DNA of 64,000 bases from Gemmatimonadales bacterium (GTDB lineage Bacteria; Gemmatimonadota; Gemmatimonadetes; Gemmatimonadales; GWC2-71-9), in the NCBI GenBank assembly GCA_036556625.1, contig DATBJC010000089.1, positions 22,024 to 86,023 of the forward strand, written 5' to 3'. Numbering within the stretch: position 1 is the first letter of the stretch; each line of letters opens with the position of its first letter. Shown here in pieces: positions 1-64,000 of this stretch. Position numbers and translations under genes: made by a program. The notes beneath the pieces were generated by a model. It ran no database searches. It was not told the DNA's origin and saw nothing but the letters and a program-made list of their open reading frames with translations.

Positions 1-1761
1 GGAGAGAGTCTGATTGGGAAGCTTCATGCCGAGACCGTTGCCGCCGCCGCGGTCGTAGAACTCCACAACCTCTTCGAGCGTGCGGAAGACGCCGTTGTGC
101 ATGTAGGGTGCCGTCAGCGCTACGTTGCGCACCGTCGGTGTCTTGAAGGCGTGGCGGTGGAGTGGGGCGCGGGTGATCGCGAACACGCCAGGGTCGGGGT
201 CGACCGGGGCTCCCTTCGCGCGGGTCGCCGGCACTCCCAACACCTCGGCTTCGGACTCCAGATAGTGCGGGGGAACACTGCCCCCGAACAGCGGGGCGAA
301 GTGACAGCTGCCGCACGCCGCCTTGCCCATGAATAGGTTGAAGCCCCGGCGCTCGGCCGGCGTGATGGCCGCAGGGTCCCCGCGAATCGCTCGATCGAAT
401 CGGGAGTTCATGGCGTTGAGCGAGCGCACGTAGGCGGCGACCGCGATCGAAAGAGCCTGACCCGTGAGCACCTGGCTCTCGGGCTTCCGGAGCAGGCGGG
501 CAAGACGGGACACCAGGGCGGTGTCGCCGCTCAAGTGCCTCGCGGCGGAGTCCGGATGCAGGGCCATCTCTCTCGGATTGGCCATCACGTCCTCGAACTG
601 AAATTCGAGGAACTGGACCCGCTGGTCCGCGAACTGTCTCCGCTGGAGGCCGGCGTTGAGGAGGGTCGGCGTATTGCGCACCGTGCCGTGTCCCGGCTCC
701 ACAGAAGCGAGTGGACGGCGATCGGTAAACGCGAACTCGGGTTGGTGGCAGGTGGCGCAGGACCTGCGGCCCCCGCTCGACAGCCGGGAATCGAAGAAGA
801 GCTCCCGTCCCAGTGAGACGAGCTCGGGCGTCGCGGGCGGCGCATAGTCGGGGGCGAACCACGCCGCGTCAACCGCACCGGCGGCGTAGATGTCGGTCGC
901 CCCCCGGGCCCACAGATCCGGTTCCTCGCGCTCGGGGATCGCGAGCGAACGTTGGAGCCGGGCGAGTCCCGCGGCAATGGGTCGGGCGAACCGCACGACG
1001 AAGTCGAGTCGGTCGAACCGCTCGAAGTCGGGAGCCGCCTGCAACGCCTCGATGCCCGCCTCGAGCGAACGCTGGAGACCGGCCCACCCGCTGGAGTCCC
1101 GCTCCAGCATCGCGGGTTGGTAGGCGATGCGAAGTCCTTCCTGCACACCGCGCAGCGCTTCAGCCGACTCGGCGATGCCGTCCCCCGACACCGTGGCGTC
1201 GAACCCAGCGAGACCCAGGGTCACCACCCGGGCCAGCTCGTTCCGCGCGGCTTCGAACGGTGCCTGCCATACTCGGCTTGCCCGATAGCTGGAGTCGCTG
1301 CGGATGAACCCCAGCAGCTGGCGCATGCCTTCGACCTCGCGATGGACGACCTCCTGGAAGTCCTTGGCCGGGCGCGGGAACACGGAGGCCTCGATCACCT
1401 GCAGCCCCTGCGGCTCCAGCACGTCCTCGAGGTCATCCTCATTCACCAGCGGAATGTTGGGCGCGTTGAAGCTGAGCGCACGGACCAGCTCCTCGTGCGT
1501 GAGCAGGTACTCCAGTCGCTTGTAGGCGGCACGAGCGCGACGAAAGGCCCGCTGCGCGGCCGCCGAGTCCGTCCGTGGGGGCAACGCCTGCATTGCCTGG
1601 AGCGCCAGATCGAACGAGTCGAGCCGAGCCAGGTACAGCGAGTCGAACCGGGCGGGGAGCACGCGTGCGACCGGGGGGGCACTCGGTCGCTCCCCGCAGC
1701 CGGCGAGCGCCCCGCCGAACAGGGCCAGAGCTAGGGGGAAGTACGCTGCAACGCGGCGCAT
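1..1761 (-). CDS. Lipoprotein with a C-terminal di-haem cytochrome c peroxidase (CCP/MauG family) domain. The C-terminus lies beyond the left window edge.
   Basis: The gene is absent from the ORF track because no stop codon falls inside the window. Hand translation of the minus strand from ATG (1761-1759) gives MRRVAAYFPLALALFGGALAGCGERP, a signal peptide with an LAGC lipobox. About 320 aa of unassigned sequence follow. Then come the in-frame haem motifs CATCH (759-745) and CGSCH (315-301) and the CCP signature FKTPTVRNVALTAPYMHNG. No competing minus-strand ORF is listed in this frame. Confidence 0.8.
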   Translation of the reverse strand, partial: MRRVAAYFPLALALFGGALAGCGERPSAPPVARVLPARFDSLYLARLDSFDLALQAMQALPPRTDSAAAQRAFRRARAAYKRLEYLLTHEELVRALSFNAPNIPLVNEDDLEDVLEPQGLQVIEASVFPRPAKDFQEVVHREVEGMRQLLGFIRSDSSYRASRVWQAPFEAARNELARVVTLGLAGFDATVSGDGIAESAEALRGVQEGLRIAYQPAMLERDSSGWAGLQRSLEAGIEALQAAPDFERFDRLDFVVRFARPIAAGLARLQRSLAIPEREEPDLWARGATDIYAAGAVDAAWFAPDYAPPATPELVSLGRELFFDSRLSSGGRRSCATCHQPEFAFTDRRPLASVEPGHGTVRNTPTLLNAGLQRRQFADQRVQFLEFQFEDVMANPREMALHPDSAARHLSGDTALVSRLARLLRKPESQVLTGQALSIAVAAYVRSLNAMNSRFDRAIRGDPAAITPAERRGFNLFMGKAACGSCHFAPLFGGSVPPHYLESEAEVLGVPATRAKGAPVDPDPGVFAITRAPLHRHAFKTPTVRNVALTAPYMHNGVFRTLEEVVEFYDRGGGNGLGMKLPNQTLS

Positions 1762-2205
1762 GAGCACGCCTTGCTCGCCCGGCCGATCGGCGGGCGTCCT
1801 GAGGTGGGAAGGGGGGAAAACCGGCTGAGAAACTACCCGGGCGCCCCGGCCTAGGCAACACGCCCGAGGGCCTATGGCGCGGGTCTCGCCGAACCCCAAC
1901 ACGCTTGACAAGCCTGTTGCCCCTTATGAGCTTGGATACCGGCGCGAGCACTTACGATGACGAGATGACGCATTCCCTGCGTTCATTCCTCGCGCACCTG
2001 AGCTGCATGCTCTAAAGCTCGGCGAATCGCACACCCCCAATAACAACCAGCACACCGCCGTCACGGGCTGGTCTTTCCCCGTGGCTCGCGTCACGCCAGC
2101 GCGTTCCCCTGGCGCCTGGGGCAGTCCCTCGGCGCCGACCCTTCTGCGTGGCGTGTGAGTGTGCCGCCGGCCCTCATCCCCGCAGGAACGGAGGAGCACC
2201 TTCGC

Positions 2206-3726
2206 ATGATGCACACCTTCCAGCGCTCGCGCCGCCTGGCCCGGTCTGGACCGCGCCGGCTCGCCAGCTCCAAGCATGTCCTGGGGGCCGTCATGACGCT
2301 GTCGGCCGGCGCCTGCTCGAGCGACCGGCTCACCGACAGCCTGGGCCAGATGAGTGAGTCCGATTCGCCCACCGCAGCCGCGACCATACCGCAGCCGCCG
2401 GGCCAGGATGCGGCTCGGGTGGTGCTGTCCTACAGCCAGCTAGTGCTCGGCCCGCCGGGGGCCCGGGCCACGATCGGCGTGCGCGCCTATGGCGACGACG
2501 GCCGGGAGTGGAGCGGGGTCACCATCCGCTGGTGGAAGAGCAGCATCTCGGCCTTCGCGCTCTCGGTGCTCGAATGCGCCACCCCCTGCAGCAGCGTGCT
2601 TTCGACCAGGGCGGTGGGGCAGGGCAAGGTCATCGTGCGCCACTACGGCGGGGTGGCGCGGGACACGATGCCGGTCACGATCACGGCCCAGCCGAACACA
2701 CCGGGCGATCCACCCCCGGACGACCCGCCGCCGGACGACCCGCCGCCGGACGACCCGCCGCCCCCACCGGGTCCGCTGCCCGACGGCTGCCCAACGAACT
2801 ACGACCGGCTGGTCTCGGTCTCGTCCTCGGCGCAACTCGCCTCCGCAGTCCAGTCGGCCGCGCCGGGAGATCTCATCCGGGTCGCCGCCGGGACGTACAC
2901 CAGTCCGCCCGAGCTGACCCGGAGCGGCACCGCGTCGGCACCGGTCGCCATCTGTGGCACCGGGGCGCCGATCCTCAAGCGGCAGTTCCGGGTGCGGGCC
3001 AACTATGTGGTCATCGCGGGGCTCGTCTTCGAGGGACCGATCGACGGGAACACCAACCAGGTGTGGATCCACGAGGCGCACCACGTGACCTTCACCCGGA
3101 ACGAGATCCGGGGGAACGACTACCACGCGGGGCTGAGCGTGGACGAGGCGAACCACATCGTCATCACCTACAACTACATCCACGACAACGGGCGGGATAC
3201 TTCCCACGACCACGGGATCTATTTCAAGACCACCTCGGGTCCGGGCAGCGTCATCTCGAACAACCTGCTGGTGCGCAACGCGGCCCGCGGGCTCTCGCTG
3301 CACGACAACAGCGGGGCAGGGGTCTACGATGTGCTGGTCAGCCACAACACGGTCGTCGGGAACGGCTCCACCGGCATTCTGGTGAACGACGGGGACCGGA
3401 TGACGCTGGCGAACAACATCTCCGCCTTCAACGGCGATAAGACCTCTCAGCGGCAGATCCGGATCCGGGCCGGGAACAACAACCGGGCGTACAACAACCT
3501 GACCTACCATCCCACGAGCAGCCGGGCCGGCATCGAGAATGAGACCGGCAGCGTCCTCTCGGGCAATCGGGTCGGCGATCCGCGGTTCGTGTCACAGCTG
3601 GGCAATCTCCGGCTTCAGACCGGCAGTCCGGCGATCGATCTCGGCCGCTCGGATTACACCGCCGGGTCGGATTACGACGGTCGCGCTCGCGGCGCTGCCC
3701 CCGACGCGGGAGCCTTCGAGCGGTGA
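2206..3726 (+). CDS. Secreted lipoprotein (protein A): Ig-like module X, a (PPPDD)n linker and a right-handed parallel beta-helix (pectate-lyase-fold) domain.
   Basis: Track ORF 2155..3726. The preferred start is ATG 2206, with GGAGGAG 9 nt upstream. The N-terminus MMHTFQRSRRLARSGPRRLASSKHVLGAVMTLSAGAC has a lipobox. Module X lies at about 2410-2688. The beta-helix lies at about 2785-3723 and shows repeated rungs (VTFTRNEIRGN, IVITYNYIHDN, SVISNNLLVRN, VLVSHNTVVGN, MTLANNISAFN). Confidence 0.75.
   Translation: MMHTFQRSRRLARSGPRRLASSKHVLGAVMTLSAGACSSDRLTDSLGQMSESDSPTAAATIPQPPGQDAARVVLSYSQLVLGPPGARATIGVRAYGDDGREWSGVTIRWWKSSISAFALSVLECATPCSSVLSTRAVGQGKVIVRHYGGVARDTMPVTITAQPNTPGDPPPDDPPPDDPPPDDPPPPPGPLPDGCPTNYDRLVSVSSSAQLASAVQSAAPGDLIRVAAGTYTSPPELTRSGTASAPVAICGTGAPILKRQFRVRANYVVIAGLVFEGPIDGNTNQVWIHEAHHVTFTRNEIRGNDYHAGLSVDEANHIVITYNYIHDNGRDTSHDHGIYFKTTSGPGSVISNNLLVRNAARGLSLHDNSGAGVYDVLVSHNTVVGNGSTGILVNDGDRMTLANNISAFNGDKTSQRQIRIRAGNNNRAYNNLTYHPTSSRAGIENETGSVLSGNRVGDPRFVSQLGNLRLQTGSPAIDLGRSDYTAGSDYDGRARGAAPDAGAFER
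2388..2687 (+). repeat. Dispersed 300-bp repeat, copy 1. It encodes Ig-like module X of protein A.
   Basis: It aligns collinearly and without gaps to 8044-8343. Long identical runs include ctcggcccgccgggggcc, atccgctggtggaagagcagc and ggcaaggtcatcgtgcgccactacggcgggg. At protein level 73 of 93 residues are identical by hand count. Confidence 0.8.
2716..2760 (+). repeat. Three perfect tandem copies of the 15-bp unit ccggacgacccgccg, encoding the PDDPP linker.
   Basis: Read directly from the sequence. The units are 2716-2730, 2731-2745 and 2746-2760. Confidence 0.9.
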
Positions 3727-3793
3727 GCCCATAGCCGTTTCTTGGCAACGGGTCACGGGACCCGGGGCTCTCGCGGCCGCGCCGGATTGGTTT

Positions 3794-3840
3794 GTGTAGG
3801 GGTGGCTCCACATTCGTGGAGGCACCCCTACACCTTTTGG
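3794..3840 (+). terminator. Rho-independent terminator downstream of protein A.
   Basis: The stem pairs 3794-3811 (gtgtaggggtggctccac) with 3816-3833 (gtggaggcacccctacac), 17 of 18 pairs. The loop is attc and the tail is cttttgg. Confidence 0.7.
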
Positions 3841-4137
3841 AGACCTCGCGGGCGCCGGTATACCGGTCTAGCCTCAAATCTTCCCACGCGTTAGGAGACG
3901 GCCGCTCAAAATCGAGACAGGTCGAACCGCCCAAGCACATTTATTGCACTCTCAAGGCTGATTAGCACTTCCGACCGCTGTTCACGCAATGCCGAAAGAA
4001 CCAGGTCCATTCGCTTCACCAAAGCGCCGACACAAGTCGCGATGCCGAGGTCGACCGTTCAGGTACGTGACCACGAATTAGCCCGTCAGTGGCCGACTTG
4101 TTGCGGATGGGGCCGTAACGCATGAGGCATTCTTAGT

Positions 4138-7023
4138 ATGCCCCGCCCTCCCAGGTTCCTCCGCGCACTGCATGCCGTCATTGTGGTGACGGGCATCGTC
4201 GCGCTCGCCACCTGCTCCGACCCGACGGCGCCGGGTCCGGCGCTCGAGCGCGTCAGTGAAGGCCCGCCGAAGTTCCTCACCCCCACGGGGCTGGAATCCT
4301 CGATCGCTCCCGTCATGTTCACCGGGGCCGGCGACATCGCGAGCTGCAGCAAGACCGATGACAGCCAGACCGCCGCCCTGCTGGACGCCATACCAGGCCC
4401 GATCTTCGCCCTGGGCGATGTGGTATACGAGAACGGGACCACAAGCGAGTTCAACAATTGCTACGCGCCGACCTGGGGCCGCCATAAGGATCGGACCTGG
4501 CCGTCGGCGGGCAATCACGAGTACAACACTTCCGGCGCGACTCCCTACTACAACTATTTCGGCCAGCGGGCGGGGCCCCCGGGGCTAGGCTACTACAGCT
4601 TCGACCTCGGCGCCTGGCATGTCGTGGTGCTCAACACCAACATTTCGAGAAGCCCCACCTCGCCTCAGGTGCAGTGGCTCCGGCAGGACCTGGCGGATCA
4701 TCCCAACCAATGCACGCTCGCCTACTTTCACCACCCGCTGTACTCCTCGACCGGCGGCTCGGGTAACACTGGTGCCACGTACTCCAGCGTGCGGACTCTC
4801 TACGACACGCTGTATGCCGGCGGCGCGGACCTGGTCCTCGCTGGACATCGGCACTTCTACGAGCGGATGGCCCCCGTCCGACCCAACGGCACGCTGGATC
4901 CTCAGTTCGGCCTGCGGGTGATCATCGTCGGCACGGGAGGCATCGGCGGCGGCACGCTGACCAACCTTCATCCGTCGAGCGAGGTGCGCAACGGCGACAC
5001 GCGCGGGGTCCTTCGGCTCCATCTGTACGAAGACAGCTACGCGTGGAAGTTTGTGCCGGTGGCGGGGAAGACTTTCACCGACTCGAGCTTTACCGCCTGC
5101 CACGGCGCTCCGCAGGGGGGTGGCGGTGGCGGCATCTCGGCGTCCGCTTCGACCGTGACCGCTACGCCGAACACCATCACGGCCAGCAACGGGTCCAGCA
5201 CCGCGACCATCACCGTGACCGTGAAGAACGGCAGTGGGGCGCCGGTGAGCGGCGCGACGGTCGTGCTCTCCGCCACCGGCACTGGCAACACGATCACCCA
5301 GCCCGCCGGGCCGACGGGCGCCAACGGAGTGGCGACAGGTACCCTGCGCTCGACGGTAGCCGGCAGCAAGACCATCACCGCGACGATGTCCGGCACGACC
5401 GCCAACCAACAGCCGGTCGTGACGGTCAACCCCGCTGCCGCCGCCGCGCTCGGCTTCAGCGTCCAGCCCAGCAATGCCAATGTCGGGCAGCCGATCACAC
5501 CCGCAGTGCAGGTCGAAGTGCGCGATCAGTTCGGAAACCGCGTCACCGGCGCGACCAATGATGTCACCGTCAGCCTGGGAACCAATCCGACCGGAGCGAC
5601 GCTGGGCGGCACCAAGACCGTGGCGGCCAGCGCTGGCACCGCCAGCTTCTCCACCCTCACCGTGGACCGGGCAGGCACTGGGTACACCCTGGCCGCTCAG
5701 GCTACCGGCCTGACCAACGCGCCCCCTTCCACCGGATTCAACGTGACAGCGCCGCCACCTCCGGTGTCGGCCACGCTGTCGGATGTTGAGGTGAACCCGG
5801 CTTCCATCGCAGCTGGTGAGTCGTCCACCATCACGGTGACGGTGAAGGACGCACAGGGGGCTGGGTTGAGCGGCGTGACGGTCTCGCTCGCCGCCACCGG
5901 CAGCGGCAACACGCTGGGGCAGCCCGGTCCGACCGACGCATCCGGCGTGACGACCGGGACGCTCTCATCCACGGTCCCGGGAACGAAGACCATCACGGCC
6001 ACAGCAGGAGGAACCACCCTGGCGGACCAGCCGGCCGTGACCGTCAGTGCGGGGCCGCCCAATCCGATTCAGTCCACCGTGACGGCCTCGCCCACTCGGA
6101 TCCTCGCGGACCTGGGCACGTCGACCATCACCGTCAGAGTCCGGGATGCCTACGGGAACCCGGTGAGCGGGGTCGCGGTCGCCTTGGACGCGAATCCGGC
6201 GAGCGGAACCAACCTGACGCAGCCGGGAAACACTGATGCCAATGGTTTGGCTACTGGATCGCTGAGCTCTTCGGTCCCGGGCGACAAGATCGTTTCCGCC
6301 AGCGCAAACGGCACCCCATTGAGCCAGACGGCCACCGTGACCGTGACGAACGAGCAGGTGGCCACGATCTCACACTCGCTCCTGACCGTCGGCGCCGATC
6401 CCGCCAACGTCAAGGTGTACACCACGGCGCCAATCTCGCCCGCGCCCAATACGCTGGTGACCGTGGCCGTCCTCACCCATCGCAGCTCGATGCCGGCACC
6501 CACGGCGGTGGTCACCGGTGGCGGGATGTCGAACTGGACGGAAGTGGCGGCCGTCACCTTCGACCCGGTGGGGGCTCCGATCAAGCGGCTCGCGGTCTTC
6601 CGGGCCATGAGCGCGGCGCCAGGCAGCGGCCCGCTGACGATCACGTTCAACCTCACCGCCTCCCACGCCGAGTGGATCGTGTCGCAGTGGGACGGCGTCG
6701 AGACCAGCGGCGCCAACGGAGTAGACGCCATCGTCCAGGCGGCGACCAACCGAGCCGATGCGAGTGGCGGGCTGAGTGTGCAGCTCAACCCCTTCGAGCA
6801 CCCCAACAATGTGGCGTATGGCCTCTTCGGCGTGAACAGCAAGGTGGCCGCGATCACGCCGGGCGGTGGCTTCACCGAAATCGCCGAGCAGACGTCGACC
6901 GAAAACACGACCGGGACCATTCAGGCCGAATGGGCCACCGACCGGAGCCTTATCAATGCCTCCTGGGTGAATCTGCGCGCGGGCGCGCTCGGCCTGGAGC
7001 TTCGGGCAGACAGCGGTCCCTGA
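4138..7023 (+). CDS. Secreted lipoprotein (protein B): purple-acid-phosphatase-like metallophosphoesterase, four Ig-like domains and unassigned C-terminal domain Z.
   Basis: 961-aa ORF. The N-terminus MPRPPRFLRALHAVIVVTGIVALATC has a lipobox. All five MPE motifs are present at about 4309-5103 (GAGDIASC, GDVVYENG, GNHEY, FHHPLYSS, GHRHFYER). Ig-like repeats of about 95 aa lie at about 5131-6351, three of them Big_1/invasin-like (pattern TITVTVKD..G.P.SG..V.L.A.G). Domain Z, about 220 aa (6358-7020), is shared with the 10896 gene. Confidence 0.8.
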   Translation: MPRPPRFLRALHAVIVVTGIVALATCSDPTAPGPALERVSEGPPKFLTPTGLESSIAPVMFTGAGDIASCSKTDDSQTAALLDAIPGPIFALGDVVYENGTTSEFNNCYAPTWGRHKDRTWPSAGNHEYNTSGATPYYNYFGQRAGPPGLGYYSFDLGAWHVVVLNTNISRSPTSPQVQWLRQDLADHPNQCTLAYFHHPLYSSTGGSGNTGATYSSVRTLYDTLYAGGADLVLAGHRHFYERMAPVRPNGTLDPQFGLRVIIVGTGGIGGGTLTNLHPSSEVRNGDTRGVLRLHLYEDSYAWKFVPVAGKTFTDSSFTACHGAPQGGGGGGISASASTVTATPNTITASNGSSTATITVTVKNGSGAPVSGATVVLSATGTGNTITQPAGPTGANGVATGTLRSTVAGSKTITATMSGTTANQQPVVTVNPAAAAALGFSVQPSNANVGQPITPAVQVEVRDQFGNRVTGATNDVTVSLGTNPTGATLGGTKTVAASAGTASFSTLTVDRAGTGYTLAAQATGLTNAPPSTGFNVTAPPPPVSATLSDVEVNPASIAAGESSTITVTVKDAQGAGLSGVTVSLAATGSGNTLGQPGPTDASGVTTGTLSSTVPGTKTITATAGGTTLADQPAVTVSAGPPNPIQSTVTASPTRILADLGTSTITVRVRDAYGNPVSGVAVALDANPASGTNLTQPGNTDANGLATGSLSSSVPGDKIVSASANGTPLSQTATVTVTNEQVATISHSLLTVGADPANVKVYTTAPISPAPNTLVTVAVLTHRSSMPAPTAVVTGGGMSNWTEVAAVTFDPVGAPIKRLAVFRAMSAAPGSGPLTITFNLTASHAEWIVSQWDGVETSGANGVDAIVQAATNRADASGGLSVQLNPFEHPNNVAYGLFGVNSKVAAITPGGGFTEIAEQTSTENTTGTIQAEWATDRSLINASWVNLRAGALGLELRADSGP

Positions 7024-7055
7024 GTCCGCGGCGAGCTAGCTGGCCGACGAGGCAG

Positions 7056-7090
7056 AGCGGGAGAACGATTGGATCGTTCTCCCGCTTTGT
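7056..7090 (+). terminator. Rho-independent terminator downstream of protein B.
   Basis: A perfect 14-bp stem pairs agcgggagaacgat (7056-7069) with atcgttctcccgct (7073-7086). The loop is tgg and a T-rich tail ttgtcttg follows. Confidence 0.75.
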
Positions 7091-7140
7091 CTTGCGCTCG
7101 CGGACGCAAGGAGTAGCAGCTCTGGGCCGGCGGGCTGTTC

Positions 7141-7300
7141 CGAAGATGAATAGTGTCTAGAAATATTGCAGAAAATTGTTACAATATCCTGCACGCTTCA
7201 CTTCAATATCCCCGTCCGACAACCACTTGCAAGTAACAGCACGGATCAGGAGGCAGCGGATTGTAAAAAAAATGTGGATTGCGCAATCCCTCCGATAAAC
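7141..7300. promoter_or_regulatory. AT-rich, palindrome-dense spacer. It is the probable promoter/operator region for protein C.
   Basis: A hand count gives about 43% G+C over 160 bp (35% in 7141-7200), against GC-rich flanks. It contains ATTGCA (7165-7170), the palindromes ATTGTtACAAT (7175-7185) and CTTGCAAG, an A8 tract (7265-7272), and the perfect 14-bp palindrome GGATTGCGCAATCC (7276-7289). Confidence 0.4.
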
Positions 7301-7561
7301 ATTACCGTGGTCGCCCGGACGGAAGGGAGCGGTGAGGGTAAGTGACGGTTCCGTCCCACCTGTAGTGTCTCACCCGGAACCAATGCTCCCGGTCCCTTCC
7401 AGGCTCCTGCGCTTTCTCCGGCGCGGACTCGCCGGTCCTAACGCGCCTCCGTGAACTCGCCGCCATCGGCACCGGCTCCCGGTGCCCTGCAAGTGGATCG
7501 CCCTCGTGGGGAACTCCTCGTGTCCCCGTCTCTGAAATCAATCTGTTGGAGGGTCACCGGT

Positions 7562-10456
7562 ATGCATATCAGCCGCTGGACCGGCTGGGCGCGGGTCGTC
7601 GTGGTGAGCGTGCTCGCCGGCCTGTTCGCCTGTACCGCGACGACGCCGCCGACCGACGAACTCGAGCCGGTCGATGATGCCGTCGGCCTGGTCGATAACC
7701 CTGCCGCCAGAATCACCCTGAGTCTCGATACCCTATGGTTCGCCCAGGCCGGGCAAGAGGCTCAAGTCAGCGTGCAGGCGTTCGACGCCGACGGCCGCGA
7801 GTTGACCGGAGCCCGAATCAAGTGGTGGGGGAACAACGCCGAGCGCTTCACCTTCACGCCTGAGCTCTGCACGGCGCCGTGCTCGGTGACGGTACACAGC
7901 GGAAGCGAAGGGTTGGGCAAGTTGATCGCCCATGAGTACGGCGGCGTGGCACGCGATACCACGTGGGTAAGGGTGGGTGGAGACGCTCCGCAGGGCTCGG
8001 CAGGGAGTCCCCCGCCGACGAACCAGACGCCGGAGCCGCCCATCCCGCAGCCGCCGGGCGAGAACGCGGCCCGCATCACGCTGTCCTACAGCGACCTGGT
8101 GCTCGGCCCGCCGGGGGCCCAAGTCACGGTGAGCGTGCGCGCCTTCGGCGCGGATGGCCGGGAATGGAGCGGGGTGCCGATCCGCTGGTGGAAGAGCAGC
8201 AACACCACGTTCAGCCTCTCGGTCCGCGAGTGCCGCAGCCCCTGCAGCAGCGTCCTTTCGACCAGGGCCGTGGGCGGGGGCAAGGTCATCGTGCGCCACT
8301 ACGGCGGGGTCGCCCGGGACACCATGCCGGTCAGGATCACGGCGGAGTCGAACCCGCCGACCGAGCCGCCGCCAAGTGAGCCGCCGGGTGAGCCGCCGCC
8401 GGGTGAGCCGCCGCCGGGTGAACCGCCGCCGGGTGAACCGCCGCCGCCACCCCCGCCGCCACCGCCGCCGGTGGGTGCGAGCTGCAACTTGACGGGCGCG
8501 ACCGTTCTCGCAGGCACCCGGAGCTCTCAGTTCCGCGTCGACGGGGTGCCGGCTGGCCGGGTCTATGACGCGCGGTCATTTGCCGTGCGGTACAGCGCAG
8601 CTGGTGGTGCAGTGAGGGTGGCTGGTGGGGCCAACATCTGTTGGCACGGTGGGCGAGTGCTCGGCACGATGGATTCGGTCACCACGTCTTGGGCGACCTA
8701 CCACGATGCCTACGGTTTCCACCTGACCGGCAACACCCTCATCATCGAAGACGTGTACGCCGAGAACGTAGGTGATGGGATCAAGTGGATCGAGGAGAGC
8801 ACCAACAACTTCACGATCCGGCGGGTGCACCTCAAGGACATGAAGGACGATTGCGTAGAAACGGACTGGCTGAGGGGTGGCAGCATCAGCGACGTCCTGT
8901 TCGAAGGGTGCTACGTGTTCCTGGGCATCCGGCCACGCTCCAGTGTCAGCCTCAACGGCAGCGGGAACACCATCACCGTCGATGGGGCGGTGGTCTGGCA
9001 TAAGCACATCCGGAACGGCTACAACGGCGAGCCGGACAACGCGGGGCAGATCTTCAAGGTTGATGGTGGCACGCCGTCGACGAGCCCGAGGCTGCGGCTC
9101 CGGAACATCGTCCTCCGGGTAGATCCCCACCCGAACACTAGCGGTGGTGGGAGTCCCTACTCGCTCAATCCCGGCGGCATCGTGGTGGAGTCGGCGAACA
9201 ACACCCTGGTCTGGACCGGCGCCGGGGCATATCCCGAGGCGGTGCCGTCCGGCTGGACTCTCACCCGGGACAAGGGCGTCTACGACCGCGCTGTTGCCGC
9301 CTGGAAGGCGCGGAACAGCCAAGGAGCTCCACCCCCGGCACCGCCGCCGCCGCCGCCGCCGCCAGGGCCGGCGCCGGTTGCGACCGTTACGGTGAGCCCG
9401 TCCGCTCCGTCGGTGCTCGCGGACGCCACAGTGCAGCTGGCCGCGAGCCTCCTGGATGCGGCAGGCAACCCGCTGTCGGGACGGACGGTGACGTGGTCCA
9501 GCGCGGCGACTGGCATCGCGACCGTGAGCTCGAGTGGCCTGGTCAGAGGCGTCGCGGCGGGCCAGGCCGTGATCACCGCTTCGAGTGAAGGCAAGAGTGG
9601 CAACGCGTCGGTCATGGTGACGGCGGGATCTTCACCTCCGCCTCCGCCGCCCCCGCCGCCGCCGGGCGGTGCCGTGACCCTGCTCGCGGTGGGCGACATC
9701 GCCGACTGCGGCAGCAGCGGGGACGAAGCCACTGGCAGACTGGTGGACGCGTATCCGACGACCCCGATCATCACCCTGGGCGACAATGCCTACGACGACG
9801 GCAGCACCAGCGATTTCGCGAACTGCTACGAACCGTCGTGGGGTCGGCACAAGGCCCGGACCCGGCCTTCACCGGGCAACCACGACTATCACGAGTCCGG
9901 CGCCGGGCCCTACTATGCGTACTTCGGCGCCAACGCCGGCCCGGCCGGTCGGGGCTACTACAGCTTCGATCTGGGCGACTGGCACCTCATCTCGCTCAAC
10001 AGTAACGTGAGCATGTCGGCCGGCTCGGCCCAGGAGCAGTGGCTGCGAGCGGACCTCGCCGCGACGACCAAGCGCTGCGTGCTGGCCTACTGGCACCACC
10101 CGCGGTTCAGCTCTTCCAAGCATGGGAATGAGTCTGACACCCAGCCGCTGTGGCAGGCGCTGTACAATGCCGGCGCGGAGCTGGTGCTCGCGGGGCACGA
10201 CCACTCCTATGAGCGATTCGCCCCCCAGACTCCGAGCGGCGCGGCCGATCCGACCAACGGCGTTCGGAGCTTCGTCGTGGGCACCGGCGGCCGGAAGTTC
10301 TACTCGCTGGTCACTCGCCAGCCCAACAGCGAGGCGTTCGGGAGCAATACCTACGGCGTGCTCAAGCTGACGCTGGGCGCGACCAGCTACAGCTGGCAGT
10401 TCCTCGCGGCTGGAGGGGGTACCTACACCGATTCGGGGACCGGTCAGTGCAAGTGA
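7562..10456 (+). CDS. Secreted lipoprotein (protein C): two Ig-like X modules, a (PPGEP)n linker, unassigned domain Y, a Big_2 domain and a C-terminal metallophosphoesterase.
   Basis: Track ORF 7451..10456. The preferred start is ATG 7562, with GGAGGG 8 nt upstream. The N-terminus MHISRWTGWARVVVVSVLAGLFAC is lipobox-like. Module positions: X1 7706-7978, X2 8066-8344, Pro-rich linker 8345-8470, Y 8471-9316, Big_2 9374-9625 (VTVSPS..VQLAASLLDAAGNPL..VTWSS..IATVSSSGLV..AGQAVITA), MPE 9671-10453 (VGDIADC, GDNAYDDG, GNHDY, WHHPRFSS, GHDHSYER). Confidence 0.8.
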   Translation: MHISRWTGWARVVVVSVLAGLFACTATTPPTDELEPVDDAVGLVDNPAARITLSLDTLWFAQAGQEAQVSVQAFDADGRELTGARIKWWGNNAERFTFTPELCTAPCSVTVHSGSEGLGKLIAHEYGGVARDTTWVRVGGDAPQGSAGSPPPTNQTPEPPIPQPPGENAARITLSYSDLVLGPPGAQVTVSVRAFGADGREWSGVPIRWWKSSNTTFSLSVRECRSPCSSVLSTRAVGGGKVIVRHYGGVARDTMPVRITAESNPPTEPPPSEPPGEPPPGEPPPGEPPPGEPPPPPPPPPPPVGASCNLTGATVLAGTRSSQFRVDGVPAGRVYDARSFAVRYSAAGGAVRVAGGANICWHGGRVLGTMDSVTTSWATYHDAYGFHLTGNTLIIEDVYAENVGDGIKWIEESTNNFTIRRVHLKDMKDDCVETDWLRGGSISDVLFEGCYVFLGIRPRSSVSLNGSGNTITVDGAVVWHKHIRNGYNGEPDNAGQIFKVDGGTPSTSPRLRLRNIVLRVDPHPNTSGGGSPYSLNPGGIVVESANNTLVWTGAGAYPEAVPSGWTLTRDKGVYDRAVAAWKARNSQGAPPPAPPPPPPPPGPAPVATVTVSPSAPSVLADATVQLAASLLDAAGNPLSGRTVTWSSAATGIATVSSSGLVRGVAAGQAVITASSEGKSGNASVMVTAGSSPPPPPPPPPPGGAVTLLAVGDIADCGSSGDEATGRLVDAYPTTPIITLGDNAYDDGSTSDFANCYEPSWGRHKARTRPSPGNHDYHESGAGPYYAYFGANAGPAGRGYYSFDLGDWHLISLNSNVSMSAGSAQEQWLRADLAATTKRCVLAYWHHPRFSSSKHGNESDTQPLWQALYNAGAELVLAGHDHSYERFAPQTPSGAADPTNGVRSFVVGTGGRKFYSLVTRQPNSEAFGSNTYGVLKLTLGATSYSWQFLAAGGGTYTDSGTGQCK
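8044..8343 (+). repeat. Dispersed 300-bp repeat, copy 2. It encodes module X2 of protein C.
   Basis: See the 2388-2687 entry. Same length, collinear, same reading frame. Confidence 0.8.
8387..8446 (+). repeat. Four tandem 15-bp units (ggtgagccgccgccg twice, ggtgaaccgccgccg twice), encoding the GEPPP linker.
   Basis: Read directly. The units are 8387-8401, 8402-8416, 8417-8431 and 8432-8446. A degenerate copy precedes them and a CCG-rich poly-Pro run follows to about 8470. Confidence 0.9.
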
Positions 10457-10481
10457 ACTGACCTCGGGCAGACCGTCTTTC

Positions 10482-10530
10482 CGACCCGGCCGGGAGCCAT
10501 CAGCGGTTCCCGGCCGGGTCGTTTCGTTCG
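10482..10530 (+). terminator. Rho-independent terminator downstream of protein C.
   Basis: A perfect 14-bp GC-rich stem pairs cgacccggccggga (10482-10495) with tcccggccgggtcg (10508-10521). The loop is 12 nt and the tail is tttcgttcg. Confidence 0.75.
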
Positions 10531-10895
10531 AGGCGCGGCTACCACACTTCTGGCGTCCAGCGTCTACGCGTGGTCACCGGCGTTTGGCGGATTCCGACGG
10601 GAGATCCCCTCGTCGAAGGTGTTGGTGGCGCTTGCGTTCCCACATGCGCTCGGATGCCGCACACCTGAGCACAGATCTTGCGCGATATGCAATTTCTAGC
10701 ACGCGACCTCATCACTCGACTTGTGAACTTCGGCGCTGCGGAATCGCCGTACCGAGTTGCCGTCGCTCGCCTGGCTGGAAGCCCCCGGTGATCCGGGTGC
10801 CGGGAGAACCGACGTCGGTGTTCACCCAAGAACTGGTGCCTGCGGGCGCCTGGCGCTGCCACCTGCAGACCGTCGCGCCGCGAGGACCATAGATC

Positions 10896-13148
10896 ATGAT
10901 GAGGTTACGCCCACTCTTCGTCACTCCGGCCATCGCCCTGACGGTGCTGGGACTCGTCACCTGCACCGGCGACAGCGGACTCACCGGGGTCAGCGACGAC
11001 GGCCGGGCCACGGCCTCCCGTCCCGCGGGCGGTGGCGCGGCGGTGATCGGCACGCCGGAGATCCTGGTCGGTGCGGGGGACATCTCCACCTGTAGCAACA
11101 ACCTCGACGAGTCGACGGCGCGGATCATCGACACGGTTCCCGGCACCGTCTACACCCTCGGTGACAACGTCTACCCTGACGGGTTGGCGAGCGAGTTCAC
11201 CAACTGCTACCAACCAACCTGGGGACGCCACAAGGCGCGGACCCGCCCCGCGGCCGGCAACACCGATTACAACAGCTCCGGCGCCGCGCCCTATTTCAAC
11301 TACTTCGGGGCGTCCGCCGGCCAGCCCGGCCAAGGCTACTACAGCTACAACCTGGGCGCCTGGCACATCGTCGTGCTCAACAGCAACGTCCCACGGACGC
11401 CGGCGTCGCCCCAGATGCAGTGGCTCCGCGCGGACCTGGACGCCAACCCGAGACAATGCACCCTCGCCTATTTCCACCATCCACTGTTCTCCTCGATCAA
11501 CGGGACCGGGACGGGGGGGAGTGTGTGGACCAGCGTGCAGCCTTTCTGGGATACCCTCTACTCCCGGGGGGCGGACCTGGTGCTCGGCGGGCACCGCCAT
11601 TCCTACGAGCGCCTGGCCCCGGTCCGGCCGGACGGCACCCCGGACCCGACCTTCGGCATTCGCCAGTTCGTCGTCGGCACCGGAGGCGTCGGCGGCGGCA
11701 CGAACAACAATCTCCACCCCGCCAGCGAGGTCAGAAACGGCGATACCCGCGGCGTGCTCAAGCTCTACCTCTACGATGACAGCTACGCCTGGAAGTTCAT
11801 CCCCATCGCCGGCAAGACCTTCACCGACTCCGGCACCGTCGCCTGCCATCCTGCTCCGGGCGCAGCCGCGCCGACCGTATCGGCCACCTTGTCCACGATC
11901 TCCGCGGATCCCACGACGATTGTCGCCGGGGGCGGCTCGTCCACCATCACGGTGACCGCACGAAACTCCAGCGGCGATCCCGTGAGCGGGGCCTCAGTGG
12001 TGCTCTCGGCCACCGGCGGCGGCAACACGATCGTTCAGCCGTCCGCACCGACCGATGCCGCGGGTGTGGCCACCGGCAGCTTCAGCTCGACTGTGGCCGC
12101 AACGTCCAAGACGATCTCGGCCGTGATCAGCGGAGTTGCCATCACCCAGACGGCGCTGGTCAGGGTCAACGCCGGCCCCGCGTCGGCGGCGCACTCGACC
12201 GTGGCGGCCAGCCCCACCAGTATCGTGGCCGGCGGCGGGAGCTCGACCATCACCGTGACGGTGCGGGACCCGCACGGCAACCCGGTGAGCGGCTCGACGG
12301 TGGCGCTGTCGGCCAGCGGGACGAGCAACTCGCTCACCCAGCCAGGGGGAACGACCAACGGCAACGGTCTGGCGATCGGCGCCTTGACTTCAAGCGACGC
12401 GGAGGTGAAGACCGTTTCCGCCACGGCCGACGGCACTCCCATCACGCAGACGGCCGACGTGACCGTGACCCCGCCGGCAGGGGGCGGCGGCCAGATCGTG
12501 CATACTCTGCTCACCTCGGGCAACGGAACGGACAACGTCAAAGTATTCACCACGGCCTCGATCTCCCCGGCGGCGAACGCACTGGTCACCGTTGCGGTGC
12601 TCGGCCACCGGTCGTCGGCCGCGTCGGCCGCTCCGACGCTGACCGGAGGCGGCATGGGCAGCTGGACCCAGGTGGCCACCGTCACGTTCGACACCGTGAC
12701 CGGGCCGCTCAAGCGACTTGTGGTCTACCGCGCGATGAGCGCCTCCCCGGGTAGCGGCCCGATCACGATCTCCTGGCCGGGCACCGTGTCCAACTCGCAG
12801 TGGATCGTCTCCCAGTGGACCGGGGTGGATGCGAGCGGCGCGAACGGGGCGGGGGCCATCGTCCAGAGCATAGGCGTCAGCGGGGACAGGGTCAGTGGGC
12901 TCACCGCCACACTCGCCCCGCTCGGAGCGCCGCATCACGTCGCCTACGGCGTGGTGGGAATGAACGGAAACGGGCTCGTGGTCTCACCAGGAGCCGGCTT
13001 CACGGAGATCGCCGAGCAATCCTCCGGCGAAGCCGCGCGCGCGGTGCTGCAAACCGAGTGGACGACCGGTGACAACACGGTCGATGCGAGCGGACCCGGG
13101 TCGCTGAACGCCGCGATCCTGGGGATCGAGCTCAAACCGGCGCCCTGA
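10896..13148 (+). CDS. Secreted lipoprotein (protein D), a paralogue of protein B: metallophosphoesterase with GNTD in place of GNH(D/E), two Big_1-like Ig domains and domain Z.
   Basis: 750-aa ORF. The N-terminus MMRLRPLFVTPAIALTVLGLVTC has a lipobox. MPE motifs are GAGDISTC, GDNVYPDG, GNTDY (11256-11270), FHHPLFSS and GHRHSYER. Ig repeats lie at about 11870-12470. Domain Z lies at 12492-13145. Confidence 0.8.
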   Translation: MMRLRPLFVTPAIALTVLGLVTCTGDSGLTGVSDDGRATASRPAGGGAAVIGTPEILVGAGDISTCSNNLDESTARIIDTVPGTVYTLGDNVYPDGLASEFTNCYQPTWGRHKARTRPAAGNTDYNSSGAAPYFNYFGASAGQPGQGYYSYNLGAWHIVVLNSNVPRTPASPQMQWLRADLDANPRQCTLAYFHHPLFSSINGTGTGGSVWTSVQPFWDTLYSRGADLVLGGHRHSYERLAPVRPDGTPDPTFGIRQFVVGTGGVGGGTNNNLHPASEVRNGDTRGVLKLYLYDDSYAWKFIPIAGKTFTDSGTVACHPAPGAAAPTVSATLSTISADPTTIVAGGGSSTITVTARNSSGDPVSGASVVLSATGGGNTIVQPSAPTDAAGVATGSFSSTVAATSKTISAVISGVAITQTALVRVNAGPASAAHSTVAASPTSIVAGGGSSTITVTVRDPHGNPVSGSTVALSASGTSNSLTQPGGTTNGNGLAIGALTSSDAEVKTVSATADGTPITQTADVTVTPPAGGGGQIVHTLLTSGNGTDNVKVFTTASISPAANALVTVAVLGHRSSAASAAPTLTGGGMGSWTQVATVTFDTVTGPLKRLVVYRAMSASPGSGPITISWPGTVSNSQWIVSQWTGVDASGANGAGAIVQSIGVSGDRVSGLTATLAPLGAPHHVAYGVVGMNGNGLVVSPGAGFTEIAEQSSGEAARAVLQTEWTTGDNTVDASGPGSLNAAILGIELKPAP

Positions 13149-13155
13149 CGTCGCC

Positions 13156-14118
13156 TTGCACGCGAACCGATCGTTCAGCCGAATCACAGGCGGGCGCGCG
13201 AGGCTCTGCGCTCCCGCGCTCGTCCTCTTCCTCACGGCGGGGGGCGATCAGGCTCCTCCGACACCATCCTGTCTCGAGCGTCCACACCCGCAGCTTGCGA
13301 TCATCGGCCTGCAGGTGAAGGGCTGGATGGCGAAAACCCTGCCCGACAACACGATCATCGATGCGCGGAGCGCCCGGTGGATCGGCGCGGCCGATTCTCC
13401 GGTGCGCTGGGGCGGTGGCGATGCTCTCTGCTGGACCGGAGGTCTGGTCCAGGGCCTCTACCCCGAAACCGACTCCTGGAGCCGACTCCACGACACCAAG
13501 GCGATGCGGGTGGGGCAGACCGGCGGCGCGAGAGCGACCATCGAGGGCTTCCGCGCGATCAATTATGGCGACGGCATCAGCCTGGAGGACGGGGCGGAAG
13601 ATTTCCTGATTCGCGGCGTGCATCTCACCCACATGCGGGACGACTGCATCGAGGACGACTTCGCCCGCGGCGGCACGATCGAGGACAGCTTCTTCGAAGG
13701 GTGTTACGTCTGGATCGCCACCCGGCCGCGTCCGTCCAAAGCCGCCGGCGTGGATGGCTCCGGGCGCCGCCTCCTGATCGAGCGCAACGTGGTCTGGATG
13801 GAGCCGATGGCCTCGGTGTACTCGGGACCGTCGCCCTCCACCAGCGCCGTGTTCAAGGTGGACCGATCGCCGCCGTCGGTGAGCCCCAAGATGATCCTGC
13901 GGCACAACGTGCTGCGGGTGGATGTGGCACCGGGGGTGGGGGATGCCTGCCTCGATCCGGAGGCCCTGGTGGTGGAGTCTGTGGGCAACGTGGTGGTGTG
14001 GCTGGGGGAGGGGGAGTACCCATGCCTGCCCCTTCCGAGGGGCTGGTCACTCACCCGCGACCGAGCCGTGTGGGAGCAGGCGGTGGCAGCCTGGAAGGCG
14101 CGACACCCGGGCTCCTGA
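13156..14118 (+). CDS. Secreted protein (protein E) consisting of stand-alone domain Y.
   Basis: 320-aa ORF with a TTG start 7 nt after the stop of protein D. The N-terminus is signal-peptide-like (RARLCAPALVLFLTAGGD) and has no lipobox Cys. It aligns along its length with 8471-9316 of protein C. Shared blocks include CW.GG, GDGI, VHL..M.DDC.E.D..RGG.I.D..FEGCYV....RPR and GW.LTRD......AVAAWKAR. Confidence 0.7.
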   Translation: MHANRSFSRITGGRARLCAPALVLFLTAGGDQAPPTPSCLERPHPQLAIIGLQVKGWMAKTLPDNTIIDARSARWIGAADSPVRWGGGDALCWTGGLVQGLYPETDSWSRLHDTKAMRVGQTGGARATIEGFRAINYGDGISLEDGAEDFLIRGVHLTHMRDDCIEDDFARGGTIEDSFFEGCYVWIATRPRPSKAAGVDGSGRRLLIERNVVWMEPMASVYSGPSPSTSAVFKVDRSPPSVSPKMILRHNVLRVDVAPGVGDACLDPEALVVESVGNVVVWLGEGEYPCLPLPRGWSLTRDRAVWEQAVAAWKARHPGS

Positions 14119-14132
14119 TCGGGGCCGGACCG

Positions 14133-15188
14133 TCACTCCTCGGCTCCGGCCGGTGCCGGAATGCGGGCCTCGGGAGCGTGCGTGGCGGGTCCCGCCCGCT
14201 TCCGCATCACACCCTGATAGAGTTCGATCAGCCGCCCGGTCTGCACCGACTCGTCGAGTGACTGCACGGCCACGCGACCTCGAACTCTCGCCCCCCGCCG
14301 GAGCGCACGCTCCAGCGCCGCCGCAATGGTCTCCGGGCGCTCATCCACACACAGCTCGCACCCTACGATATCGCGGATGCGCTCGGGAACGTCCCCCACG
14401 GGGACCGAGACGACGGGGAGATCGCACGCCAGCGCCTCCTTGACCACGTTCGGCGATCCCTCCTGCAGCGACGTGAACACCAGGACGTCGGCTGCGCTCA
14501 TGTAGAGCGGTACTTCGGTGTGAGCGACGCCCCAAAGCACCACCAGCTCCGCCGGGACCGATCGCTGCAGGATGGACACGGCCTGCTCGGCAAGCTGGTA
14601 GCGCTTCCGCCCCTGGGTAGGGCGGCCGGCGAACAGCACCAGCGGCCGGTCAGGATCGAGGCCGAGGCGCCGGCGCGCCTCGTCGCGGGGGTGGGGGCGA
14701 AACAGGGAGAAGTCCAATCCGGAAGGGATGACGGTGGCCTTCACGCCGGTCGGCAGGCTCTCCTTCATGTGCTCGGAGACCACCACCACGGCGTCGGCCT
14801 GTCGGGCCACCAGGCGGCTTGCCGCCTGGAGGGCCCGGCCGACCCAGGTTCGCTGGCCATCCCGATCGCTGACGATCCCGAGAAGATCGCTTCCCCGGAA
14901 CGTCACCACGAGGGGAATCCGCTTGGGTAAGGCCAGCAGGCCGCTCTGGCCGAACTGGGCGTGGACCAGGTCGTATTCCCGAGTCAGCAGCCGACGTCGA
15001 ACCTCGACCCACGGACGGGCGTAGCGCCACGGCTGCCGCAACCCCTTGAAGTGGAACACGTCCACCTCGACCCCGGCCGCCATGAGGAAATTCGCCTGGC
15101 GCTGGATGAAGTGGGTCGTCGCCTCCTGCCCGCGATGCGGCCAGGCGCTGGTGATCATGAGAACCCGGATCGGTCGCTCCATGCTCAT
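14133..15188 (-). CDS. Glycosyltransferase, family 4 (GT-B fold).
   Basis: 351-aa ORF. It reads RVLMITSAWPHRGQEATTHFIQRQANFL at the N-terminus, with SLQEGSPNVVKEALACDLPVV (an EX7E-like region) later. Its ATG overlaps the stop of the upstream gene (ATGA at 15185-15188). Confidence 0.8.
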   Translation of the reverse strand: MSMERPIRVLMITSAWPHRGQEATTHFIQRQANFLMAAGVEVDVFHFKGLRQPWRYARPWVEVRRRLLTREYDLVHAQFGQSGLLALPKRIPLVVTFRGSDLLGIVSDRDGQRTWVGRALQAASRLVARQADAVVVVSEHMKESLPTGVKATVIPSGLDFSLFRPHPRDEARRRLGLDPDRPLVLFAGRPTQGRKRYQLAEQAVSILQRSVPAELVVLWGVAHTEVPLYMSAADVLVFTSLQEGSPNVVKEALACDLPVVSVPVGDVPERIRDIVGCELCVDERPETIAAALERALRRGARVRGRVAVQSLDESVQTGRLIELYQGVMRKRAGPATHAPEARIPAPAGAEE

Positions 15189-15847
15189 TTCCCCGAGTTG
15201 GCGTTCAAGGCGCGCCGCTCGGTGACGAGGCGTGCGAGCTCACTGGTGGTGCGGGGGAGATCGGCGTTGTCGAGCACCACGGCGGACGGAACCCAGCCGA
15301 ACACCCGCCGATACGCGACCGCCCGGCGGGCCAAGTAGTCGATCGAGAACTCCGACTTCCTGGCGAACGCCACTTCAGGACTGGTGTCGAGGAGAATCGG
15401 GAGGTGCGGCGTCGGCGTGATCCAGGAGAGGACCCGCGCCCAGCCCCAGCTCCGCGGGCCGGCGACGTCCACCAACGTGTCGTAGAAATACCGATCCATG
15501 ATCAGCACCCGTCCCCGTACCCTCTCGATGTAGAACCGGTAGACCGCGAAGATGCCGAGGTCGACGAGGTAGATGATTCGCCGCGCCGCCTTGTTCCACA
15601 CCACGGCGTAGCGGAGTCGCTTCCATCGGGAGTCGATCTGGCGGGCTTCGACCGGCGGTGCGTGCCGCCCATCGCGTGGGCGGGCGCGCAGGCGGTTCCT
15701 GACCGCCATTCCGGCGGCCAGGAGGCCGACGTCGTAGGTCATGTGACACACCACGACCGACTCGTTCGCCGCTTCCAGCCGCGACTTGAGCCTGCCGATG
15801 AGGGTGGACTTGCCGGAGCCGTCGAGCCCCGAGAACGTGATCAGCAT
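15185..15847 (-). CDS. Thymidylate-kinase-like P-loop NTPase of unknown substrate.
   Basis: Track ORF 15185..16069. The preferred start is ATG 15847, 5 nt after the stop of the upstream gene. The sequence reads MLITFSGLDGSGKSTLIGRL (Walker A) and later VLIMDRYFYDT (a DRY-type motif). An Arg-rich insertion lies between them. Confidence 0.65.
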   Translation of the reverse strand: MLITFSGLDGSGKSTLIGRLKSRLEAANESVVVCHMTYDVGLLAAGMAVRNRLRARPRDGRHAPPVEARQIDSRWKRLRYAVVWNKAARRIIYLVDLGIFAVYRFYIERVRGRVLIMDRYFYDTLVDVAGPRSWGWARVLSWITPTPHLPILLDTSPEVAFARKSEFSIDYLARRAVAYRRVFGWVPSAVVLDNADLPRTTSELARLVTERRALNANSGK

Positions 15848-15852
15848 CGCGC

Positions 15853-17133
15853 TCACATTCTGCGGGCACGGGCGGAGCCGGTCCCCTGGAGGGAGGCCGG
15901 ATCCGAAAGCCACGCGCTCTTGCTGGCGAATCCGAGCGCCATGACCATCCAGAACAGCGGGCTCGCCAGCCGATTCTGCGTCATATTGCTGGCGAGGATG
16001 GCGAGAACCAGCGCGAGCGGGAGCACACCGCGGGGCCCGGCCCGGGCGCCCCACGCGGCATGGAGGCATAGCCAGGTTCCCAGCAGGAATGGGATCGCTC
16101 CCAGCAGTCCCGCGGTCGTGAGCACATCGAGCAGGATGTTGTGGGTATCACGACTGTCGTGCAGCGCGTCGTTCAGCCGTGCCGCGAGCTCGCGCTTGTT
16201 GGCGGTCGGCCCCCAGCCGAGCACGGGTCGCTCCAGGATCATGTCCACCGCGATGGGCCAGATCCGGTCGCGGCCCGACATGTGTCCGCTCTCGACCGTC
16301 TTCTCCACCCGGGCACGCATGACCTCGGACTGCAGGGCCAGGAACCCCAGGCCTGCCAGCAACACGCCCCCTACCAGCAGGTTCCTGACGCGAACCCGGA
16401 GGGTCTGGCCGCTCCCCAGGAACATGAGCACCCCGATGGCGGTGGTGACCAGGCCGCCACGCGATCCGGTCTCGATGATGCCGACGGCGATGAGCCCCGC
16501 ACCCGCCCATATGAGAGGGCGCACGGCGCGCCCCCGGCGGTGCTGCGCATAGGCCAGGCCGATGAGCGCCAGCAGTCCCATGGCGAGCACCTGGGCGCTC
16601 TGATTCGGATTCTGGTTCAGTGCGGCGACCCGCTCCACGCCCTTGGCGCTGACGCTCTGGGAGAGCCCGAGCAGCGGGAGCAGCGCTCGTACGACGCACC
16701 CGACGATGAGCGCCCAGAGAGCCGCGCGATACACCCGCGGGTCTCGCAACAGGTTGGCGCAGGCCCAGAAGAGGAGCAGCCAGGTGGTGAGCCGGACCGT
16801 CTGGATCAGGGCCTCGGTGCTGAACACTCCAGCGGGGTAGGTCCCCCCATTGGTGGCGAACGCGACCAGCACGACGAACAGGAACATCGCGAAGCACACC
16901 ACCGGCCATGGGACGCGACCGTAGCTGGCCTGGGGGTCCAGCAAGGTCACCAGCACGAAGAGCGAGCCGGTCATGGTGGTGACTTCGTAGGCGAACAGCT
17001 CGGGCGCTTCGAGTGGGAGCGAGAACGCGAAGAAAGCCAGCGCCAAGACCACGATCGTGGCCACCGAGGTTCTGGCCTCGGTTCCCATGCCTGCCTGTTG
17101 GGCCAGGGGCGTGGCGAGCGGCCTCGCGCTCAT
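15853..17133 (-). CDS. O-antigen ligase / Wzy-like polysaccharide polymerase family membrane protein.
   Basis: 426-aa polytopic membrane ORF. The central segment (IIETGSRGGLVTTAIGVLMFL) resembles the Wzy_C/O-antigen ligase core. Confidence 0.7.
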   Translation of the reverse strand: MSARPLATPLAQQAGMGTEARTSVATIVVLALAFFAFSLPLEAPELFAYEVTTMTGSLFVLVTLLDPQASYGRVPWPVVCFAMFLFVVLVAFATNGGTYPAGVFSTEALIQTVRLTTWLLLFWACANLLRDPRVYRAALWALIVGCVVRALLPLLGLSQSVSAKGVERVAALNQNPNQSAQVLAMGLLALIGLAYAQHRRGRAVRPLIWAGAGLIAVGIIETGSRGGLVTTAIGVLMFLGSGQTLRVRVRNLLVGGVLLAGLGFLALQSEVMRARVEKTVESGHMSGRDRIWPIAVDMILERPVLGWGPTANKRELAARLNDALHDSRDTHNILLDVLTTAGLLGAIPFLLGTWLCLHAAWGARAGPRGVLPLALVLAILASNMTQNRLASPLFWMVMALGFASKSAWLSDPASLQGTGSARARRM

Positions 17134-17160
17134 CGGGTCGGTCTCACCGGGGCGCGCATG

Positions 17161-18693
17161 CTAGAGGCAGTTCCAGATCTCCCGCTTCGCGAGGAGCAGG
17201 ACCTCCTCGAACGGCCGGGAGGCGTCGATTTCGGCCACGCGGGTCTCCTCGGTGAAGCGCAGTCGGTCCAGCACCCGCATCCGGGCGTCCAGCAATCGCT
17301 GCGGTGTCTCCGGCTTGCGCTGCAGCGCGAGCTCGCGGCTGATGACCAGCTTGAGCACCAGTGCCGGACGCAGCCGCTCGACGTACTGGATGGACGCCAG
17401 CTCCATTCGGGCCACCACGCGTCGCGGCCACGACGGGTGATCGAGCCAGTGGCTGAGTAACGGTCCGTCGTTGCCGGGCGCCTGGCTCTGGGGGAATCGG
17501 TCGCACACCACGATCGCACCCTGGTTCCGCTGCCGTCGCGCGAACGATGCGCGCCGGCGCCGCTCGAGCGACAGCGAGGTGACCCAGAGAAGCTCGCCGG
17601 CCGTCCGAAGCCGGGAAGTTCCCGATCCCCGGCGCTCCGCCGGCACGGAAGCCTTCGCGGTGGGACGGGCCCGCTTGAACAGGGCGGCCGCGCGCTGGAG
17701 GGCACGGCGCGGCAGCGAGACCGGGCCCTGTCCACTGCCGAAATAGACCGACGCGACATGGGTGTTGCGGCGGAGCCAGCCGGTCAGCTCGCGGGTCAGG
17801 GTGGATTTTCCCGAGCCGTCGGCCCCCAGCATCACGATGAACAGACCTCCCTGGGGAGATTGCAGGCGCGGCGCGCGCGCCAGCTGAAGCTCTCGCCACC
17901 AGCGTCGCCACCGAGCTTGCAGCGGCCGATAGGTCCGGTATTCCTGGACCGAGGGGGTCACCGCCCGCCGGAAATGCGCGAGCGCGCCGGGCTCAGGCGC
18001 GGGACTCTCGACCAGCTGGTCCAGGAGGCGGGCTGCGGAGGCGCCCACCAGGCTCTGCGCCAGCTCACTCAGCTGCCCTCGATCGACCCGCTCGGCCAGC
18101 CAGCGGAACTCGGTCAGCACGCTTCCCCGCAGGGCCGGGCGGCCAAGCAGCGTGAAGATCCGGTCACGGACCCGGAGCTTGAGAGCGGCGCGAAGAACCA
18201 GCAGCAGCAGCTCCAGCTCCGGATCGGTGACGTACACGCCCTCGGCCTCGCTATAGCGCCTCCGGGAGAGCATCAGGTGCTCCCAGGGCACCCGGTAACC
18301 CTTCAGGTTCCGTTCGCCCAGCGTGAGCTGATAGTGCAGGTGGAGGTGAATGAGACGTCCGGTGGCGTCGTCGAGCCCGAGGTACGACTCGATGGCCGGG
18401 TAGCGGCGGGGAGGAGCGGTCAGGAACCGCTTGAAGCGGGTCTGCGCGAGCAGGCCGGCCAGTCGTTGCGCATGGTGCCGAGACACCAGCACGTCAAGGT
18501 CGGTCTCGCCCACCAGCGAGGCGCGGAGGTGCTCGTTGCTCTTCCAGTGACAATACTCCACGCCCGCTTCGTGCAGGAGGTGGAAGAGCGTCGCGATCTC
18601 ACCGAGTCGGGGCGCCTCGACCATCGGGTCGGCGCCGAGCATTGGCGGGGCGGATGTCATCCGTGCTGGCCGCATGAGCCGGCGAGAGGGCAC
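17161..18693 (-). CDS. Fusion protein: N-terminal nucleotidyltransferase-like domain plus C-terminal thymidylate-kinase-like P-loop domain.
   Basis: 510-aa ORF. The N-terminal half (about 17914-18606) reads HWKSNEHLRASLVGETDLDVLV, a G..D.D pattern like the Pol-beta NTase fold. The C-terminal half (17164-17847) has LFIVMLGADGSGKSTL (Walker A) and IVVCDRF. The start is uncertain because several in-frame ATG/GTG codons lie between 18693 and about 18625. Confidence 0.6.
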   Translation of the reverse strand: MPSRRLMRPARMTSAPPMLGADPMVEAPRLGEIATLFHLLHEAGVEYCHWKSNEHLRASLVGETDLDVLVSRHHAQRLAGLLAQTRFKRFLTAPPRRYPAIESYLGLDDATGRLIHLHLHYQLTLGERNLKGYRVPWEHLMLSRRRYSEAEGVYVTDPELELLLLVLRAALKLRVRDRIFTLLGRPALRGSVLTEFRWLAERVDRGQLSELAQSLVGASAARLLDQLVESPAPEPGALAHFRRAVTPSVQEYRTYRPLQARWRRWWRELQLARAPRLQSPQGGLFIVMLGADGSGKSTLTRELTGWLRRNTHVASVYFGSGQGPVSLPRRALQRAAALFKRARPTAKASVPAERRGSGTSRLRTAGELLWVTSLSLERRRRASFARRQRNQGAIVVCDRFPQSQAPGNDGPLLSHWLDHPSWPRRVVARMELASIQYVERLRPALVLKLVISRELALQRKPETPQRLLDARMRVLDRLRFTEETRVAEIDASRPFEEVLLLAKREIWNCL

Positions 18694-19133
18694 AACGTGG
18701 CGGCCTTGGCCCGGGGCAACCGGCCACAGGCAATGCTATGGGCTGTGAGCAAATGGAAACCCTGGCGTGGTGTGGTCGGCGACGGGCTACAGCAAGTTCC
18801 GTACGCGGTATGGCCCCCGCTCCGGCCCTATCAACCCGTGGAGGCCGCGGGGCACGCGACCGGGACCATGGGCGTTGACCTGGGGCGGCCGGCGGAATGT
18901 TGCACGGGTGCGCCAGTAGCGCGGTTGCCCTGCAGCATGATGCCTGGGGCCGGGATGGGCCGCCACCTCTGAGCAGAAAGCCGCGTTATGGTCCACTACT
19001 TGCTCCCGGCCCGACCCCGGGTCTGCCAGTCCGCTCATTTTTCGACCCCATCCGGATCAGCTCATCCCCAGGATACCTCGATGGCGCAAAGGAGCTTCCC
19101 CCGGTGTTCCGGTGCTGACACGCGAGCCAACCA

Positions 19134-20672
19134 GTGAGTGACGGGCCTGGCGGGTTGACCGGCCGCACGATTTCCGGTGTGCTCTGGACCTCCTGGGGCA
19201 AAGGGGGCCATGTCGCCCTGAACCTGCTCACTCTGGTGGTCCTGGCCCGGCTGCTCTCTCCGCGCGAGTTCGGCACGGTCAGCGCCGCCCTGGTCCTCGT
19301 CGAGTTCTCCAGCATCTTCTCTCGACTCGGTCTCGGTCCCGCGGTCGTACAGCGTCGCGAGCTGGAACCGCGCCATCTCAAGGTCGCTTTCACCGGTTCA
19401 CTGATCCTGGGTCTTGCCGTCGGGGTGCTCATCTGGCTGCTGGCGGGCCAGGCGGCAAGTTTCTTCCGCAATGCCCAGGTGGCGGACGTGCTGCGCGCAC
19501 TGGCATGGGTGTTTCCGCTCAAAGGCGTCTCGGCCGTGGCCGAAGCCCTGTTGCTGCGCGACCTGCGCTTCCGTTGGCTGGCAAATCTCGACGTCGCCAC
19601 GTTTGCCTTCGGCCAGCTCTGCGTGGCGATTCCACTTGCCTATCTGGGCTTCGGGGTCTGGTCGCTGGTCGCCGGCACCATAACCCAAACGCTGGTCCGG
19701 TCCGGATTTCTCTTGCTGGTGCGGCGGCCTCCCGGCCTGGGGCTGGAGCGGCAGGCGTTCGGGGAGATGCTGCATTTCGGAGCCGGATTCACCATCGCGC
19801 GGCTGGCGAATCTCCTGGCGCTCCAGGGCGACAATCTGGTGGTAGGGCGGTGGCTGGGACCTGCCGCGCTGGGCCTCTATGGCCGCGCCTACGGGCTGAT
19901 GTCGGCGCCGGCTTCCGCGCTGGGCAAAGTGCTCGACGACGTCCTCTTTCCCACCATGGCACGGGTCCAGGACGATCCGGTTCGGTTGGGGCTGGCCTAC
20001 CGACGAGGTGTGGCGCTGATCGCGCTGGTAGCGCTGCCCGCCAGCATCGGTATGGTGATCCTCGCGCCCGAGCTGGTCCGCGTGGCGCTGGGCGAGCGTT
20101 GGGTCGCCGCGACCGTGCCCTTTCAGGTGCTCGCGGCCGGGACGCTGTTCCGCACCAGTTACAAGATGAGCGACTCGCTGGCCCGCTCGACGGGGGTGGT
20201 CTACTCCCGGGCGAGACGCCAGATCCTGTATGCCGCGATGGTGATCGGCGGAGCCCTGGTGGGCCAGCGCTGGGGCATCACCGGCGTCGCGGTGGGAGTG
20301 CTGGTCGCACTGGTCGCGAACTTTCTGAGCATGGCCCAGCTGAGCTTGAGCGTCTGCGGGATGAGCTGGACCTCGTTCGGGCAGGCGCATCGAGCCAGTG
20401 TCCTTCTGGCCAGCGCGGTCGGCGGTAGCGCCTGGCTGGGGGTTACCGCTGCCCGCGCCCTCCACGCGCCGTCACTCGCCGTGATCCTGATAGCCCTGAC
20501 CTCCGGCTGCGCAATCGGTCTGTGGCTCATCCGTCTGTCTCCCGCCACCTTCCTCGGTGCCGACGGCGTCTGGGCGATTTCGACGATCACGGGGTACGCT
20601 CGCCGCCGTTTCCGCGGCCGCGGCCGGCGCGCAACCGAAGCATCCGGTGCGGCTCCCATGCCCCTCTCGTGA
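19134..20672 (+). CDS. wzx: Polysaccharide flippase (Wzx, MOP superfamily).
   Basis: 512-aa polytopic ORF. The typical N-terminus reads GVLWTSWGKGGHVALNLLTLVVLARLLSPREFG, with LGLYGRAY later. Confidence 0.8.
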   Translation: MSDGPGGLTGRTISGVLWTSWGKGGHVALNLLTLVVLARLLSPREFGTVSAALVLVEFSSIFSRLGLGPAVVQRRELEPRHLKVAFTGSLILGLAVGVLIWLLAGQAASFFRNAQVADVLRALAWVFPLKGVSAVAEALLLRDLRFRWLANLDVATFAFGQLCVAIPLAYLGFGVWSLVAGTITQTLVRSGFLLLVRRPPGLGLERQAFGEMLHFGAGFTIARLANLLALQGDNLVVGRWLGPAALGLYGRAYGLMSAPASALGKVLDDVLFPTMARVQDDPVRLGLAYRRGVALIALVALPASIGMVILAPELVRVALGERWVAATVPFQVLAAGTLFRTSYKMSDSLARSTGVVYSRARRQILYAAMVIGGALVGQRWGITGVAVGVLVALVANFLSMAQLSLSVCGMSWTSFGQAHRASVLLASAVGGSAWLGVTAARALHAPSLAVILIALTSGCAIGLWLIRLSPATFLGADGVWAISTITGYARRRFRGRGRRATEASGAAPMPLS

Positions 20673-21002
20673 CGTCTTTTGGTGGGTGTGGCGCGTGCGC
20701 GGCAGTGACGCACACGCTCACGACGTAAGGCGGCGAGACCCTCCCACACCACCCGTTTTCCCGAGCGGGAGCTGAGCCGCTAACTCCAACTCGAGCGGAA
20801 GCTTGAACGCCCGACCCGAGGTCTCGTTCCACCCCACCGTTACTGGCCTGTGACTTGCTGGATACAAGGTGTCCCACCCGATCCCACTTTGCACGCCTTG
20901 ATTCGCGAGCCCCCTGATGCGCTTGCAGGCCCGTCGCACCACGATGTCAACCTTCCTGCCGCCGTGTCTGGTTGCGCGCCGACTCAGTCGGCGGATGCCG
21001 CA

Positions 21003-22487
21003 ATGAGTGCCATCCCGCTCGGAGGTATTTCCCGGCGCAAGCGGACGGTAGCGCCCTCCGAGGTGCCCACCTTGTGGACCGGCGGCCGGCACCTCGCGCT
21101 CGGCGGGACGCGCGCAACCCTGCTCTTCCTGTGCGACGTGATCGTGACCTGGGAACTCGCGGGCCTGCTCAGGGCGCTGCGCACGGGTCCCTGGCTCTCG
21201 CCGGGGGCTGCGGAGACGCTGGATCTGCTGGTTCCCTACGGACAGCTCCTCCAGGCCGCCTTCCCCTTGAACGTGGTTCTGTGCCTGGCGCTCCTTGGCA
21301 CCTATGGCGGAGTAGGGGCCGGACGGACGATGGGCCGACGGGTCACCGCCGGAGCCCTGGCCGTGACCCTGCCCGCGTGGGCGGCGCTGTGGCAGGAGCC
21401 GTCCTCCGCGCTCCTCGCCGGTTACGCGCTGCTGACCCTCGTGGTGATCCTCGCGCTGTGGCTCTCGACCCGGTGCGCCGAAGCCGTACGCCGGGTGATG
21501 ACGCCTCACCGGTTCCGTGCGGCCCGGGTCCTCCTGGTCGCGAGCGAGCACGATTTGCATCGGGTGAACCGGCATCCGGCGCTGTCCGACCGCAAAATGT
21601 TCACCGTGCGCGGGGTGTTCGATCCGGAAGAGCTCAGTGCGCGGGGCGCGCTGGAGGAATTCTGCGCGGCCATCCGCCGGCATGAAGCCGATACGGTAGT
21701 GCTGTGCTGTGGACCCCTGGGGGACCGGGCCTTCAGCGTGGTGACGGATGCCGCCACCACGCTGGGCTGTGCGCTGGTCTCGCTGACGCGTTCGCCGCGG
21801 TCGGCCGGTTCAGGGCCCCACCTGGTCTGGGCCCATGGCTCGCCGCTGATGGTGCTGGCTACGCCCGGCGTGCGGATCCTCCAGCTGCTGCTCAAGCGCG
21901 CCGGCGATATCGTGGTCTCGGGTGTCGCCCTGGTCATTCTCTCCCCGTTGATGGCCCTCATCGCGCTCTGCGTTCGGCTGGAAAGCTCCGGCCCGGTGCT
22001 GTTCAGGCAGCGGCGCATCGGGGCCTGGGACCGGTCGTTCGGCTGTCTCAAATTCCGCACGATGCGGGTGGACGCGGAACAGGTGCTGCGGAACGACCCC
22101 GTCCTCTACGCGAAGTACGTCCAGAACAACTACAAGCTGCCCGATGGGGAAGACCCCCGGATCACCCGGATCGGGCTGATCCTGCGGAAGACCAGCCTGG
22201 ATGAGCTGCCGCAGCTGTGGAACGTCTTCCGCGGCGACATGTCCCTGGTCGGACCGCGGCCGGTGGTTCCGGAGGAGCTGAACGAGTACGGCGAGAAGCG
22301 GCGGGTGCTGCTGTCGGTCAAGCCGGGAATGAGCGGAGCCTGGGCGGTGACGGGGCGGAGCAGAGTGGGATACCCCCAGCGGGCGGCTATCGAGCTGCAC
22401 TACGTCCGCCGCTGGCGACTCCTCCGGGATCTGGCGATCCTGTGGCGCACATTGCCGGCGGTCATCGCCCGGCGAGGTGCGCATTGA
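21003..22487 (+). CDS. Priming polyprenyl-phosphate glycosyl-1-phosphate transferase (WbaP/EpsB-type sugar transferase).
   Basis: Track ORF 20850..22487. The preferred start is ATG 21003. N-terminal TM segments are followed by the C-terminal catalytic motifs [36 protein letters not shown]. Confidence 0.85.
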
Positions 22488-23254
22488 GCCTGGCTATCGC
22501 CGCATTCTGTTTCCATGAAGTGACCGACGACCCAGGGTCCACCGGCTTCCAGCGCCGCGGTGCGGCGCCGTTCAGGCTCACCCCGGCCGGGTTCGGCAGG
22601 CATCTGGACCGCATCGGCGCCGCGGGCGTTTCCCCCCGGCTGGTCACCGAGCTGGACACCGCGGACCGGCACATTCTCCTCACCTTCGACGACGGCGGCC
22701 GCAGCGCGCTCACCGCTGCCGACCAGCTCGAGCACCGGGGATGGCGCGGCCATTTCTTCATCGTCACCAGTCGCATCGGCAGTCGCACGTTCCTCGCCAG
22801 GGAGGAGCTCCGGGAGCTGCGCCGGCGCGGGCACGTGGTGGGCAGTCATTCGCACACGCATCCCGACATCTTTCGCGAGCTCCCCGTCGAGCGAATGCGC
22901 GCGGAATGGCGGACCAGTGCCGACCTCCTCTCCGAGCTCCTGGGTGAGCCCTGTGAGTCCGCCTCGGTGCCCGGTGGGGAGATCTCGAGTGCCGTGCTGC
23001 AGTCGGCATCCGACACCGGGTTCCGTTTCGTCTTTACCGTCGAGCCGGTGCTTCGCCCGTCGAACGTCGGGCAGTGCATGGTCCTCGGGCGGTTCCTGGT
23101 GAAGACGGCTACGGACCCCTCCCGGGTGGATCAGCTCGCCCGGTTCCGCGGCTGGGGATCGGCGCTTGCCGTGCGTCGGCTCAAGGCGGTGGCGCGACGC
23201 AGCGTGCCGCCGCTCTATCGCTACGTCGTCGCCCGGAGGGCTCGCGAGTCATGA
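22484..23254 (+). CDS. Polysaccharide deacetylase (NodB/CE4-like).
   Basis: Track ORF 22217..23254. The likely start is TTG 22484, which overlaps the upstream stop (TTGA). It reads LTFDDGGRSAL and GHVVGSHSHTHPD. The exact start is uncertain. Confidence 0.75.
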   Translation: MSLAIAAFCFHEVTDDPGSTGFQRRGAAPFRLTPAGFGRHLDRIGAAGVSPRLVTELDTADRHILLTFDDGGRSALTAADQLEHRGWRGHFFIVTSRIGSRTFLAREELRELRRRGHVVGSHSHTHPDIFRELPVERMRAEWRTSADLLSELLGEPCESASVPGGEISSAVLQSASDTGFRFVFTVEPVLRPSNVGQCMVLGRFLVKTATDPSRVDQLARFRGWGSALAVRRLKAVARRSVPPLYRYVVARRARES

Positions 23255-24303
23255 GCAGCGGGGACCAGGCTTGGCCCTTCGTGTCCATCGTGATCCCGTG
23301 CCGCAACGAGGCCCGCTACATCGGGCCGTGCCTCGACTCCATCCTCGATAGTGACTATCCCCGGGATCGGCTCGAGATCATCGTCGCCGACGGCATGAGT
23401 GACGACGGCACTCGGGACATCCTCGCCCGGTACGCGGCGGAACACGATCGCATCACGATGGTGGACAATCCTCGCCGGATCACACCCTGCGGCTTGAACG
23501 TCGCGGTCCATGCATGCCGGGGCGAGACCATCGTCCGGATGGACGTTCACGCCATGTATCCGTCCGACTACTTGCCCCGGCTGATCCGGGCCCAGCAGGA
23601 AACGGGGGCGGAGAACGTGGGCACGATGGTGAACACGCTCCCGGCCGAGGAAACGCCGATGGCCCGCGCCATCGCGTTGGGTCTGTCCCATCCGCTCGGG
23701 GTCGGCAACTCGCACTTCCGGGTGGGGACCTCGACGCGGCGGTGGGTGAATCACGTGCCGTTCGGCTGTTGGAAGCGCGAGGTGTTCGAGCGGATCGGCT
23801 ACTTCGATGAGGAGCTGGTGCGCGGGCAGGACGTCGAGTTCAACGCCCGCCTCCTCCAGCAGGGCGGTCGAATCCTCCTCCTGTCCGAGGTGGCGTCGGA
23901 GTACCACGGGCGCCGGACGCTCGGTCAGCTCTCTCGTATGATGTACCAGTACGGCTACTTCAAGCCGCTGATCGCGCGGAAAATCGGCAAGATTCTGACC
24001 CTCCGCCAACTGGTGCCGTCCCTCTTCGTCGTCGGCGTGACCGGCATGCTGCTGCTGGCGTCCGGTTGGTCGTGGGCCCGGCTCGGGCTCGCCCTGGTCC
24101 TCTCGGCCTATGGGCTGCTGGTGTGCCTGGCGGCGGCCCGGAACGGAGCACGGCTGGGCGGCAGGGGAGCGCTGGCCTTCTCGGCGGTGCTTCCGACCAT
24201 GCACTGGAGCTACGGCCTAGGGTACCTGCAGGGCTTGTGGGACCACTTCATCCTGCCGCGCTCCTCCCGGCGACCCGCGGCCGCTGTCGCGCTCAGCCGC
24301 TAG
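23251..24303 (+). CDS. Glycosyltransferase family 2 with C-terminal TM segments.
   Basis: Track ORF 23074..24303. The start ATG 23251 overlaps the upstream stop (ATGA). It reads VSIVIPCRNEARYI and IIVADGMSDDGT. Confidence 0.85.
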   Translation: MSSGDQAWPFVSIVIPCRNEARYIGPCLDSILDSDYPRDRLEIIVADGMSDDGTRDILARYAAEHDRITMVDNPRRITPCGLNVAVHACRGETIVRMDVHAMYPSDYLPRLIRAQQETGAENVGTMVNTLPAEETPMARAIALGLSHPLGVGNSHFRVGTSTRRWVNHVPFGCWKREVFERIGYFDEELVRGQDVEFNARLLQQGGRILLLSEVASEYHGRRTLGQLSRMMYQYGYFKPLIARKIGKILTLRQLVPSLFVVGVTGMLLLASGWSWARLGLALVLSAYGLLVCLAAARNGARLGGRGALAFSAVLPTMHWSYGLGYLQGLWDHFILPRSSRRPAAAVALSR

Positions 24304-24307
24304 GAAA

Positions 24308-25576
24308 ATGTCGACGCCACCGATCCTGATCCTGGATGGACAGACCAACCAGGCCCTGGCCTGCGTGAGGTCCATCGGCCGGGCCGGATACCCCGTATTC
24401 GTGGCCAGCCGGCGACAGTGGCCCCTGGCCGCGTGGTCCCGGTGGGCGGCAGGCGCCTTTCGCCTCCGGGGGGAGACCCGGGAGGACTTCGAGGACCTCC
24501 GGGCATGGGCCGTGCGTCAGGGTGTGGCGGTCGTGCTGCCGATGACGGAGCGCTCCTGCCTTCTATGCAATGGCGCCCGTGAGAGTTGGGAAGCAGCCGG
24601 GATCATCGTGGGCTGTGGTGAGCCGGCCATGGTGATGAGCGCATTCGACAAGGCCGCCACCCTGGATGCCGCCAGCGACTGCGGCGTCGCCATTCCCCCG
24701 ACCAGGCTGCCGCGGTCGGAGGACGAATGTCGGACCGCTGGGGACGAGCTGGGGTATCCGCTGGTCGTGAAGACCCGGTTCAGCGAAGCGCTGGTGGAGG
24801 GGCGACTGATCCGGGGCGGCGGAGCCTCCTATGTGGCTGGGCCCGACGAGCTCCTGCCGGCCGTGCGGAAGAACCGCCAGGGACCCTACTGGCCGATCGT
24901 CCAGGGCTTCGTGCCGGGAACCGGCAAAGGCGTCTCGGGCCTTGCGGACCACGGCCGCGCACTGGGGCTGGTCGCCCATGAGCGGTTACGCGATGTCCGT
25001 CCGAGCGGTTCGGGCAGCAGCCTTCGCCGCACCATCTCGCTGGAGCCTCGGCTGCGCGCCCCGGTGGAGCGCCTGCTGGCCCGCCTCCGGTGGCACGGCC
25101 CGGTGATGGTCGAGTTCCGCGATGACGGGGGTCCGAGCCCCTGTCTGATGGAAGTGAACGGCCGATTCTGGGGCTCCACGCAGCTCGCCGTGGACGCGGG
25201 ACTGGATGTGCCTCGCGCCTGGCTCGAGTTGCTGCTGGGACGCACGGTCGAGCCGGTCACCCGCTACCAGGCAGGCGTGACCCTGCGCTGGCTGTGGGGA
25301 GATATCAAGCGCTTGCTCACGATCCTGAAGGGACGTCCGGCCGGCTATCCCGGAGCCTACCCCGCACGGCTCACCGGTCTGCGGGAACTGATGCAACGGC
25401 AGCCACCGGGCACTCGCCTGGAAGCGTGGCGAGCCGACGATCCATGGCCGGCTCTGGGGGAGTGGGTTCAGGGGTTCGGGGAGCTGATGGACCTGAGCAG
25501 GCCCCCGGGCCAGCATCGGATCGTTCCGGAACGGCGGGCGGCTCACAGCCAGCTCATGACGCACACTGAGGTATAA
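24308..25576 (+). CDS. ATP-grasp domain ligase.
   Basis: 422-aa ORF. It reads ILILDGQTNQALACVRSIGRAGYPV, YPLVVKTRF, GPVMVEFR and LMEVNGRFWGS, which is typical ATP-grasp layout. Confidence 0.7.
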   Translation: MSTPPILILDGQTNQALACVRSIGRAGYPVFVASRRQWPLAAWSRWAAGAFRLRGETREDFEDLRAWAVRQGVAVVLPMTERSCLLCNGARESWEAAGIIVGCGEPAMVMSAFDKAATLDAASDCGVAIPPTRLPRSEDECRTAGDELGYPLVVKTRFSEALVEGRLIRGGGASYVAGPDELLPAVRKNRQGPYWPIVQGFVPGTGKGVSGLADHGRALGLVAHERLRDVRPSGSGSSLRRTISLEPRLRAPVERLLARLRWHGPVMVEFRDDGGPSPCLMEVNGRFWGSTQLAVDAGLDVPRAWLELLLGRTVEPVTRYQAGVTLRWLWGDIKRLLTILKGRPAGYPGAYPARLTGLRELMQRQPPGTRLEAWRADDPWPALGEWVQGFGELMDLSRPPGQHRIVPERRAAHSQLMTHTEV

Positions 25577-25580
25577 GCGT

Positions 25581-28172
25581 ATGTCGGACCAAGCCCAGGA
25601 CTCGACACTGGCCCGCGTGCTCGGGCGCAAGGGAGGCGCCGCCGCGCCCGGCGCGCCTTCCGTGGACGTCATGGCCGGATCGATCTCGGTCGGAGGGATC
25701 CTCCTGGCTGCACGCCGGCACTGGATCCTCGTTCTGGCCATCGCCGGGTTCACCACCATGTTCGCGCTGACGGCGTTCAGGCAGCCCGCGCTCTACCGGG
25801 CCAAGGCCGTGCTCCGCCTGGCCGGTGAGCGGCAGGCCATCGCCGGCGGGCTCGATAACGAGAACGCCATGCTCGACCGCCACGTGGTGCCGGTGCAATC
25901 CCTGTTTCCCCGGGTCCGCAGTCGGGCGGTCATCGGGGCCGTGGTGGACAAACTCGGGTTGCAGCTGCGACCCGTGCCGGTGTTCTCTATGCTCCGCCCG
26001 CCGGTCCGTCCGGCGATCGGTATCAGCAACATCCACGTCGATCCCACGGCTGAAGCCGATACCCTGACGCTGCTCTTCTCCACCTCGAGCCTCACCGTCA
26101 GCCGCGGCACGCGCTCGGTGCAGCACGCCTACGGAGATACGGTGCAAGCAGGGAGCGTCCGGTTCGTGATCGCGAACCCGCCACCCATGGCCGGGGCGCT
26201 ACTGGCCGTAGTCCCCCGGGAGATCGCTATCGACCACGTGCTGGAGCAGCTCGCGGTGGTACCGCTCACCGGCACGGACGCGCTCGAGGTCCGATACGGA
26301 GACACCGACCCGCAGCTCGCGCAGGCGGTGACCAACGCGGTCGTCCGGACCTTCTACACGTCCACCATCAACTCGTCCCAGGACAAGGCCCGGCGGCGCC
26401 GGGTGTTCCTGGAGGACCAGTTGCGAGAAACCGACCGCCAGCTGGCTCAGGCGCAGGCGAGCGTGAGCGGCTTCAGAAGCCGCCGCCAACTGGCCAGCTC
26501 TTCCGACAAGCTGGCCCAGCAGCAGTCGGCGCTGATGAACCTCGACGTGCGCCGGGGCGAGCTCCAGACGGATGCGCGAGTGTTCCGCGGCCTGCTGGAG
26601 CGCCTGGAGACGATGAGCGACAGCGCCCGGGTGGAGGAGCTGTACAACCTGGCCTATTCCCCGGAGATCGCCACCGATCCGATCGTCGGCCGGGTGTTCC
26701 AGCAGCTGCTCACCTACGAGTCCCGGTTGGACTCGCTGACCACAGGGCCCTATCGGACGACGGCGACCAATCCCGACGTCGTGCAGCTGCGGCAGCTGGT
26801 GCGGTCCACCCAAGGGGAGCTGGTGCGTGCCTTCCGGGCGAGGCTGAGCTCCATCGAGGAGCGCCTCGCCGCGCTCCAGGATCTACGGAGTGAGAGTGCG
26901 GAGGCCATCGCCGTGCTCCCCGGTCTGGAGGCCGAGGAGAGCCGGCTGGAGCAGAGGGTGGATGCGCTGGCCGACTTCGCCAACCAGATCAGAATGGAAT
27001 ACCAGAAGGCCCGCATGTCGGAGGCGCTGGCGGCCGCCGATATCGAGATCCTGGATCTGGCCATCTTGCCCTATGCCCCCACGGGCATCCCGCGGTGGAT
27101 CAAACTGGCGCTCGCGATGGTGTTCGGTCTCGGCCTGGGAACGCTCATCGCGGTCCTGCTCGAGCTCAGGAACCGGGCCATCCGCGGCCCGGAGGAGCTC
27201 GAGGCGGCGCTGCAGCTGCGAGGACTCGCCGTGATCCCTCCGGTCGAAGAGGTGATTGCCGCCGAGGCGGCGCTGGCCACGGGCCGAAGAGAACGCGATG
27301 GCGGGCGGCTCCAGCCCGGCCCGCGCGGTATCGTGGCCGACTCGTCCGCTTCGCCGTCGGTGGGAGGGGAGGCGTTCCGCCTGCTCTACAGCAGCCTGAC
27401 GTACAACTGGGAAGGTCGCCAGCGCATCATCCTGGTCACCAGTGTCGCCCCCCAGGAAGGCAAGACGCTGGTGGCGGCGAACTTGGCGGTGACCTTCGCG
27501 CGGGAAGGCGCCCGGGTGCTCGTGGTGGACTGCGACTTGCGCCGGCCCCGTCTGCACAAGGTCTTCCAGGTGTCCCGAGCGCCGGGGCTGGTGGACCTGT
27601 TGCGGCCCTCCGAGGAGTCCGGCGAGTTGGAGTATGCTGCGCAGAACGGCCAGCGGTCGCGGTCGTACAGCATGCTGCCCACCCTCAGTCGCGAGGCGGA
27701 GGACGAAACGGTGGCCACCAACGGGGCGGCCAGGGTCCACGAGCACGATCCGGGATTTCCCAATTCGTTCGCGCGTTATTCCGCCAGCTTCCGGAACATT
27801 CGGGAGGCGAACGGCCAGGGCCTGTGGCTGCTTCCGTCCGGCGCCAGCTCCCCGAATGCGGCGGGAGCACTGCGCGCCGGCACGTTCCGGTGTCTGCTCC
27901 AGGAGGTCTCGATCGGATTCGACCTGGTCATCCTGGACACGCCGCCGGTCCTGGCCAGCGCCGACGCCGCCATTCTGGCGCCGATCGCGGACGACGTCCT
28001 TCTGGTGATTCGTGCCGGGCAGACGGACCGCGAGGCGGCCGAGCGCGCTCGGCAGCAACTGACGGACGCTGGCGGGCACGTGGTGGGAGCGGTGCTGAAC
28101 GATCCCGAAGGGAAGGTGGTGCGGGACAGGACCTTGTATTACACATACGGGTATCCCGTCACACCCGATTGA
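25581..28172 (+). CDS. Polysaccharide co-polymerase / bacterial tyrosine autokinase (Wzc/GumC/EpsB-like).
   Basis: 863-aa ORF. It has an N-terminal Wzz-type TM domain, a coiled coil and a second TM segment (IKLALAMVFGLGLGTLIAVLLEL). The kinase motifs are Walker A SVAPQEGKT, Walker A' VLVVDCDLRRP and Walker B DLVILDTPP. The C-terminal tail is Tyr-rich (LYYTYGY). Confidence 0.85.
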   Translation: MSDQAQDSTLARVLGRKGGAAAPGAPSVDVMAGSISVGGILLAARRHWILVLAIAGFTTMFALTAFRQPALYRAKAVLRLAGERQAIAGGLDNENAMLDRHVVPVQSLFPRVRSRAVIGAVVDKLGLQLRPVPVFSMLRPPVRPAIGISNIHVDPTAEADTLTLLFSTSSLTVSRGTRSVQHAYGDTVQAGSVRFVIANPPPMAGALLAVVPREIAIDHVLEQLAVVPLTGTDALEVRYGDTDPQLAQAVTNAVVRTFYTSTINSSQDKARRRRVFLEDQLRETDRQLAQAQASVSGFRSRRQLASSSDKLAQQQSALMNLDVRRGELQTDARVFRGLLERLETMSDSARVEELYNLAYSPEIATDPIVGRVFQQLLTYESRLDSLTTGPYRTTATNPDVVQLRQLVRSTQGELVRAFRARLSSIEERLAALQDLRSESAEAIAVLPGLEAEESRLEQRVDALADFANQIRMEYQKARMSEALAAADIEILDLAILPYAPTGIPRWIKLALAMVFGLGLGTLIAVLLELRNRAIRGPEELEAALQLRGLAVIPPVEEVIAAEAALATGRRERDGGRLQPGPRGIVADSSASPSVGGEAFRLLYSSLTYNWEGRQRIILVTSVAPQEGKTLVAANLAVTFAREGARVLVVDCDLRRPRLHKVFQVSRAPGLVDLLRPSEESGELEYAAQNGQRSRSYSMLPTLSREAEDETVATNGAARVHEHDPGFPNSFARYSASFRNIREANGQGLWLLPSGASSPNAAGALRAGTFRCLLQEVSIGFDLVILDTPPVLASADAAILAPIADDVLLVIRAGQTDREAAERARQQLTDAGGHVVGAVLNDPEGKVVRDRTLYYTYGYPVTPD

Positions 28173-28239
28173 TAGATAGCTGAGCGTTTTCGGAACGGTC
28201 ATCCCCTGCCAGTGCACTGCACAGACAAGGAGCTTGAGC

Positions 28240-29265
28240 GTGATCCGCGGCCGCCTGTCATTGACGTCGCCAGCCATCGCTGCGTCGTCTCTTCTGCTGT
28301 TGCTCAGCTGTTCGGACGGCGGCGGGCCGAGCGATCCGCCCGATCCTCTGAACCTGTCGGTCGTGGTGCGGGTGGACTCCTCGGAGTTCCGCTCTGAGGG
28401 CGAGTTCGAGCTGGGCCTGATCCCATTCGACCGCACGGGTAGCACGTTTCTGAACGACGACTGGACGATCACGCCCGTCGTCTCCGACCCCACCACGGTC
28501 GAGTTTTCAGTGGCTGGGTCCGGGCTTCAACCTGCCGACACTCAGCCGGTCGCCACCGCGGTGCTGATCGACGACTCCGGCTCCATGCGCTTTTCGGACC
28601 CCGACCGGCTTCGCGCGTTCGCGGCCCAGCGTTTTTGGGAAGAGGTCCTTCCGGGTCGTCCGGACAACGTGGTGGCCCTGCTGGATTTCGGACGAGGCGA
28701 TGCGGAGCCGACGCCGGGCTTCACCCGTACCACCGTGTTGGCCGGGTTCACCGAGGACCCCGCCGTCCTCGAGGCAGCGCTCCCCCAGGTTCAGGCGGTC
28801 CCCGGCGGCGCAACCCCACTCTATCAGTCCGGACTGGAAGTACTGCGCTGGATCGACTCCACCATTCCGAGCACTTATCAGCGGACGCTGCTCGTCATCA
28901 CCGATGGTGCCCCCAGCGACACCGACAGCGTGGCGCAGATCCTGTACGATGAGGCACAGGCGCTGCGCGTGCGGGTGTTCGCCGTCGGTGTGGGCGCCGC
29001 GGGCGAGGACAATCCCCCCTCTGAAGCGGCGCAGCGCTTGCTCGAGCTGGCCGTGCAAACCGGGGGCATTTACGGCGCAGGAGAGCCACCCACCAGGCTC
29101 CAGCCGATTCTCCAGACGCTGGCGCAATCCACCAGCCCGGAGCGCCTGGCCGTGCGGATTCGGCTGAGCCCGGCCCCAGCGCGGGGCACCCGAATAAGGG
29201 GAACGGTCGGGCTGGAAGGCGAACGCGGAGCCATCTCGGCCCCCTGGACTTTCGTGGCTCCGTGA
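28240..29265 (+). CDS. von Willebrand factor A (vWA) domain lipoprotein.
   Basis: Track ORF 28234..29265. GTG 28240 sits 7 nt after AAGGAG. The signal sequence SSLLLLLSC has a lipobox. The MIDAS-type motif VLIDDSGSM is present, and LLVITDGAPSD follows later. Confidence 0.75.
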   Translation: MIRGRLSLTSPAIAASSLLLLLSCSDGGGPSDPPDPLNLSVVVRVDSSEFRSEGEFELGLIPFDRTGSTFLNDDWTITPVVSDPTTVEFSVAGSGLQPADTQPVATAVLIDDSGSMRFSDPDRLRAFAAQRFWEEVLPGRPDNVVALLDFGRGDAEPTPGFTRTTVLAGFTEDPAVLEAALPQVQAVPGGATPLYQSGLEVLRWIDSTIPSTYQRTLLVITDGAPSDTDSVAQILYDEAQALRVRVFAVGVGAAGEDNPPSEAAQRLLELAVQTGGIYGAGEPPTRLQPILQTLAQSTSPERLAVRIRLSPAPARGTRIRGTVGLEGERGAISAPWTFVAP

Positions 29266-29289
29266 GAGTGACGATGTAGATTTGCACCG

Positions 29290-29637
29290 GTGGACGTGCA
29301 GATCTTCGGTATCCGCAAGAGCCCAGAAACCCGCAAGGCGCTCCGCTTCTTCGCCGAGCGGCGGATCAAGACTCACTTCGTCGATCTCCAACAGCGCGCA
29401 GCATCACCCGGGGAGCTCCGGCGCTTCGCCCAGAAGTTCGGGGTCGAGGCGCTGGTGGACCGGGGGTCGCCCCGCTTCGCCGATCTCGGGCTCCGCACGG
29501 CGCTCCTCAGCCAGGAGCGCTGGCTCGAGCGGCTGGTGGAGGAACCGCTGCTCCTCCGCATGCCCCTGGTACGGCACCAGCAGCAGCTCACCATCGGCGA
29601 CGCCGAGTCCACCTGGCGGGAGTGGACCAGCCGTTGA
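29290..29637 (+). CDS. ArsC/Spx-family thioredoxin-fold protein (YffB-like).
   Basis: 115-aa ORF reading VQIFGIRKSPETRKALRFFAERRIKTHFVDL. No CxxC or CxxS is visible at the usual position, so a redox function is uncertain. Confidence 0.6.
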   Translation: MDVQIFGIRKSPETRKALRFFAERRIKTHFVDLQQRAASPGELRRFAQKFGVEALVDRGSPRFADLGLRTALLSQERWLERLVEEPLLLRMPLVRHQQQLTIGDAESTWREWTSR

Positions 29638-31577
29638 CCCAGCTGGCCTTGGCCGGCGTGCGGGTGGAGTTCGGCGCCACCCGCCTGCTCGACAACGTGA
29701 CCTTCACCGTGACCCGCGGTGGGCGCTGGGGCATCGTCGGGCGCAACGGGGCGGGGAAGACCACGCTCTTCCGGCTGATCACTGGAGAGCTGCAGCCCGC
29801 CGTTGGTACCGTGGCCCGCGCCTCAGGCCTTCGGATCTCCCTCCTGGATCAGCAGCGCGAATTCGCCGGCGCCGGCACGGTGTGGGAGGCCGCCGCAGGT
29901 CCGTTCCGTTCCCTCCTCGATCTCGAGCGCTCCCTCGCGGAGCAGGCTGCGGCGCTCGCCGAAGCGGGCGATCGCGTGACCGAGCAGGCGCTGGCGCGCT
30001 ACGACCGGGATCTCGAGCGCTTCCAGCGGGAGGACGGATACAGCATCGCCGCCCGGATCGACGCCGTGCTGCACGGACTGGGCTTCGATCCGGACATGGC
30101 CCGGCGCCGTCGGCTCGACGGACTGAGCGGAGGCGAGCGGGGACGGCTGGCGCTGGTGCGCCAGCTGGTGGCGGCGGCCGATCTCCTGCTCCTCGATGAG
30201 CCCACCAACCACCTTGACCTCGAAACCACCCGCTGGCTGGAAGGCCACCTGCGCCAGCTCGACCTGACGGTGATGGTGGTGAGCCACGATCGCGCCTTCC
30301 TCCAGGCCGTGGTGGACCACGTGCTGCATCTGGATGCGGGGACGGCCCAGGCGTACGCCGGGGACTACGAGGCGTTCGTCCGGCAGCGCACCGAGTGGCG
30401 CCTGACGCAGCAGCGCGCCTTTAGCAAGCAGGCCCGTGTGATTGCTGCGGAGGAGGAGTACATCAGACGGAACATCGCCGGCCAGAACAGCGCCCAGGCC
30501 AAAGGGCGGCGGCGCAGGCTCGCGAGGGTGAGCCGGCTCAGTCCGCCGCCCGGCGAGGAAGGCACTATGGCGTTGCGGCTTGGCGCCGATGAGCGGAGCG
30601 GCGATCAGGTGCTGGTGGCCTCCAGCGTGCGGCTCGAGGTGGCGGGACGGACACTCCTGGACCAGTTCTCAGCCCGGGTGAGCCGGGGCGAGGTGATCGG
30701 TCTGGTGGGGGCGAACGGCAGCGGCAAGTCCACCTTGATCCGTACCATCGTGGGGGAGCGCGCGCCCGATGCCGGGGAGATCCGGCTACCGGATTCGGTC
30801 CGGGTCGCTCACTATCGGCAGGATCTCGCACAGGTCCCACCCGATCCCAGCCTGTACCAGATCATCGCCGATCTCCGGCCCTCCTGGGGCCGCGGCCCGG
30901 TCCAGGCGCATCTCGGCCGGTTCGGCTTTTCGGGCGATTCGGTGCAACGCACGGCCGGATCCCTCTCCGGCGGTGAGACCGCGCGAGTCGCCCTGGCGAT
31001 GATGATGCTCTCCGGCGCCAACTTCCTGATCTTCGACGAGCCCACCAACCATCTCGACGTCGAGTCCATCGAGGCGCTGGAAGACGCCATCGAGGGTTTC
31101 GATGGCACCGTGTTACTGGTGAGCCACGACCGCGCGCTCCTTCGCGCGCTCACCACGCGAATGTGGGTGCTGCACCGAGAGCGGATCACTGATTTCGATG
31201 GCGGCTTCGCGGAGTGGGAGGTGGCCAGCGCCGAGCGAGAACACGCCGCGGCAGTCGCCGCCGCGGAGGAAGAGGCCACCCGACGCGTCCGCGAGCGCAA
31301 GGCGACCCGGCGGCCCGCGGACCGCCGGCGCACGCTGGACTCGGCCAGGCGAACCGCCGAACGCGCCGTGGCCCAGGCCGAGGAGCGAGTCGGTGAGCAC
31401 GAGCGGCGAGTGGCGACCCTGCGAGCCCAACTGGAGGCCCCCGAGCTCTATCTCACTGCCGATGCGGCGCAGCAGGCCCGCCGCCTGGGCGCCGAGCTGG
31501 AGCAGGCCCGACTGGCGCTGGAGTCGGCGTTCGCGGCATGGGAGGCGGCCACCCGCACCCTGGAGTCCATCGGCTGA
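29622..31577 (+). CDS. ABC-F family ATPase: two ABC domains, no membrane domain, and a C-terminal coiled coil.
   Basis: 651-aa ORF. Walker A motifs are GRNGAGKTT and GANGSGKST. Signature motifs are LSGGERGRL and LSGGETARV. Confidence 0.9.
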   Translation: MDQPLTQLALAGVRVEFGATRLLDNVTFTVTRGGRWGIVGRNGAGKTTLFRLITGELQPAVGTVARASGLRISLLDQQREFAGAGTVWEAAAGPFRSLLDLERSLAEQAAALAEAGDRVTEQALARYDRDLERFQREDGYSIAARIDAVLHGLGFDPDMARRRRLDGLSGGERGRLALVRQLVAAADLLLLDEPTNHLDLETTRWLEGHLRQLDLTVMVVSHDRAFLQAVVDHVLHLDAGTAQAYAGDYEAFVRQRTEWRLTQQRAFSKQARVIAAEEEYIRRNIAGQNSAQAKGRRRRLARVSRLSPPPGEEGTMALRLGADERSGDQVLVASSVRLEVAGRTLLDQFSARVSRGEVIGLVGANGSGKSTLIRTIVGERAPDAGEIRLPDSVRVAHYRQDLAQVPPDPSLYQIIADLRPSWGRGPVQAHLGRFGFSGDSVQRTAGSLSGGETARVALAMMMLSGANFLIFDEPTNHLDVESIEALEDAIEGFDGTVLLVSHDRALLRALTTRMWVLHRERITDFDGGFAEWEVASAEREHAAAVAAAEEEATRRVRERKATRRPADRRRTLDSARRTAERAVAQAEERVGEHERRVATLRAQLEAPELYLTADAAQQARRLGAELEQARLALESAFAAWEAATRTLESIG

Positions 31578-32785
31578 GCGGCGGCGCGCGATGGCGTGTG
31601 CTGGGGCTGCTTGCCCTGGCCGAGGTGCTCGGCATGTCGCTGTGGTTCTCGGCCAGCGCGGTGTCGGGCCAGTACCGCGCCATGTGGCACCTCAGTGCGG
31701 TCGAGGCGGGCTGGCTGACGACCACGGTGCAGCTCGGATTCGTGGTGGGGACCGCGACGGCAGCGGTTCTCAATCTCGCGGATGTGTTGCCTTCCCGCCG
31801 GTACTTCGTGATCTCGGCGTTGCTCGGCGCTGCCGCGAACGCGGCGCTGGTTTCGGCTCCCGACTATCGGACGGCCCTGATGTGCCGGTTCTTCACCGGA
31901 GTCTTCCTGGCGGGCGTCTACCCGCCGGCCATGAAGATGGCGGCCACCTGGTTCCGCGCCGATCGCGGGCTTGCGATCGGCGTGATCGTCGGCTCGCTCA
32001 CGATCGGCAAGGCAGCTCCCTACCTGGTGCGGTCGGTGGAAATGAGCGGTGTCCGGACGGTGGTGCTGGCGGCGTCGCTGGGGGCGATCGTCTCCGCGGT
32101 CCTGGTCGCCGTCGGCTATCGCGAGGGCCCCTTCGAGTTTCCCCGGCGGCCATTCTCCTGGCGGTTGGTGGCGAGTGTGGTCAGACATCGGGAGACCCGC
32201 CTCGCAACCAGCGGGTACCTCGGCCACATGTGGGAGCTCTACGCCATGTGGACCTGGGTACCCGTGTTTCTGGCGGCAAGCGCGGCCGAGAAGGCTGGTG
32301 GAGGGGGGATCATCCCGCCCACTGCCGTGTCCCTTCTCGCCTTCGGCGTCATCGCGGCCGGAGGGGTGGGTGCCGTATGGGGCGGGTGGGCCGCTCGGAC
32401 CATGGGATACGCCCGGGTGGTCACCGTCGCCATGGCGGTGAGCGGGGTCTGCTCGCTCGCGGTGGGATGGCTCTACGGAGCAAGCCTGTGGCTCCTCGCG
32501 CCAGTGGTCCTGCTCTGGGGCTTCTTCGTGGTGGCCGATTCGGCCCAGTTCAGCGCGATGGTGACGGAGTCGTCGCCACCTCACGCGGTCGGCACGGCGC
32601 TGACCCTTCAGACCTCGCTCGGCTTCCTCCTGACGATGGTCACTATCCAGCTGATCCCGGTGATCGTGGACCTCGCGGGATGGCGGCTCGCGTTCCCGGT
32701 GCTGGCACTGGGCCCCGCGGCCGGGATTTGGGCGATCAGGCGGCTGGGATCCGGCGCGAGGGAGGTCAGCCAGGTGTCATCCTGA
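31538..32785 (+). CDS. MFS transporter.
   Basis: Polytopic ORF of 415 aa. The start is uncertain. GTG 31598 lies downstream of the ABC-F stop and is an alternative to the overlapping ATG 31538. Confidence 0.7.
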   Translation: MGGGHPHPGVHRLSGGARWRVLGLLALAEVLGMSLWFSASAVSGQYRAMWHLSAVEAGWLTTTVQLGFVVGTATAAVLNLADVLPSRRYFVISALLGAAANAALVSAPDYRTALMCRFFTGVFLAGVYPPAMKMAATWFRADRGLAIGVIVGSLTIGKAAPYLVRSVEMSGVRTVVLAASLGAIVSAVLVAVGYREGPFEFPRRPFSWRLVASVVRHRETRLATSGYLGHMWELYAMWTWVPVFLAASAAEKAGGGGIIPPTAVSLLAFGVIAAGGVGAVWGGWAARTMGYARVVTVAMAVSGVCSLAVGWLYGASLWLLAPVVLLWGFFVVADSAQFSAMVTESSPPHAVGTALTLQTSLGFLLTMVTIQLIPVIVDLAGWRLAFPVLALGPAAGIWAIRRLGSGAREVSQVSS

Positions 32786-32843
32786 CATCGGCCATCGTTC
32801 AGGAATTCCCTCGCCCAGCTGCGCTCCCTCCAGTTTGCTGTCT

Positions 32844-32884
32844 GTAAGTACATACTTGCGTCCCCTCCCTTCCTTTCCTATACT
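32844..32884 (+). promoter_or_regulatory. Predicted sigma-70-type promoter with an overlapping imperfect palindrome (candidate TetR operator).
   Basis: TTGCGT (32856-32861), a 17-nt spacer, then TATACT (32879-32884). The palindrome-like GTAAGTACATACTTGC (32844-32859) pairs at 6 of 8 positions. The tetR ATG at 32893 lies only 8 nt after the -10 box. Confidence 0.35.
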
Positions 32885-32892
32885 CGTCCGCC

Positions 32893-33483
32893 ATGAATGT
32901 CAGGGACCAGCTCCTGCTGGCGGCCGTGCAGGTCTATGCCGAAGGGGGCTATCACGGGGCCACGACACGCCGGATCGCCTCCGCCGCAGGGGTCAACGAG
33001 ATCACCCTCTTCCGGCACTTTGGCAGCAAGGATGTGCTGCTCCGCGAAGCACTAGCCCGCTGTCAGGGCGACACCGCCGCACCTCTCCCCCAACAGCCGA
33101 GCGACCCACTCGACGAGCTCACCGAATGGTGCCGCTCGCATTTCCGCGACATGCAGGCCCGCGCGCCACTCATCCGTACTGCCCTGGCCGAGCTGCCGGA
33201 GCGTCCGGGGGTGGTCACCCCCGAGGTCAGCTGCCCGATCCAGGCGGTGAGTGCACTCACGGATTACCTCGGGCGTCTCCGGCAGCTTGGGGTCGCGTCC
33301 GGCCGCTTCAACCCCCGTGTGGCGGCAACGATGCTGATGGGAGTGCTCTTCTCGGATGCGATCGGCCGGGACATCGTGCCCCAGATGTTCGCCAACGAGC
33401 CCGAGGATGCGGTCCGCGATTATGTGGCGCTGTTCCTCCGAGGGATCGGAGTGGAAATCGGCGTCAAAGGGAGCCCTGCATGA
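32893..33483 (+). CDS. TetR/AcrR family transcriptional regulator.
   Basis: 196-aa ORF. The N-terminal HTH reads GYHGATTRRIASAAGVNEITLFRHFGSKDVLL. Confidence 0.9.
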   Translation: MNVRDQLLLAAVQVYAEGGYHGATTRRIASAAGVNEITLFRHFGSKDVLLREALARCQGDTAAPLPQQPSDPLDELTEWCRSHFRDMQARAPLIRTALAELPERPGVVTPEVSCPIQAVSALTDYLGRLRQLGVASGRFNPRVAATMLMGVLFSDAIGRDIVPQMFANEPEDAVRDYVALFLRGIGVEIGVKGSPA

Positions 33484-35120
33484 GAGTTGTCATCCTGATC
33501 GTGGCCCTGTTCGTCTCAGCCGCCGCCCCTGCGCTGCCGCAGCAGACGCCGGCCCCGGCGGCGAGACCGTTGTCGCTGAGCCAGGCCCTGGATATCGCGG
33601 AACGGGAAAGCGAGTCGGTGGGCATCGCGGAACGCGATCTGGACCGGGCCGAGGGTGAGCGCCGTCGGGCCCGCAGTTCGTACTTCCCCCAGCTCAGCGG
33701 CTCGGCCTCGTATACCCGGACGCTGCGCAGTCAATTCTCGGCCCTTCAGGACGACAGCAGCGGCTCCGCCGCGCCTGCACCGGCGGAGTGCGATGCCTTC
33801 GTGCCGCGCCCCGGGCTGTCCATCGCGGAGCGGCTGGATTCGCTGGAAGCGGCGGTGGAATGCGCCAGCAATGCGGACCCATTCGCCGGCCTGGGCAACG
33901 ATCTGCCGTTCGGCCGGGAGAACAACTACCGTTTCGGGCTCTCGTTCTCCCAGACGTTGTTCAGCGGCGGTCGGGTCACCGGTCAGACCCAGGCGGCCAA
34001 TGCCAATGTCCGCGGAGCTGCCATCGGACTCACCTCGGCGCGGGCCCAGCTGCTCCTCGATGTGACTCAGGCCTATTACGATGCCGCGCTGGGGGACCGC
34101 CTGGTCGCGATCGCCCAGGCGACATTGAAGCAGGCGGATACCACGCTGAGTCAGACCCAGCTGGCCCGCCAGGTCGGCAACCAGTCGGAGTTCGATCTGC
34201 TGCGCGCGCGGGTCACCCGGGACAACCAGCGGCCGGTGGTGATCCAGCGGATCGCCGCCCGTGACCTCGCATACCACCAGCTCAAGAACCTCCTCAACCT
34301 GCCCCTGGAGCAGTCACTCCGGCTCACCAGCGAGCTGGTGGACACCGGGTTGATCCGGACCGCCCGCCTCGCCGAACTGGTGCAGACACCGGCGGACACC
34401 GGCACCGAAGCGCGGGCGCCGGTACGCCAGGCGACCGAAGCGGTCGTCTCGCAGCAGGGATTGCTCCGCGCCGCCCGGGCGCAGCGCTGGCCCCAGGTCT
34501 CGCTCAGCTCGGACTACGCCGAGCTCGGCTATCCCGAGGACGGTTCGCCCTTCGGGACCAACTATCTCTCCGACTGGGTTGTCGCGGTGGGGGTCGAAGT
34601 CCCGCTCTTCACCGGCGGCAGGATCAAGGGCGATGTGGCGGTGGCGCGCGCCAGCCTGGAGCAGGCCCGGCTTCGGCTGCAGCAGACCCGCGAACTGGCT
34701 CAGCTCGACGCGCGAAACACCCAGCTCCAGCTGGAGGCCGCGGTCGCCGCCTGGCAGGCGAGCGCCGGCACGGAAGAACAGGCGGATCGCGCGTATCAGA
34801 TCGCGGAGATCCGCTACCGGGAAGGCATCTCCACTCAGACCGAGCTGAACGATCTGCGTATCCAGCTGGCTCAGGCTCAAGCCACTCGGGCGCAGGCGGC
34901 GCGCGATCTCCAGGTGGCGAAGATGCGGCTGACACTCTTGCCATCGCTCCCGCTCAGCACCGTCGCCGCGGGCCAAGCCGCACCCGCCGGCGCGCCTGCG
35001 GTCGCGGCTCCCGGCGGGCAGAGTGGCACCGCCCAGCCTCCACCCTATCAGGCGCCCCGGCCGCAGCAGGCATCGGGGGTCCTCACCAGTACGCGACAGA
35101 CCGGAGTGGTCAGTCCATGA
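33480..35120 (+). CDS. Outer-membrane efflux protein (TolC/OprM family).
   Basis: Track ORF 32835..35120 is over-extended. The real start, ATG 33480, overlaps the tetR stop (ATGA). The signal peptide reads MRVVILIVALFVSAAAPALPQQ. Repeated TolC-type coiled-coil halves follow. Confidence 0.85.
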   Translation: MRVVILIVALFVSAAAPALPQQTPAPAARPLSLSQALDIAERESESVGIAERDLDRAEGERRRARSSYFPQLSGSASYTRTLRSQFSALQDDSSGSAAPAPAECDAFVPRPGLSIAERLDSLEAAVECASNADPFAGLGNDLPFGRENNYRFGLSFSQTLFSGGRVTGQTQAANANVRGAAIGLTSARAQLLLDVTQAYYDAALGDRLVAIAQATLKQADTTLSQTQLARQVGNQSEFDLLRARVTRDNQRPVVIQRIAARDLAYHQLKNLLNLPLEQSLRLTSELVDTGLIRTARLAELVQTPADTGTEARAPVRQATEAVVSQQGLLRAARAQRWPQVSLSSDYAELGYPEDGSPFGTNYLSDWVVAVGVEVPLFTGGRIKGDVAVARASLEQARLRLQQTRELAQLDARNTQLQLEAAVAAWQASAGTEEQADRAYQIAEIRYREGISTQTELNDLRIQLAQAQATRAQAARDLQVAKMRLTLLPSLPLSTVAAGQAAPAGAPAVAAPGGQSGTAQPPPYQAPRPQQASGVLTSTRQTGVVSP

Positions 35121-36229
35121 TTCGGCAACCTTGGTTCCTGGCCGCCGCCGCCGCGGTGCTCCTGGCCGGCTGCAAGGGCGAGGACGACGCGAGCGCGACC
35201 CCGAGCACGACGGAGACCGGCGAGGCTATCGTCACCGTCGGTCCCGAGAACGTCGCCGTGGCGACCATCGCGGAGCTGCGGAGCGGCCCCCCCATCTCCG
35301 GCTCGCTGGAGCCGGAGCAGGCAGCGACGGTCAGCGCGGAGGTCAGCGGCTCCGTCCTCCGGACCTACGCCGATGCCGGCCAGCGGGTAAAGCGGGGGCA
35401 GCTGCTCGCACGGCTGGACGATATCGCCGTGCGCGACGCATTTCTGTCGGCCAGATCGACGGTACGAAGCGCGGAGACGGCGCTCGAGCTGGCGAAACGG
35501 AACGCGGAGCGCTCCGAGCGGCTGGCGCAGGCCGGCGCCGTGGCCGAGCGGGACCTGGAGACCGCCCGCTGGGATGTCACCAACGCGGAGGGTACCCTGG
35601 CCGACGCGAGGGCCCGCCTCGCGAACGCGCAGGAGCAGCTGGAGGACACCCAGGTCCGGGCGCCGTTCGACGGGATCGTGAGCGAGCGGCCGATAGACGC
35701 CGGCGATGTGGTGCAGGTGGGTGGCGCGCTGTTTTCCATCGTCAATCCGAGCCGGCTTCGCCTCGAGGCGGCCGTGCCGGCGGAGCAGATCAGCCGGCTG
35801 CGCCAGGGCACCGAAGTGGAATTCACCGTGAGCGGGGTGGAGCGTCGAATCACCGGACGGATCGAGCGGATCAATCCGGTGGTGGACTCGGCGACTCGGC
35901 AGGTGCGGATCTACGTCTCGATTCCCAATCTCGACCAGGCACTGGTGGCGGGCCTCTTTGCGGAAGGCCGGGTCGCCACCGACACCAAGCGCGCCGTCGC
36001 CGTGCCGATCACATCCATCGACAGCAGAGGCAACAAGCCGACGGTGCACCTCCTCAAGGCGGGTCGGGTCACGGAGAGCCCGGTGGACCTGGGCGTCCGG
36101 GATGACGCCGCCGAGCTGGTGGAGGTGGTCGCCGGCGCCGCCGAGGGGGACACGGTGCTGCTGGGCTCGGCGCAGGGAATCACGCCTGGCAGTCGGGTGC
36201 GGGTGCTGAAGGAGGAGGCGGGCCGGTAA
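35117..36229 (+). CDS. RND efflux periplasmic adaptor (membrane fusion protein, HlyD-like) lipoprotein.
   Basis: 370-aa ORF with an LLAGC lipobox. It shows lipoyl/hairpin architecture (VRAPFDGIVSERPIDAGDVV). Confidence 0.9.
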   Translation: MIRQPWFLAAAAAVLLAGCKGEDDASATPSTTETGEAIVTVGPENVAVATIAELRSGPPISGSLEPEQAATVSAEVSGSVLRTYADAGQRVKRGQLLARLDDIAVRDAFLSARSTVRSAETALELAKRNAERSERLAQAGAVAERDLETARWDVTNAEGTLADARARLANAQEQLEDTQVRAPFDGIVSERPIDAGDVVQVGGALFSIVNPSRLRLEAAVPAEQISRLRQGTEVEFTVSGVERRITGRIERINPVVDSATRQVRIYVSIPNLDQALVAGLFAEGRVATDTKRAVAVPITSIDSRGNKPTVHLLKAGRVTESPVDLGVRDDAAELVEVVAGAAEGDTVLLGSAQGITPGSRVRVLKEEAGR

Positions 36230-39200
36230 TGTTCATCTCCGATTTCGCGATTCATCGGCCGATCGTCACCATCACCGCGATGGTGGCCCTGGTTGCGTTC
36301 GGCATCGCCGCGCTGATCAATCTCAATACCGACGAGTTTCCGGACATCCAGCAGCCGATCATCGGGGTCACCATCCTCTACCCCGGGGCGTCGCCGGAGA
36401 CCGTGGAGCGCGAGATCGTGGACCCGATCGAAGAGTCGTTCTCCACGATCAGCGGGGTGGACTGGGCCAAGACTCAGTCGAGCGCCACCGACGGGCTGGC
36501 CCAGTTCACCGTCTTCTTCGACTTCGAGAAGGACGTGCAGGAGGCGTCGCAGGACATCCGCGACGCCATCTCGACCAAGCGGGACGACCTGCCCACCGAG
36601 ATGGAGGAGCCGGTCCTCACCCGGTTCGATCCCTCCCAGCAATCGGTGCTCTCCCTCGCGCTTACCTCCTCTCAGATCCCGGCCGCGGTGCTCACCCGCA
36701 TTGCCGATCCGATGATCGTGCGCGATCTCCGCACCGTGCCCGGCGTCGCGCAGGTGACCGTCGTCGGAGGACTGGAGCGTGAGCTCACGGTCCAGATTCG
36801 GCCCACCGACATGCAGGCGGCGGGTATCAGCGTCGCCGAGGTGGTCGCCGCGCTGGAGCAACAGAACCTGGCGGCGCCGGTGGGGCGACTCAACAGCGCC
36901 CTCAACGAGCAGGCGATCCGTCTCAAGGGCCGGCTGGATACGCCACAGGACTTCGCCAAGCTGGTGGTGGCGGAGCGGGACGGACAGGTGATCCGGCTGG
37001 GCCAGATCGCCACGGCGCTCGACGGCACCGAAGAACAGCGGGACCAGGCGCTCTTCAACGGCCGCGAGGCGGTCGGGATCGAGGTCCTCAAGGCCAAGGG
37101 CTACAGCACCACCCAGGTGACCGACGTGCTTCACCGGCACATCCTGCAATTGCAGGAGCGGATGCCGCCGGGTGCGAAACTGGAGGTGGTGCAGGATGCC
37201 GGCACCCGGGTGCACAACGCCGTGCGGAATGTGCAGGAGGCCCTGATCGAGGGCGCGCTGCTGACGGTGTTGGTGGTCTTCCTCTTCCTCAACTCCTGGC
37301 GCTCGACCGTGATCACCGGCCTGGCGCTGCCGGTGAGCGTGCTGGCGTCTTTCATCGCGGTGTGGGCCTTCGGCTTCACCCTGAACACGATGTCCCTGAT
37401 GGGGCTCTCGCTCGCGATCGGCATCCTGATCGACGACGCCATCGTGGTGCGGGAGAACATCGTCCGGCATATCGAAATGGGAAAGGACCACTACGAGGCG
37501 TCGCGGGAGGGCACCGACGAGATCGGCCTGGCCGTGACCGCCACCACGTTCTCCATCGTCGCGGTGTTCGTGCCGGTGGCCTTCATGTACGGCATCTCGG
37601 GTCAGTGGTTCAAGCCGTTCGCGCTGACGATCGCCTGCTCGGTGCTGGTATCGCTCTTCGTCTCCTTCTCGCTCGACCCGATGCTGTCGGCCTACTGGGC
37701 CGACCCTCAGACCGAGGCGCATGAGCGGCGCAATCCGATCGCCCGGGCCCTGGACCGGTTCAACCGGTGGTTCGACCGGATGGCCGACCGCTACAAGGGC
37801 GTCATCGCCTGGGCGCTGGACCATCGGCTGATGATGGTGGGACTCGCGCTGGGCACCTTCCTCGCCGCGCTGACCATCCCGGCTCGCGGCATTCTGGCCG
37901 CGCTGGTCGTGCTCGCCGGACTCTGGGGTGCGTTCTGGATTCTCCAGAAGCCGCTGCTCGCCCGGCTCGGCACGGTCCGTGGAGTGGCGGTGAAGGTCGT
38001 AGGAGTGCTCGGCGTGCTGGCGCTGATGGGCTTCCTGGTGCCGCGGGTCCCGGTGATCGGCCAGGTCGGCGCCGGATTCGTGCCGGTGAGCGACCGGAGC
38101 GAGATCAGCATGATCGTGGAGGCGCCGCCGGGCTCGAACCTGGAGTACACCCGGATCAAGGCGGAAGAGGCGGCGCGCCGGGCCCGAGCGCACCGTGAGG
38201 TGGCCTATACCTACACCACGGTCGGAACGCCGGTGCCGTTGCGCACACCCTCCGTGGATCAGGCGCTGGTCTACGTCAAGCTGATTCCCAAGGCGGAGCG
38301 GGAGCTCCACCAGGAGGAGCTGGGTCAGATCCTCCGCGACGAGATGAAGCAGGTGGGTGGCGCCCAGGTGTCAGTCTTCACCAGCGGCTTCGGCGGCGCC
38401 TTCAAGCAGATCCAGATTCAGATGAAGGGCGACGACGCTCGGGTGCTTACGGTGCTGGCCCAGCGCGCCGCCCAGGAGATCGTGGCCAAAGTGCCGGGCG
38501 CGGTGGACGTGGGCCTGTCCACCCGGGGACAGAAGCCGGAGCTGGAGATCCAGCTCAATCGCGGGCTCGCCGGCTCGCTCGGCATTACGGTGGGGCAGGT
38601 GGCGCAGTCGCTCCGGCCCGCCTTCGCGGGTATCGACGCCGGCGACTGGGTGGACCCCTCGGGCGAAACCCGCGACGTCACGGTGCGGCTCGCACCTGGG
38701 GCGCGGGAACGAGTGACCGACCTGGCGCAGCTTCCGCTGGTCGCGGGGACCGGACCGAACGGTGCGCCTTCGACCCTTCCGCTGGGCCAGGTCGCCACCA
38801 TCCGGCCAGGGCTCGGGCCGGCCCAGATCGATCACCTCGACCGGGACAAGGTGGTCATCATCCAGGCCAACGTCTCCGGACGCCCGCTGACCCAGGTAAC
38901 CAACGATATCCGGGCCGGTCTGGCCCGGCTCAACCTGCCGCCGGGCTACGAGATCACCTACGGCGGCGAATCCCAGGATCAGGCCGAGGTCTTCACCGAC
39001 ATCTTTACCGCGCTCGGTGTGGCGGTCCTGTTGATGTATCTCATCCTGGTGGTGCAGTTCGGCTCCTTCCTCGATCCGCTGGCGATTCTGGTCTCCCTCC
39101 CACTCTCCCTGATCGGCGTGGTGCTGGCGCTGTGGGTCACCCGGGACACGCTGAACATCATGAGTCTCATCGGCGTCATTCTGCTCATGGGCATCGTCGC

Positions 39201-39561
39201 CAAGAACGCGATCCTCCTGATCGACTTCGCCAAGTGGGCCCGGGAGCGCGGTATGGCCTTGCGAGAAGCGCTGATCGACGCCGGCCGCATCCGGCTCCGG
39301 CCCATCATCATGACCACCCTCGCCCTCATCGCGGGCATGATCCCGGTGGCCATCGGACATGGGGAGGGCGCCGACTTCCGGGCCCCACTGGGCCGCGCGG
39401 TGATCGGCGGGACGCTCACGTCCACCCTGCTCACGCTGCTGGTGATCCCGACCGTGTACGAGATCCTGGATGACTTCCGGTCCTGGGCGATGGCGAAGTT
39501 CAGGCGTCGCGTGGCCGTAGGGGCGGCGCAGCCGGCGCCCACGCCTGCTTCCCGTGACTGA
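36229..39561 (+). CDS. RND efflux pump inner-membrane permease (AcrB/HAE family).
   Basis: 1110-aa ORF. The N-terminus reads [25 protein letters not shown]. Twelve-TM and large-loop architecture is evident. Confidence 0.95.
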
Positions 39562-39711
39562 GCGGGCGTCTCCGCAAAGTTGAGATCTCGAAGAATCACC
39601 ACCAAGGCACAGAGGGCACGGATCACGACCGGTTGCCGTCACTGTGTCCCACCGTATAGCTTCCCCGACCGATCCACTTCGTCCGATCACCCCCTCGAGT
39701 CGCCGAGCGCT

Positions 39712-41211
39712 ATGCCGTTGGAGACCGCCGTCGTCCGTGCCGCTCCGGACGGCCATCAGACGCCGATGTTGGCCATCGCCGTGGCGCGGGGGCCGCTGCC
39801 GGCGTCGCTCGCGAGTCTCGATCGCGCCGCCGGCGGCGCCTTGCAGCGCCTGGCGACGGCGGGTGACTTCACCGGCAAGCGCGACGAGACGGCGCTGGTC
39901 TACCCCACCGGTCCGGCAGGGCGGATCATGCTGGTCGGGATGGGAAAACCGGACGAAGTCAGTCGCTCGGCGATCCGCCGGGCTGCGTCCGTCGCCGCCA
40001 AGCGCATCCGAGGGCTCGGCATCGTCCAGGCGTCCTTTCATCTGCCGGCCGAGTCGCGCGGCGGCGTGTCTCCCGCCGACGCGGGGCAGGCGATCGCCGA
40101 AGGCCTCGCCCAGGGTGCCTGGCAATTCCTCGAGATGAAGCGGCCCGGCGAAGAAAAGAAGCCCCCACTGGAGCGGGTGGAGCTGCTCGCCGCCGAGGAT
40201 CATGAGGCGTTCGCCGCCGGCCACCGGATCGGAGCGGCGCTGGGACTCGGCCAGGCCCTCGCCCGGGGGATCCAGGTGCTGCCGGGCAACATCTGCACGC
40301 CGACCTACGTAGGTCGGGCCGCCGAGGAGCTGGCGGCCCGCCACGGCTTCGGGGTCACCGTCCTCGACAAGGCCGCCATCGTCCGCGAGAAGATGGGTGC
40401 CCTCCTCGCGGTGGCGCAGGGCAGCGTGGAAGAGCCCCGCTTCATCGTGCTCGACTACCAGGGCGCCGAGGGAGCGCCGATCGTGCTGGTGGGGAAAGGT
40501 GTGACCTTCGACACCGGCGGCATCTCCATCAAGCCGGCCCAGAACATGGAGGATATGAAGTACGACATGTCGGGCGCCGCCGCGGTGCTCGGCACCTTCG
40601 AGGTGCTGGGCCGGTTGAAGCCGGCCGCTCACGTGATCGGGCTGATCCCCAGCACCGAGAACATGCCGTCGGGCACCGCCGTCAAGCCGGGGGATGTCGT
40701 CACCAGCCATCTGGGAAAGACCATCGAGGTCATCAACACCGATGCCGAGGGCCGGCTGATCCTGTGCGACGCACTCTCCTGGGCCCGGCGGTATCAGCCC
40801 GCGTGCGTCATCGACATCGCCACGCTGACCGGCGCCATCGTCGTCGCCCTGGGCAACTCGGCTGCCGGCGTGATGGGCAGCGACGACCCCCTGGTGGAGG
40901 AGCTGCGTCAGGCAGGTGACCGGGCCGGCGAGCGGGTCTGGCCGCTGCCGCTCTGGGACGAGTACCGCGACCTCATGAAGTCCGACATCGCGGACGTGAA
41001 GAACGCCGGCGGTCGGCCCGCCGGCAGCATCTCGGCCGGCTGGTTCCTCCGCGAGTTCGCGGACGGGTTTCCCTGGGCTCATCTGGACATCGCGGGCACG
41101 GCGTATACCGATCGGGAGGACGCCGCCAGGGTGAAGGGTCCGACCGGCATCGGGGTGCGACTGTTCAGCGAGTTCGTGCTGAACCGCAGCGGTAAGGCAG
41201 CCAAAGCGTGA
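39712..41211 (+). CDS. pepA: Leucyl aminopeptidase (M17).
   Basis: Track ORF 39580..41211. The preferred start is ATG 39712. It reads VGKGVTFDTGGISIKP and the signature NTDAEGRLILCDAL. Confidence 0.9.
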   Translation: MPLETAVVRAAPDGHQTPMLAIAVARGPLPASLASLDRAAGGALQRLATAGDFTGKRDETALVYPTGPAGRIMLVGMGKPDEVSRSAIRRAASVAAKRIRGLGIVQASFHLPAESRGGVSPADAGQAIAEGLAQGAWQFLEMKRPGEEKKPPLERVELLAAEDHEAFAAGHRIGAALGLGQALARGIQVLPGNICTPTYVGRAAEELAARHGFGVTVLDKAAIVREKMGALLAVAQGSVEEPRFIVLDYQGAEGAPIVLVGKGVTFDTGGISIKPAQNMEDMKYDMSGAAAVLGTFEVLGRLKPAAHVIGLIPSTENMPSGTAVKPGDVVTSHLGKTIEVINTDAEGRLILCDALSWARRYQPACVIDIATLTGAIVVALGNSAAGVMGSDDPLVEELRQAGDRAGERVWPLPLWDEYRDLMKSDIADVKNAGGRPAGSISAGWFLREFADGFPWAHLDIAGTAYTDREDAARVKGPTGIGVRLFSEFVLNRSGKAAKA

Positions 41212-41329
41212 AGGTGACAAGCGCGTGAAGGGTCAAGCGTGAAGCGTGAAGCGGAAGGCCCACCACTGGCCGCCGGCTCGTGGAATAGATGGTTCCTCCT
41301 CTTCACGCTTTACGCTTCACCCTTCACGC
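41206..41329. repeat. Cluster of GCGTGAAG motifs that forms a 32-nt-arm imperfect inverted repeat.
   Basis: GCGTGAAG occurs at 41206, 41223, 41237 and 41244 on the plus strand. Its complement CTTCACGC occurs at 41301 and 41322, with a partial copy at about 41313. The arms 41223-41254 and 41298-41329 are complementary at 29 of 32 positions, with a 43-nt spacer. Confidence 0.8.
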
Positions 41330-43089
41330 TGTTCTCCAGTCCTGTTCTCGCGCAGGACCTGGAAGACACCCTGGCCGCCGACTCGCTGGCCCAAGACACG
41401 GTGGACTACACTGCACGGTTCCTCGAAGCCCAGCAGCAGGTCGGCGTCCGCGCACCGGTGCTGCCGCTGCTGGAGTTCCCCGGTCCCCGTCCAGCGCTCA
41501 CCCGCACGGTCTTTACCCGCGACTCGATCGAGTGGGGACATGCGGTCACCGTCGGTGATCTGCTCTCCCAGATCCCGGGCGTTTATCTCTGGCGGGGCGG
41601 GTTCATCGGCCGTCCCGAGCCGGTGAACTTTCAGGCCCGCGGCGCCACGTCCGCGGAGTATTACCTCGACGGCCTCCCCTTCGTGCCTGCGGGCGTGGAC
41701 AGCGTCGGCGTGGATCCGGCGCTGTTCTCCATCAGCTTCCTGGATCGCATCGAGGTCGAGCGCTGGCCCGGGCTGCTCCGGGTGCACCTGTCCACCCGGC
41801 GACACGATCGACTGGCGCCCCGGTCTCGCATCGGGATCGCCCGGGGCGATGGCGACTTCGCCCGCTACGAGGGGTCGTTGGAGCGCCGCTTCGCCAACGG
41901 GATCGGCTTCGGGGCCGCCGGCGACTACCTCAATTCGCCCACGGCCACCGGAGCCTCCAGCGATTACTCGAATACCCAGCTGTGGCTCCAGGGGAGTTAC
42001 CTGCCCACGCCCCGGATCGGCCTGCAGTACCAGCTGGTGCGGACCGGCCCGAACCGGCGGGCATTCGTCGTCTCCGATCCGGTGCCCAACGACACCATTG
42101 GCCCGCGCTTCGACGCCGCGCGCACCGACGTCCAGTTTCGGGGATCCTGGCACTCGCGTGACGATGGGATCGGACCACGGATCGATCTGGTGTATGGACG
42201 GACCGGCCTGAAGGGCGAGGACCTGGAGCAGCAGATCAATCAGGTCGGTGGAGCCCTCTCGTATCGGACGCCGACGTTTTCCATCGGCGGCTCGGCCTAC
42301 CATCGGACCCGATGGACCTCGCTCGACCTGAGAGGCACGGCAGGGTGGAACCCGCTGCCGGTATTCGCCGCCAGCGCGGAGGCCGTCCACCAACAGCACG
42401 ACGGCGCGCGAAGCTCCGACTACGTCCTGGTCTCGGCGGGTCTCCAGCCGATCCGCGGGCTCTCGCTCACCGGCTCGGCGCGTCTGGGCGAGCTGGTGGC
42501 AGCCCCCGCGGTCCTGGCCGATACCGCGCAGAAGCTCAGAGACTACGAGGCCGCCCTCGGGTGGGACCGCGCGCGTCTCGGCTTCCGGGTGGGCCTCAGC
42601 CGCACCGCGTCGTTCAGTCCTTTCGGCTACGCGGAGTTTCCTCGGATTGCCGCGATCGGAGCCGTCCCAACAACCGAGTGGGTTACCGCGCAGGTCCGGC
42701 TGGCGCCGGTTCGGTGGATCACGCTCGAGGGCTGGTACAGTGATCCGCGGGACCTGGTCCCCGAAGGGATTCCGCCCACTCACTCGATGATGGCCTTCAC
42801 CCTCCGCTCCAAGTTTCTGCGACAGTTCCCCAGCGGCAGCTTCGACCTCAAGCTGCGGCTGAGCATGGAGTCGTGGGGCACCGGCGTCATCGGACGCGAC
42901 GCGGGGGGCGTCCCGATCAGGCTTCGGGGCGCGACCTTCTTCCGGAGCCTGGTGGAGATTCAGCTGCAGAGCTTCCGGCTGTTCTGGGATCGGGGGAACC
43001 TCAGCGCTACCAATCTGACCTATGTCCCGGGGTTCGAGATTCCTTCCTACGGGACGGTGTTCGGGGTCCGATGGGAGTTCCTAAACTAG
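41239..43089 (+). CDS. Outer-membrane beta-barrel protein with a TonB-dependent-receptor plug-like N-terminal domain.
   Basis: 616-aa ORF. The signal-like region reads WFLLFTLYASPFTLFSSPVLAQD. The plug-like segment reads VTVGDLLSQIPGVYLWRGG...ARGATSAEYYLDGLP...IEVERWPG. The start codon (GTG 41239) is uncertain. Confidence 0.55.
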   Translation: MKREAEGPPLAAGSWNRWFLLFTLYASPFTLFSSPVLAQDLEDTLAADSLAQDTVDYTARFLEAQQQVGVRAPVLPLLEFPGPRPALTRTVFTRDSIEWGHAVTVGDLLSQIPGVYLWRGGFIGRPEPVNFQARGATSAEYYLDGLPFVPAGVDSVGVDPALFSISFLDRIEVERWPGLLRVHLSTRRHDRLAPRSRIGIARGDGDFARYEGSLERRFANGIGFGAAGDYLNSPTATGASSDYSNTQLWLQGSYLPTPRIGLQYQLVRTGPNRRAFVVSDPVPNDTIGPRFDAARTDVQFRGSWHSRDDGIGPRIDLVYGRTGLKGEDLEQQINQVGGALSYRTPTFSIGGSAYHRTRWTSLDLRGTAGWNPLPVFAASAEAVHQQHDGARSSDYVLVSAGLQPIRGLSLTGSARLGELVAAPAVLADTAQKLRDYEAALGWDRARLGFRVGLSRTASFSPFGYAEFPRIAAIGAVPTTEWVTAQVRLAPVRWITLEGWYSDPRDLVPEGIPPTHSMMAFTLRSKFLRQFPSGSFDLKLRLSMESWGTGVIGRDAGGVPIRLRGATFFRSLVEIQLQSFRLFWDRGNLSATNLTYVPGFEIPSYGTVFGVRWEFLN

Positions 43090-43138
43090 ATTAGATGAAT
43101 ATCGTAATCTCCTGCTGGTCGAGCATTTAGAAAGATGC

Positions 43139-43187
43139 CACCCTGAGCGAGCGAAGCGGCTTCGTCCCCCTCGCTACGCCCAGGGTG
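43139..43187. repeat. REP-like compound hairpin element.
   Basis: The sequence caccctgagcgag cgaagcggcttcg tccccctcgct acgcc cagggtg has nested complementary arms: caccctg/cagggtg, agcgag/ctcgct and cgaag/cttcg. Confidence 0.5.
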
Positions 43188-43298
43188 AGGCTGTCGTCCT
43201 TCGCGCGCGGCACGCTGCCCAACTCCCTACCAACCGAGGGCGTTTCAGGATAAATTTTAGGGCTATCCCGCGACCAGGGAGGTCCTCTGCCGTACAGC

Positions 43299-44162
43299 AT
43301 GACCGGCTTCGGCGCGGCCGAGGGCGCGGTGGCGGGTGGCTGGATCCGCCTCGAGATCCGCACCGTCAATCACCGGCACTTCAATCTCGCCGCCAAGCTG
43401 CCGGGCGAGCTGGCCGTACTGGAAGGCGAGTTGCGCGAGCGGCTGCGCCGGGAGTTCGATCGGGGGCACGTGGCGGTGCAGGGCAGATGGACCGAGCATC
43501 CCGCGCGAACCCTCGGCTTCACCGTGGACCTGGAGCGGGCCCGGTTGGTCACCGAGCGCCTGCGCGATCTGCAAGGTGCCCTGGGGCTGAGTGGCGAGGT
43601 GACGCTGGAGCTGGTGGCACGGCAGCCGGAGGTGGTGTCGCTTTCCGGCAACGATGCGCCCGAGGTGTCCTGGGGCGAGCTGGAGCCGGTGGTGGCCCGG
43701 GCAGCCGCCGAATGCCGGACGATGCGCGCTCGCGAAGGTGAAGCGCTCGCCGCCGAGCTGCGCCACCGGCTGGATCTGTTGGAGCTGGCCGGCCAGCGAG
43801 TCGCCGCCCGGGCACCGGAGCGATTGACCCGGGAGCGGGATCGCTTGCGGGCCGCAGTGGCCGAGTTGCTGGATGGCCGCCCGGTCGACGACGCCCGGCT
43901 GGCCCAGGAGCTGGCCTTCCAGGCGGATCGGCTCGACATCACCGAGGAGCTGGTCCGGTTCCGGGCCCACCTTGCCGCCGCGCGCGCAGCGTTGGCGTCC
44001 GACCGACCGGCCGGCAAGCAGCTCGGCTTCCTGGCCCAGGAGCTCGGCCGGGAGGTGAACACGATGGGAGCCAAGGCGAATGACGCGGAAATCGCGCACG
44101 AGATCATCGCCATGAAGGGAGAACTCGAAAAGTTCCGGGAACAGCTCGAGAACCTCGAGTGA
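43299..44162 (+). CDS. yicC: YicC-family stress-induced protein.
   Basis: 287-aa ORF reading MTGFGAAEG...IRTVNHRHFNL, with a C-terminal LGREVNTMGAKAND motif. Confidence 0.9.
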   Translation: MTGFGAAEGAVAGGWIRLEIRTVNHRHFNLAAKLPGELAVLEGELRERLRREFDRGHVAVQGRWTEHPARTLGFTVDLERARLVTERLRDLQGALGLSGEVTLELVARQPEVVSLSGNDAPEVSWGELEPVVARAAAECRTMRAREGEALAAELRHRLDLLELAGQRVAARAPERLTRERDRLRAAVAELLDGRPVDDARLAQELAFQADRLDITEELVRFRAHLAAARAALASDRPAGKQLGFLAQELGREVNTMGAKANDAEIAHEIIAMKGELEKFREQLENLE

Positions 44163-44794
44163 AGCCGTTCCTTCTGGTGTTGTCCGCCCCCTCCGGCGGC
44201 GGCAAGAGCAGCATCGCACGGAATCTGTTGCAGGGTCGGGACGACCTGGGGTATTCGGTCTCGGCGACCACCAGGCCGATGCGCGAGGGCGAGCGCGATG
44301 GGGTGGACTACTACTTCCTGACCCGCCAGGAGTTCCTCCGCCGCCGCCAGGCCGGGGAGTTCCTGGAGTCGGCCGGCTACGGCGGCCATCTCTACGGGAC
44401 GCTGCGGAGCGAGATCGAGCGGATTTTCGCCAAGGGCAAGCACGCGGTGCTGGATATCGAGATCGAGGGTGCGCGGCAGATCCGCGCCAGCTTTCCCAAT
44501 TCCCTCCATCTCTTCGTGCTGCCCCCCTCGGCCGAGGTGCTGATCGGCCGGCTCAAGGGCCGGAACACCGAGCCCCCCGAGGTGGTCCGCGAGCGGATCA
44601 CCCGCGCGGCGGACGAGCTGGCCGCCGTGAGCGAGTACGATTACGCGCTGGTCAACCAGGACCTGGTCATCGCCGTGGCCCAGGTCGCCGCCATTCTCGA
44701 CGCCGAGGCGCGGCGGGTGTCGCGGCAGGATGATCTGCCCAAGTTCATCACCCGGCTGCGGAAGGATGTCGTGGCAGCGGTCGAGAAGATCTAG
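44159..44794 (+). CDS. gmk: Guanylate kinase.
   Basis: The GTG start overlaps the yicC stop (GTGA). P-loop SAPSGGGKSS is present, followed by ATTRPMREGERDGVDYYF. Confidence 0.9.
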   Translation: MKPFLLVLSAPSGGGKSSIARNLLQGRDDLGYSVSATTRPMREGERDGVDYYFLTRQEFLRRRQAGEFLESAGYGGHLYGTLRSEIERIFAKGKHAVLDIEIEGARQIRASFPNSLHLFVLPPSAEVLIGRLKGRNTEPPEVVRERITRAADELAAVSEYDYALVNQDLVIAVAQVAAILDAEARRVSRQDDLPKFITRLRKDVVAAVEKI

Positions 44795-44836
44795 GCGCTG
44801 TCAGCCTGACCTGACCCTCAGGAGGAGCAAGAGCGC

Positions 44837-45049
44837 ATGCGGATCACCACACCCACTGAAGTCGCCAAGCAGGCGGGGAACAAGTATCTCGGCGTCTTGG
44901 TCGCGGCGAAGTTCGCCCGCTACCTCAACGAGTTTCCCAAGGACCAGCTGGCGCACCAGGGGGAGAAGCTGACCACCAAGGCCCTGCAGTCGCTCACCGA
45001 GGGGGAGCTCAACTACAAGCTGGTTCGTCGCCGCCGCTCCGAGGCCTGA
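44837..45049 (+). CDS. rpoZ: DNA-directed RNA polymerase subunit omega.
   Basis: 70-aa ORF with AGGAGG upstream. The call rests on position after gmk and on the sequence NKYLGVLVAAKFARYL. Confidence 0.75.
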   Translation: MRITTPTEVAKQAGNKYLGVLVAAKFARYLNEFPKDQLAHQGEKLTTKALQSLTEGELNYKLVRRRRSEA

Positions 45050-45050
45050 G

Positions 45051-46244
45051 GTGTGGGCCGGCCGGCGCGTCGTCCTCGGCGTGTCGGGCGGGATCGCGTG
45101 CTATAAGAGCTGCGTTCTCGCCCGGCGCCTGACTGAGGCGGGAGCCCGGGTGGATGTCGTGCTCACCCGGAGCGCCGTTGAGTTCGTGGGGCCCGTCACG
45201 TTCGAAGCACTCACCGGGCGCCCGGTGCTGACCTCCCTCTGGGAGCCTGGCCGGGCGCTCGCGCACGTCCGACTCCCCCAGGACGCGGATCTCGTCATCG
45301 TGGCGCCGGCCACCGCAGACCTGCTCGCGCGGGTCGCCCTGGGACTGGCGGATGATGTCCTCACCGCGCTGCTGCTGGCCCGCACCGCGCCACTGCTCGT
45401 CGCGCCGGCGATGAATGACGAGATGTACGCCCGGCCCGAGACCCAGGCCAACCTCCAGCGGCTGCGCGCCTCGGGCGTGGCGCTGGTGGGCCCGGAGATC
45501 GGCGCATTGGCCGAGGGCCCGTCGGAGCGGCCAGGCCGGATGAGCGAGCCGGAGACCATCCTGGCACACGCCGCCCGCCTCTTGCGCGGCGACGGCAAGC
45601 TCGCCGGGCGGCGGGTGGTGGTCACCGCGGGTCCCACTCGCGAATCGATCGATCCGGTGCGGGTGGTGACCAACCGTTCCAGCGGCAGGATGGGCTATCG
45701 GCTCGCCGAGGTCGCCTGGGAGCGCGGGGCCGACGTGGTCCTGCTGTCGGGGCCGGTGATGCTCCCCCCGCCACCTGGCGTCTTGGTGAAGCGAGTGGAG
45801 AGCACCGGTGATCTGGAGGCCGCCGTCCGAAGCGAGCTGCCTGCCGCCGACGTGCTGGTGATGGCCGCCGCGCCGGCGGATTTCCGCCCCAGCAATCCCA
45901 GCACCAGCAAACAATCCCGGGTGGACGGCGCACTCGCCGTGCCGATGGAGCCCACGGCCGACATCCTGAGCGGCACCCGCGAGCTGCGGAAGGCGGGCAG
46001 CGTCATCGTGGGCTTCGCGCTGGAGACCGGGGACGCGTTGGCCAAAGGCCGGGCCAAGCTGGAGCGTAAGGACCTGGATTTCATCGTGGTGAACGATGCA
46101 CTGGAGCCGGGCGCGGGATTCGAGCACGAGACCAATCGGGTGGCCGTGCTGGGTCGCGACGGCACGCCCAAGATCTTTCCCCTCCAATCCAAGCGGGAGG
46201 TGGCGGAGGCGATCCTCGACGCGGTGGAGCAGGCTCTTGGATGA
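45051..46244 (+). CDS. coaBC: Bifunctional phosphopantothenoylcysteine decarboxylase / phosphopantothenate-cysteine ligase.
   Basis: 397-aa ORF reading VVLGVSGGIACYKS, PAMNDEMY and VVTAGPTRESIDPVRVVTNRSSGRMG. Confidence 0.9.
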   Translation: MWAGRRVVLGVSGGIACYKSCVLARRLTEAGARVDVVLTRSAVEFVGPVTFEALTGRPVLTSLWEPGRALAHVRLPQDADLVIVAPATADLLARVALGLADDVLTALLLARTAPLLVAPAMNDEMYARPETQANLQRLRASGVALVGPEIGALAEGPSERPGRMSEPETILAHAARLLRGDGKLAGRRVVVTAGPTRESIDPVRVVTNRSSGRMGYRLAEVAWERGADVVLLSGPVMLPPPPGVLVKRVESTGDLEAAVRSELPAADVLVMAAAPADFRPSNPSTSKQSRVDGALAVPMEPTADILSGTRELRKAGSVIVGFALETGDALAKGRAKLERKDLDFIVVNDALEPGAGFEHETNRVAVLGRDGTPKIFPLQSKREVAEAILDAVEQALG

Positions 46245-46998
46245 GTTGCGCCGGCGGTACCTGATCCAGCAGATGGAGCTTGGGGGTGCCGAGGTGATTC
46301 TGGGTGAGGCCGCCGGTCCCTCTCAGGCCGCGGTGGCCCCCGAGCCTGCAGCGGTGCCCCGCTGGCTCAAAGGTGCGCCACCGATCCCCGGCCCCGGCAT
46401 CTCCGTCACCTCGCCCGACCCGGTGCTGCTGGGCAACGATCTCGCCGCGCTGCCCACGATCGAGGCGGTGGCGGAGCGTATCCGCAGCACCTACTGCTGC
46501 GCGCTCTGTCCTCACCGGACCAACGCGGTGCCCGGCGAGGGCAGCCCCCAGGCGCGAATGTTCCTCGTGGGCGAAGGGCCGGGTGCCACCGAGGATGCCA
46601 CCGGCCGGCCGTTCGTCGGTCAGGCCGGGAAGTTGCTCGAAGGCATCCTCGAGGCTATTGAAGTTCCCCGTGATTCGGTGTACATCACCAACATCGTCAA
46701 GTGCCGACCTCCCCAGAACCGGAAGCCGCTGCCCGATGAGATCGCGGCCTGCATTCCCTATCTCCACCGCCAGCTGGAGCTCATTCGACCGAAGGTGATC
46801 CTCGCCCTGGGCGGGACCGCCGGCGAAGCGATGCTCGGTGTGAGAAAGGGACTGGGGGAGTTGCGGAACAAGGTGCACACGTACAACGGCACTCCGCTGA
46901 TCGTGACGTACCATCCCGCGGCACTGCTGCGCAACCCCAACTGGAAGAAGCCGACCTGGGATGACGTCCGTATCGCCCGACAACTTCTCGACGGTTGA
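46237..46998 (+). CDS. Uracil-DNA glycosylase, family 4.
   Basis: Track ORF 46096..46998. The start is either TTG 46237 or ATG 46273. It reads CALCPHRTNAVPGEG, MFLVGEGPGATEDATGRPFVGQAGKLL and TYHPAALLR. Confidence 0.85.
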   Translation: MDELRRRYLIQQMELGGAEVILGEAAGPSQAAVAPEPAAVPRWLKGAPPIPGPGISVTSPDPVLLGNDLAALPTIEAVAERIRSTYCCALCPHRTNAVPGEGSPQARMFLVGEGPGATEDATGRPFVGQAGKLLEGILEAIEVPRDSVYITNIVKCRPPQNRKPLPDEIAACIPYLHRQLELIRPKVILALGGTAGEAMLGVRKGLGELRNKVHTYNGTPLIVTYHPAALLRNPNWKKPTWDDVRIARQLLDG

Positions 46999-48337
46999 CA
47001 CCTACGTCGGCCGCTCGGCGCCCTGGAGCGCCGAGGCCGAACAGGCGGTATTGGGCGCGATGCTGCTGGATCAGGACGCCGCGCTCCGCGCCGCCGAGCT
47101 GGTGGACGACTCGATGTTCTACCGCGAGGGGCACCGCCGGCTGTTCCGGGCGATGCTCGCGCTGGTCGAGCGCCGGGTGGTCATCGACCACATCACCCTC
47201 CGCGACGAGCTGCTCCGGCGGGGCGAGCTCGAGGCCGCCGGGGGGCTGGAGTACCTCGCGGAGCTGGTGGATGCGGTGCCCACCGCGGCCAATCTGGAGT
47301 TCCACGCCCGCATCGTCCGCGACAAGGCCATCCTCCGCCGCCTGATCGAGACCTCCACCGGTATCATCACCGAAGCCTACGACGGCCGCTCCACCGCGAC
47401 CGAGCTGCTCGACGTCGCCGAGTCGCGGATCTTCAAGATCTCGCAGCAGCGGGGCGACGAGGGCTTCACTCGGATCAAGGAGATGCTGTGGCCGACCATG
47501 GAGCGCATCGAAACGCTCCAGCGGAGCGGCAAGGCGATTACCGGGGTGCCCAGCGGCTTCCTAGACTTGGACGGACTGACGTCGGGGTTTCAAAGCGCGG
47601 AGCTGGTGGTGGTGGCGGCCCGTCCCTCCATGGGCAAAACGGCCTTCTGTCTCAACATCGCGGCCAACGCCGCGGCCGAAGGGCATGGCGTCGCCATCTT
47701 CTCGCTGGAAATGTCGAAGGAGGCCCTGGTCCAGCGCATGCTCACCGCCACGGCGCGGGTGGACAGCCATCGGGTGCGCCAGGGCACCCTGCGCGATTCC
47801 GACTTCACCCAGCTGGCCCGCGCCGCCGGCCTGTTGCAGACCTATCAGGTCTGGATCGACGACACCCCCTCCATCACCCTGCTGGAGATGCGGTCCAAGG
47901 CGCGCCGGCTCAAGATCGACAACGACCTCCGGCTGATCGTGGTGGACTATCTCCAGCTCATGCGGAGCCCGGAGTACTCGGAGAACCGGGTCCAGGAGAT
48001 CTCCGACATCTCCCGCTCGCTGAAGGCGCTCGCGCGAGAGCTGGAAGTTCCGGTCATCGCGCTCTCGCAGCTCTCCCGGGCCTCGGAGCAGCGCGGGGGA
48101 GAGCGAAAGCCGATCCTGTCCGACCTGCGAGACTCGGGGGCCATCGAGCAGGATGCCGATCTCGTCATCTTCATCCACCGGCCCGAGTACTACGACCGGG
48201 ACGATGAAGCCAAACGCGGCCTGGCCGAAGTGATGCTGGCCAAGAACCGCAACGGCCCCACCGGCGACGTGCAGCTCAAGTTCACCCGCGAGTACACCCG
48301 GTTCGACAGCTTTTCGAGCCGGGAGGAGCCGGAATAG
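46961..48337 (+). CDS. dnaB: Replicative DNA helicase.
   Basis: 458-aa ORF reading AEAEQAVLGAMLLD, with Walker A AARPSMGKTAF and IVVDYLQLM. Confidence 0.95.
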   Translation: MTSVSPDNFSTVDTYVGRSAPWSAEAEQAVLGAMLLDQDAALRAAELVDDSMFYREGHRRLFRAMLALVERRVVIDHITLRDELLRRGELEAAGGLEYLAELVDAVPTAANLEFHARIVRDKAILRRLIETSTGIITEAYDGRSTATELLDVAESRIFKISQQRGDEGFTRIKEMLWPTMERIETLQRSGKAITGVPSGFLDLDGLTSGFQSAELVVVAARPSMGKTAFCLNIAANAAAEGHGVAIFSLEMSKEALVQRMLTATARVDSHRVRQGTLRDSDFTQLARAAGLLQTYQVWIDDTPSITLLEMRSKARRLKIDNDLRLIVVDYLQLMRSPEYSENRVQEISDISRSLKALARELEVPVIALSQLSRASEQRGGERKPILSDLRDSGAIEQDADLVIFIHRPEYYDRDDEAKRGLAEVMLAKNRNGPTGDVQLKFTREYTRFDSFSSREEPE

Positions 48338-48339
48338 CG

Positions 48340-49710
48340 ATGGCGCGGGCCCGGTCGGTCTATCGCTGCACCGAGTGCGGTCACGAGCACGCCAAGTGGG
48401 TGGGACGCTGCGAAGGCTGCGGGGCGTGGAACGCGGTCGCGGAAGAGCCGGCGGTCAGCCGGTCAGGCGGTCAGGCGGCCGGGAGAAGGCGTGGAATCGA
48501 CCGCCCGACCGTCCGACCGCCCGACCGCCTGCGCGACGTCGCGGCCGAACCTCTTCAGCGCTGGCGTACCGGCATCAACGAGTTCGATTTCGTGCTCGGC
48601 GGCGGGATCGTGCCCGGCTCCATGATCCTCATCGGGGGCGAGCCCGGCATCGGCAAGTCTACGCTCCTGCTTCAGGCGGCGGCCCGGCTCGAGGCCGCCG
48701 GCCGAACCGTGCTCTATGCCAGCGGTGAGGAATCGCCCGATCAGATCCGGCTTCGGGCCGATCGCCTGACCGAAGATGCCGGCGCGGTACACGTCCTGGG
48801 CGAAACCCGCCTGGAGGCGATCGTCGGTGCCGCCGGAGCCCTGACGGCCGACGTGGTGGTCATCGACTCGATCCAGACGGTCTACACCGAGACGCTGGAG
48901 AGCGCACCCGGCAACGTCGGCCAGGTGCGGGAGTGCGCCGGACAGCTCATGCGCTTCGCCAAGGAGAGCGGCACCGCGGTGATCGTGGTGGGCCACGTCA
49001 CCAAGGGCGGCGGCATCGCCGGCCCCAAGACGCTGGAGCACATCGTGGACACCGTGCTCTACTTCGAGGGCGAGGTGACGCTCGATTACCGTCTCCTCCG
49101 CACAACCAAGAACCGTTTCGGCTCGGTGGACGAGCTCGGCGTCTTCTCCATGACCGAGCGGGGACTGGTGGCGGTACCGAATCCGTCCGCGGTGTTCCTG
49201 GCGGCCCGGGCGGATGGGATCAGCGGCAGCGCGGTCACCGCGCTGATGGAAGGCACTCGCCCCGTGCTGGTGGAGATCCAGGCCCTGGCGGCCAAGTCGG
49301 GTTACGGCACGCCGCAGCGGGTCGCCACCGGGCTGGACCCGAAGCGGCTGGCCGTCCTCCTCGCGGTCCTGGAGCGACGGGCCGACACCTCGTTCGCCGA
49401 TCTGGACGTGTTCGTGCAGGTCACCGCGGGTGTCCGGCTCACCGAGCCCGGGGCGGACCTCGCCGTCGCAGCGGCGCTGCTGAGCAGCCTGTACAACCGG
49501 CCCGCGCCGGCCGACGTCATCTTCCTCGGCGAGATCGGCCTGGGCGGCGAGATCCGTCCCAGCGGCGCGATCGAGCGCCGGATCGCCGAGGCGGCGCGAC
49601 TGGGGTTCCGGCGCGTATTCGGATCGTCGCGCAGCAGCTCGCAGGTCGCCGGCGTCTCGCTGGTCGGACTGGACCACGTCGAGCAGCTGGTGCGCGCGCT
49701 TGCCGCGTGA
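48340..49710 (+). CDS. radA: DNA repair protein RadA/Sms.
   Basis: 456-aa ORF. The zinc finger reads YRCTECGHEHAKWVGRCEGCGAWN, with Walker A GGEPGIGKSTLLLQ and KNRFG. Confidence 0.95.
   Translation: MARARSVYRCTECGHEHAKWVGRCEGCGAWNAVAEEPAVSRSGGQAAGRRRGIDRPTVRPPDRLRDVAAEPLQRWRTGINEFDFVLGGGIVPGSMILIGGEPGIGKSTLLLQAAARLEAAGRTVLYASGEESPDQIRLRADRLTEDAGAVHVLGETRLEAIVGAAGALTADVVVIDSIQTVYTETLESAPGNVGQVRECAGQLMRFAKESGTAVIVVGHVTKGGGIAGPKTLEHIVDTVLYFEGEVTLDYRLLRTTKNRFGSVDELGVFSMTERGLVAVPNPSAVFLAARADGISGSAVTALMEGTRPVLVEIQALAAKSGYGTPQRVATGLDPKRLAVLLAVLERRADTSFADLDVFVQVTAGVRLTEPGADLAVAAALLSSLYNRPAPADVIFLGEIGLGGEIRPSGAIERRIAEAARLGFRRVFGSSRSSSQVAGVSLVGLDHVEQLVRALAA
48450..48529. repeat. Two oppositely oriented arrays of 8-bp tandem units inside the radA linker region.
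   Basis: The left array reads ggcggtca gccggtca ggcggtca ggcggccg (48450-48481). The right array reads cgaccgcc cgaccgtc cgaccgcc cgaccgcc (48498-48529). The arrays are complementary at 26 of 32 positions by hand pairing. Confidence 0.75.
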
Positions 49711-50395
49711 TGTGGGCGTAGTGGTGGTCGCCGCGGGGCGGGGGAGCCGCGTCGGCGGCGACCTGCCCAAGCAGTATCTCTCCATCGGCGGTGTGCCGCT
49801 GCTGCTCCGGGCAGTCCGGCCCTTCGTGAGCCATCCCGAGGTCGCGCAGGTTGCCGTCGTCCTGACCCCGCGTGATGCGGAGCAGCCCCCCGACTTTCTG
49901 GCACCGCTCCGAGGCGAGGCGCTCACGGTGGTCGCCGGTGGGCGGGAGCGGGCCGACTCGGTGGCGGCCGGGCTTCGGGCGCTGGACGCAAGCTGTGCGA
50001 TCGTGCTGGTGCACGACGGAGCCCGCCCATTCGTCGAGCGCGGGGTGATCGACGCCGTGATCGCGCATGCTCGCGCGGGTGAAGGAGCGGTTGCGGCGCT
50101 GCCGGTGAGCGACACCATCAAGGAGGCCCTGGGTCCTGATCCGACCCTGGTCGGACGCACCGTACCGCGCGCCGGCCTGTGGCGAGCACAGACTCCCCAG
50201 GGCTTTCCCCGCCGGCTCCTGGAGGACGCCTATGCGCGGGCCGGGGCGGAGGCGAGCGGTGCCACCGACGACGCAGCCCTGGTGGAGGCGTGCGGCGGCA
50301 CCGTACGGCTGGTGCCCGACTCTCCCCGCAATCTGAAGGTCACCACCCGCGACGACCTGGCCCTGGCGGAGGCGCTCGCCGGGATCCAGCGGTGA
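49700..50395 (+). CDS. ispD: 2-C-methyl-D-erythritol 4-phosphate cytidylyltransferase.
   Basis: 231-aa ORF reading VVVAAGRGSRVGGDLPKQYL and VLVHDGARPFV. Confidence 0.9.
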   Translation: MPRDVGVVVVAAGRGSRVGGDLPKQYLSIGGVPLLLRAVRPFVSHPEVAQVAVVLTPRDAEQPPDFLAPLRGEALTVVAGGRERADSVAAGLRALDASCAIVLVHDGARPFVERGVIDAVIAHARAGEGAVAALPVSDTIKEALGPDPTLVGRTVPRAGLWRAQTPQGFPRRLLEDAYARAGAEASGATDDAALVEACGGTVRLVPDSPRNLKVTTRDDLALAEALAGIQR

Positions 50396-51042
50396 TCCTT
50401 CCCTTCGGCTCGGAGCGTGAGATCGACGCCGCGATTCCAGTGGTGGCCGCCCATCTCGAGCGCGATGGGCTCCTGGCCTATCCCACCGAGACGGTCTACG
50501 GATTGGGATCGGGCCCCTCCGTCCCGGCGCTCGCCGCACTGGCCCGCATCAAGGGCCGTGCTCCCGACAAGCCGTTCCTGCTGCTGATTTCCGGTCCGGC
50601 CATGGCGAGCGAGTGGGGTCTGGTCATGTCGCCCTCCGCGCGGGCGCTGTCGGCGGCGTTCTGGCCCGGGCCGCTCACCTTGGTCCTGCCAGGTGGCGAA
50701 GGCCGGTTGCCGGACGAGTTGCGCGGCAGGGAAGGCGGGATCGCGGTGCGGCATACCTCACACACCGGCATCGCCCGGCTGGTGGCGGCAACCGGCCGTC
50801 CTCTTACGTCCACCTCGGCCAATCGGCCGGGGCAGGCACCAGCTCCGGGACCGGATCGGATCAGCCAAGTCTTCGGGCCCGAGATCGAGCGCGGCGAGCT
50901 GCTGGTGCTGGATGGCGGGGTGCTGGGCAACGTGCCGCCGTCCACCCTGGTGGATTGTACCGGGCCGATGCCCCGGCTGGTGCGCGAGGGCGCGATTCCT
51001 CGAGCCGAGCTGCGACGCGCAGCGGGGAGTCTGGCGCCGTGA
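50392..51042 (+). CDS. tsaC: L-threonylcarbamoyladenylate synthase (TsaC/YrdC/Sua5 family).
   Basis: Track ORF 50179..51042. The GTG 50392 start overlaps the ispD stop (GTGA). It reads YPTETVYGLG, KGRAPDKPFLLLI and TSTSANRPG. Confidence 0.85.
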   Translation: MILPFGSEREIDAAIPVVAAHLERDGLLAYPTETVYGLGSGPSVPALAALARIKGRAPDKPFLLLISGPAMASEWGLVMSPSARALSAAFWPGPLTLVLPGGEGRLPDELRGREGGIAVRHTSHTGIARLVAATGRPLTSTSANRPGQAPAPGPDRISQVFGPEIERGELLVLDGGVLGNVPPSTLVDCTGPMPRLVREGAIPRAELRRAAGSLAP

Positions 51043-51069
51043 ACGGTCCTCGTACGCTTATCTTGTGAC

Positions 51070-51528
51070 ATGCACATCGTCTTCGTTTGCACCGGGAACA
51101 CCTGCCGCAGCCCGATGGCGGAGGGATTGCTGCGCGAAGCGCTCGCGGCCCGAGGCATCGATCATGTCACGGTGGCCTCGGCCGGCACCGGGGCATGGGA
51201 AGGCGCGCCGGCGTCCGAAGGGGCCTATCTCGTCGGCCTGGAGCACGGCCTGGATCTCAGCGAGCACCGGGCCAGGCTGCTGACTCGCGAGATGGTGCGC
51301 GAAGCCGATCTGATCCTCGTCATGTCGGGTCACCACCTGGCGCGAGTGGCGGAGCTGGGTGGCGAGGATAAGGTCCATCTGCTCGGCTGGTACGCCGGCC
51401 GCGACGCCGCCCGCTCGGAAGTCACCGATCCCTTCGGTGCCGACCTGGCCAGCTACCGCACCACCTTCAGCGAGCTGAAGGAGTTGATCGGCGTGGTGGT
51501 GAGCCGCGTGGCCGGCATGGTACGGTGA
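51070..51528 (+). CDS. Low-molecular-weight protein tyrosine/arginine phosphatase.
   Basis: 152-aa ORF reading MHIVFVCTGNTCRSPMAE (CX5R(S/T) loop), with DPFG (DP motif) later. Confidence 0.9.
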   Translation: MHIVFVCTGNTCRSPMAEGLLREALAARGIDHVTVASAGTGAWEGAPASEGAYLVGLEHGLDLSEHRARLLTREMVREADLILVMSGHHLARVAELGGEDKVHLLGWYAGRDAARSEVTDPFGADLASYRTTFSELKELIGVVVSRVAGMVR

Positions 51529-52328
51529 TCGACGGCAACACCCGGGTGTTCGCCCTGATCGGCGACCCGGTAGCCCATTCCCTCTCTCCGGCCATGCAGA
51601 ACGCCGCGTTCCGCGCACTCGGCCTGCGAGCGGTGTATGTGGCACTCCGCTGTACTCCCGACGACGTCGCTCCTCTCATTCGCGCGCTCACCCACGCCGG
51701 CGGCGGCGGCAACGTGACCATTCCGCACAAGGAAGCCGCCGCGACCGTAGTGGATCGGCAGCTGGCCGACGCCAGCGAGGTGGGTGCCTGCAACGTCTTC
51801 TGGGGCGAGGACGGCGCGGTGCTCGGCGGCAACACCGACGTGGAGGGCCTGCTCCGCGCCCTCGAGCCGCTGGAGCCGCCGTCGGACCCCTGGCTGATCG
51901 TCGGAACCGGCGGGGGTGCCCGTGCGGCGGCGATCGCGGCAGCGCGGTGCGGTGTTCGCGTCGCGGTGTCTTCCCGCTCGGCGGAGCGGGCGGGTGCGTT
52001 CTGCCGCTGGATCTCGGAGCGAGGCATCGAGCCCGCATCGTCCGAGGAGTGCGGGCTCGTCGTCAACGCCACGCCGCTGGGGCTTCGTGCCGACGACCCG
52101 ATGCCGGTGGATCCTGGCCTCGCCCCGGCGGCCATGGCCGCCTTCGATATGGTGTACCGCACCGGAGAGACGCCGTGGGTCCGGGCGATGCGGGCGGCCG
52201 GCCGCCGCGCCGCGGACGGACGTGGGATGCTGGTGGCCCAGGGGGCCGGTGCTCTGCAGCGGTGGTTTCCCGGCGTGATGGCACCCACCGAGATCATGCG
52301 CGCTGCCGTGGATGCCGCGCTTCGCTGA
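51525..52328 (+). CDS. aroE: Shikimate dehydrogenase.
   Basis: The GTG start overlaps the upstream stop. It reads GDPVAHSLSPAMQNAAF, NVTIPHK and GGNTD. Confidence 0.9.
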   Translation: MIDGNTRVFALIGDPVAHSLSPAMQNAAFRALGLRAVYVALRCTPDDVAPLIRALTHAGGGGNVTIPHKEAAATVVDRQLADASEVGACNVFWGEDGAVLGGNTDVEGLLRALEPLEPPSDPWLIVGTGGGARAAAIAAARCGVRVAVSSRSAERAGAFCRWISERGIEPASSEECGLVVNATPLGLRADDPMPVDPGLAPAAMAAFDMVYRTGETPWVRAMRAAGRRAADGRGMLVAQGAGALQRWFPGVMAPTEIMRAAVDAALR

Positions 52329-53046
52329 GCGGCTCGCCGGCTGGCGTCATTCGCTGGCCGATATCGAGCGATGGCTGCTGCCGGCGGCGTGTCTGCTCTG
52401 CGACGCGCCGGTCAGCGAGCGGGAAAACGACGCACTGGTCTGTGACCTCTGCCGCGCTCGATGGCGCCCGGTGGTCGGCCCGATGTGCCAGCGCTGCGGC
52501 CAGCCGGCCATGCAGGATCTCGGGTGCCGGATCTGCTCCGGCTGGGGTCCAGGGCTCCGCCGGGTACGCAGTGCCGTCTGGCTGGACGAGTCCGCCAGGC
52601 GAGCGGTGCACCGGCTCAAGTACGACGGCTGGTGGCGGGTGGCCGAGGCGATGGCGGCCGCGATGCGGGGCCTGGAGCCATTGACCGGGCGGGTATCCTT
52701 GATACCGGTGCCGCTCGGGGCCCGCCGCGCGCGGGAGCGGGGCTACAACCAGAGCGAGCGGCTCGCGGCCGCGCTCGGACGGCTGACCGGCGCCCCGGTG
52801 CGTGGCGATCTGCTTCGCCGGGTTCGCGAGACCGCGACTCAGACGGCGCTCACCCCCGAAGCGAGACAGGCGAATCTGGCGGGTGCGTTCGCCGGTGCCA
52901 GCGCGAGAGGCCTGGTGGCGGTTCTGGTGGACGACGTGTTCACCACCGGAGCCACGCTGGTGTCCGCGGCCGTCGCGTTGGCCGAGGCCGGCGCGGAGTC
53001 GGTGGACGCCATCACTTTTGCGCGGGCCCTGGAGCCAGTGGCGTAG
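52312..53046 (+). CDS. comF: ComF-family protein (phosphoribosyltransferase domain with an N-terminal zinc ribbon).
   Basis: 244-aa ORF with CLLCD...CDLC...CQRCG...CRIC, and VLVDDVFTTGATL (PRTase motif). Confidence 0.85.
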   Translation: MPRFAERLAGWRHSLADIERWLLPAACLLCDAPVSERENDALVCDLCRARWRPVVGPMCQRCGQPAMQDLGCRICSGWGPGLRRVRSAVWLDESARRAVHRLKYDGWWRVAEAMAAAMRGLEPLTGRVSLIPVPLGARRARERGYNQSERLAAALGRLTGAPVRGDLLRRVRETATQTALTPEARQANLAGAFAGASARGLVAVLVDDVFTTGATLVSAAVALAEAGAESVDAITFARALEPVA

Positions 53047-53159
53047 AGAGCCAGCTGTCAGCGATCAGCTACAGCCATCGGATGGGCACACTCAAGCTGG
53101 CCGATGTGTTTACCTGATAGCCGATAGCTGTAACTGATAGCTCCACAAGAGGAGAGACG

Positions 53160-54169
<1,010 letters not shown>

Positions 54170-54173
<4 letters not shown>

Positions 54174-55360
54174 AGCGAACGCTCGAGTCGCTCGATGCCG
54201 GCGCGATCGAGGGGAAGCGGGCCCTGGTGCGGGTGGACTTCAACTGCCCGATCAAGGACGGCGCGGTCACCGACAACACCAGGATCCGCGCAGCGCTCCC
54301 CACCATCGAGTTTCTTCGGGGCCGCGGTGCCCGCGTGGTCCTGCTCTCGCATCTCGGCCGTCCCAAGGGAGGCCGCGAGTCCAAGTATTCGCTGGAGCCG
54401 GTGGTCCGGGAGCTCGAGCGCCTGTTGGGCTCGCCGGTGACGTTCCTGCGCGACCCGCTGACCGAGCAGGCCGTCACCGAGACCCGACGGCTCCCGCGCG
54501 GCGGGGTTGCCATGGCGGAGAACACCCGCTTCTTCCCAGGCGAGGAGAACAACGACAAGGATCTGGCCGCGCGCTTTGCCGCGCTGGGCGACTTCTACGT
54601 CAACGACGCGTTCGGCTCGGCCCATCGTGCCCACGCGAGCACCGAGGCCGTGGCACGGGTGCTCAAGCCCGCCGTCTCCGGCTTCCTGATGCAGCAGGAG
54701 CTGCGCTACCTGGGCGATGCCCTGCGCCAGCCGAAGCGGCCCTTCGTCGCCGTGCTCGGCGGGGCCAAGATCAGCGGCAAGATCGATCTCATCTCCGCGC
54801 TGCTGCCCAAGGTGGACCACATCCTGCTCGGCGGGGCGATGGCCTGCACTTTCTTCGCCGCGATGGGGCTGGAGACCGGCAACTCGCTGATCGAGCGCGA
54901 TCGCATCGAACTCGCGCGGCGCCTGCTGGCCGACTCGAGCGGCAAGCTGGTGGTGCCGAGCGGAGCGGTAGTGGCACGCGAGCTCAAGGCCGGGGCGGAC
55001 ACTCGGACGGTCAATCGGGACCGGATCCCGGAAGGGTGGTCGGTCTACGACATAGATCCCGCGACCGAGCACGACTTCGCGGCCCGCATCGAACCCGCCG
55101 GCACCGTGGTATGGAATGGACCCATGGGGGTGTTCGAGACTCCGCCGTTCGATCACGGTACGCTGGCCATCGCGCGCGCCATGGCTGCGGCAACCGGCAA
55201 CGGGGCGGTGACGGTGGTCGGCGGGGGCGATTCGGCGGCCGCGGTGTCACAGGCGGGACTGGACGACAACATCACCCACGTCTCGACCGGCGGCGGAGCG
55301 TCGCTGGAGTTCCTGGAGGGCAAGACCCTGCCGGGGATCGCGGCGCTGGATGAGGTCTGA
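54170..55360 (+). CDS. pgk: Phosphoglycerate kinase.
   Basis: Track ORF 53618..55360 is over-extended. The GTG 54170 start overlaps the gap stop. It reads [21 protein letters not shown] and [14 protein letters not shown]. Confidence 0.95.
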
Positions 55361-55442
55361 TGCACGGCTGGCAAGATCCCTCCCATTCGCTGCGCTCAGG
55401 TCGGGATGAGCGGGCGCCTCGACCCTACTAACTCGCAAGGAA

Positions 55443-56198
55443 ATGTCCAAGCGCCAGCTCATCTACGCCGCCAACTGGAAAATGAATCATGGCCCGTCGG
55501 CGGCCCGCGATTTCCTCACTCGATTCCTCCAGATCACCGCGCCCGCCGACGAGCGTCAACTCTGGTTCTTCCCCCCTGCGGTGAGCCTGGCCGAGGCGCG
55601 CACGGCCGCGTCGCAGCGACACGACGTGACCATCGGCGCGCAGAACGTGCACTGGGAGCCCAAGGGGGCGTTCACCGGCGAGCTCTCCATTCCATTGGTG
55701 ATGGAAGCCGGCGCCAGTGCCACGCTGATCGGCCATTCCGAACGACGTCACCTCTTCGGCGAGACCGACGAACAGGTGGCTCGCAAGCTGGCCTCCGCGC
55801 TCAAGGCCGGGCTCAAGCCCATGGTGTGCGTAGGCGAGACGCTGGCCGAGCGGGAGGGTGGCCGCACCGAGCAGGTGGTGCGCCGCCAGGTCGCCGCGCT
55901 GCTGGAGCGGATCGGACCCGGAGACTGGTCCGGCGTCGTGCTGGCGTACGAGCCGGTCTGGGCCATCGGCACCGGCAAGAACGCCACTCCGGACGACGCC
56001 GCCCAGGTCCACGAGCTCATCCGCTTCGAGCTGACCCGGCGGGGAGTGCCAGGGCGGGTTCCCATCCTGTACGGCGGCAGCGTCAACCAGGGGAACGTGC
56101 TGTCCCTGCTGTCGCGCCGGGAGATCGACGGCGTGCTGGTCGGCGGCGCCAGCCTCGATCCCGACCGCTGGGGCGAGCTGGTGGGACTGGGTGGATGA
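55443..56198 (+). CDS. tpiA: Triosephosphate isomerase.
   Basis: 251-aa ORF reading AANWKMN, IGHSERR, AYEPVWAIGTG and YGGSV. Confidence 0.95.
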   Translation: MSKRQLIYAANWKMNHGPSAARDFLTRFLQITAPADERQLWFFPPAVSLAEARTAASQRHDVTIGAQNVHWEPKGAFTGELSIPLVMEAGASATLIGHSERRHLFGETDEQVARKLASALKAGLKPMVCVGETLAEREGGRTEQVVRRQVAALLERIGPGDWSGVVLAYEPVWAIGTGKNATPDDAAQVHELIRFELTRRGVPGRVPILYGGSVNQGNVLSLLSRREIDGVLVGGASLDPDRWGELVGLGG

Positions 56199-56318
56199 AA
56201 CCGCCACTGTTTCGCTCGGGATCGCACTTTGGTGTAGGTTCTATCCATCCCCTACAGGAGCCCGAGGATCGGACTCGAATCCCGGATCCAGGCCGCCGTC
56301 GGCGATAACTACCGCGTT

Positions 56319-59300
56319 GTGAAAGAGCTCGGCGGAGGCGGGATGAGCCGCGTGTTCCTGGCCGAGGAGACGCGGCTTTCGCGTCAGGTGGTGATCAAGG
56401 TCCTGCCGCCGGAGATGGGCGCCGGGGTCAACGCGGAGCGCTTCGAGCGGGAGATCCGCCTGGCCGCGCGCCTCCAGCATCCCCACATCGTTCCCCTCCT
56501 CACCGCCGGCAGCTCCGGCGACCTCCTCTTTTATATCATGCCATTCATCGCAGGGGAGTCGCTGCGCTCCCGGCTGGCACGGGAAGGCGAGCTCCCGGTG
56601 GCCGAGGCGGTCCGCATCCTGCGGGAGGTGACGGACGCGCTGGCCTACGCCCATCGGAACGGTGTGGTGCACCGTGACATCAAGCCGGAGAACGTGCTGA
56701 TGTCGGAGGGTCATGCGGTGGTGACCGACTTCGGCGTGGCGAAGGCGGTGAGCGAGTCGAGCGGCGGAGGCACCCTGACCTCGCTGGGCCTGGCGCTCGG
56801 CACGCCGGCCTACATGGCCCCGGAGCAGGCGGCGGCAGATCCCCACGTGGACCACCGGGCCGACCTGTACTCGGTGGGGGTGCTGGCCTACGAGATGCTC
56901 TGCGGCCGCACGCCGTTCGCCGCTCCGACCCCGCAGGCGATGCTCGCGGCGCACATCACCCAGGCGGCGGAGCCCGTGATCCAGCACCGGAAGACGGTGC
57001 CCCCGGCGCTCAGCGCCGCGGTGATGCGGTGCCTGGAGAAGCACGCTGCCGACCGCTGGCAAAGCGCGGGCGAGCTGGCCGCCCAGCTCGAGGCAGCCAG
57101 CTCCGGCAGTGTGAGCCGGCCGGTGTCCGACGCCCAAGGGACGATATCGTCCGGGACCGAGGCCGCGATCCGGCGCGGGCATCCGGGCCGGGTCGCCGTG
57201 CTGTTCCTGGCCGCCTCTATGCTCATTCTCGTCGCGGTCTACGGGTTGGTCCAGTGGCTTGGCCTGCCGGACTGGGTGCTGTACGGCGCGGGCGTGCTGC
57301 TCGCGATCGGTCTGCCGATCACGCTTGCCGCCGGGATGCACGAGCGGAATCGGGCCCAGGCACGCACCACGGGCATCTCGACCATCACCCCGACCGGGTT
57401 GGCGCCCTGGGTGAGCTGGCGACGCGCGCTGCTCGGCGGCGCGCTCGGCTTCGCCGCCCTGGCGTTGCTGGCCGGCATCTACACCGCGATGCGCCTACTC
57501 GGAATCGGGCCGGTGGGAACGCTCGTGGCGTCCGGGGTGCTGGAGGAGCGCGAGCAACTCCTCCTCTCGGACTTCGAGAATCGCTCCCCTGATTCCACGC
57601 TGGGGGAATCGCTCACCGAGGCATTTCGGGTAGACCTCTCCCAATCGCCGACGCTCCGGCTGATCGATCCGGCATCCGTGGTGGACGCGCTGCAACGCAT
57701 GGGGCGCTCGGCGGAGGCAGTGCTGACGCCCCCGCTGGCGCGTGAGATCGCGGAGCGCCAAGGCGTCAAGGCGGTTGTCGTGGGCCAGATCGATCCCGTG
57801 GGACGGGGATACGTGCTCTCCGCCAGCCTCATCGGGGCGACCGACGGGAAGGTCCTCACGGCGGTGCGCGAATCCGCTGACGATCAGGCTGCGCTGCTGC
57901 CCGCGATCGACCAACTCTCCAAGAAGCTGCGCGAGCGGATCGGGGAATCGCTCAAGTCGATCCGTGCCAACCCTCCGCTGGAAGACGTGACCACCGGGTC
58001 CCTCGAGGCCCTTCGCAAGTACACCGCCGCCCTTCGGCTGGAAGACAACGACCGGGGGGAGGAAGCCATTCCGGTACTGGAAGAGGCGGTCGCACTCGAC
58101 AGCGGCTTCGCGATGGCATGGCGCAAGTTGGCCGTGCTGCTCGGCAACACGGGGCAGTCCCGGACCCGTGAGATCGCCGCGGTGACTCGGGCCTATGAAC
58201 ACCGCGACAGGTTACCCTCGATCGAGCGGAACCTCACGGTGGCGTATTACCACAACGTCGCCGACTATGACCCCGCCAGGGTGATGAGCGCCTACCGCGC
58301 AGCCCTCGACGCCGACCCCGACAACGTGGTGGCGCTCAACAACCTGTCGATCATGCTCAGCGACCATCGCCGGTACGCGGAGGCGGAGAGCCTGGCCAGT
58401 CGCGCCACCCAACTGGGCCGGGGAACCGTCTTCTACTTCAATACGATCCAGGCCCAGCTCGGTCAGGGAAAGCTGGACGAGGCACAGCGAACCGCCGATC
58501 GCTACAGCCAGAGCGCCCCGAAGAGCCCGTTCGCCGCGGCGGTGCAGGCCTCCATGCTCCTGGTCAAGCGCGACTTCGGGGCCGCCGAGCCGATGTTTCG
58601 CTCTCTCCGCGAGAATCGTGAGAGTCCATTCCTCAGCCTGATCACCACCCTGCACCTGGCGGGCCTGACGGAGCAACAAGGGCGGATCAGGGAATCTCAG
58701 CGATTCCTGCAGCAACAGCTTCAGGCGACCATCGAGCAACACGCCCCCTGGGACTACCTGCGAATCTCGGCGCGGCTCGCCCAATTGGAGAGTCGATACG
58801 GCAAAGCGCCAGACGGCGGGTCGCGGGTGCTGCGGGCCGCGCTCGATCGGTATCCGATGGCCTCGATGCAGCCGCTGGACCGTCCGTATCTCGAGCTGAT
58901 CAGCGCCTACGCGGAATCGAATCTGCCGGACGAGGCCGGCCGGCTGCTCCGGGAGTACGAATCTGTCGTCCCCGAGGGCATCCGCCGCAGCTTTTTGTTC
59001 GAGGGCAAGGCACGGGGCTCCCTGGCCAAGGCCGCGGGTGACCACCAACGCGCGATCGAGCACTATCGCGACTGGCAGCGCCGGGAAGGCAATTGCCCTT
59101 CGTGCGGCGCGTTCGAGCTCGGCCTCCTGCACGATCGCGCCGGTCAGCGCGACTCGGCGATCGCCCAACTCGAGCAGGTCGCGCGCACTCCGACCATCGA
59201 CGCCGTCCGCTTCACCGAGTATTACACCTATGCTCCGAGCCTCAAGCGGCTGGGCGAGCTGTACGAGGCGCGGGGCGATCGCCAGAAGGCGACCGACTAC

Positions 59301-59408
59301 TACAGCCGGTTCGTCGATCTCTGGAAGAACGCCGACCCGGAGCTGCAGCCGGCAGTGCGTGAAGTGCGCACCCGCCTGGCCCAGCTCGCCCGTGAGCCCG
59401 GCGGATGA
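56319..59408 (+). CDS. Transmembrane Ser/Thr protein kinase with an extracytoplasmic domain and TPR repeats. The true N-terminus probably lies upstream of the first canonical start codon.
   Basis: 1029-aa ORF from GTG 56319. It reads ELGGGGMSRVF, VIKVL, HRDIKPENVL, DFGVAK and APE. Two TM segments lie near 57190-57480. A TPR-like C-terminal half follows. See the finding on 56195-56321. Confidence 0.85.
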   Translation: MKELGGGGMSRVFLAEETRLSRQVVIKVLPPEMGAGVNAERFEREIRLAARLQHPHIVPLLTAGSSGDLLFYIMPFIAGESLRSRLAREGELPVAEAVRILREVTDALAYAHRNGVVHRDIKPENVLMSEGHAVVTDFGVAKAVSESSGGGTLTSLGLALGTPAYMAPEQAAADPHVDHRADLYSVGVLAYEMLCGRTPFAAPTPQAMLAAHITQAAEPVIQHRKTVPPALSAAVMRCLEKHAADRWQSAGELAAQLEAASSGSVSRPVSDAQGTISSGTEAAIRRGHPGRVAVLFLAASMLILVAVYGLVQWLGLPDWVLYGAGVLLAIGLPITLAAGMHERNRAQARTTGISTITPTGLAPWVSWRRALLGGALGFAALALLAGIYTAMRLLGIGPVGTLVASGVLEEREQLLLSDFENRSPDSTLGESLTEAFRVDLSQSPTLRLIDPASVVDALQRMGRSAEAVLTPPLAREIAERQGVKAVVVGQIDPVGRGYVLSASLIGATDGKVLTAVRESADDQAALLPAIDQLSKKLRERIGESLKSIRANPPLEDVTTGSLEALRKYTAALRLEDNDRGEEAIPVLEEAVALDSGFAMAWRKLAVLLGNTGQSRTREIAAVTRAYEHRDRLPSIERNLTVAYYHNVADYDPARVMSAYRAALDADPDNVVALNNLSIMLSDHRRYAEAESLASRATQLGRGTVFYFNTIQAQLGQGKLDEAQRTADRYSQSAPKSPFAAAVQASMLLVKRDFGAAEPMFRSLRENRESPFLSLITTLHLAGLTEQQGRIRESQRFLQQQLQATIEQHAPWDYLRISARLAQLESRYGKAPDGGSRVLRAALDRYPMASMQPLDRPYLELISAYAESNLPDEAGRLLREYESVVPEGIRRSFLFEGKARGSLAKAAGDHQRAIEHYRDWQRREGNCPSCGAFELGLLHDRAGQRDSAIAQLEQVARTPTIDAVRFTEYYTYAPSLKRLGELYEARGDRQKATDYYSRFVDLWKNADPELQPAVREVRTRLAQLAREPGG

Positions 59409-60562
59409 CCGAGCCGTCGCTCTCCGACGCGGCCCTGCTCGAGCACCTCGTCGCCTTCGATACCACCAGCCGACTCAGCAACCTCCCGCTCGCCGATTTC
59501 GTCGCCGACTACCTCGATCGCCCGGGAGTCGAGGTGCAACGGCTCTGGTCACCAGACGGCACCAAGGCGAATCTGGTGGTCCGGGCCGGCCCGGAGACCG
59601 ACAGCGGCGAAGGCCTCACGCTGTCCGGTCACATGGATGTGGTGCCCGCGGAGGAGCCGGAATGGCGCTCACCGCCCTTCACGCTGACCCGGGCGGGGGA
59701 GACCTACGTGGGCCGCGGGGCGGCGGACATGAAGGGGTTTCTCGCGCTCGCCGTCAACCGCGTGGCCGGGCTGGACCCCACCCGCGTCCGCCGACCTCTG
59801 GCGCTGCTGCTCACGTACGACGAAGAAACGGGCACCCTCGGAGCCCGCCGGTTCGCCGAGGCCGGCAAGACGGCGCCGCGCCTGCCTCGCGATGTCGTGA
59901 TCGGCGAGCCCACCTCGCTGCGCGTGGTTCGGCTGCACAAGGGCATGGTCCGTCTCCAGCTGGCCTTCCGGGGCCGGGCGGCCCACAGCGGCTATCCCCA
60001 CCTCGGTCGCAACGCCATCGAGCCGGCCGCCCGCGCGATCAGCGCGCTGGCAAAGCTGCGTCTCGAGATGGAGGCGGAGCGGCCACCTCACGGGGAGTAC
60101 TTCCCGGAGGTGCCGTACCCGGCGCTCAACGTGGGAGTCGTCACCGGCGGCAGTGCGGTGAACGTCATCCCCGACCGCTGCACCGTGCAAGTCAGCGTGC
60201 GGCTGCTGCCGGAGATGGAGGCCGACGTCATGACCGCGCGAGTGCGCACCGCGGTGGTCGAGGCAGTGCCCGGCGAATCGTTCGAGCTGACATCCCTGGG
60301 TGAGAGCCCGGCAATGATGCTCGACGAGGGGGCCGTGCTCCACCGTGAGCTGTGCGGCATGGTGGGGCAGCGGAGCACGGAGAGCGTGGCCTTCGCCACC
60401 GATGCCGGCTGGCTTCAGCGGGCAGACTATCGCTGCGCCGTGTTCGGGCCGGGCAGCATCGAGGTCGCCCACCGGCCCAATGAGTTCCTCCCCATCGCGG
60501 AGTTCGAGCGGGCCGGCGAGCTGCTCGACGACCTGATCCATCGCCGATGCCTCTCGGAATGA
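59405..60562 (+). CDS. argE: M20-family deacylase (acetylornithine deacetylase ArgE-like).
   Basis: 385-aa ORF reading LSGHMDVVPA and GRGAADMKG, with a dimerisation-domain layout. Confidence 0.65.
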   Translation: MTEPSLSDAALLEHLVAFDTTSRLSNLPLADFVADYLDRPGVEVQRLWSPDGTKANLVVRAGPETDSGEGLTLSGHMDVVPAEEPEWRSPPFTLTRAGETYVGRGAADMKGFLALAVNRVAGLDPTRVRRPLALLLTYDEETGTLGARRFAEAGKTAPRLPRDVVIGEPTSLRVVRLHKGMVRLQLAFRGRAAHSGYPHLGRNAIEPAARAISALAKLRLEMEAERPPHGEYFPEVPYPALNVGVVTGGSAVNVIPDRCTVQVSVRLLPEMEADVMTARVRTAVVEAVPGESFELTSLGESPAMMLDEGAVLHRELCGMVGQRSTESVAFATDAGWLQRADYRCAVFGPGSIEVAHRPNEFLPIAEFERAGELLDDLIHRRCLSE

Positions 60563-61842
60563 GTCGGCTGACGATTCAGGCCGAGCTCGCATGGATCGAC
60601 GGCGCTTTCCTTCCGGATCGGACCATCACGATCGGAGCCGACGGGCGCATCGCGTCGATCGGACGTGCCGGTCGGGAACCCGCCCACCGGTTGACCGGAA
60701 TCGCGCTGTTGCCGGGCTTCGTCAACACCCATTCTCACGCCTTCCAACGCGGCCTGCGCGGGTCGGGCGAGCGGTTCGCCGCGGGTACCGGCAGCTTCTG
60801 GAGCTGGCGGGAAGCGATGTACGCGCTGGTGGCATCGCTGGATCGAGAGAGCCTGCGGAGGATCTGCCTCCGGGCATTCCGCGAGATGCGCGACGCCGGC
60901 ATCACCGCCGTGGGCGAGTTTCACTATCTGCATCACGATCGGGGCGACGATTTCGCCTTCGACCAGGTGGTACTCGAAGCCGCCGCCGAGGTGGGCATCC
61001 GTCTGGTACTGCTCCAGACGTATTACGGCACCGGCGGCATCGGCCGGATTCTCGAACCGGGACAGCGCCGGTTCGCGACGCTCGACCTGAGGGACTACTG
61101 CCGCCAGCTGGATCGCCTTGGGGCTCGGTTGGACCCCGCGACCCAGTCGCTCGGCGTGGTGGCCCACAGCGTTCGCGCCGCCAGCCTGGCGGACATCAAG
61201 TTCCTCCACGCCGAGGCGACGCGGCGGGGCCTTCCGTTTCACATGCACGTCGAGGAGCAGCGGCGTGAGATCGAGGAGACCGTGGCCGCCTACGGCCGCA
61301 CTCCCATGCGCCTGTTGTGCGACGAGCTGGGAGGTGACGGGCTCACCGCGGTCCATTGCACCCACACGACTCCAGGCGACATGACGACCTTTCTCGCCCG
61401 GGGCGGCCGGGTATGCGTCTGCCCGCTCACCGAGGCCAACCTGGGCGATGGGATCCCGGATCTCTCCGCCGCGCACGCGAGCGGCGGGCGGCTCTCGCTG
61501 GGCACCGATTCCAATGCCCGAATCTCGGCCATCGAGGAGATGCGCTGGCTGGAGTACGGGCAGCGGCTCCGCGGCGAGCTGCGCGGGGCACTCAGCGATT
61601 CCCGGGGCGAAGTGGCCACCACCACACTGGAAGCCGCTACCAGCGGAGGCGCGGCCGCCCTGGGCATCGGTGCCGGCCGGATCGCGCCGGGAGAGTGGGC
61701 GGACTTCGCCGCGGTGGACCTCACGGTTCCAGCGCTGGCCGGCGTGGCAGCCTCGGGCCTGCTCGACGCGATCGTGTTCGGGGCGGGGAACGGGGCTATC
61801 GCCGGCACTTTCGTGGGCGGGAACTGGCGGCCGTCGGATTGA
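60547..61842 (+). CDS. Amidohydrolase-superfamily deiminase (formimidoylglutamate deiminase HutF-like).
   Basis: 431-aa ORF reading LPGFVNTHSHAFQRGLRG, with HMHVEEQ and GTDSN later. It overlaps the upstream gene by 16 nt. Confidence 0.6.
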   Translation: MPLGMSRLTIQAELAWIDGAFLPDRTITIGADGRIASIGRAGREPAHRLTGIALLPGFVNTHSHAFQRGLRGSGERFAAGTGSFWSWREAMYALVASLDRESLRRICLRAFREMRDAGITAVGEFHYLHHDRGDDFAFDQVVLEAAAEVGIRLVLLQTYYGTGGIGRILEPGQRRFATLDLRDYCRQLDRLGARLDPATQSLGVVAHSVRAASLADIKFLHAEATRRGLPFHMHVEEQRREIEETVAAYGRTPMRLLCDELGGDGLTAVHCTHTTPGDMTTFLARGGRVCVCPLTEANLGDGIPDLSAAHASGGRLSLGTDSNARISAIEEMRWLEYGQRLRGELRGALSDSRGEVATTTLEAATSGGAAALGIGAGRIAPGEWADFAAVDLTVPALAGVAASGLLDAIVFGAGNGAIAGTFVGGNWRPSD

Positions 61843-61889
61843 CCCAACCTGATCCGGTCACTAGACTTCGCGGCTGCTCAGGAGACACT

Positions 61890-62276
61890 ATGTTCGCCCT
61901 CTTGCTCACGCTTCTCATTCTCGACGCGCTGCTCCTCTCGGTCGTCGTCCTGCTTCAGGCCGGTCAGGGGGGAGGGCTCGCCTCCCTCGGCGGCGCCACC
62001 ACCGACACCGTGCTGGGTGGCCGCCAGGCGGTCACCATCCTCACCAAGATGACCTGGTGGTGCGGCGGGATCTTCCTGGCGCTCGCGCTGCTGCTCTCAG
62101 TAGTGCCCCGGGGCGGTGGCTCCAGCGAGCTGCAGCAGCGGCTTCGTGCCGCCACGCCGGCGGCGCCCGCCCCGAGCGCGCCGCTGCCGCTGGGCGGCAG
62201 TCCGGACACCGCCGGTCGCACTCCGCCCGCGGCGGGTGCCCCGGCACCGTCCTCCCAACCCAAGCCCGGCCAGTGA
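61890..62276 (+). CDS. secG: Preprotein translocase subunit SecG with a Pro/Ala-rich C-terminal tail.
   Basis: Track ORF 61356..62276 is over-extended. ATG 61890 follows GGAGAC. It reads [35 protein letters not shown]. Confidence 0.85.
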
Positions 62277-62301
62277 CGGCACAGTCGCGCGGGGCGACCG
62301 G

Positions 62302-63429
62302 ATGACCGATCGCCCCGCTTTCGTTTTGCTGGAGGACGGCGGCTGGTTCGCCGGAGTCGCGCCGCGGCCGTTCGATCCCGCCTTCGGTGAAGTGGTATTC
62401 ACCACCAATCTCACCGGATACCAGGAGACGTTCACCGATCCCAGCTATCTCGGTCAGATCGTCGTCATGACCGCGCCCATGATCGGGAACTACGGCATCA
62501 ATCAAGACGACATGGAGTCGGAGCGCCCGCAGGTAACCGGGGTCGTGGTGCGGGAGATGTCCCGCCGGCCTTCGAACTGGCGCGCCACCCTCGGCCTCGA
62601 CCAGTGGCTCGCGGCTTCCGGGATCCCGGTCATCGAGGGAGTCGACACTCGGCGGCTCACCCGACATCTTCGCGAGCGTGGCGCGATGCGCGGCGTCGTG
62701 GCCGAGGGGCTCGAGCCCACCCCGGAGCTGACCGCGCGGCTCCTGGCGTCCCCCTCCATGAGCGGGCTCGACCTCGCCTCGCGCGCGACGGTGCACCAGC
62801 GGCGCACCGAAGGCGAGGGCCCTCACGTAGTGGCGTACGACTACGGGATGAAGCGGAACATCGTCCGGCGGCTGGTCCAGGCGGGGTGCCGGGTGACCGT
62901 AGTGCCGGCGGAGACCAGCGCGGCTCAGGTGCTCGAGCTGGAGCCGGATGGGCTTTTTCTCTCTAACGGTCCCGGCGACCCGGCCGCCGTCCAGTACGCC
63001 GTCGGCACCATCCGAGAGCTTGCCGGCGCCGGGCTCCCGACCTTCGGCATCTGCCTGGGCCATCAGCTGATTGGACTCGCCTTCGGGGGGGAAACCGCCA
63101 AGCTGCCGTACGGTCATCGCGGCGGGAACCATCCGGTACGCGATCTGCGCACGGGCCAGGTGTTGATCACCACCCAAAACCATGGGTTCGCGGTAGTTGG
63201 GGATGCGGACCGGGTCCCGGGCGCCCGAGGGCTCGAGGTCACCCACCTCAATCTCAACGATGGGACCATCGAAGGCGTGCGCCACCGGGAGCTCCCGCTA
63301 TTCGCGGTCCAGTACCATCCGGAGGCAGCGCCGGGCCCTCACGACGCCTTCCCGCACTTCGAGGAGTTTTTGGCCTCCCTCCCCCCGGAGAAGGCTCTGA
63401 AGGCCAAGCCCTTGACAGACAACACTTAA
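62302..63429 (+). CDS. carA: Carbamoyl-phosphate synthase small (glutaminase) subunit.
   Basis: Track ORF 62116..63429. The start is ATG 62302. It reads [22 protein letters not shown] and QYHPEA. Confidence 0.95.
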
Positions 63430-63492
63430 GCCCATACTATCGGCCAGGATGCCCTCCCGAGCTACGCTGTCTGTAACCCTTCTGGGGGACGC

Positions 63493-63822
63493 ATGACCAA
63501 GGCCGATCTCGTCGAACAGGTAACCGCCTCGATCGCCCGCACCGCCGGGCCCATGATCTCCAAGAAGGACTGTGCACGCGTGGTAGACGCCTTCTTGGAA
63601 GCGGTGAAGGAAGCGTTGAAGCAGCAGCATAACATCGAGGTGCGAGGTTTCGGGACCTTCAAGATCCGTCGGCGCAAGACTCGCATGGCGCGCAACCCGC
63701 GCACCGGCGATCCGGTCGAAGTCGCCGCGCGTCCCGTCCCGGTGTTCAAGCCCAGTAAAGAGTTACGGGCTCTGGTTGCGGACGAGGGTGAGCCCGCCGG
63801 AGAGACCGCCCAGGGCATTTAG
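63493..63822 (+). CDS. HU/IHF-family DNA-binding protein.
   Basis: 109-aa ORF reading RGFGTFKIRRRKTRMARNPRTGDPVEVAARPVPVFKPSKELR. Confidence 0.9.
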   Translation: MTKADLVEQVTASIARTAGPMISKKDCARVVDAFLEAVKEALKQQHNIEVRGFGTFKIRRRKTRMARNPRTGDPVEVAARPVPVFKPSKELRALVADEGEPAGETAQGI

Positions 63823-63848
63823 GGCAGCCGTCGCCGGAATCCATTGGT

Positions 63849-63893
63849 CGGGCCGCGCCGGGACCAGCTCCCGGGCGGCCCGTCTTTCTGTCT
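63849..63893 (+). terminator. Rho-independent terminator after the HU/IHF gene.
   Basis: A GC-rich stem pairs cgggccgcgccggga (63849-63863) with tcccgggcggcccg (63869-63882), with one bulge. The loop is ccagc and the tail is tctttctgtct. Confidence 0.6.
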
Positions 63894-63938
63894 CCGTCCG
63901 CCGTTCCACCACCCCATGACCGGCGATAGCTTTCAGGT

Positions 63939-64000
63939 ATGCCGGCGCCCATCACCCAGATCGTGAACGTGCGAGTCCTCCTGTTCGCCAGCTACGCCGA
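63939..64000 (+). CDS. 5' end of a small ORF, possibly a MoaD/ThiS-type sulfur carrier. It is truncated by the window edge.
   Basis: Hand translation gives MPAPITQIVNVRVLLFASYA. The V.VL.FA pattern resembles MoaD N-termini. Only 20 codons are visible. Confidence 0.3.
   Translation, partial: MPAPITQIVNVRVLLFASYA

Follow-up and report, generated by a model that had tools for sequence, protein, structure and literature searches.

In this Gemmatimonadales-like bacterium, five consecutive open reading frames, here named genes A to E, occupy positions 2206–14118 of the window (the whole 64,000-nucleotide stretch of DNA that was analysed), all on the forward strand and with coding-type GC3 (0.83–0.89). 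Their modules, assigned by Pfam/NCBIfam search and BLASTP, recur across the set at BLASTP E values of 1e-18 to 1e-160 and include a phosphoesterase (MPE) domain that resembles purple acid phosphatases (PAPs). An earlier note on this DNA had described five same-strand, secreted or lipoprotein-like mosaics of shuffled modules; reading frames, GC3 and paralogy confirm that description, and the module orders it gave are correct:

2206..3726, forward: gene A, 506 aa; signal peptide, X, linker, right-handed β-helix
2386–2730, forward: X module of A, by BLASTP paralogy with C
about 2697–2810, forward: PPDD proline-rich linker of A
2821–3723, forward: Beta_helix of A (PF13229, E 6e-14) with choice-of-anchor-Q tail
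4138..7023, forward: gene B, 961 aa; Metallophos, Ig-like domains, Z
4303–5112, forward: PAP-like MPE of B, GNHEY
5128–6357, forward: four Ig-like domains of B, three of them Big_1/Invasin_D3 (Pfam)
6358–7020, forward: Z module of B
7559..10456, forward: gene C, 965 aa; X, X, linker, Y, Big_2, Metallophos
7694–8032 and 8045–8362, forward: X modules of C
8353–8480, forward: PPGE/poly-Pro linker of C
8495–9328, forward: Y β-helix of C
9377–9601, forward: Big_2 of C
9674–10453, forward: PAP-like MPE of C, GNHDY
10482..10521, forward: terminator-like hairpin directly 3' of C; 17-bp stem, 14 G-C pairs, T-rich tail TTTCGTT
10896..13148, forward: gene D, 750 aa; Metallophos, two Big_1, Z
11046–11855, forward: PAP-like MPE of D, variant motif III GNTDY
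about 11868–12488, forward: two Big_1 domains of D
12489–13145, forward: Z module of D
13156..14118, forward: gene E, 320 aa; Y alone, no Pfam match
13276–14115, forward: Y β-helix domain of E

The β-helix of A also matches NosD (2e-7) and NF041518 (28.9 bits; cut-off 25), the fourth Ig-like stretch of B is located among its three Pfam Big_1 stretches, and X probably represents a divergent Ig domain of Big_2-like type. The hairpin directly 3' of C suggests that C ends one transcription unit and that D and E, 8 bp apart, form another; the consensus scan behind it found 3 sites against 4.8 expected and is hence weak evidence.

In each of the five N-termini a hydrophobic stretch follows a basic one, and in A–D it ends in cysteine (A ...SAGAC/SSD, B ...ALATC/SDP, C ...GLFAC/TAT, D ...GLVTC/TGD); that of E is signal-peptide or anchor-like, with no lipobox. 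The classical lipobox rule (PROSITE pattern) places Gly, Ala or Ser at position -1. B, D and their orthologues have threonine there (for example ...AVTTC/TDN in L027), and of the four lipoboxes read earlier only that of C is a textbook one, those of A, B and D being lipobox-like. Judged from sequence, B and D are likely to be lipidated, and all five proteins would be extracytoplasmic or surface-located.

Directly downstream lies a Wzx/Wzy exopolysaccharide (EPS) cluster (14133–28172), its first gene convergent with E:

14133..15188, reverse: GT4 glycosyltransferase
15185..16069, reverse: Ploop1, thymidylate/APS-kinase-like P-loop protein; true start probably an internal ATG near 15847 (MLITFSGLDGSGKSTL)
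15853..17133, reverse: Wzy-type polymerase (Wzy_C)
17161..18693, reverse: Ploop2, 510 aa, C-terminal P-loop GADGSGKSTL
19134..20672, forward: Wzx flippase (Polysacc_synt_3, E 7e-79)
20850–22487, forward: initiating sugar transferase (Bac_transf)
23074–24303, forward: GT2
24308–25576, forward: ATP-grasp
25581–28172, forward: Wzc-like chain-length/tyrosine autokinase

The N-terminal half of Ploop2 has no family assignment, and its homologues occur in Y-containing EPS clusters of other phyla. Neither the cluster nor the window as a whole has a recognisable sulfotransferase, the cluster having two kinase-like P-loop proteins instead, and no Wza-type outer-membrane exporter was seen among the window genes scanned. 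This neighbourhood was absent from the earlier note, as were the fold of Y, the phage-likeness of Z and the altered motif in D.

Solved PAPs are matched by the MPE domains at E 1e-9 to 1e-11, and B, C and D show the five-block PAP signature (PF00149) with every one of the seven metal-binding residues, the Tyr of GDxxY among them, which bears out their earlier assignment as PAP-like. Unlike PAPs, MPE is a minimal domain of ~270 aa that lacks the N-terminal PAP domain and forms part of lipoprotein mosaics together with Ig, Z and Y modules. It has four conserved cysteines, invariant across the MPE domains as are the seven ligands; the ligands stay invariant in relatives with only 50–65% overall identity. 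A further difference lies in motif III. The full canonical active site, including the GNH(D/E) motif previously ascribed to all three, is found in B and C; in D the motif-III His is lost. The same residue is replaced in L063, L004 and L084, which with D make up the copies whose linkage to EPS clusters is closest (variants GNTDY, GNVEY, GDGDY and GDNEY).

As first noted from the letters alone, Y and Z fall outside known families: neither has a Pfam match even at E ≤ 10 or an NCBIfam match at E ≤ 0.01. Structure prediction and Foldseek did place their folds. Y, a family of about 1,470 representative clusters, is modelled as a right-handed β-helix (AF2, pLDDT 89.8) with no PDB sequence match. Its nearest solved folds are carbohydrate-active β-helices and tailspikes, at E ≥ 0.01 and TM 0.35–0.46; no solved enzyme is matched significantly, which leaves Y a putative enzyme. 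Y has invariant acidic and basic residues (D139, D162, D163, D168, D177, K234, R254 and D256) and its own motif set (NYGDG, RDDCIEND, FFKWD and VWLGxGxYP). In a set of 83 multidomain Y proteins, catalytic partners are limited to Metallophos (3), Phytase (2) and PF04185 Phosphoesterase (1), three phosphoesterase families mutually unrelated in fold; the remaining partners are Ig-like domains and CBM96 (15), a non-catalytic alginate-binding module (PMC9971899). With CBM96 so frequent a partner, Y could be purely a binding module.

Z is a predicted β-sandwich (pLDDT 93.8) with no PDB relative, and its model superposes on uncharacterised Caudovirales proteins (TM 0.87, E 6e-23, rmsd 1.4 Å, 24% identity) and on many mycobacteriophage minor tail proteins (TM 0.65–0.75). 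Neither Z copy of the window matches PHROGs; a stand-alone Z-like protein matches phrog_38872. The closest known counterparts of Z are distal domains of phage tail fibres and minor tail proteins, and the pairing of a β-helix with a binding domain is similar to that by which tailspike depolymerases act on capsules or EPS. In contrast to phage tail proteins, Z genes are chromosomal, carry lipoprotein-type N-termini and lack phage context. Gemmatimonadales genomes have several Z loci each, and a single protein can contain as many as three Z copies; EPS genes lie within 10 kb of only about 12 of 77 Z loci in other genomes.

Paralogy within the set is, on sequence comparison, far above chance. The X module of A and the second X of C share 77% amino-acid identity (BLASTP E 2e-45) and 83% nucleotide identity across 300 nt; B and D share 60% identity over MPE (E 6e-160) and 54% over Z (E 1e-113); the MPE of C is 52–53% identical to those of B and D, and the Y of C about 42–43% to E (E 3e-53). 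A recent tandem duplication of a two-gene cassette, as proposed earlier, is not supported: B and D, 60% identical to each other, are 69–72% identical to orthologues in other genomes, and the Y of C is nearer P0006 (56%) than E. Y occurs in only 3 of 77 Z loci in other genomes, always inside the Z protein itself and never as a neighbouring gene, so an MPE-Ig-Z gene followed by a Y gene is not a conserved cassette. By these identities the duplication is old, not local.

What recurs is the association with EPS genes. In seven of eight long contigs, from Gemmatimonadales-like, Chloroflexi and unassigned organisms, the Y gene adjoins Wzx, there as a stand-alone gene without phosphatase, and sulfation genes are frequent in these clusters; a Y gene of Salsipaludibacter (L003) has no EPS neighbours. 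Of the metagenome Y loci spanning 7 kb or more (41 in all), 23 contain EPS-type genes (core Wzx, Wzy, Wzc or Bac_transf in 15) and 14 have the same PAP-type MPE 0.3–6.5 kb from Y. In L004 (Chloroflexi) and the similarly organised L084, CBM96-MPE proteins with 50–55% identity to B, C and D are encoded two genes upstream of Y and Wzx.

Synteny extends across Gemmatimonadales MAGs. GT4 orthologues (70–76% identity) adjoin MPE-Ig-Z genes in L027, where MPE-Ig-Z and two sulfotransferases precede GT4, Ploop1, Wzy, Ploop2 and Wzx, and in L063, where MPE-Ig-Z (71% to D) precedes GT4 (76%). Elsewhere the order is Ploop2, Wzx, MPE-Ig-Z (L009, L026) or GT2, GT4, ATP-grasp, Wzy, Ploop2, MPE-Z-Ig-Z (L015, L031, and L017, whose partial sequence lacks GT2). 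In L041 a CCP gene (72%) precedes MPE genes, the arrangement found at the window's left edge. Within Gemmatimonadales the modules are recombined in dozens of architectures, some of which unite Y, MPE and Z in a single chain, as in the 1,631-aa Z-Big2-MPE-Ig-Y-Ig-Z protein of L007; L049 and L054 encode Z-Big2(n)-Y-Ig-Z proteins.

The window's cluster resembles Wzx/Wzy EPS loci in its Wzx, Wzy, Wzc-like kinase, initiating transferase and glycosyltransferases. Related Y-containing clusters also carry sulfotransferases, ATP sulfurylase and APS kinase, as do sulfated-EPS clusters, of which the cyanobacterial synechan xss cluster is reportedly one. SusE/F-type lipoproteins of Bacteroidota polysaccharide-utilisation loci combine a lipid anchor, tandem β-sandwich spacers and binding modules beside enzymes. 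A–E share this concept, but their locus lacks a SusC/SusD pair and its neighbours are biosynthetic, not catabolic. Closest to Y in setting are the stewartan hydrolase WceF of Pantoea stewartii (PMC7949094) and the VPS lyase RbmB of Vibrio cholerae (PMC11637428, PMC12993940), likewise secreted right-handed β-helices of tailspike-like fold encoded in or beside the polymer's biosynthetic cluster. RbmB appears, weakly, among the Foldseek matches of Y (E about 0.04, TM about 0.36), but Y has no sequence similarity to either and, of the three, only Y is repeatedly found near phosphoesterases or fused to them. Literature searches found no Y/PAP-like MPE accessory set in the EPS cluster descriptions that they returned and no published description of the A–E arrangement, in line with the first impression that this is not a described system.

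On balance, we lean towards A–E being envelope-tethered or secreted modular accessories of the adjacent Wzx/Wzy pathway, which bind or cut its polymer and split phosphate esters on it or close by. The modules would be projected into the polymer layer by N-termini with a lipid or signal anchor, by linkers rich in proline and by Ig-like spacers (X, Big_1, Big_2). There the β-helices (Y in C and E, Beta_helix in A) would bind the cluster's polysaccharide and, by analogy with WceF and RbmB, probably cleave or otherwise modify it; Z may serve as a glycan-binding module of phage-tail-fibre-like fold; and the MPE domains may cleave phosphate esters or diesters that the polymer bears or traps. The earlier note had guessed at a phosphorylated extracellular polymer. 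The two kinase-like P-loop proteins of the adjoining EPS cluster and the exclusively phosphoesterase character of catalytic Y fusions lend that guess indirect support, but the substrate itself is still inference, the sulfation genes of related clusters pointing to a sulfated rather than phosphorylated polymer.

Rather unlikely, in our judgement, is phosphate scavenging, in which MPE proteins serve as all-purpose surface phosphatases, acid or alkaline, that free phosphate from environmental organic phosphorus, Y, Z, CBM96 and Ig only tether them in the matrix of the cell itself or onto polymeric substrates, and EPS adjacency reflects anchoring. MPE belongs to a huge, highly conserved family (about 60% identity), whose relatives at E ≤ 1e-10 number at least 7,201 and are for the most part free-standing and about 300 aa long; source databases label it acid phosphatase type 7 or alkaline phosphatase, and three stand-alone copies on long contigs have no EPS genes nearby; the canonical sites of B and C and the fusion of Y to classical phosphorus-scavenging enzymes (β-propeller phytase, PF04185 phosphoesterase) fit as well. 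Yet no pst/pho genes were found near the locus, loss of the motif-III His in the copies most closely tied to EPS clusters is unexpected for a generic monoesterase, and the phosphatase-free Y beside Wzx suggests a role for Y in the EPS pathway itself.

We consider it improbable that A–E are non-enzymatic adhesins or matrix scaffold, with Ig arrays, Z and β-helices mediating attachment or cross-linking matrix, in the manner of intimin/invasin-like adhesins or lectin-type matrix proteins, and with vestigial MPE domains. Big_1/Invasin_D3 arrays do dominate B and D, relatives are labelled 'adhesin/invasin' in source databases, some MPE copies have degenerate motifs and WceF agglutinates, lectin-like, with its own EPS (PMC7949094). 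Against this, invariance of the metal ligands at 50–65% identity indicates selection for catalysis, and by Pfam A–E lack the inverse-autotransporter β-barrel and LysM of intimin/invasin. Least probable is a prophage remnant, with the tailspike-like β-helix and tail-fibre-like Z left over from a phage, or a chance assembly of functionally unlinked genes in a recombination hot spot. In its favour, the sole strong structural relatives of Z are phage proteins, a stand-alone Z-like protein matches PHROGs, and genomes differ in what lies between the CCP gene and the EPS cluster; but the window has no phage genes, tRNA or integrase and a uniform base composition, the N-termini are of lipoprotein type, several MAGs keep the locus in synteny, and elsewhere single proteins combine Y, MPE and Z.

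Under the preferred reading, as accessories of the EPS pathway, A–E would be one local sample of a Gemmatimonadales-wide family made by domain shuffling; its Y is an uncatalogued β-helix domain that recurs in several phyla, both beside EPS clusters and in phosphatase fusions.

Five consecutive forward-strand open reading frames (ORFs), genes A to E, show coding-type codon bias, with a GC3 of 0.83–0.89 over the five in a window whose G+C content is about 68% all along its length.

A, 2206–3726, + strand: Beta_helix/NosD in Pfam, with an extra choice-of-anchor-Q tail in NCBIfam.
B, 4138–7023, + strand: Metallophos and three Big_1/Invasin_D3 stretches in Pfam.
C, 7559–10456, + strand: Big_2 and Metallophos in Pfam.
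D, 10896–13148, + strand: Metallophos and two Big_1 stretches in Pfam.
E, 13156–14118, + strand: no domain in Pfam.

All-against-all BLASTP identifies the modules that recur among them: A has one copy of X and C has two (77% and 38% identity), Y is common to C and E (42%), Z forms the C-terminal end of both B and D (54%) and the metallophosphoesterase (MPE) domains of B, C and D share 52–60% identity. These ORF, domain and BLASTP data therefore bear out the module anatomy that an earlier note had read from the DNA, in which phosphoesterase, Ig-like, beta-helix and unassigned modules are shuffled among the five genes. X is rare, occurring outside the window in the related protein P0006 (order X, linker, Y) and in locus L042; its hhalign match to Big_2 is weak and confined to the first half (P 4e-4, probability 36%), which makes an Ig-like fold for it provisional. 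The beta-helix domain of A matches PF13229 directly in Pfam, and searches of PDB chains (single sequence and profile) and of PHROGs returned no match to it. The proline-rich linkers are encoded by DNA repeated in tandem every 15 nt (PPDD in A, 2697–2762; PPGE in C, 8353–8460), which could change in length by slippage.

The N termini of A to D comprise a basic stretch followed by a hydrophobic stretch with a terminal Cys, which is kept in orthologues. Judged by the lipobox pattern [LVI][ASTVI][GAS]C after the signal-peptide h-region, C (LFAC) is the sole textbook fit and A (AGAC) a borderline one; in B (LATC), in D (LVTC) and in the orthologues of both, Thr occupies position −1. The N terminus of E resembles a signal peptide or anchor and lacks a lipobox. 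The five proteins are probably exported, with a lipid anchor likely. The intervals from A to B, B to C and C to D are about 410–540 bp and that from D to E is 8 bp; a terminator-like hairpin lies 3′ of C. No known sorting motif was found at the C-terminal end of any of the five proteins, and Pfam detected no intimin/invasin-type inverse-autotransporter beta-barrel, with or without LysM, at the N termini; the locus shares with intimin/invasin adhesins the Big_1/Invasin_D3 repeats only, and the N termini here are instead MPE domains.

The MPE domains are of the purple acid phosphatase (PAP) type, as the earlier note had proposed. Metallophos (PF00149) scores are 34.2 (B), 38.3 (C) and 25.1 bits (D) for a cut-off of 21.5, and the sole PDB relatives are solved PAP chains, which match B at E 3e-9 and C at 9e-12. 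The alignment to solved PAPs spans the catalytic core only, and the N-terminal PAP-specific domain of plant PAPs was not reported by Pfam in B, C or D. When the seven metal ligands are scored in five blocks (D; GDxxY, for D and Y; GN, for N; H; and GHxH, for two H), none of them (D11, D39, Y42, N71, H143, H182 and H184) varies across B, C, D and four relatives (alignment A4); four Cys are also invariant in the three domains and their relatives. The GNH(D/E) motif put forward in the note, with its catalytic His, holds for B (GNHEY) and C (GNHDY) and breaks down in D. The motif-III His is lost in D (GNTDY, window 11046–11855), in its orthologue at locus L063 (GNVEY, 188–997) and in the CBM96–MPE proteins of loci L004 (GDGDY, 5457–6251) and L084 (GDNEY, 5470–6267). 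D and the L063 orthologue keep all seven ligands despite this loss; in the L004 and L084 proteins the motif-III Asn ligand is replaced by Asp too and the other six are kept. Across the family, GNH[DE]Y is kept in 107 of 120 members.

Module Y is a right-handed parallel beta-helix according to a confident AlphaFold2 model (all short strands; pLDDT 89.8, pTM 0.86). Foldseek searches of the PDB with this model gave weak matches only (E ≥ 0.01, TM 0.35–0.46), mostly to beta-helix proteins, including PfbA, pectin methylesterases, PL6 lyases, RbmB, polygalacturonase and tailspikes. The 29 relatives found through the word index are called 'hypothetical' wherever the source gives a name, and an exhaustive profile search expanded the family to 1,469 representative clusters at E ≤ 1e-3 (702 at E ≤ 1e-30). 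Its alignment is marked by the motifs NYGDG, RDDCIENDxxxxGxxEDSxFxGCY, FFKWD and NNxVVWLGxGxYP. Conserved D139, D162, D163, D168, D177, K234, R254 and D256, which have no superposition on a known active site, form an invariant Asp/Lys/Arg cluster that would be compatible with a Ca2+-assisted lyase or hydrolase. Y has no Pfam match at E ≤ 0.01 (at a threshold of 10, Beta_helix alone, with E 0.3) and none in NCBIfam, in PHROGs or among PDB chains searched by single sequence and by profile. Homology of Y to the beta-helix of A was considered and rejected, as there is no profile-level similarity between them.

The model of module Z is an all-beta sandwich (pLDDT 93.8). Foldseek returned only noise from the PDB (TM ≤ 0.35); in the BFVD viral library, 88 matches at E ≤ 1e-3 were obtained, led by an uncultured Caudovirales protein (A0A6J5Q4D9; E 6e-23, TM 0.87, rmsd 1.4 Å, 24% identity) and including many mycobacteriophage 'minor tail proteins' at TM 0.65–0.75. 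Sequence and profile searches of PDB chains gave no genuine match to Z, an intimin hit to the Z profile (alignment A2) being discarded because its signal came from Big_1 columns in the alignment. PHROGs gave no match to Z of B or of D. Stand-alone Z-like proteins of about 230 residues, 27–40% identical to Z, are encoded on short metagenome contigs (P0099 and P0101); the more distant P0101 (27–29%) matches phrog_38872, a family without assigned function, at 4e-11, and the two proteins form a possible sequence bridge from phage proteins to cellular Z. The 72 word-index relatives of Z share at least 50% identity in all but two cases and, where a taxon is named, belong to Gemmatimonadales and one Krumholzibacteria. 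A prophage origin of the locus was rejected, phage genes and tRNA being absent from the window. We also rejected the reading of Z as a C-terminal sorting signal of the T9SS-CTD or PEP-CTERM type because the module has about 215 residues, takes N-terminal and internal positions and is present in up to three copies per protein, and because no sorting motif ends A to E. Given the phage tail-protein fold and the one to three copies per protein, Z is most simply read as a putative glycan-binding module. The note's statement that Y and Z fit no known family stands: Pfam at E ≤ 10 gave nothing useful for isolated X, Y and Z, and Y and Z lie outside every described family tested, their likenesses being at fold level only.

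Directly downstream of E lies an exopolysaccharide (EPS) cluster in the order GT4, Ploop1, Wzy, Ploop2, Wzx, Bac_transf, GT2, ATP-grasp and a Wzc-like tyrosine autokinase; upstream, the locus is flanked by a peroxidase gene.

1–1923, − strand: di-haem cytochrome c peroxidase/MauG-like gene, truncated where the window begins.
15185–16069, − strand: Ploop1, a thymidylate/APS-kinase-like P-loop protein (GxDGSGKSTL).
17161–18693, − strand: Ploop2, 510 residues, with a C-terminal thymidylate/APS-kinase-like P-loop (GxDGSGKSTL) and an N-terminal half without a family.

Pfam matches Polysacc_synt_3 (Wzx) at 7e-79, Wzy_C at 2e-18 and Bac_transf at 1e-59, with GT4 and GT2 also matched, and the autokinase scores 135 bits against TIGR01007 (NCBIfam cut-off 108). 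Flippase, polymerase, PCP/Wzc kinase, initiating phosphoglycosyl transferase and glycosyltransferases are all present, which makes this a Wzx/Wzy locus. No Poly_export-type match to a Wza/OPX outer-membrane exporter was found among the genes scanned at 14–44 kb, and its gene may lie elsewhere in the genome. The Ploop1 ORF overlaps Wzy by 217 nt, and its true start is probably an internal ATG near 15847. The remaining window genes are housekeeping genes, among which sits a low-molecular-weight phosphotyrosine phosphatase (Wzb-like; 51070–51528, +) about 23 kb from the Wzc-like kinase; the window contains no tRNA, Rfam families or phage genes.

Several loci in other genomes are syntenic with the window. 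At L041, a 72% orthologue of the peroxidase occupies the same position beside MPE genes, and the module content of the interval between peroxidase and EPS cluster differs among genomes. L027, from Gemmatimonadales, has MPE–Ig–Z, two sulfotransferases confirmed by Pfam and then GT4, Ploop1, Wzy, Ploop2 and Wzx; L063 has MPE–Ig–Z followed by GT4, and in L009, L026, L015, L017 and L031 EPS genes are followed by MPE–Ig–Z arrays. The L027 sulfotransferases (3837–4886, −, and 5327–6178, +; Sulfotransfer_3 and Sulfotransfer_1) sit where the window has E and its Y module, which suggests that this cluster family often makes sulfated EPS. The window itself has no sulfotransferase by tblastn with the L027 proteins or by Pfam.

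From one genome per GTDB species, 142 Z-encoding stretches were collected and 77 loci kept, nearly all labelled Gemmatimonadales, Gemmatimonadaceae or Gemmatimonadota metagenome-assembled genomes, with several per genome. Their Z ORFs are combinatorial in architecture: MPE–Ig–Z is commonest, and others read MPE–Ig–Z–Ig–Z–Ig–Z, Z–Big2(n)–... and Z–Big2(3–4)–Y–Ig–Z (L049, L054), with Z–Big2–MPE–Ig–Y–Ig–Z (1,631 residues) in an L007 ORF ending at 15491. Giant ORFs with two or three Z copies, delimited stop to stop, occur in Gemmatimonadaceae/Gemmatimonadales at L007, L049, L054, L016 and L015, and the MPE–Ig–Z–Ig–Z–Ig–Z giant has 1,734 residues. The survey of related genomes for which the note had called brought out no general co-occurrence of MPE–Ig–Z genes with Y genes: Y is present in only 3 of the 77 loci, and EPS genes lie within 10 kb in about 12.

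In seven of eight long contigs with Y, among whose named taxa are Chloroflexi, Y adjoins Wzx or sits one gene away inside a Wzx/Wzy cluster; six of the seven have a Ploop2 homologue and four a sulfotransferase with ATP sulfurylase. The sole long contig without EPS genes is from Salsipaludibacter. Ploop2 homologues in Y-containing clusters of other phyla are 26–45% identical. L004 and L084 carry, two genes upstream of Y, a CBM96–MPE protein 50–55% identical to B, C and D. Sulfotransferase and PAPS-synthesis genes are present in L004, L082, L084, L085 and L027 and not in the window. The Y-containing Wzx/Wzy clusters of L004, L082, L084 and L085 (Chloroflexi-type and other) encode a PK/PUA_2/ATP-sulfurylase fusion and a sulfotransferase, with a Na/H exchanger in the first three and an APS kinase fusion in L084; they are candidates for a sulfated-EPS cluster type outside cyanobacteria. 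A metagenome scan with the trimmed alignment A5, restricted to loci of at least 7 kb (n = 41), placed EPS-type genes in 23 and core Wzx, Wzy, Wzc or Bac_transf genes in 15; MPE lies 0.3–6.5 kb from Y in 14 and 11 have at least two Y copies. When the domains of 83 multidomain Y proteins were counted with Pfam, Y was joined to CBM96 (15) and to Ig-like or PKD domains, and its sole catalytic partners were Metallophos (3), Phytase (2) and PF04185 Phosphoesterase (1).

The earlier proposal that a two-gene cassette was duplicated in tandem does not hold for any recent event. B and D share 60% identity in the MPE domain, yet each has orthologues at 69–72% in other genomes; the Y module of C resembles P0006 (56%) and a second related protein, P0005 (50%), more than it does E (43%), which itself has orthologues at 83% and 67–70%. 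With closer orthologues elsewhere than local paralogues, the B/D and Y paralogues are, by sequence comparison, old lineages brought together or retained at the locus. The most recent event here involves X, the copy in A and the second copy in C having 83% nucleotide identity.

In the working that we propose, proline-rich linkers and Ig-like domains would act as spacers, Z would bind glycan and the PAP-type domains would hydrolyse phosphate esters. The beta-helices (Y and the domain of A) would engage the polysaccharide of the adjoining cluster and, as WceF (PMC7949094) and RbmB (PMC11637428, PMC12993940) suggest by analogy, probably trim or remodel it. Because Y is fused to three phosphoesterase folds and has MPE nearby in 14 of 41 loci, the data suggest that the MPE substrate is attached to the polymer recognised by Y or retained within it. 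Phosphate or similar anionic groups could come from the two kinase-like P-loop proteins; clusters of relatives have sulfation genes in place of this supposed supply. The chief alternative is that the locus serves generic phosphate scavenging and that Y, Z and CBM96 are matrix tethers only. The MPE family, at least 7,201 proteins at E ≤ 1e-10, consists mostly of stand-alone secreted proteins of about 300 residues and about 60% identity, labelled 'acid phosphatase type 7', 'metallophosphoesterase' or 'alkaline phosphatase', and on three long contigs the stand-alone genes have no EPS genes nearby; other relatives are fusions to Big_1, Big_2, PKD or CBM96. It is the copies in tightest linkage with EPS clusters that lack the His, and this loss may signal altered chemistry, such as that of a diesterase or pyrophosphatase. 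The EPS-processing and scavenging readings overlap.

A bolder possibility, which we regard as a long shot, is that Y and the His-less PAP-type phosphoesterase jointly carry out an extracytoplasmic step of Wzx/Wzy pathways that has not been described before. The nascent anionic chain, held by the beta-helix, would have a phosphodiester or pyrophosphate linkage cut by the phosphoesterase. If so, that step could either detach the completed polymer from undecaprenyl pyrophosphate or, once export is over, modify substituents linked through phosphate, and replacement of the His of GNH(D/E) in the copies with the tightest EPS linkage would signify that monoesterase chemistry has given way to that of a diesterase or pyrophosphatase. 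The GNRD motif of LpxH is a comparable case.

Parts of the locus resemble PAP-type phosphatases, EPS-cluster beta-helix glycanases, phage receptor-binding modules and multimodular surface lipoproteins, and we file it as a variant form of the accessory secreted enzymes of EPS clusters. In agreement with the note's view that this is not a described system, the literature searched contains no Y–phosphoesterase–Wzx/Wzy association and nothing relevant on Gemmatimonadota PAPs or on MPE combined with EPS; in the article on the Actinoplanes wps-1 cluster (PMC13390465), a term search brought up no phosphoesterase or beta-helix component.

Dedicated glycanases in EPS clusters are already known; the literature searched does not describe a beta-helix family outside the catalogues that is recurrently paired with phosphoesterases beside Wzx/Wzy clusters. 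This Y family has about 1,470 representative clusters, and many of the EPS clusters next to it are of the sulfation type. Two features stand out, the variant active site of those MPE domains that are linked most tightly to EPS clusters and the expansion of a phage-like Z in one bacterial order. Three targets follow: Y as a candidate new carbohydrate-active family; Z as a phage-like, putative glycan-binding module recruited into cellular proteins; and a natural series of PAP-type active sites, GNH, GNT, GNV, GDG and GDN. The pairing points to extracellular editing of the anionic groups of polysaccharides, or to matrix-organised phosphate harvesting, in soil and sludge Gemmatimonadota and Chloroflexi, whose poorly understood EPS is relevant to soil aggregation and granular sludge.
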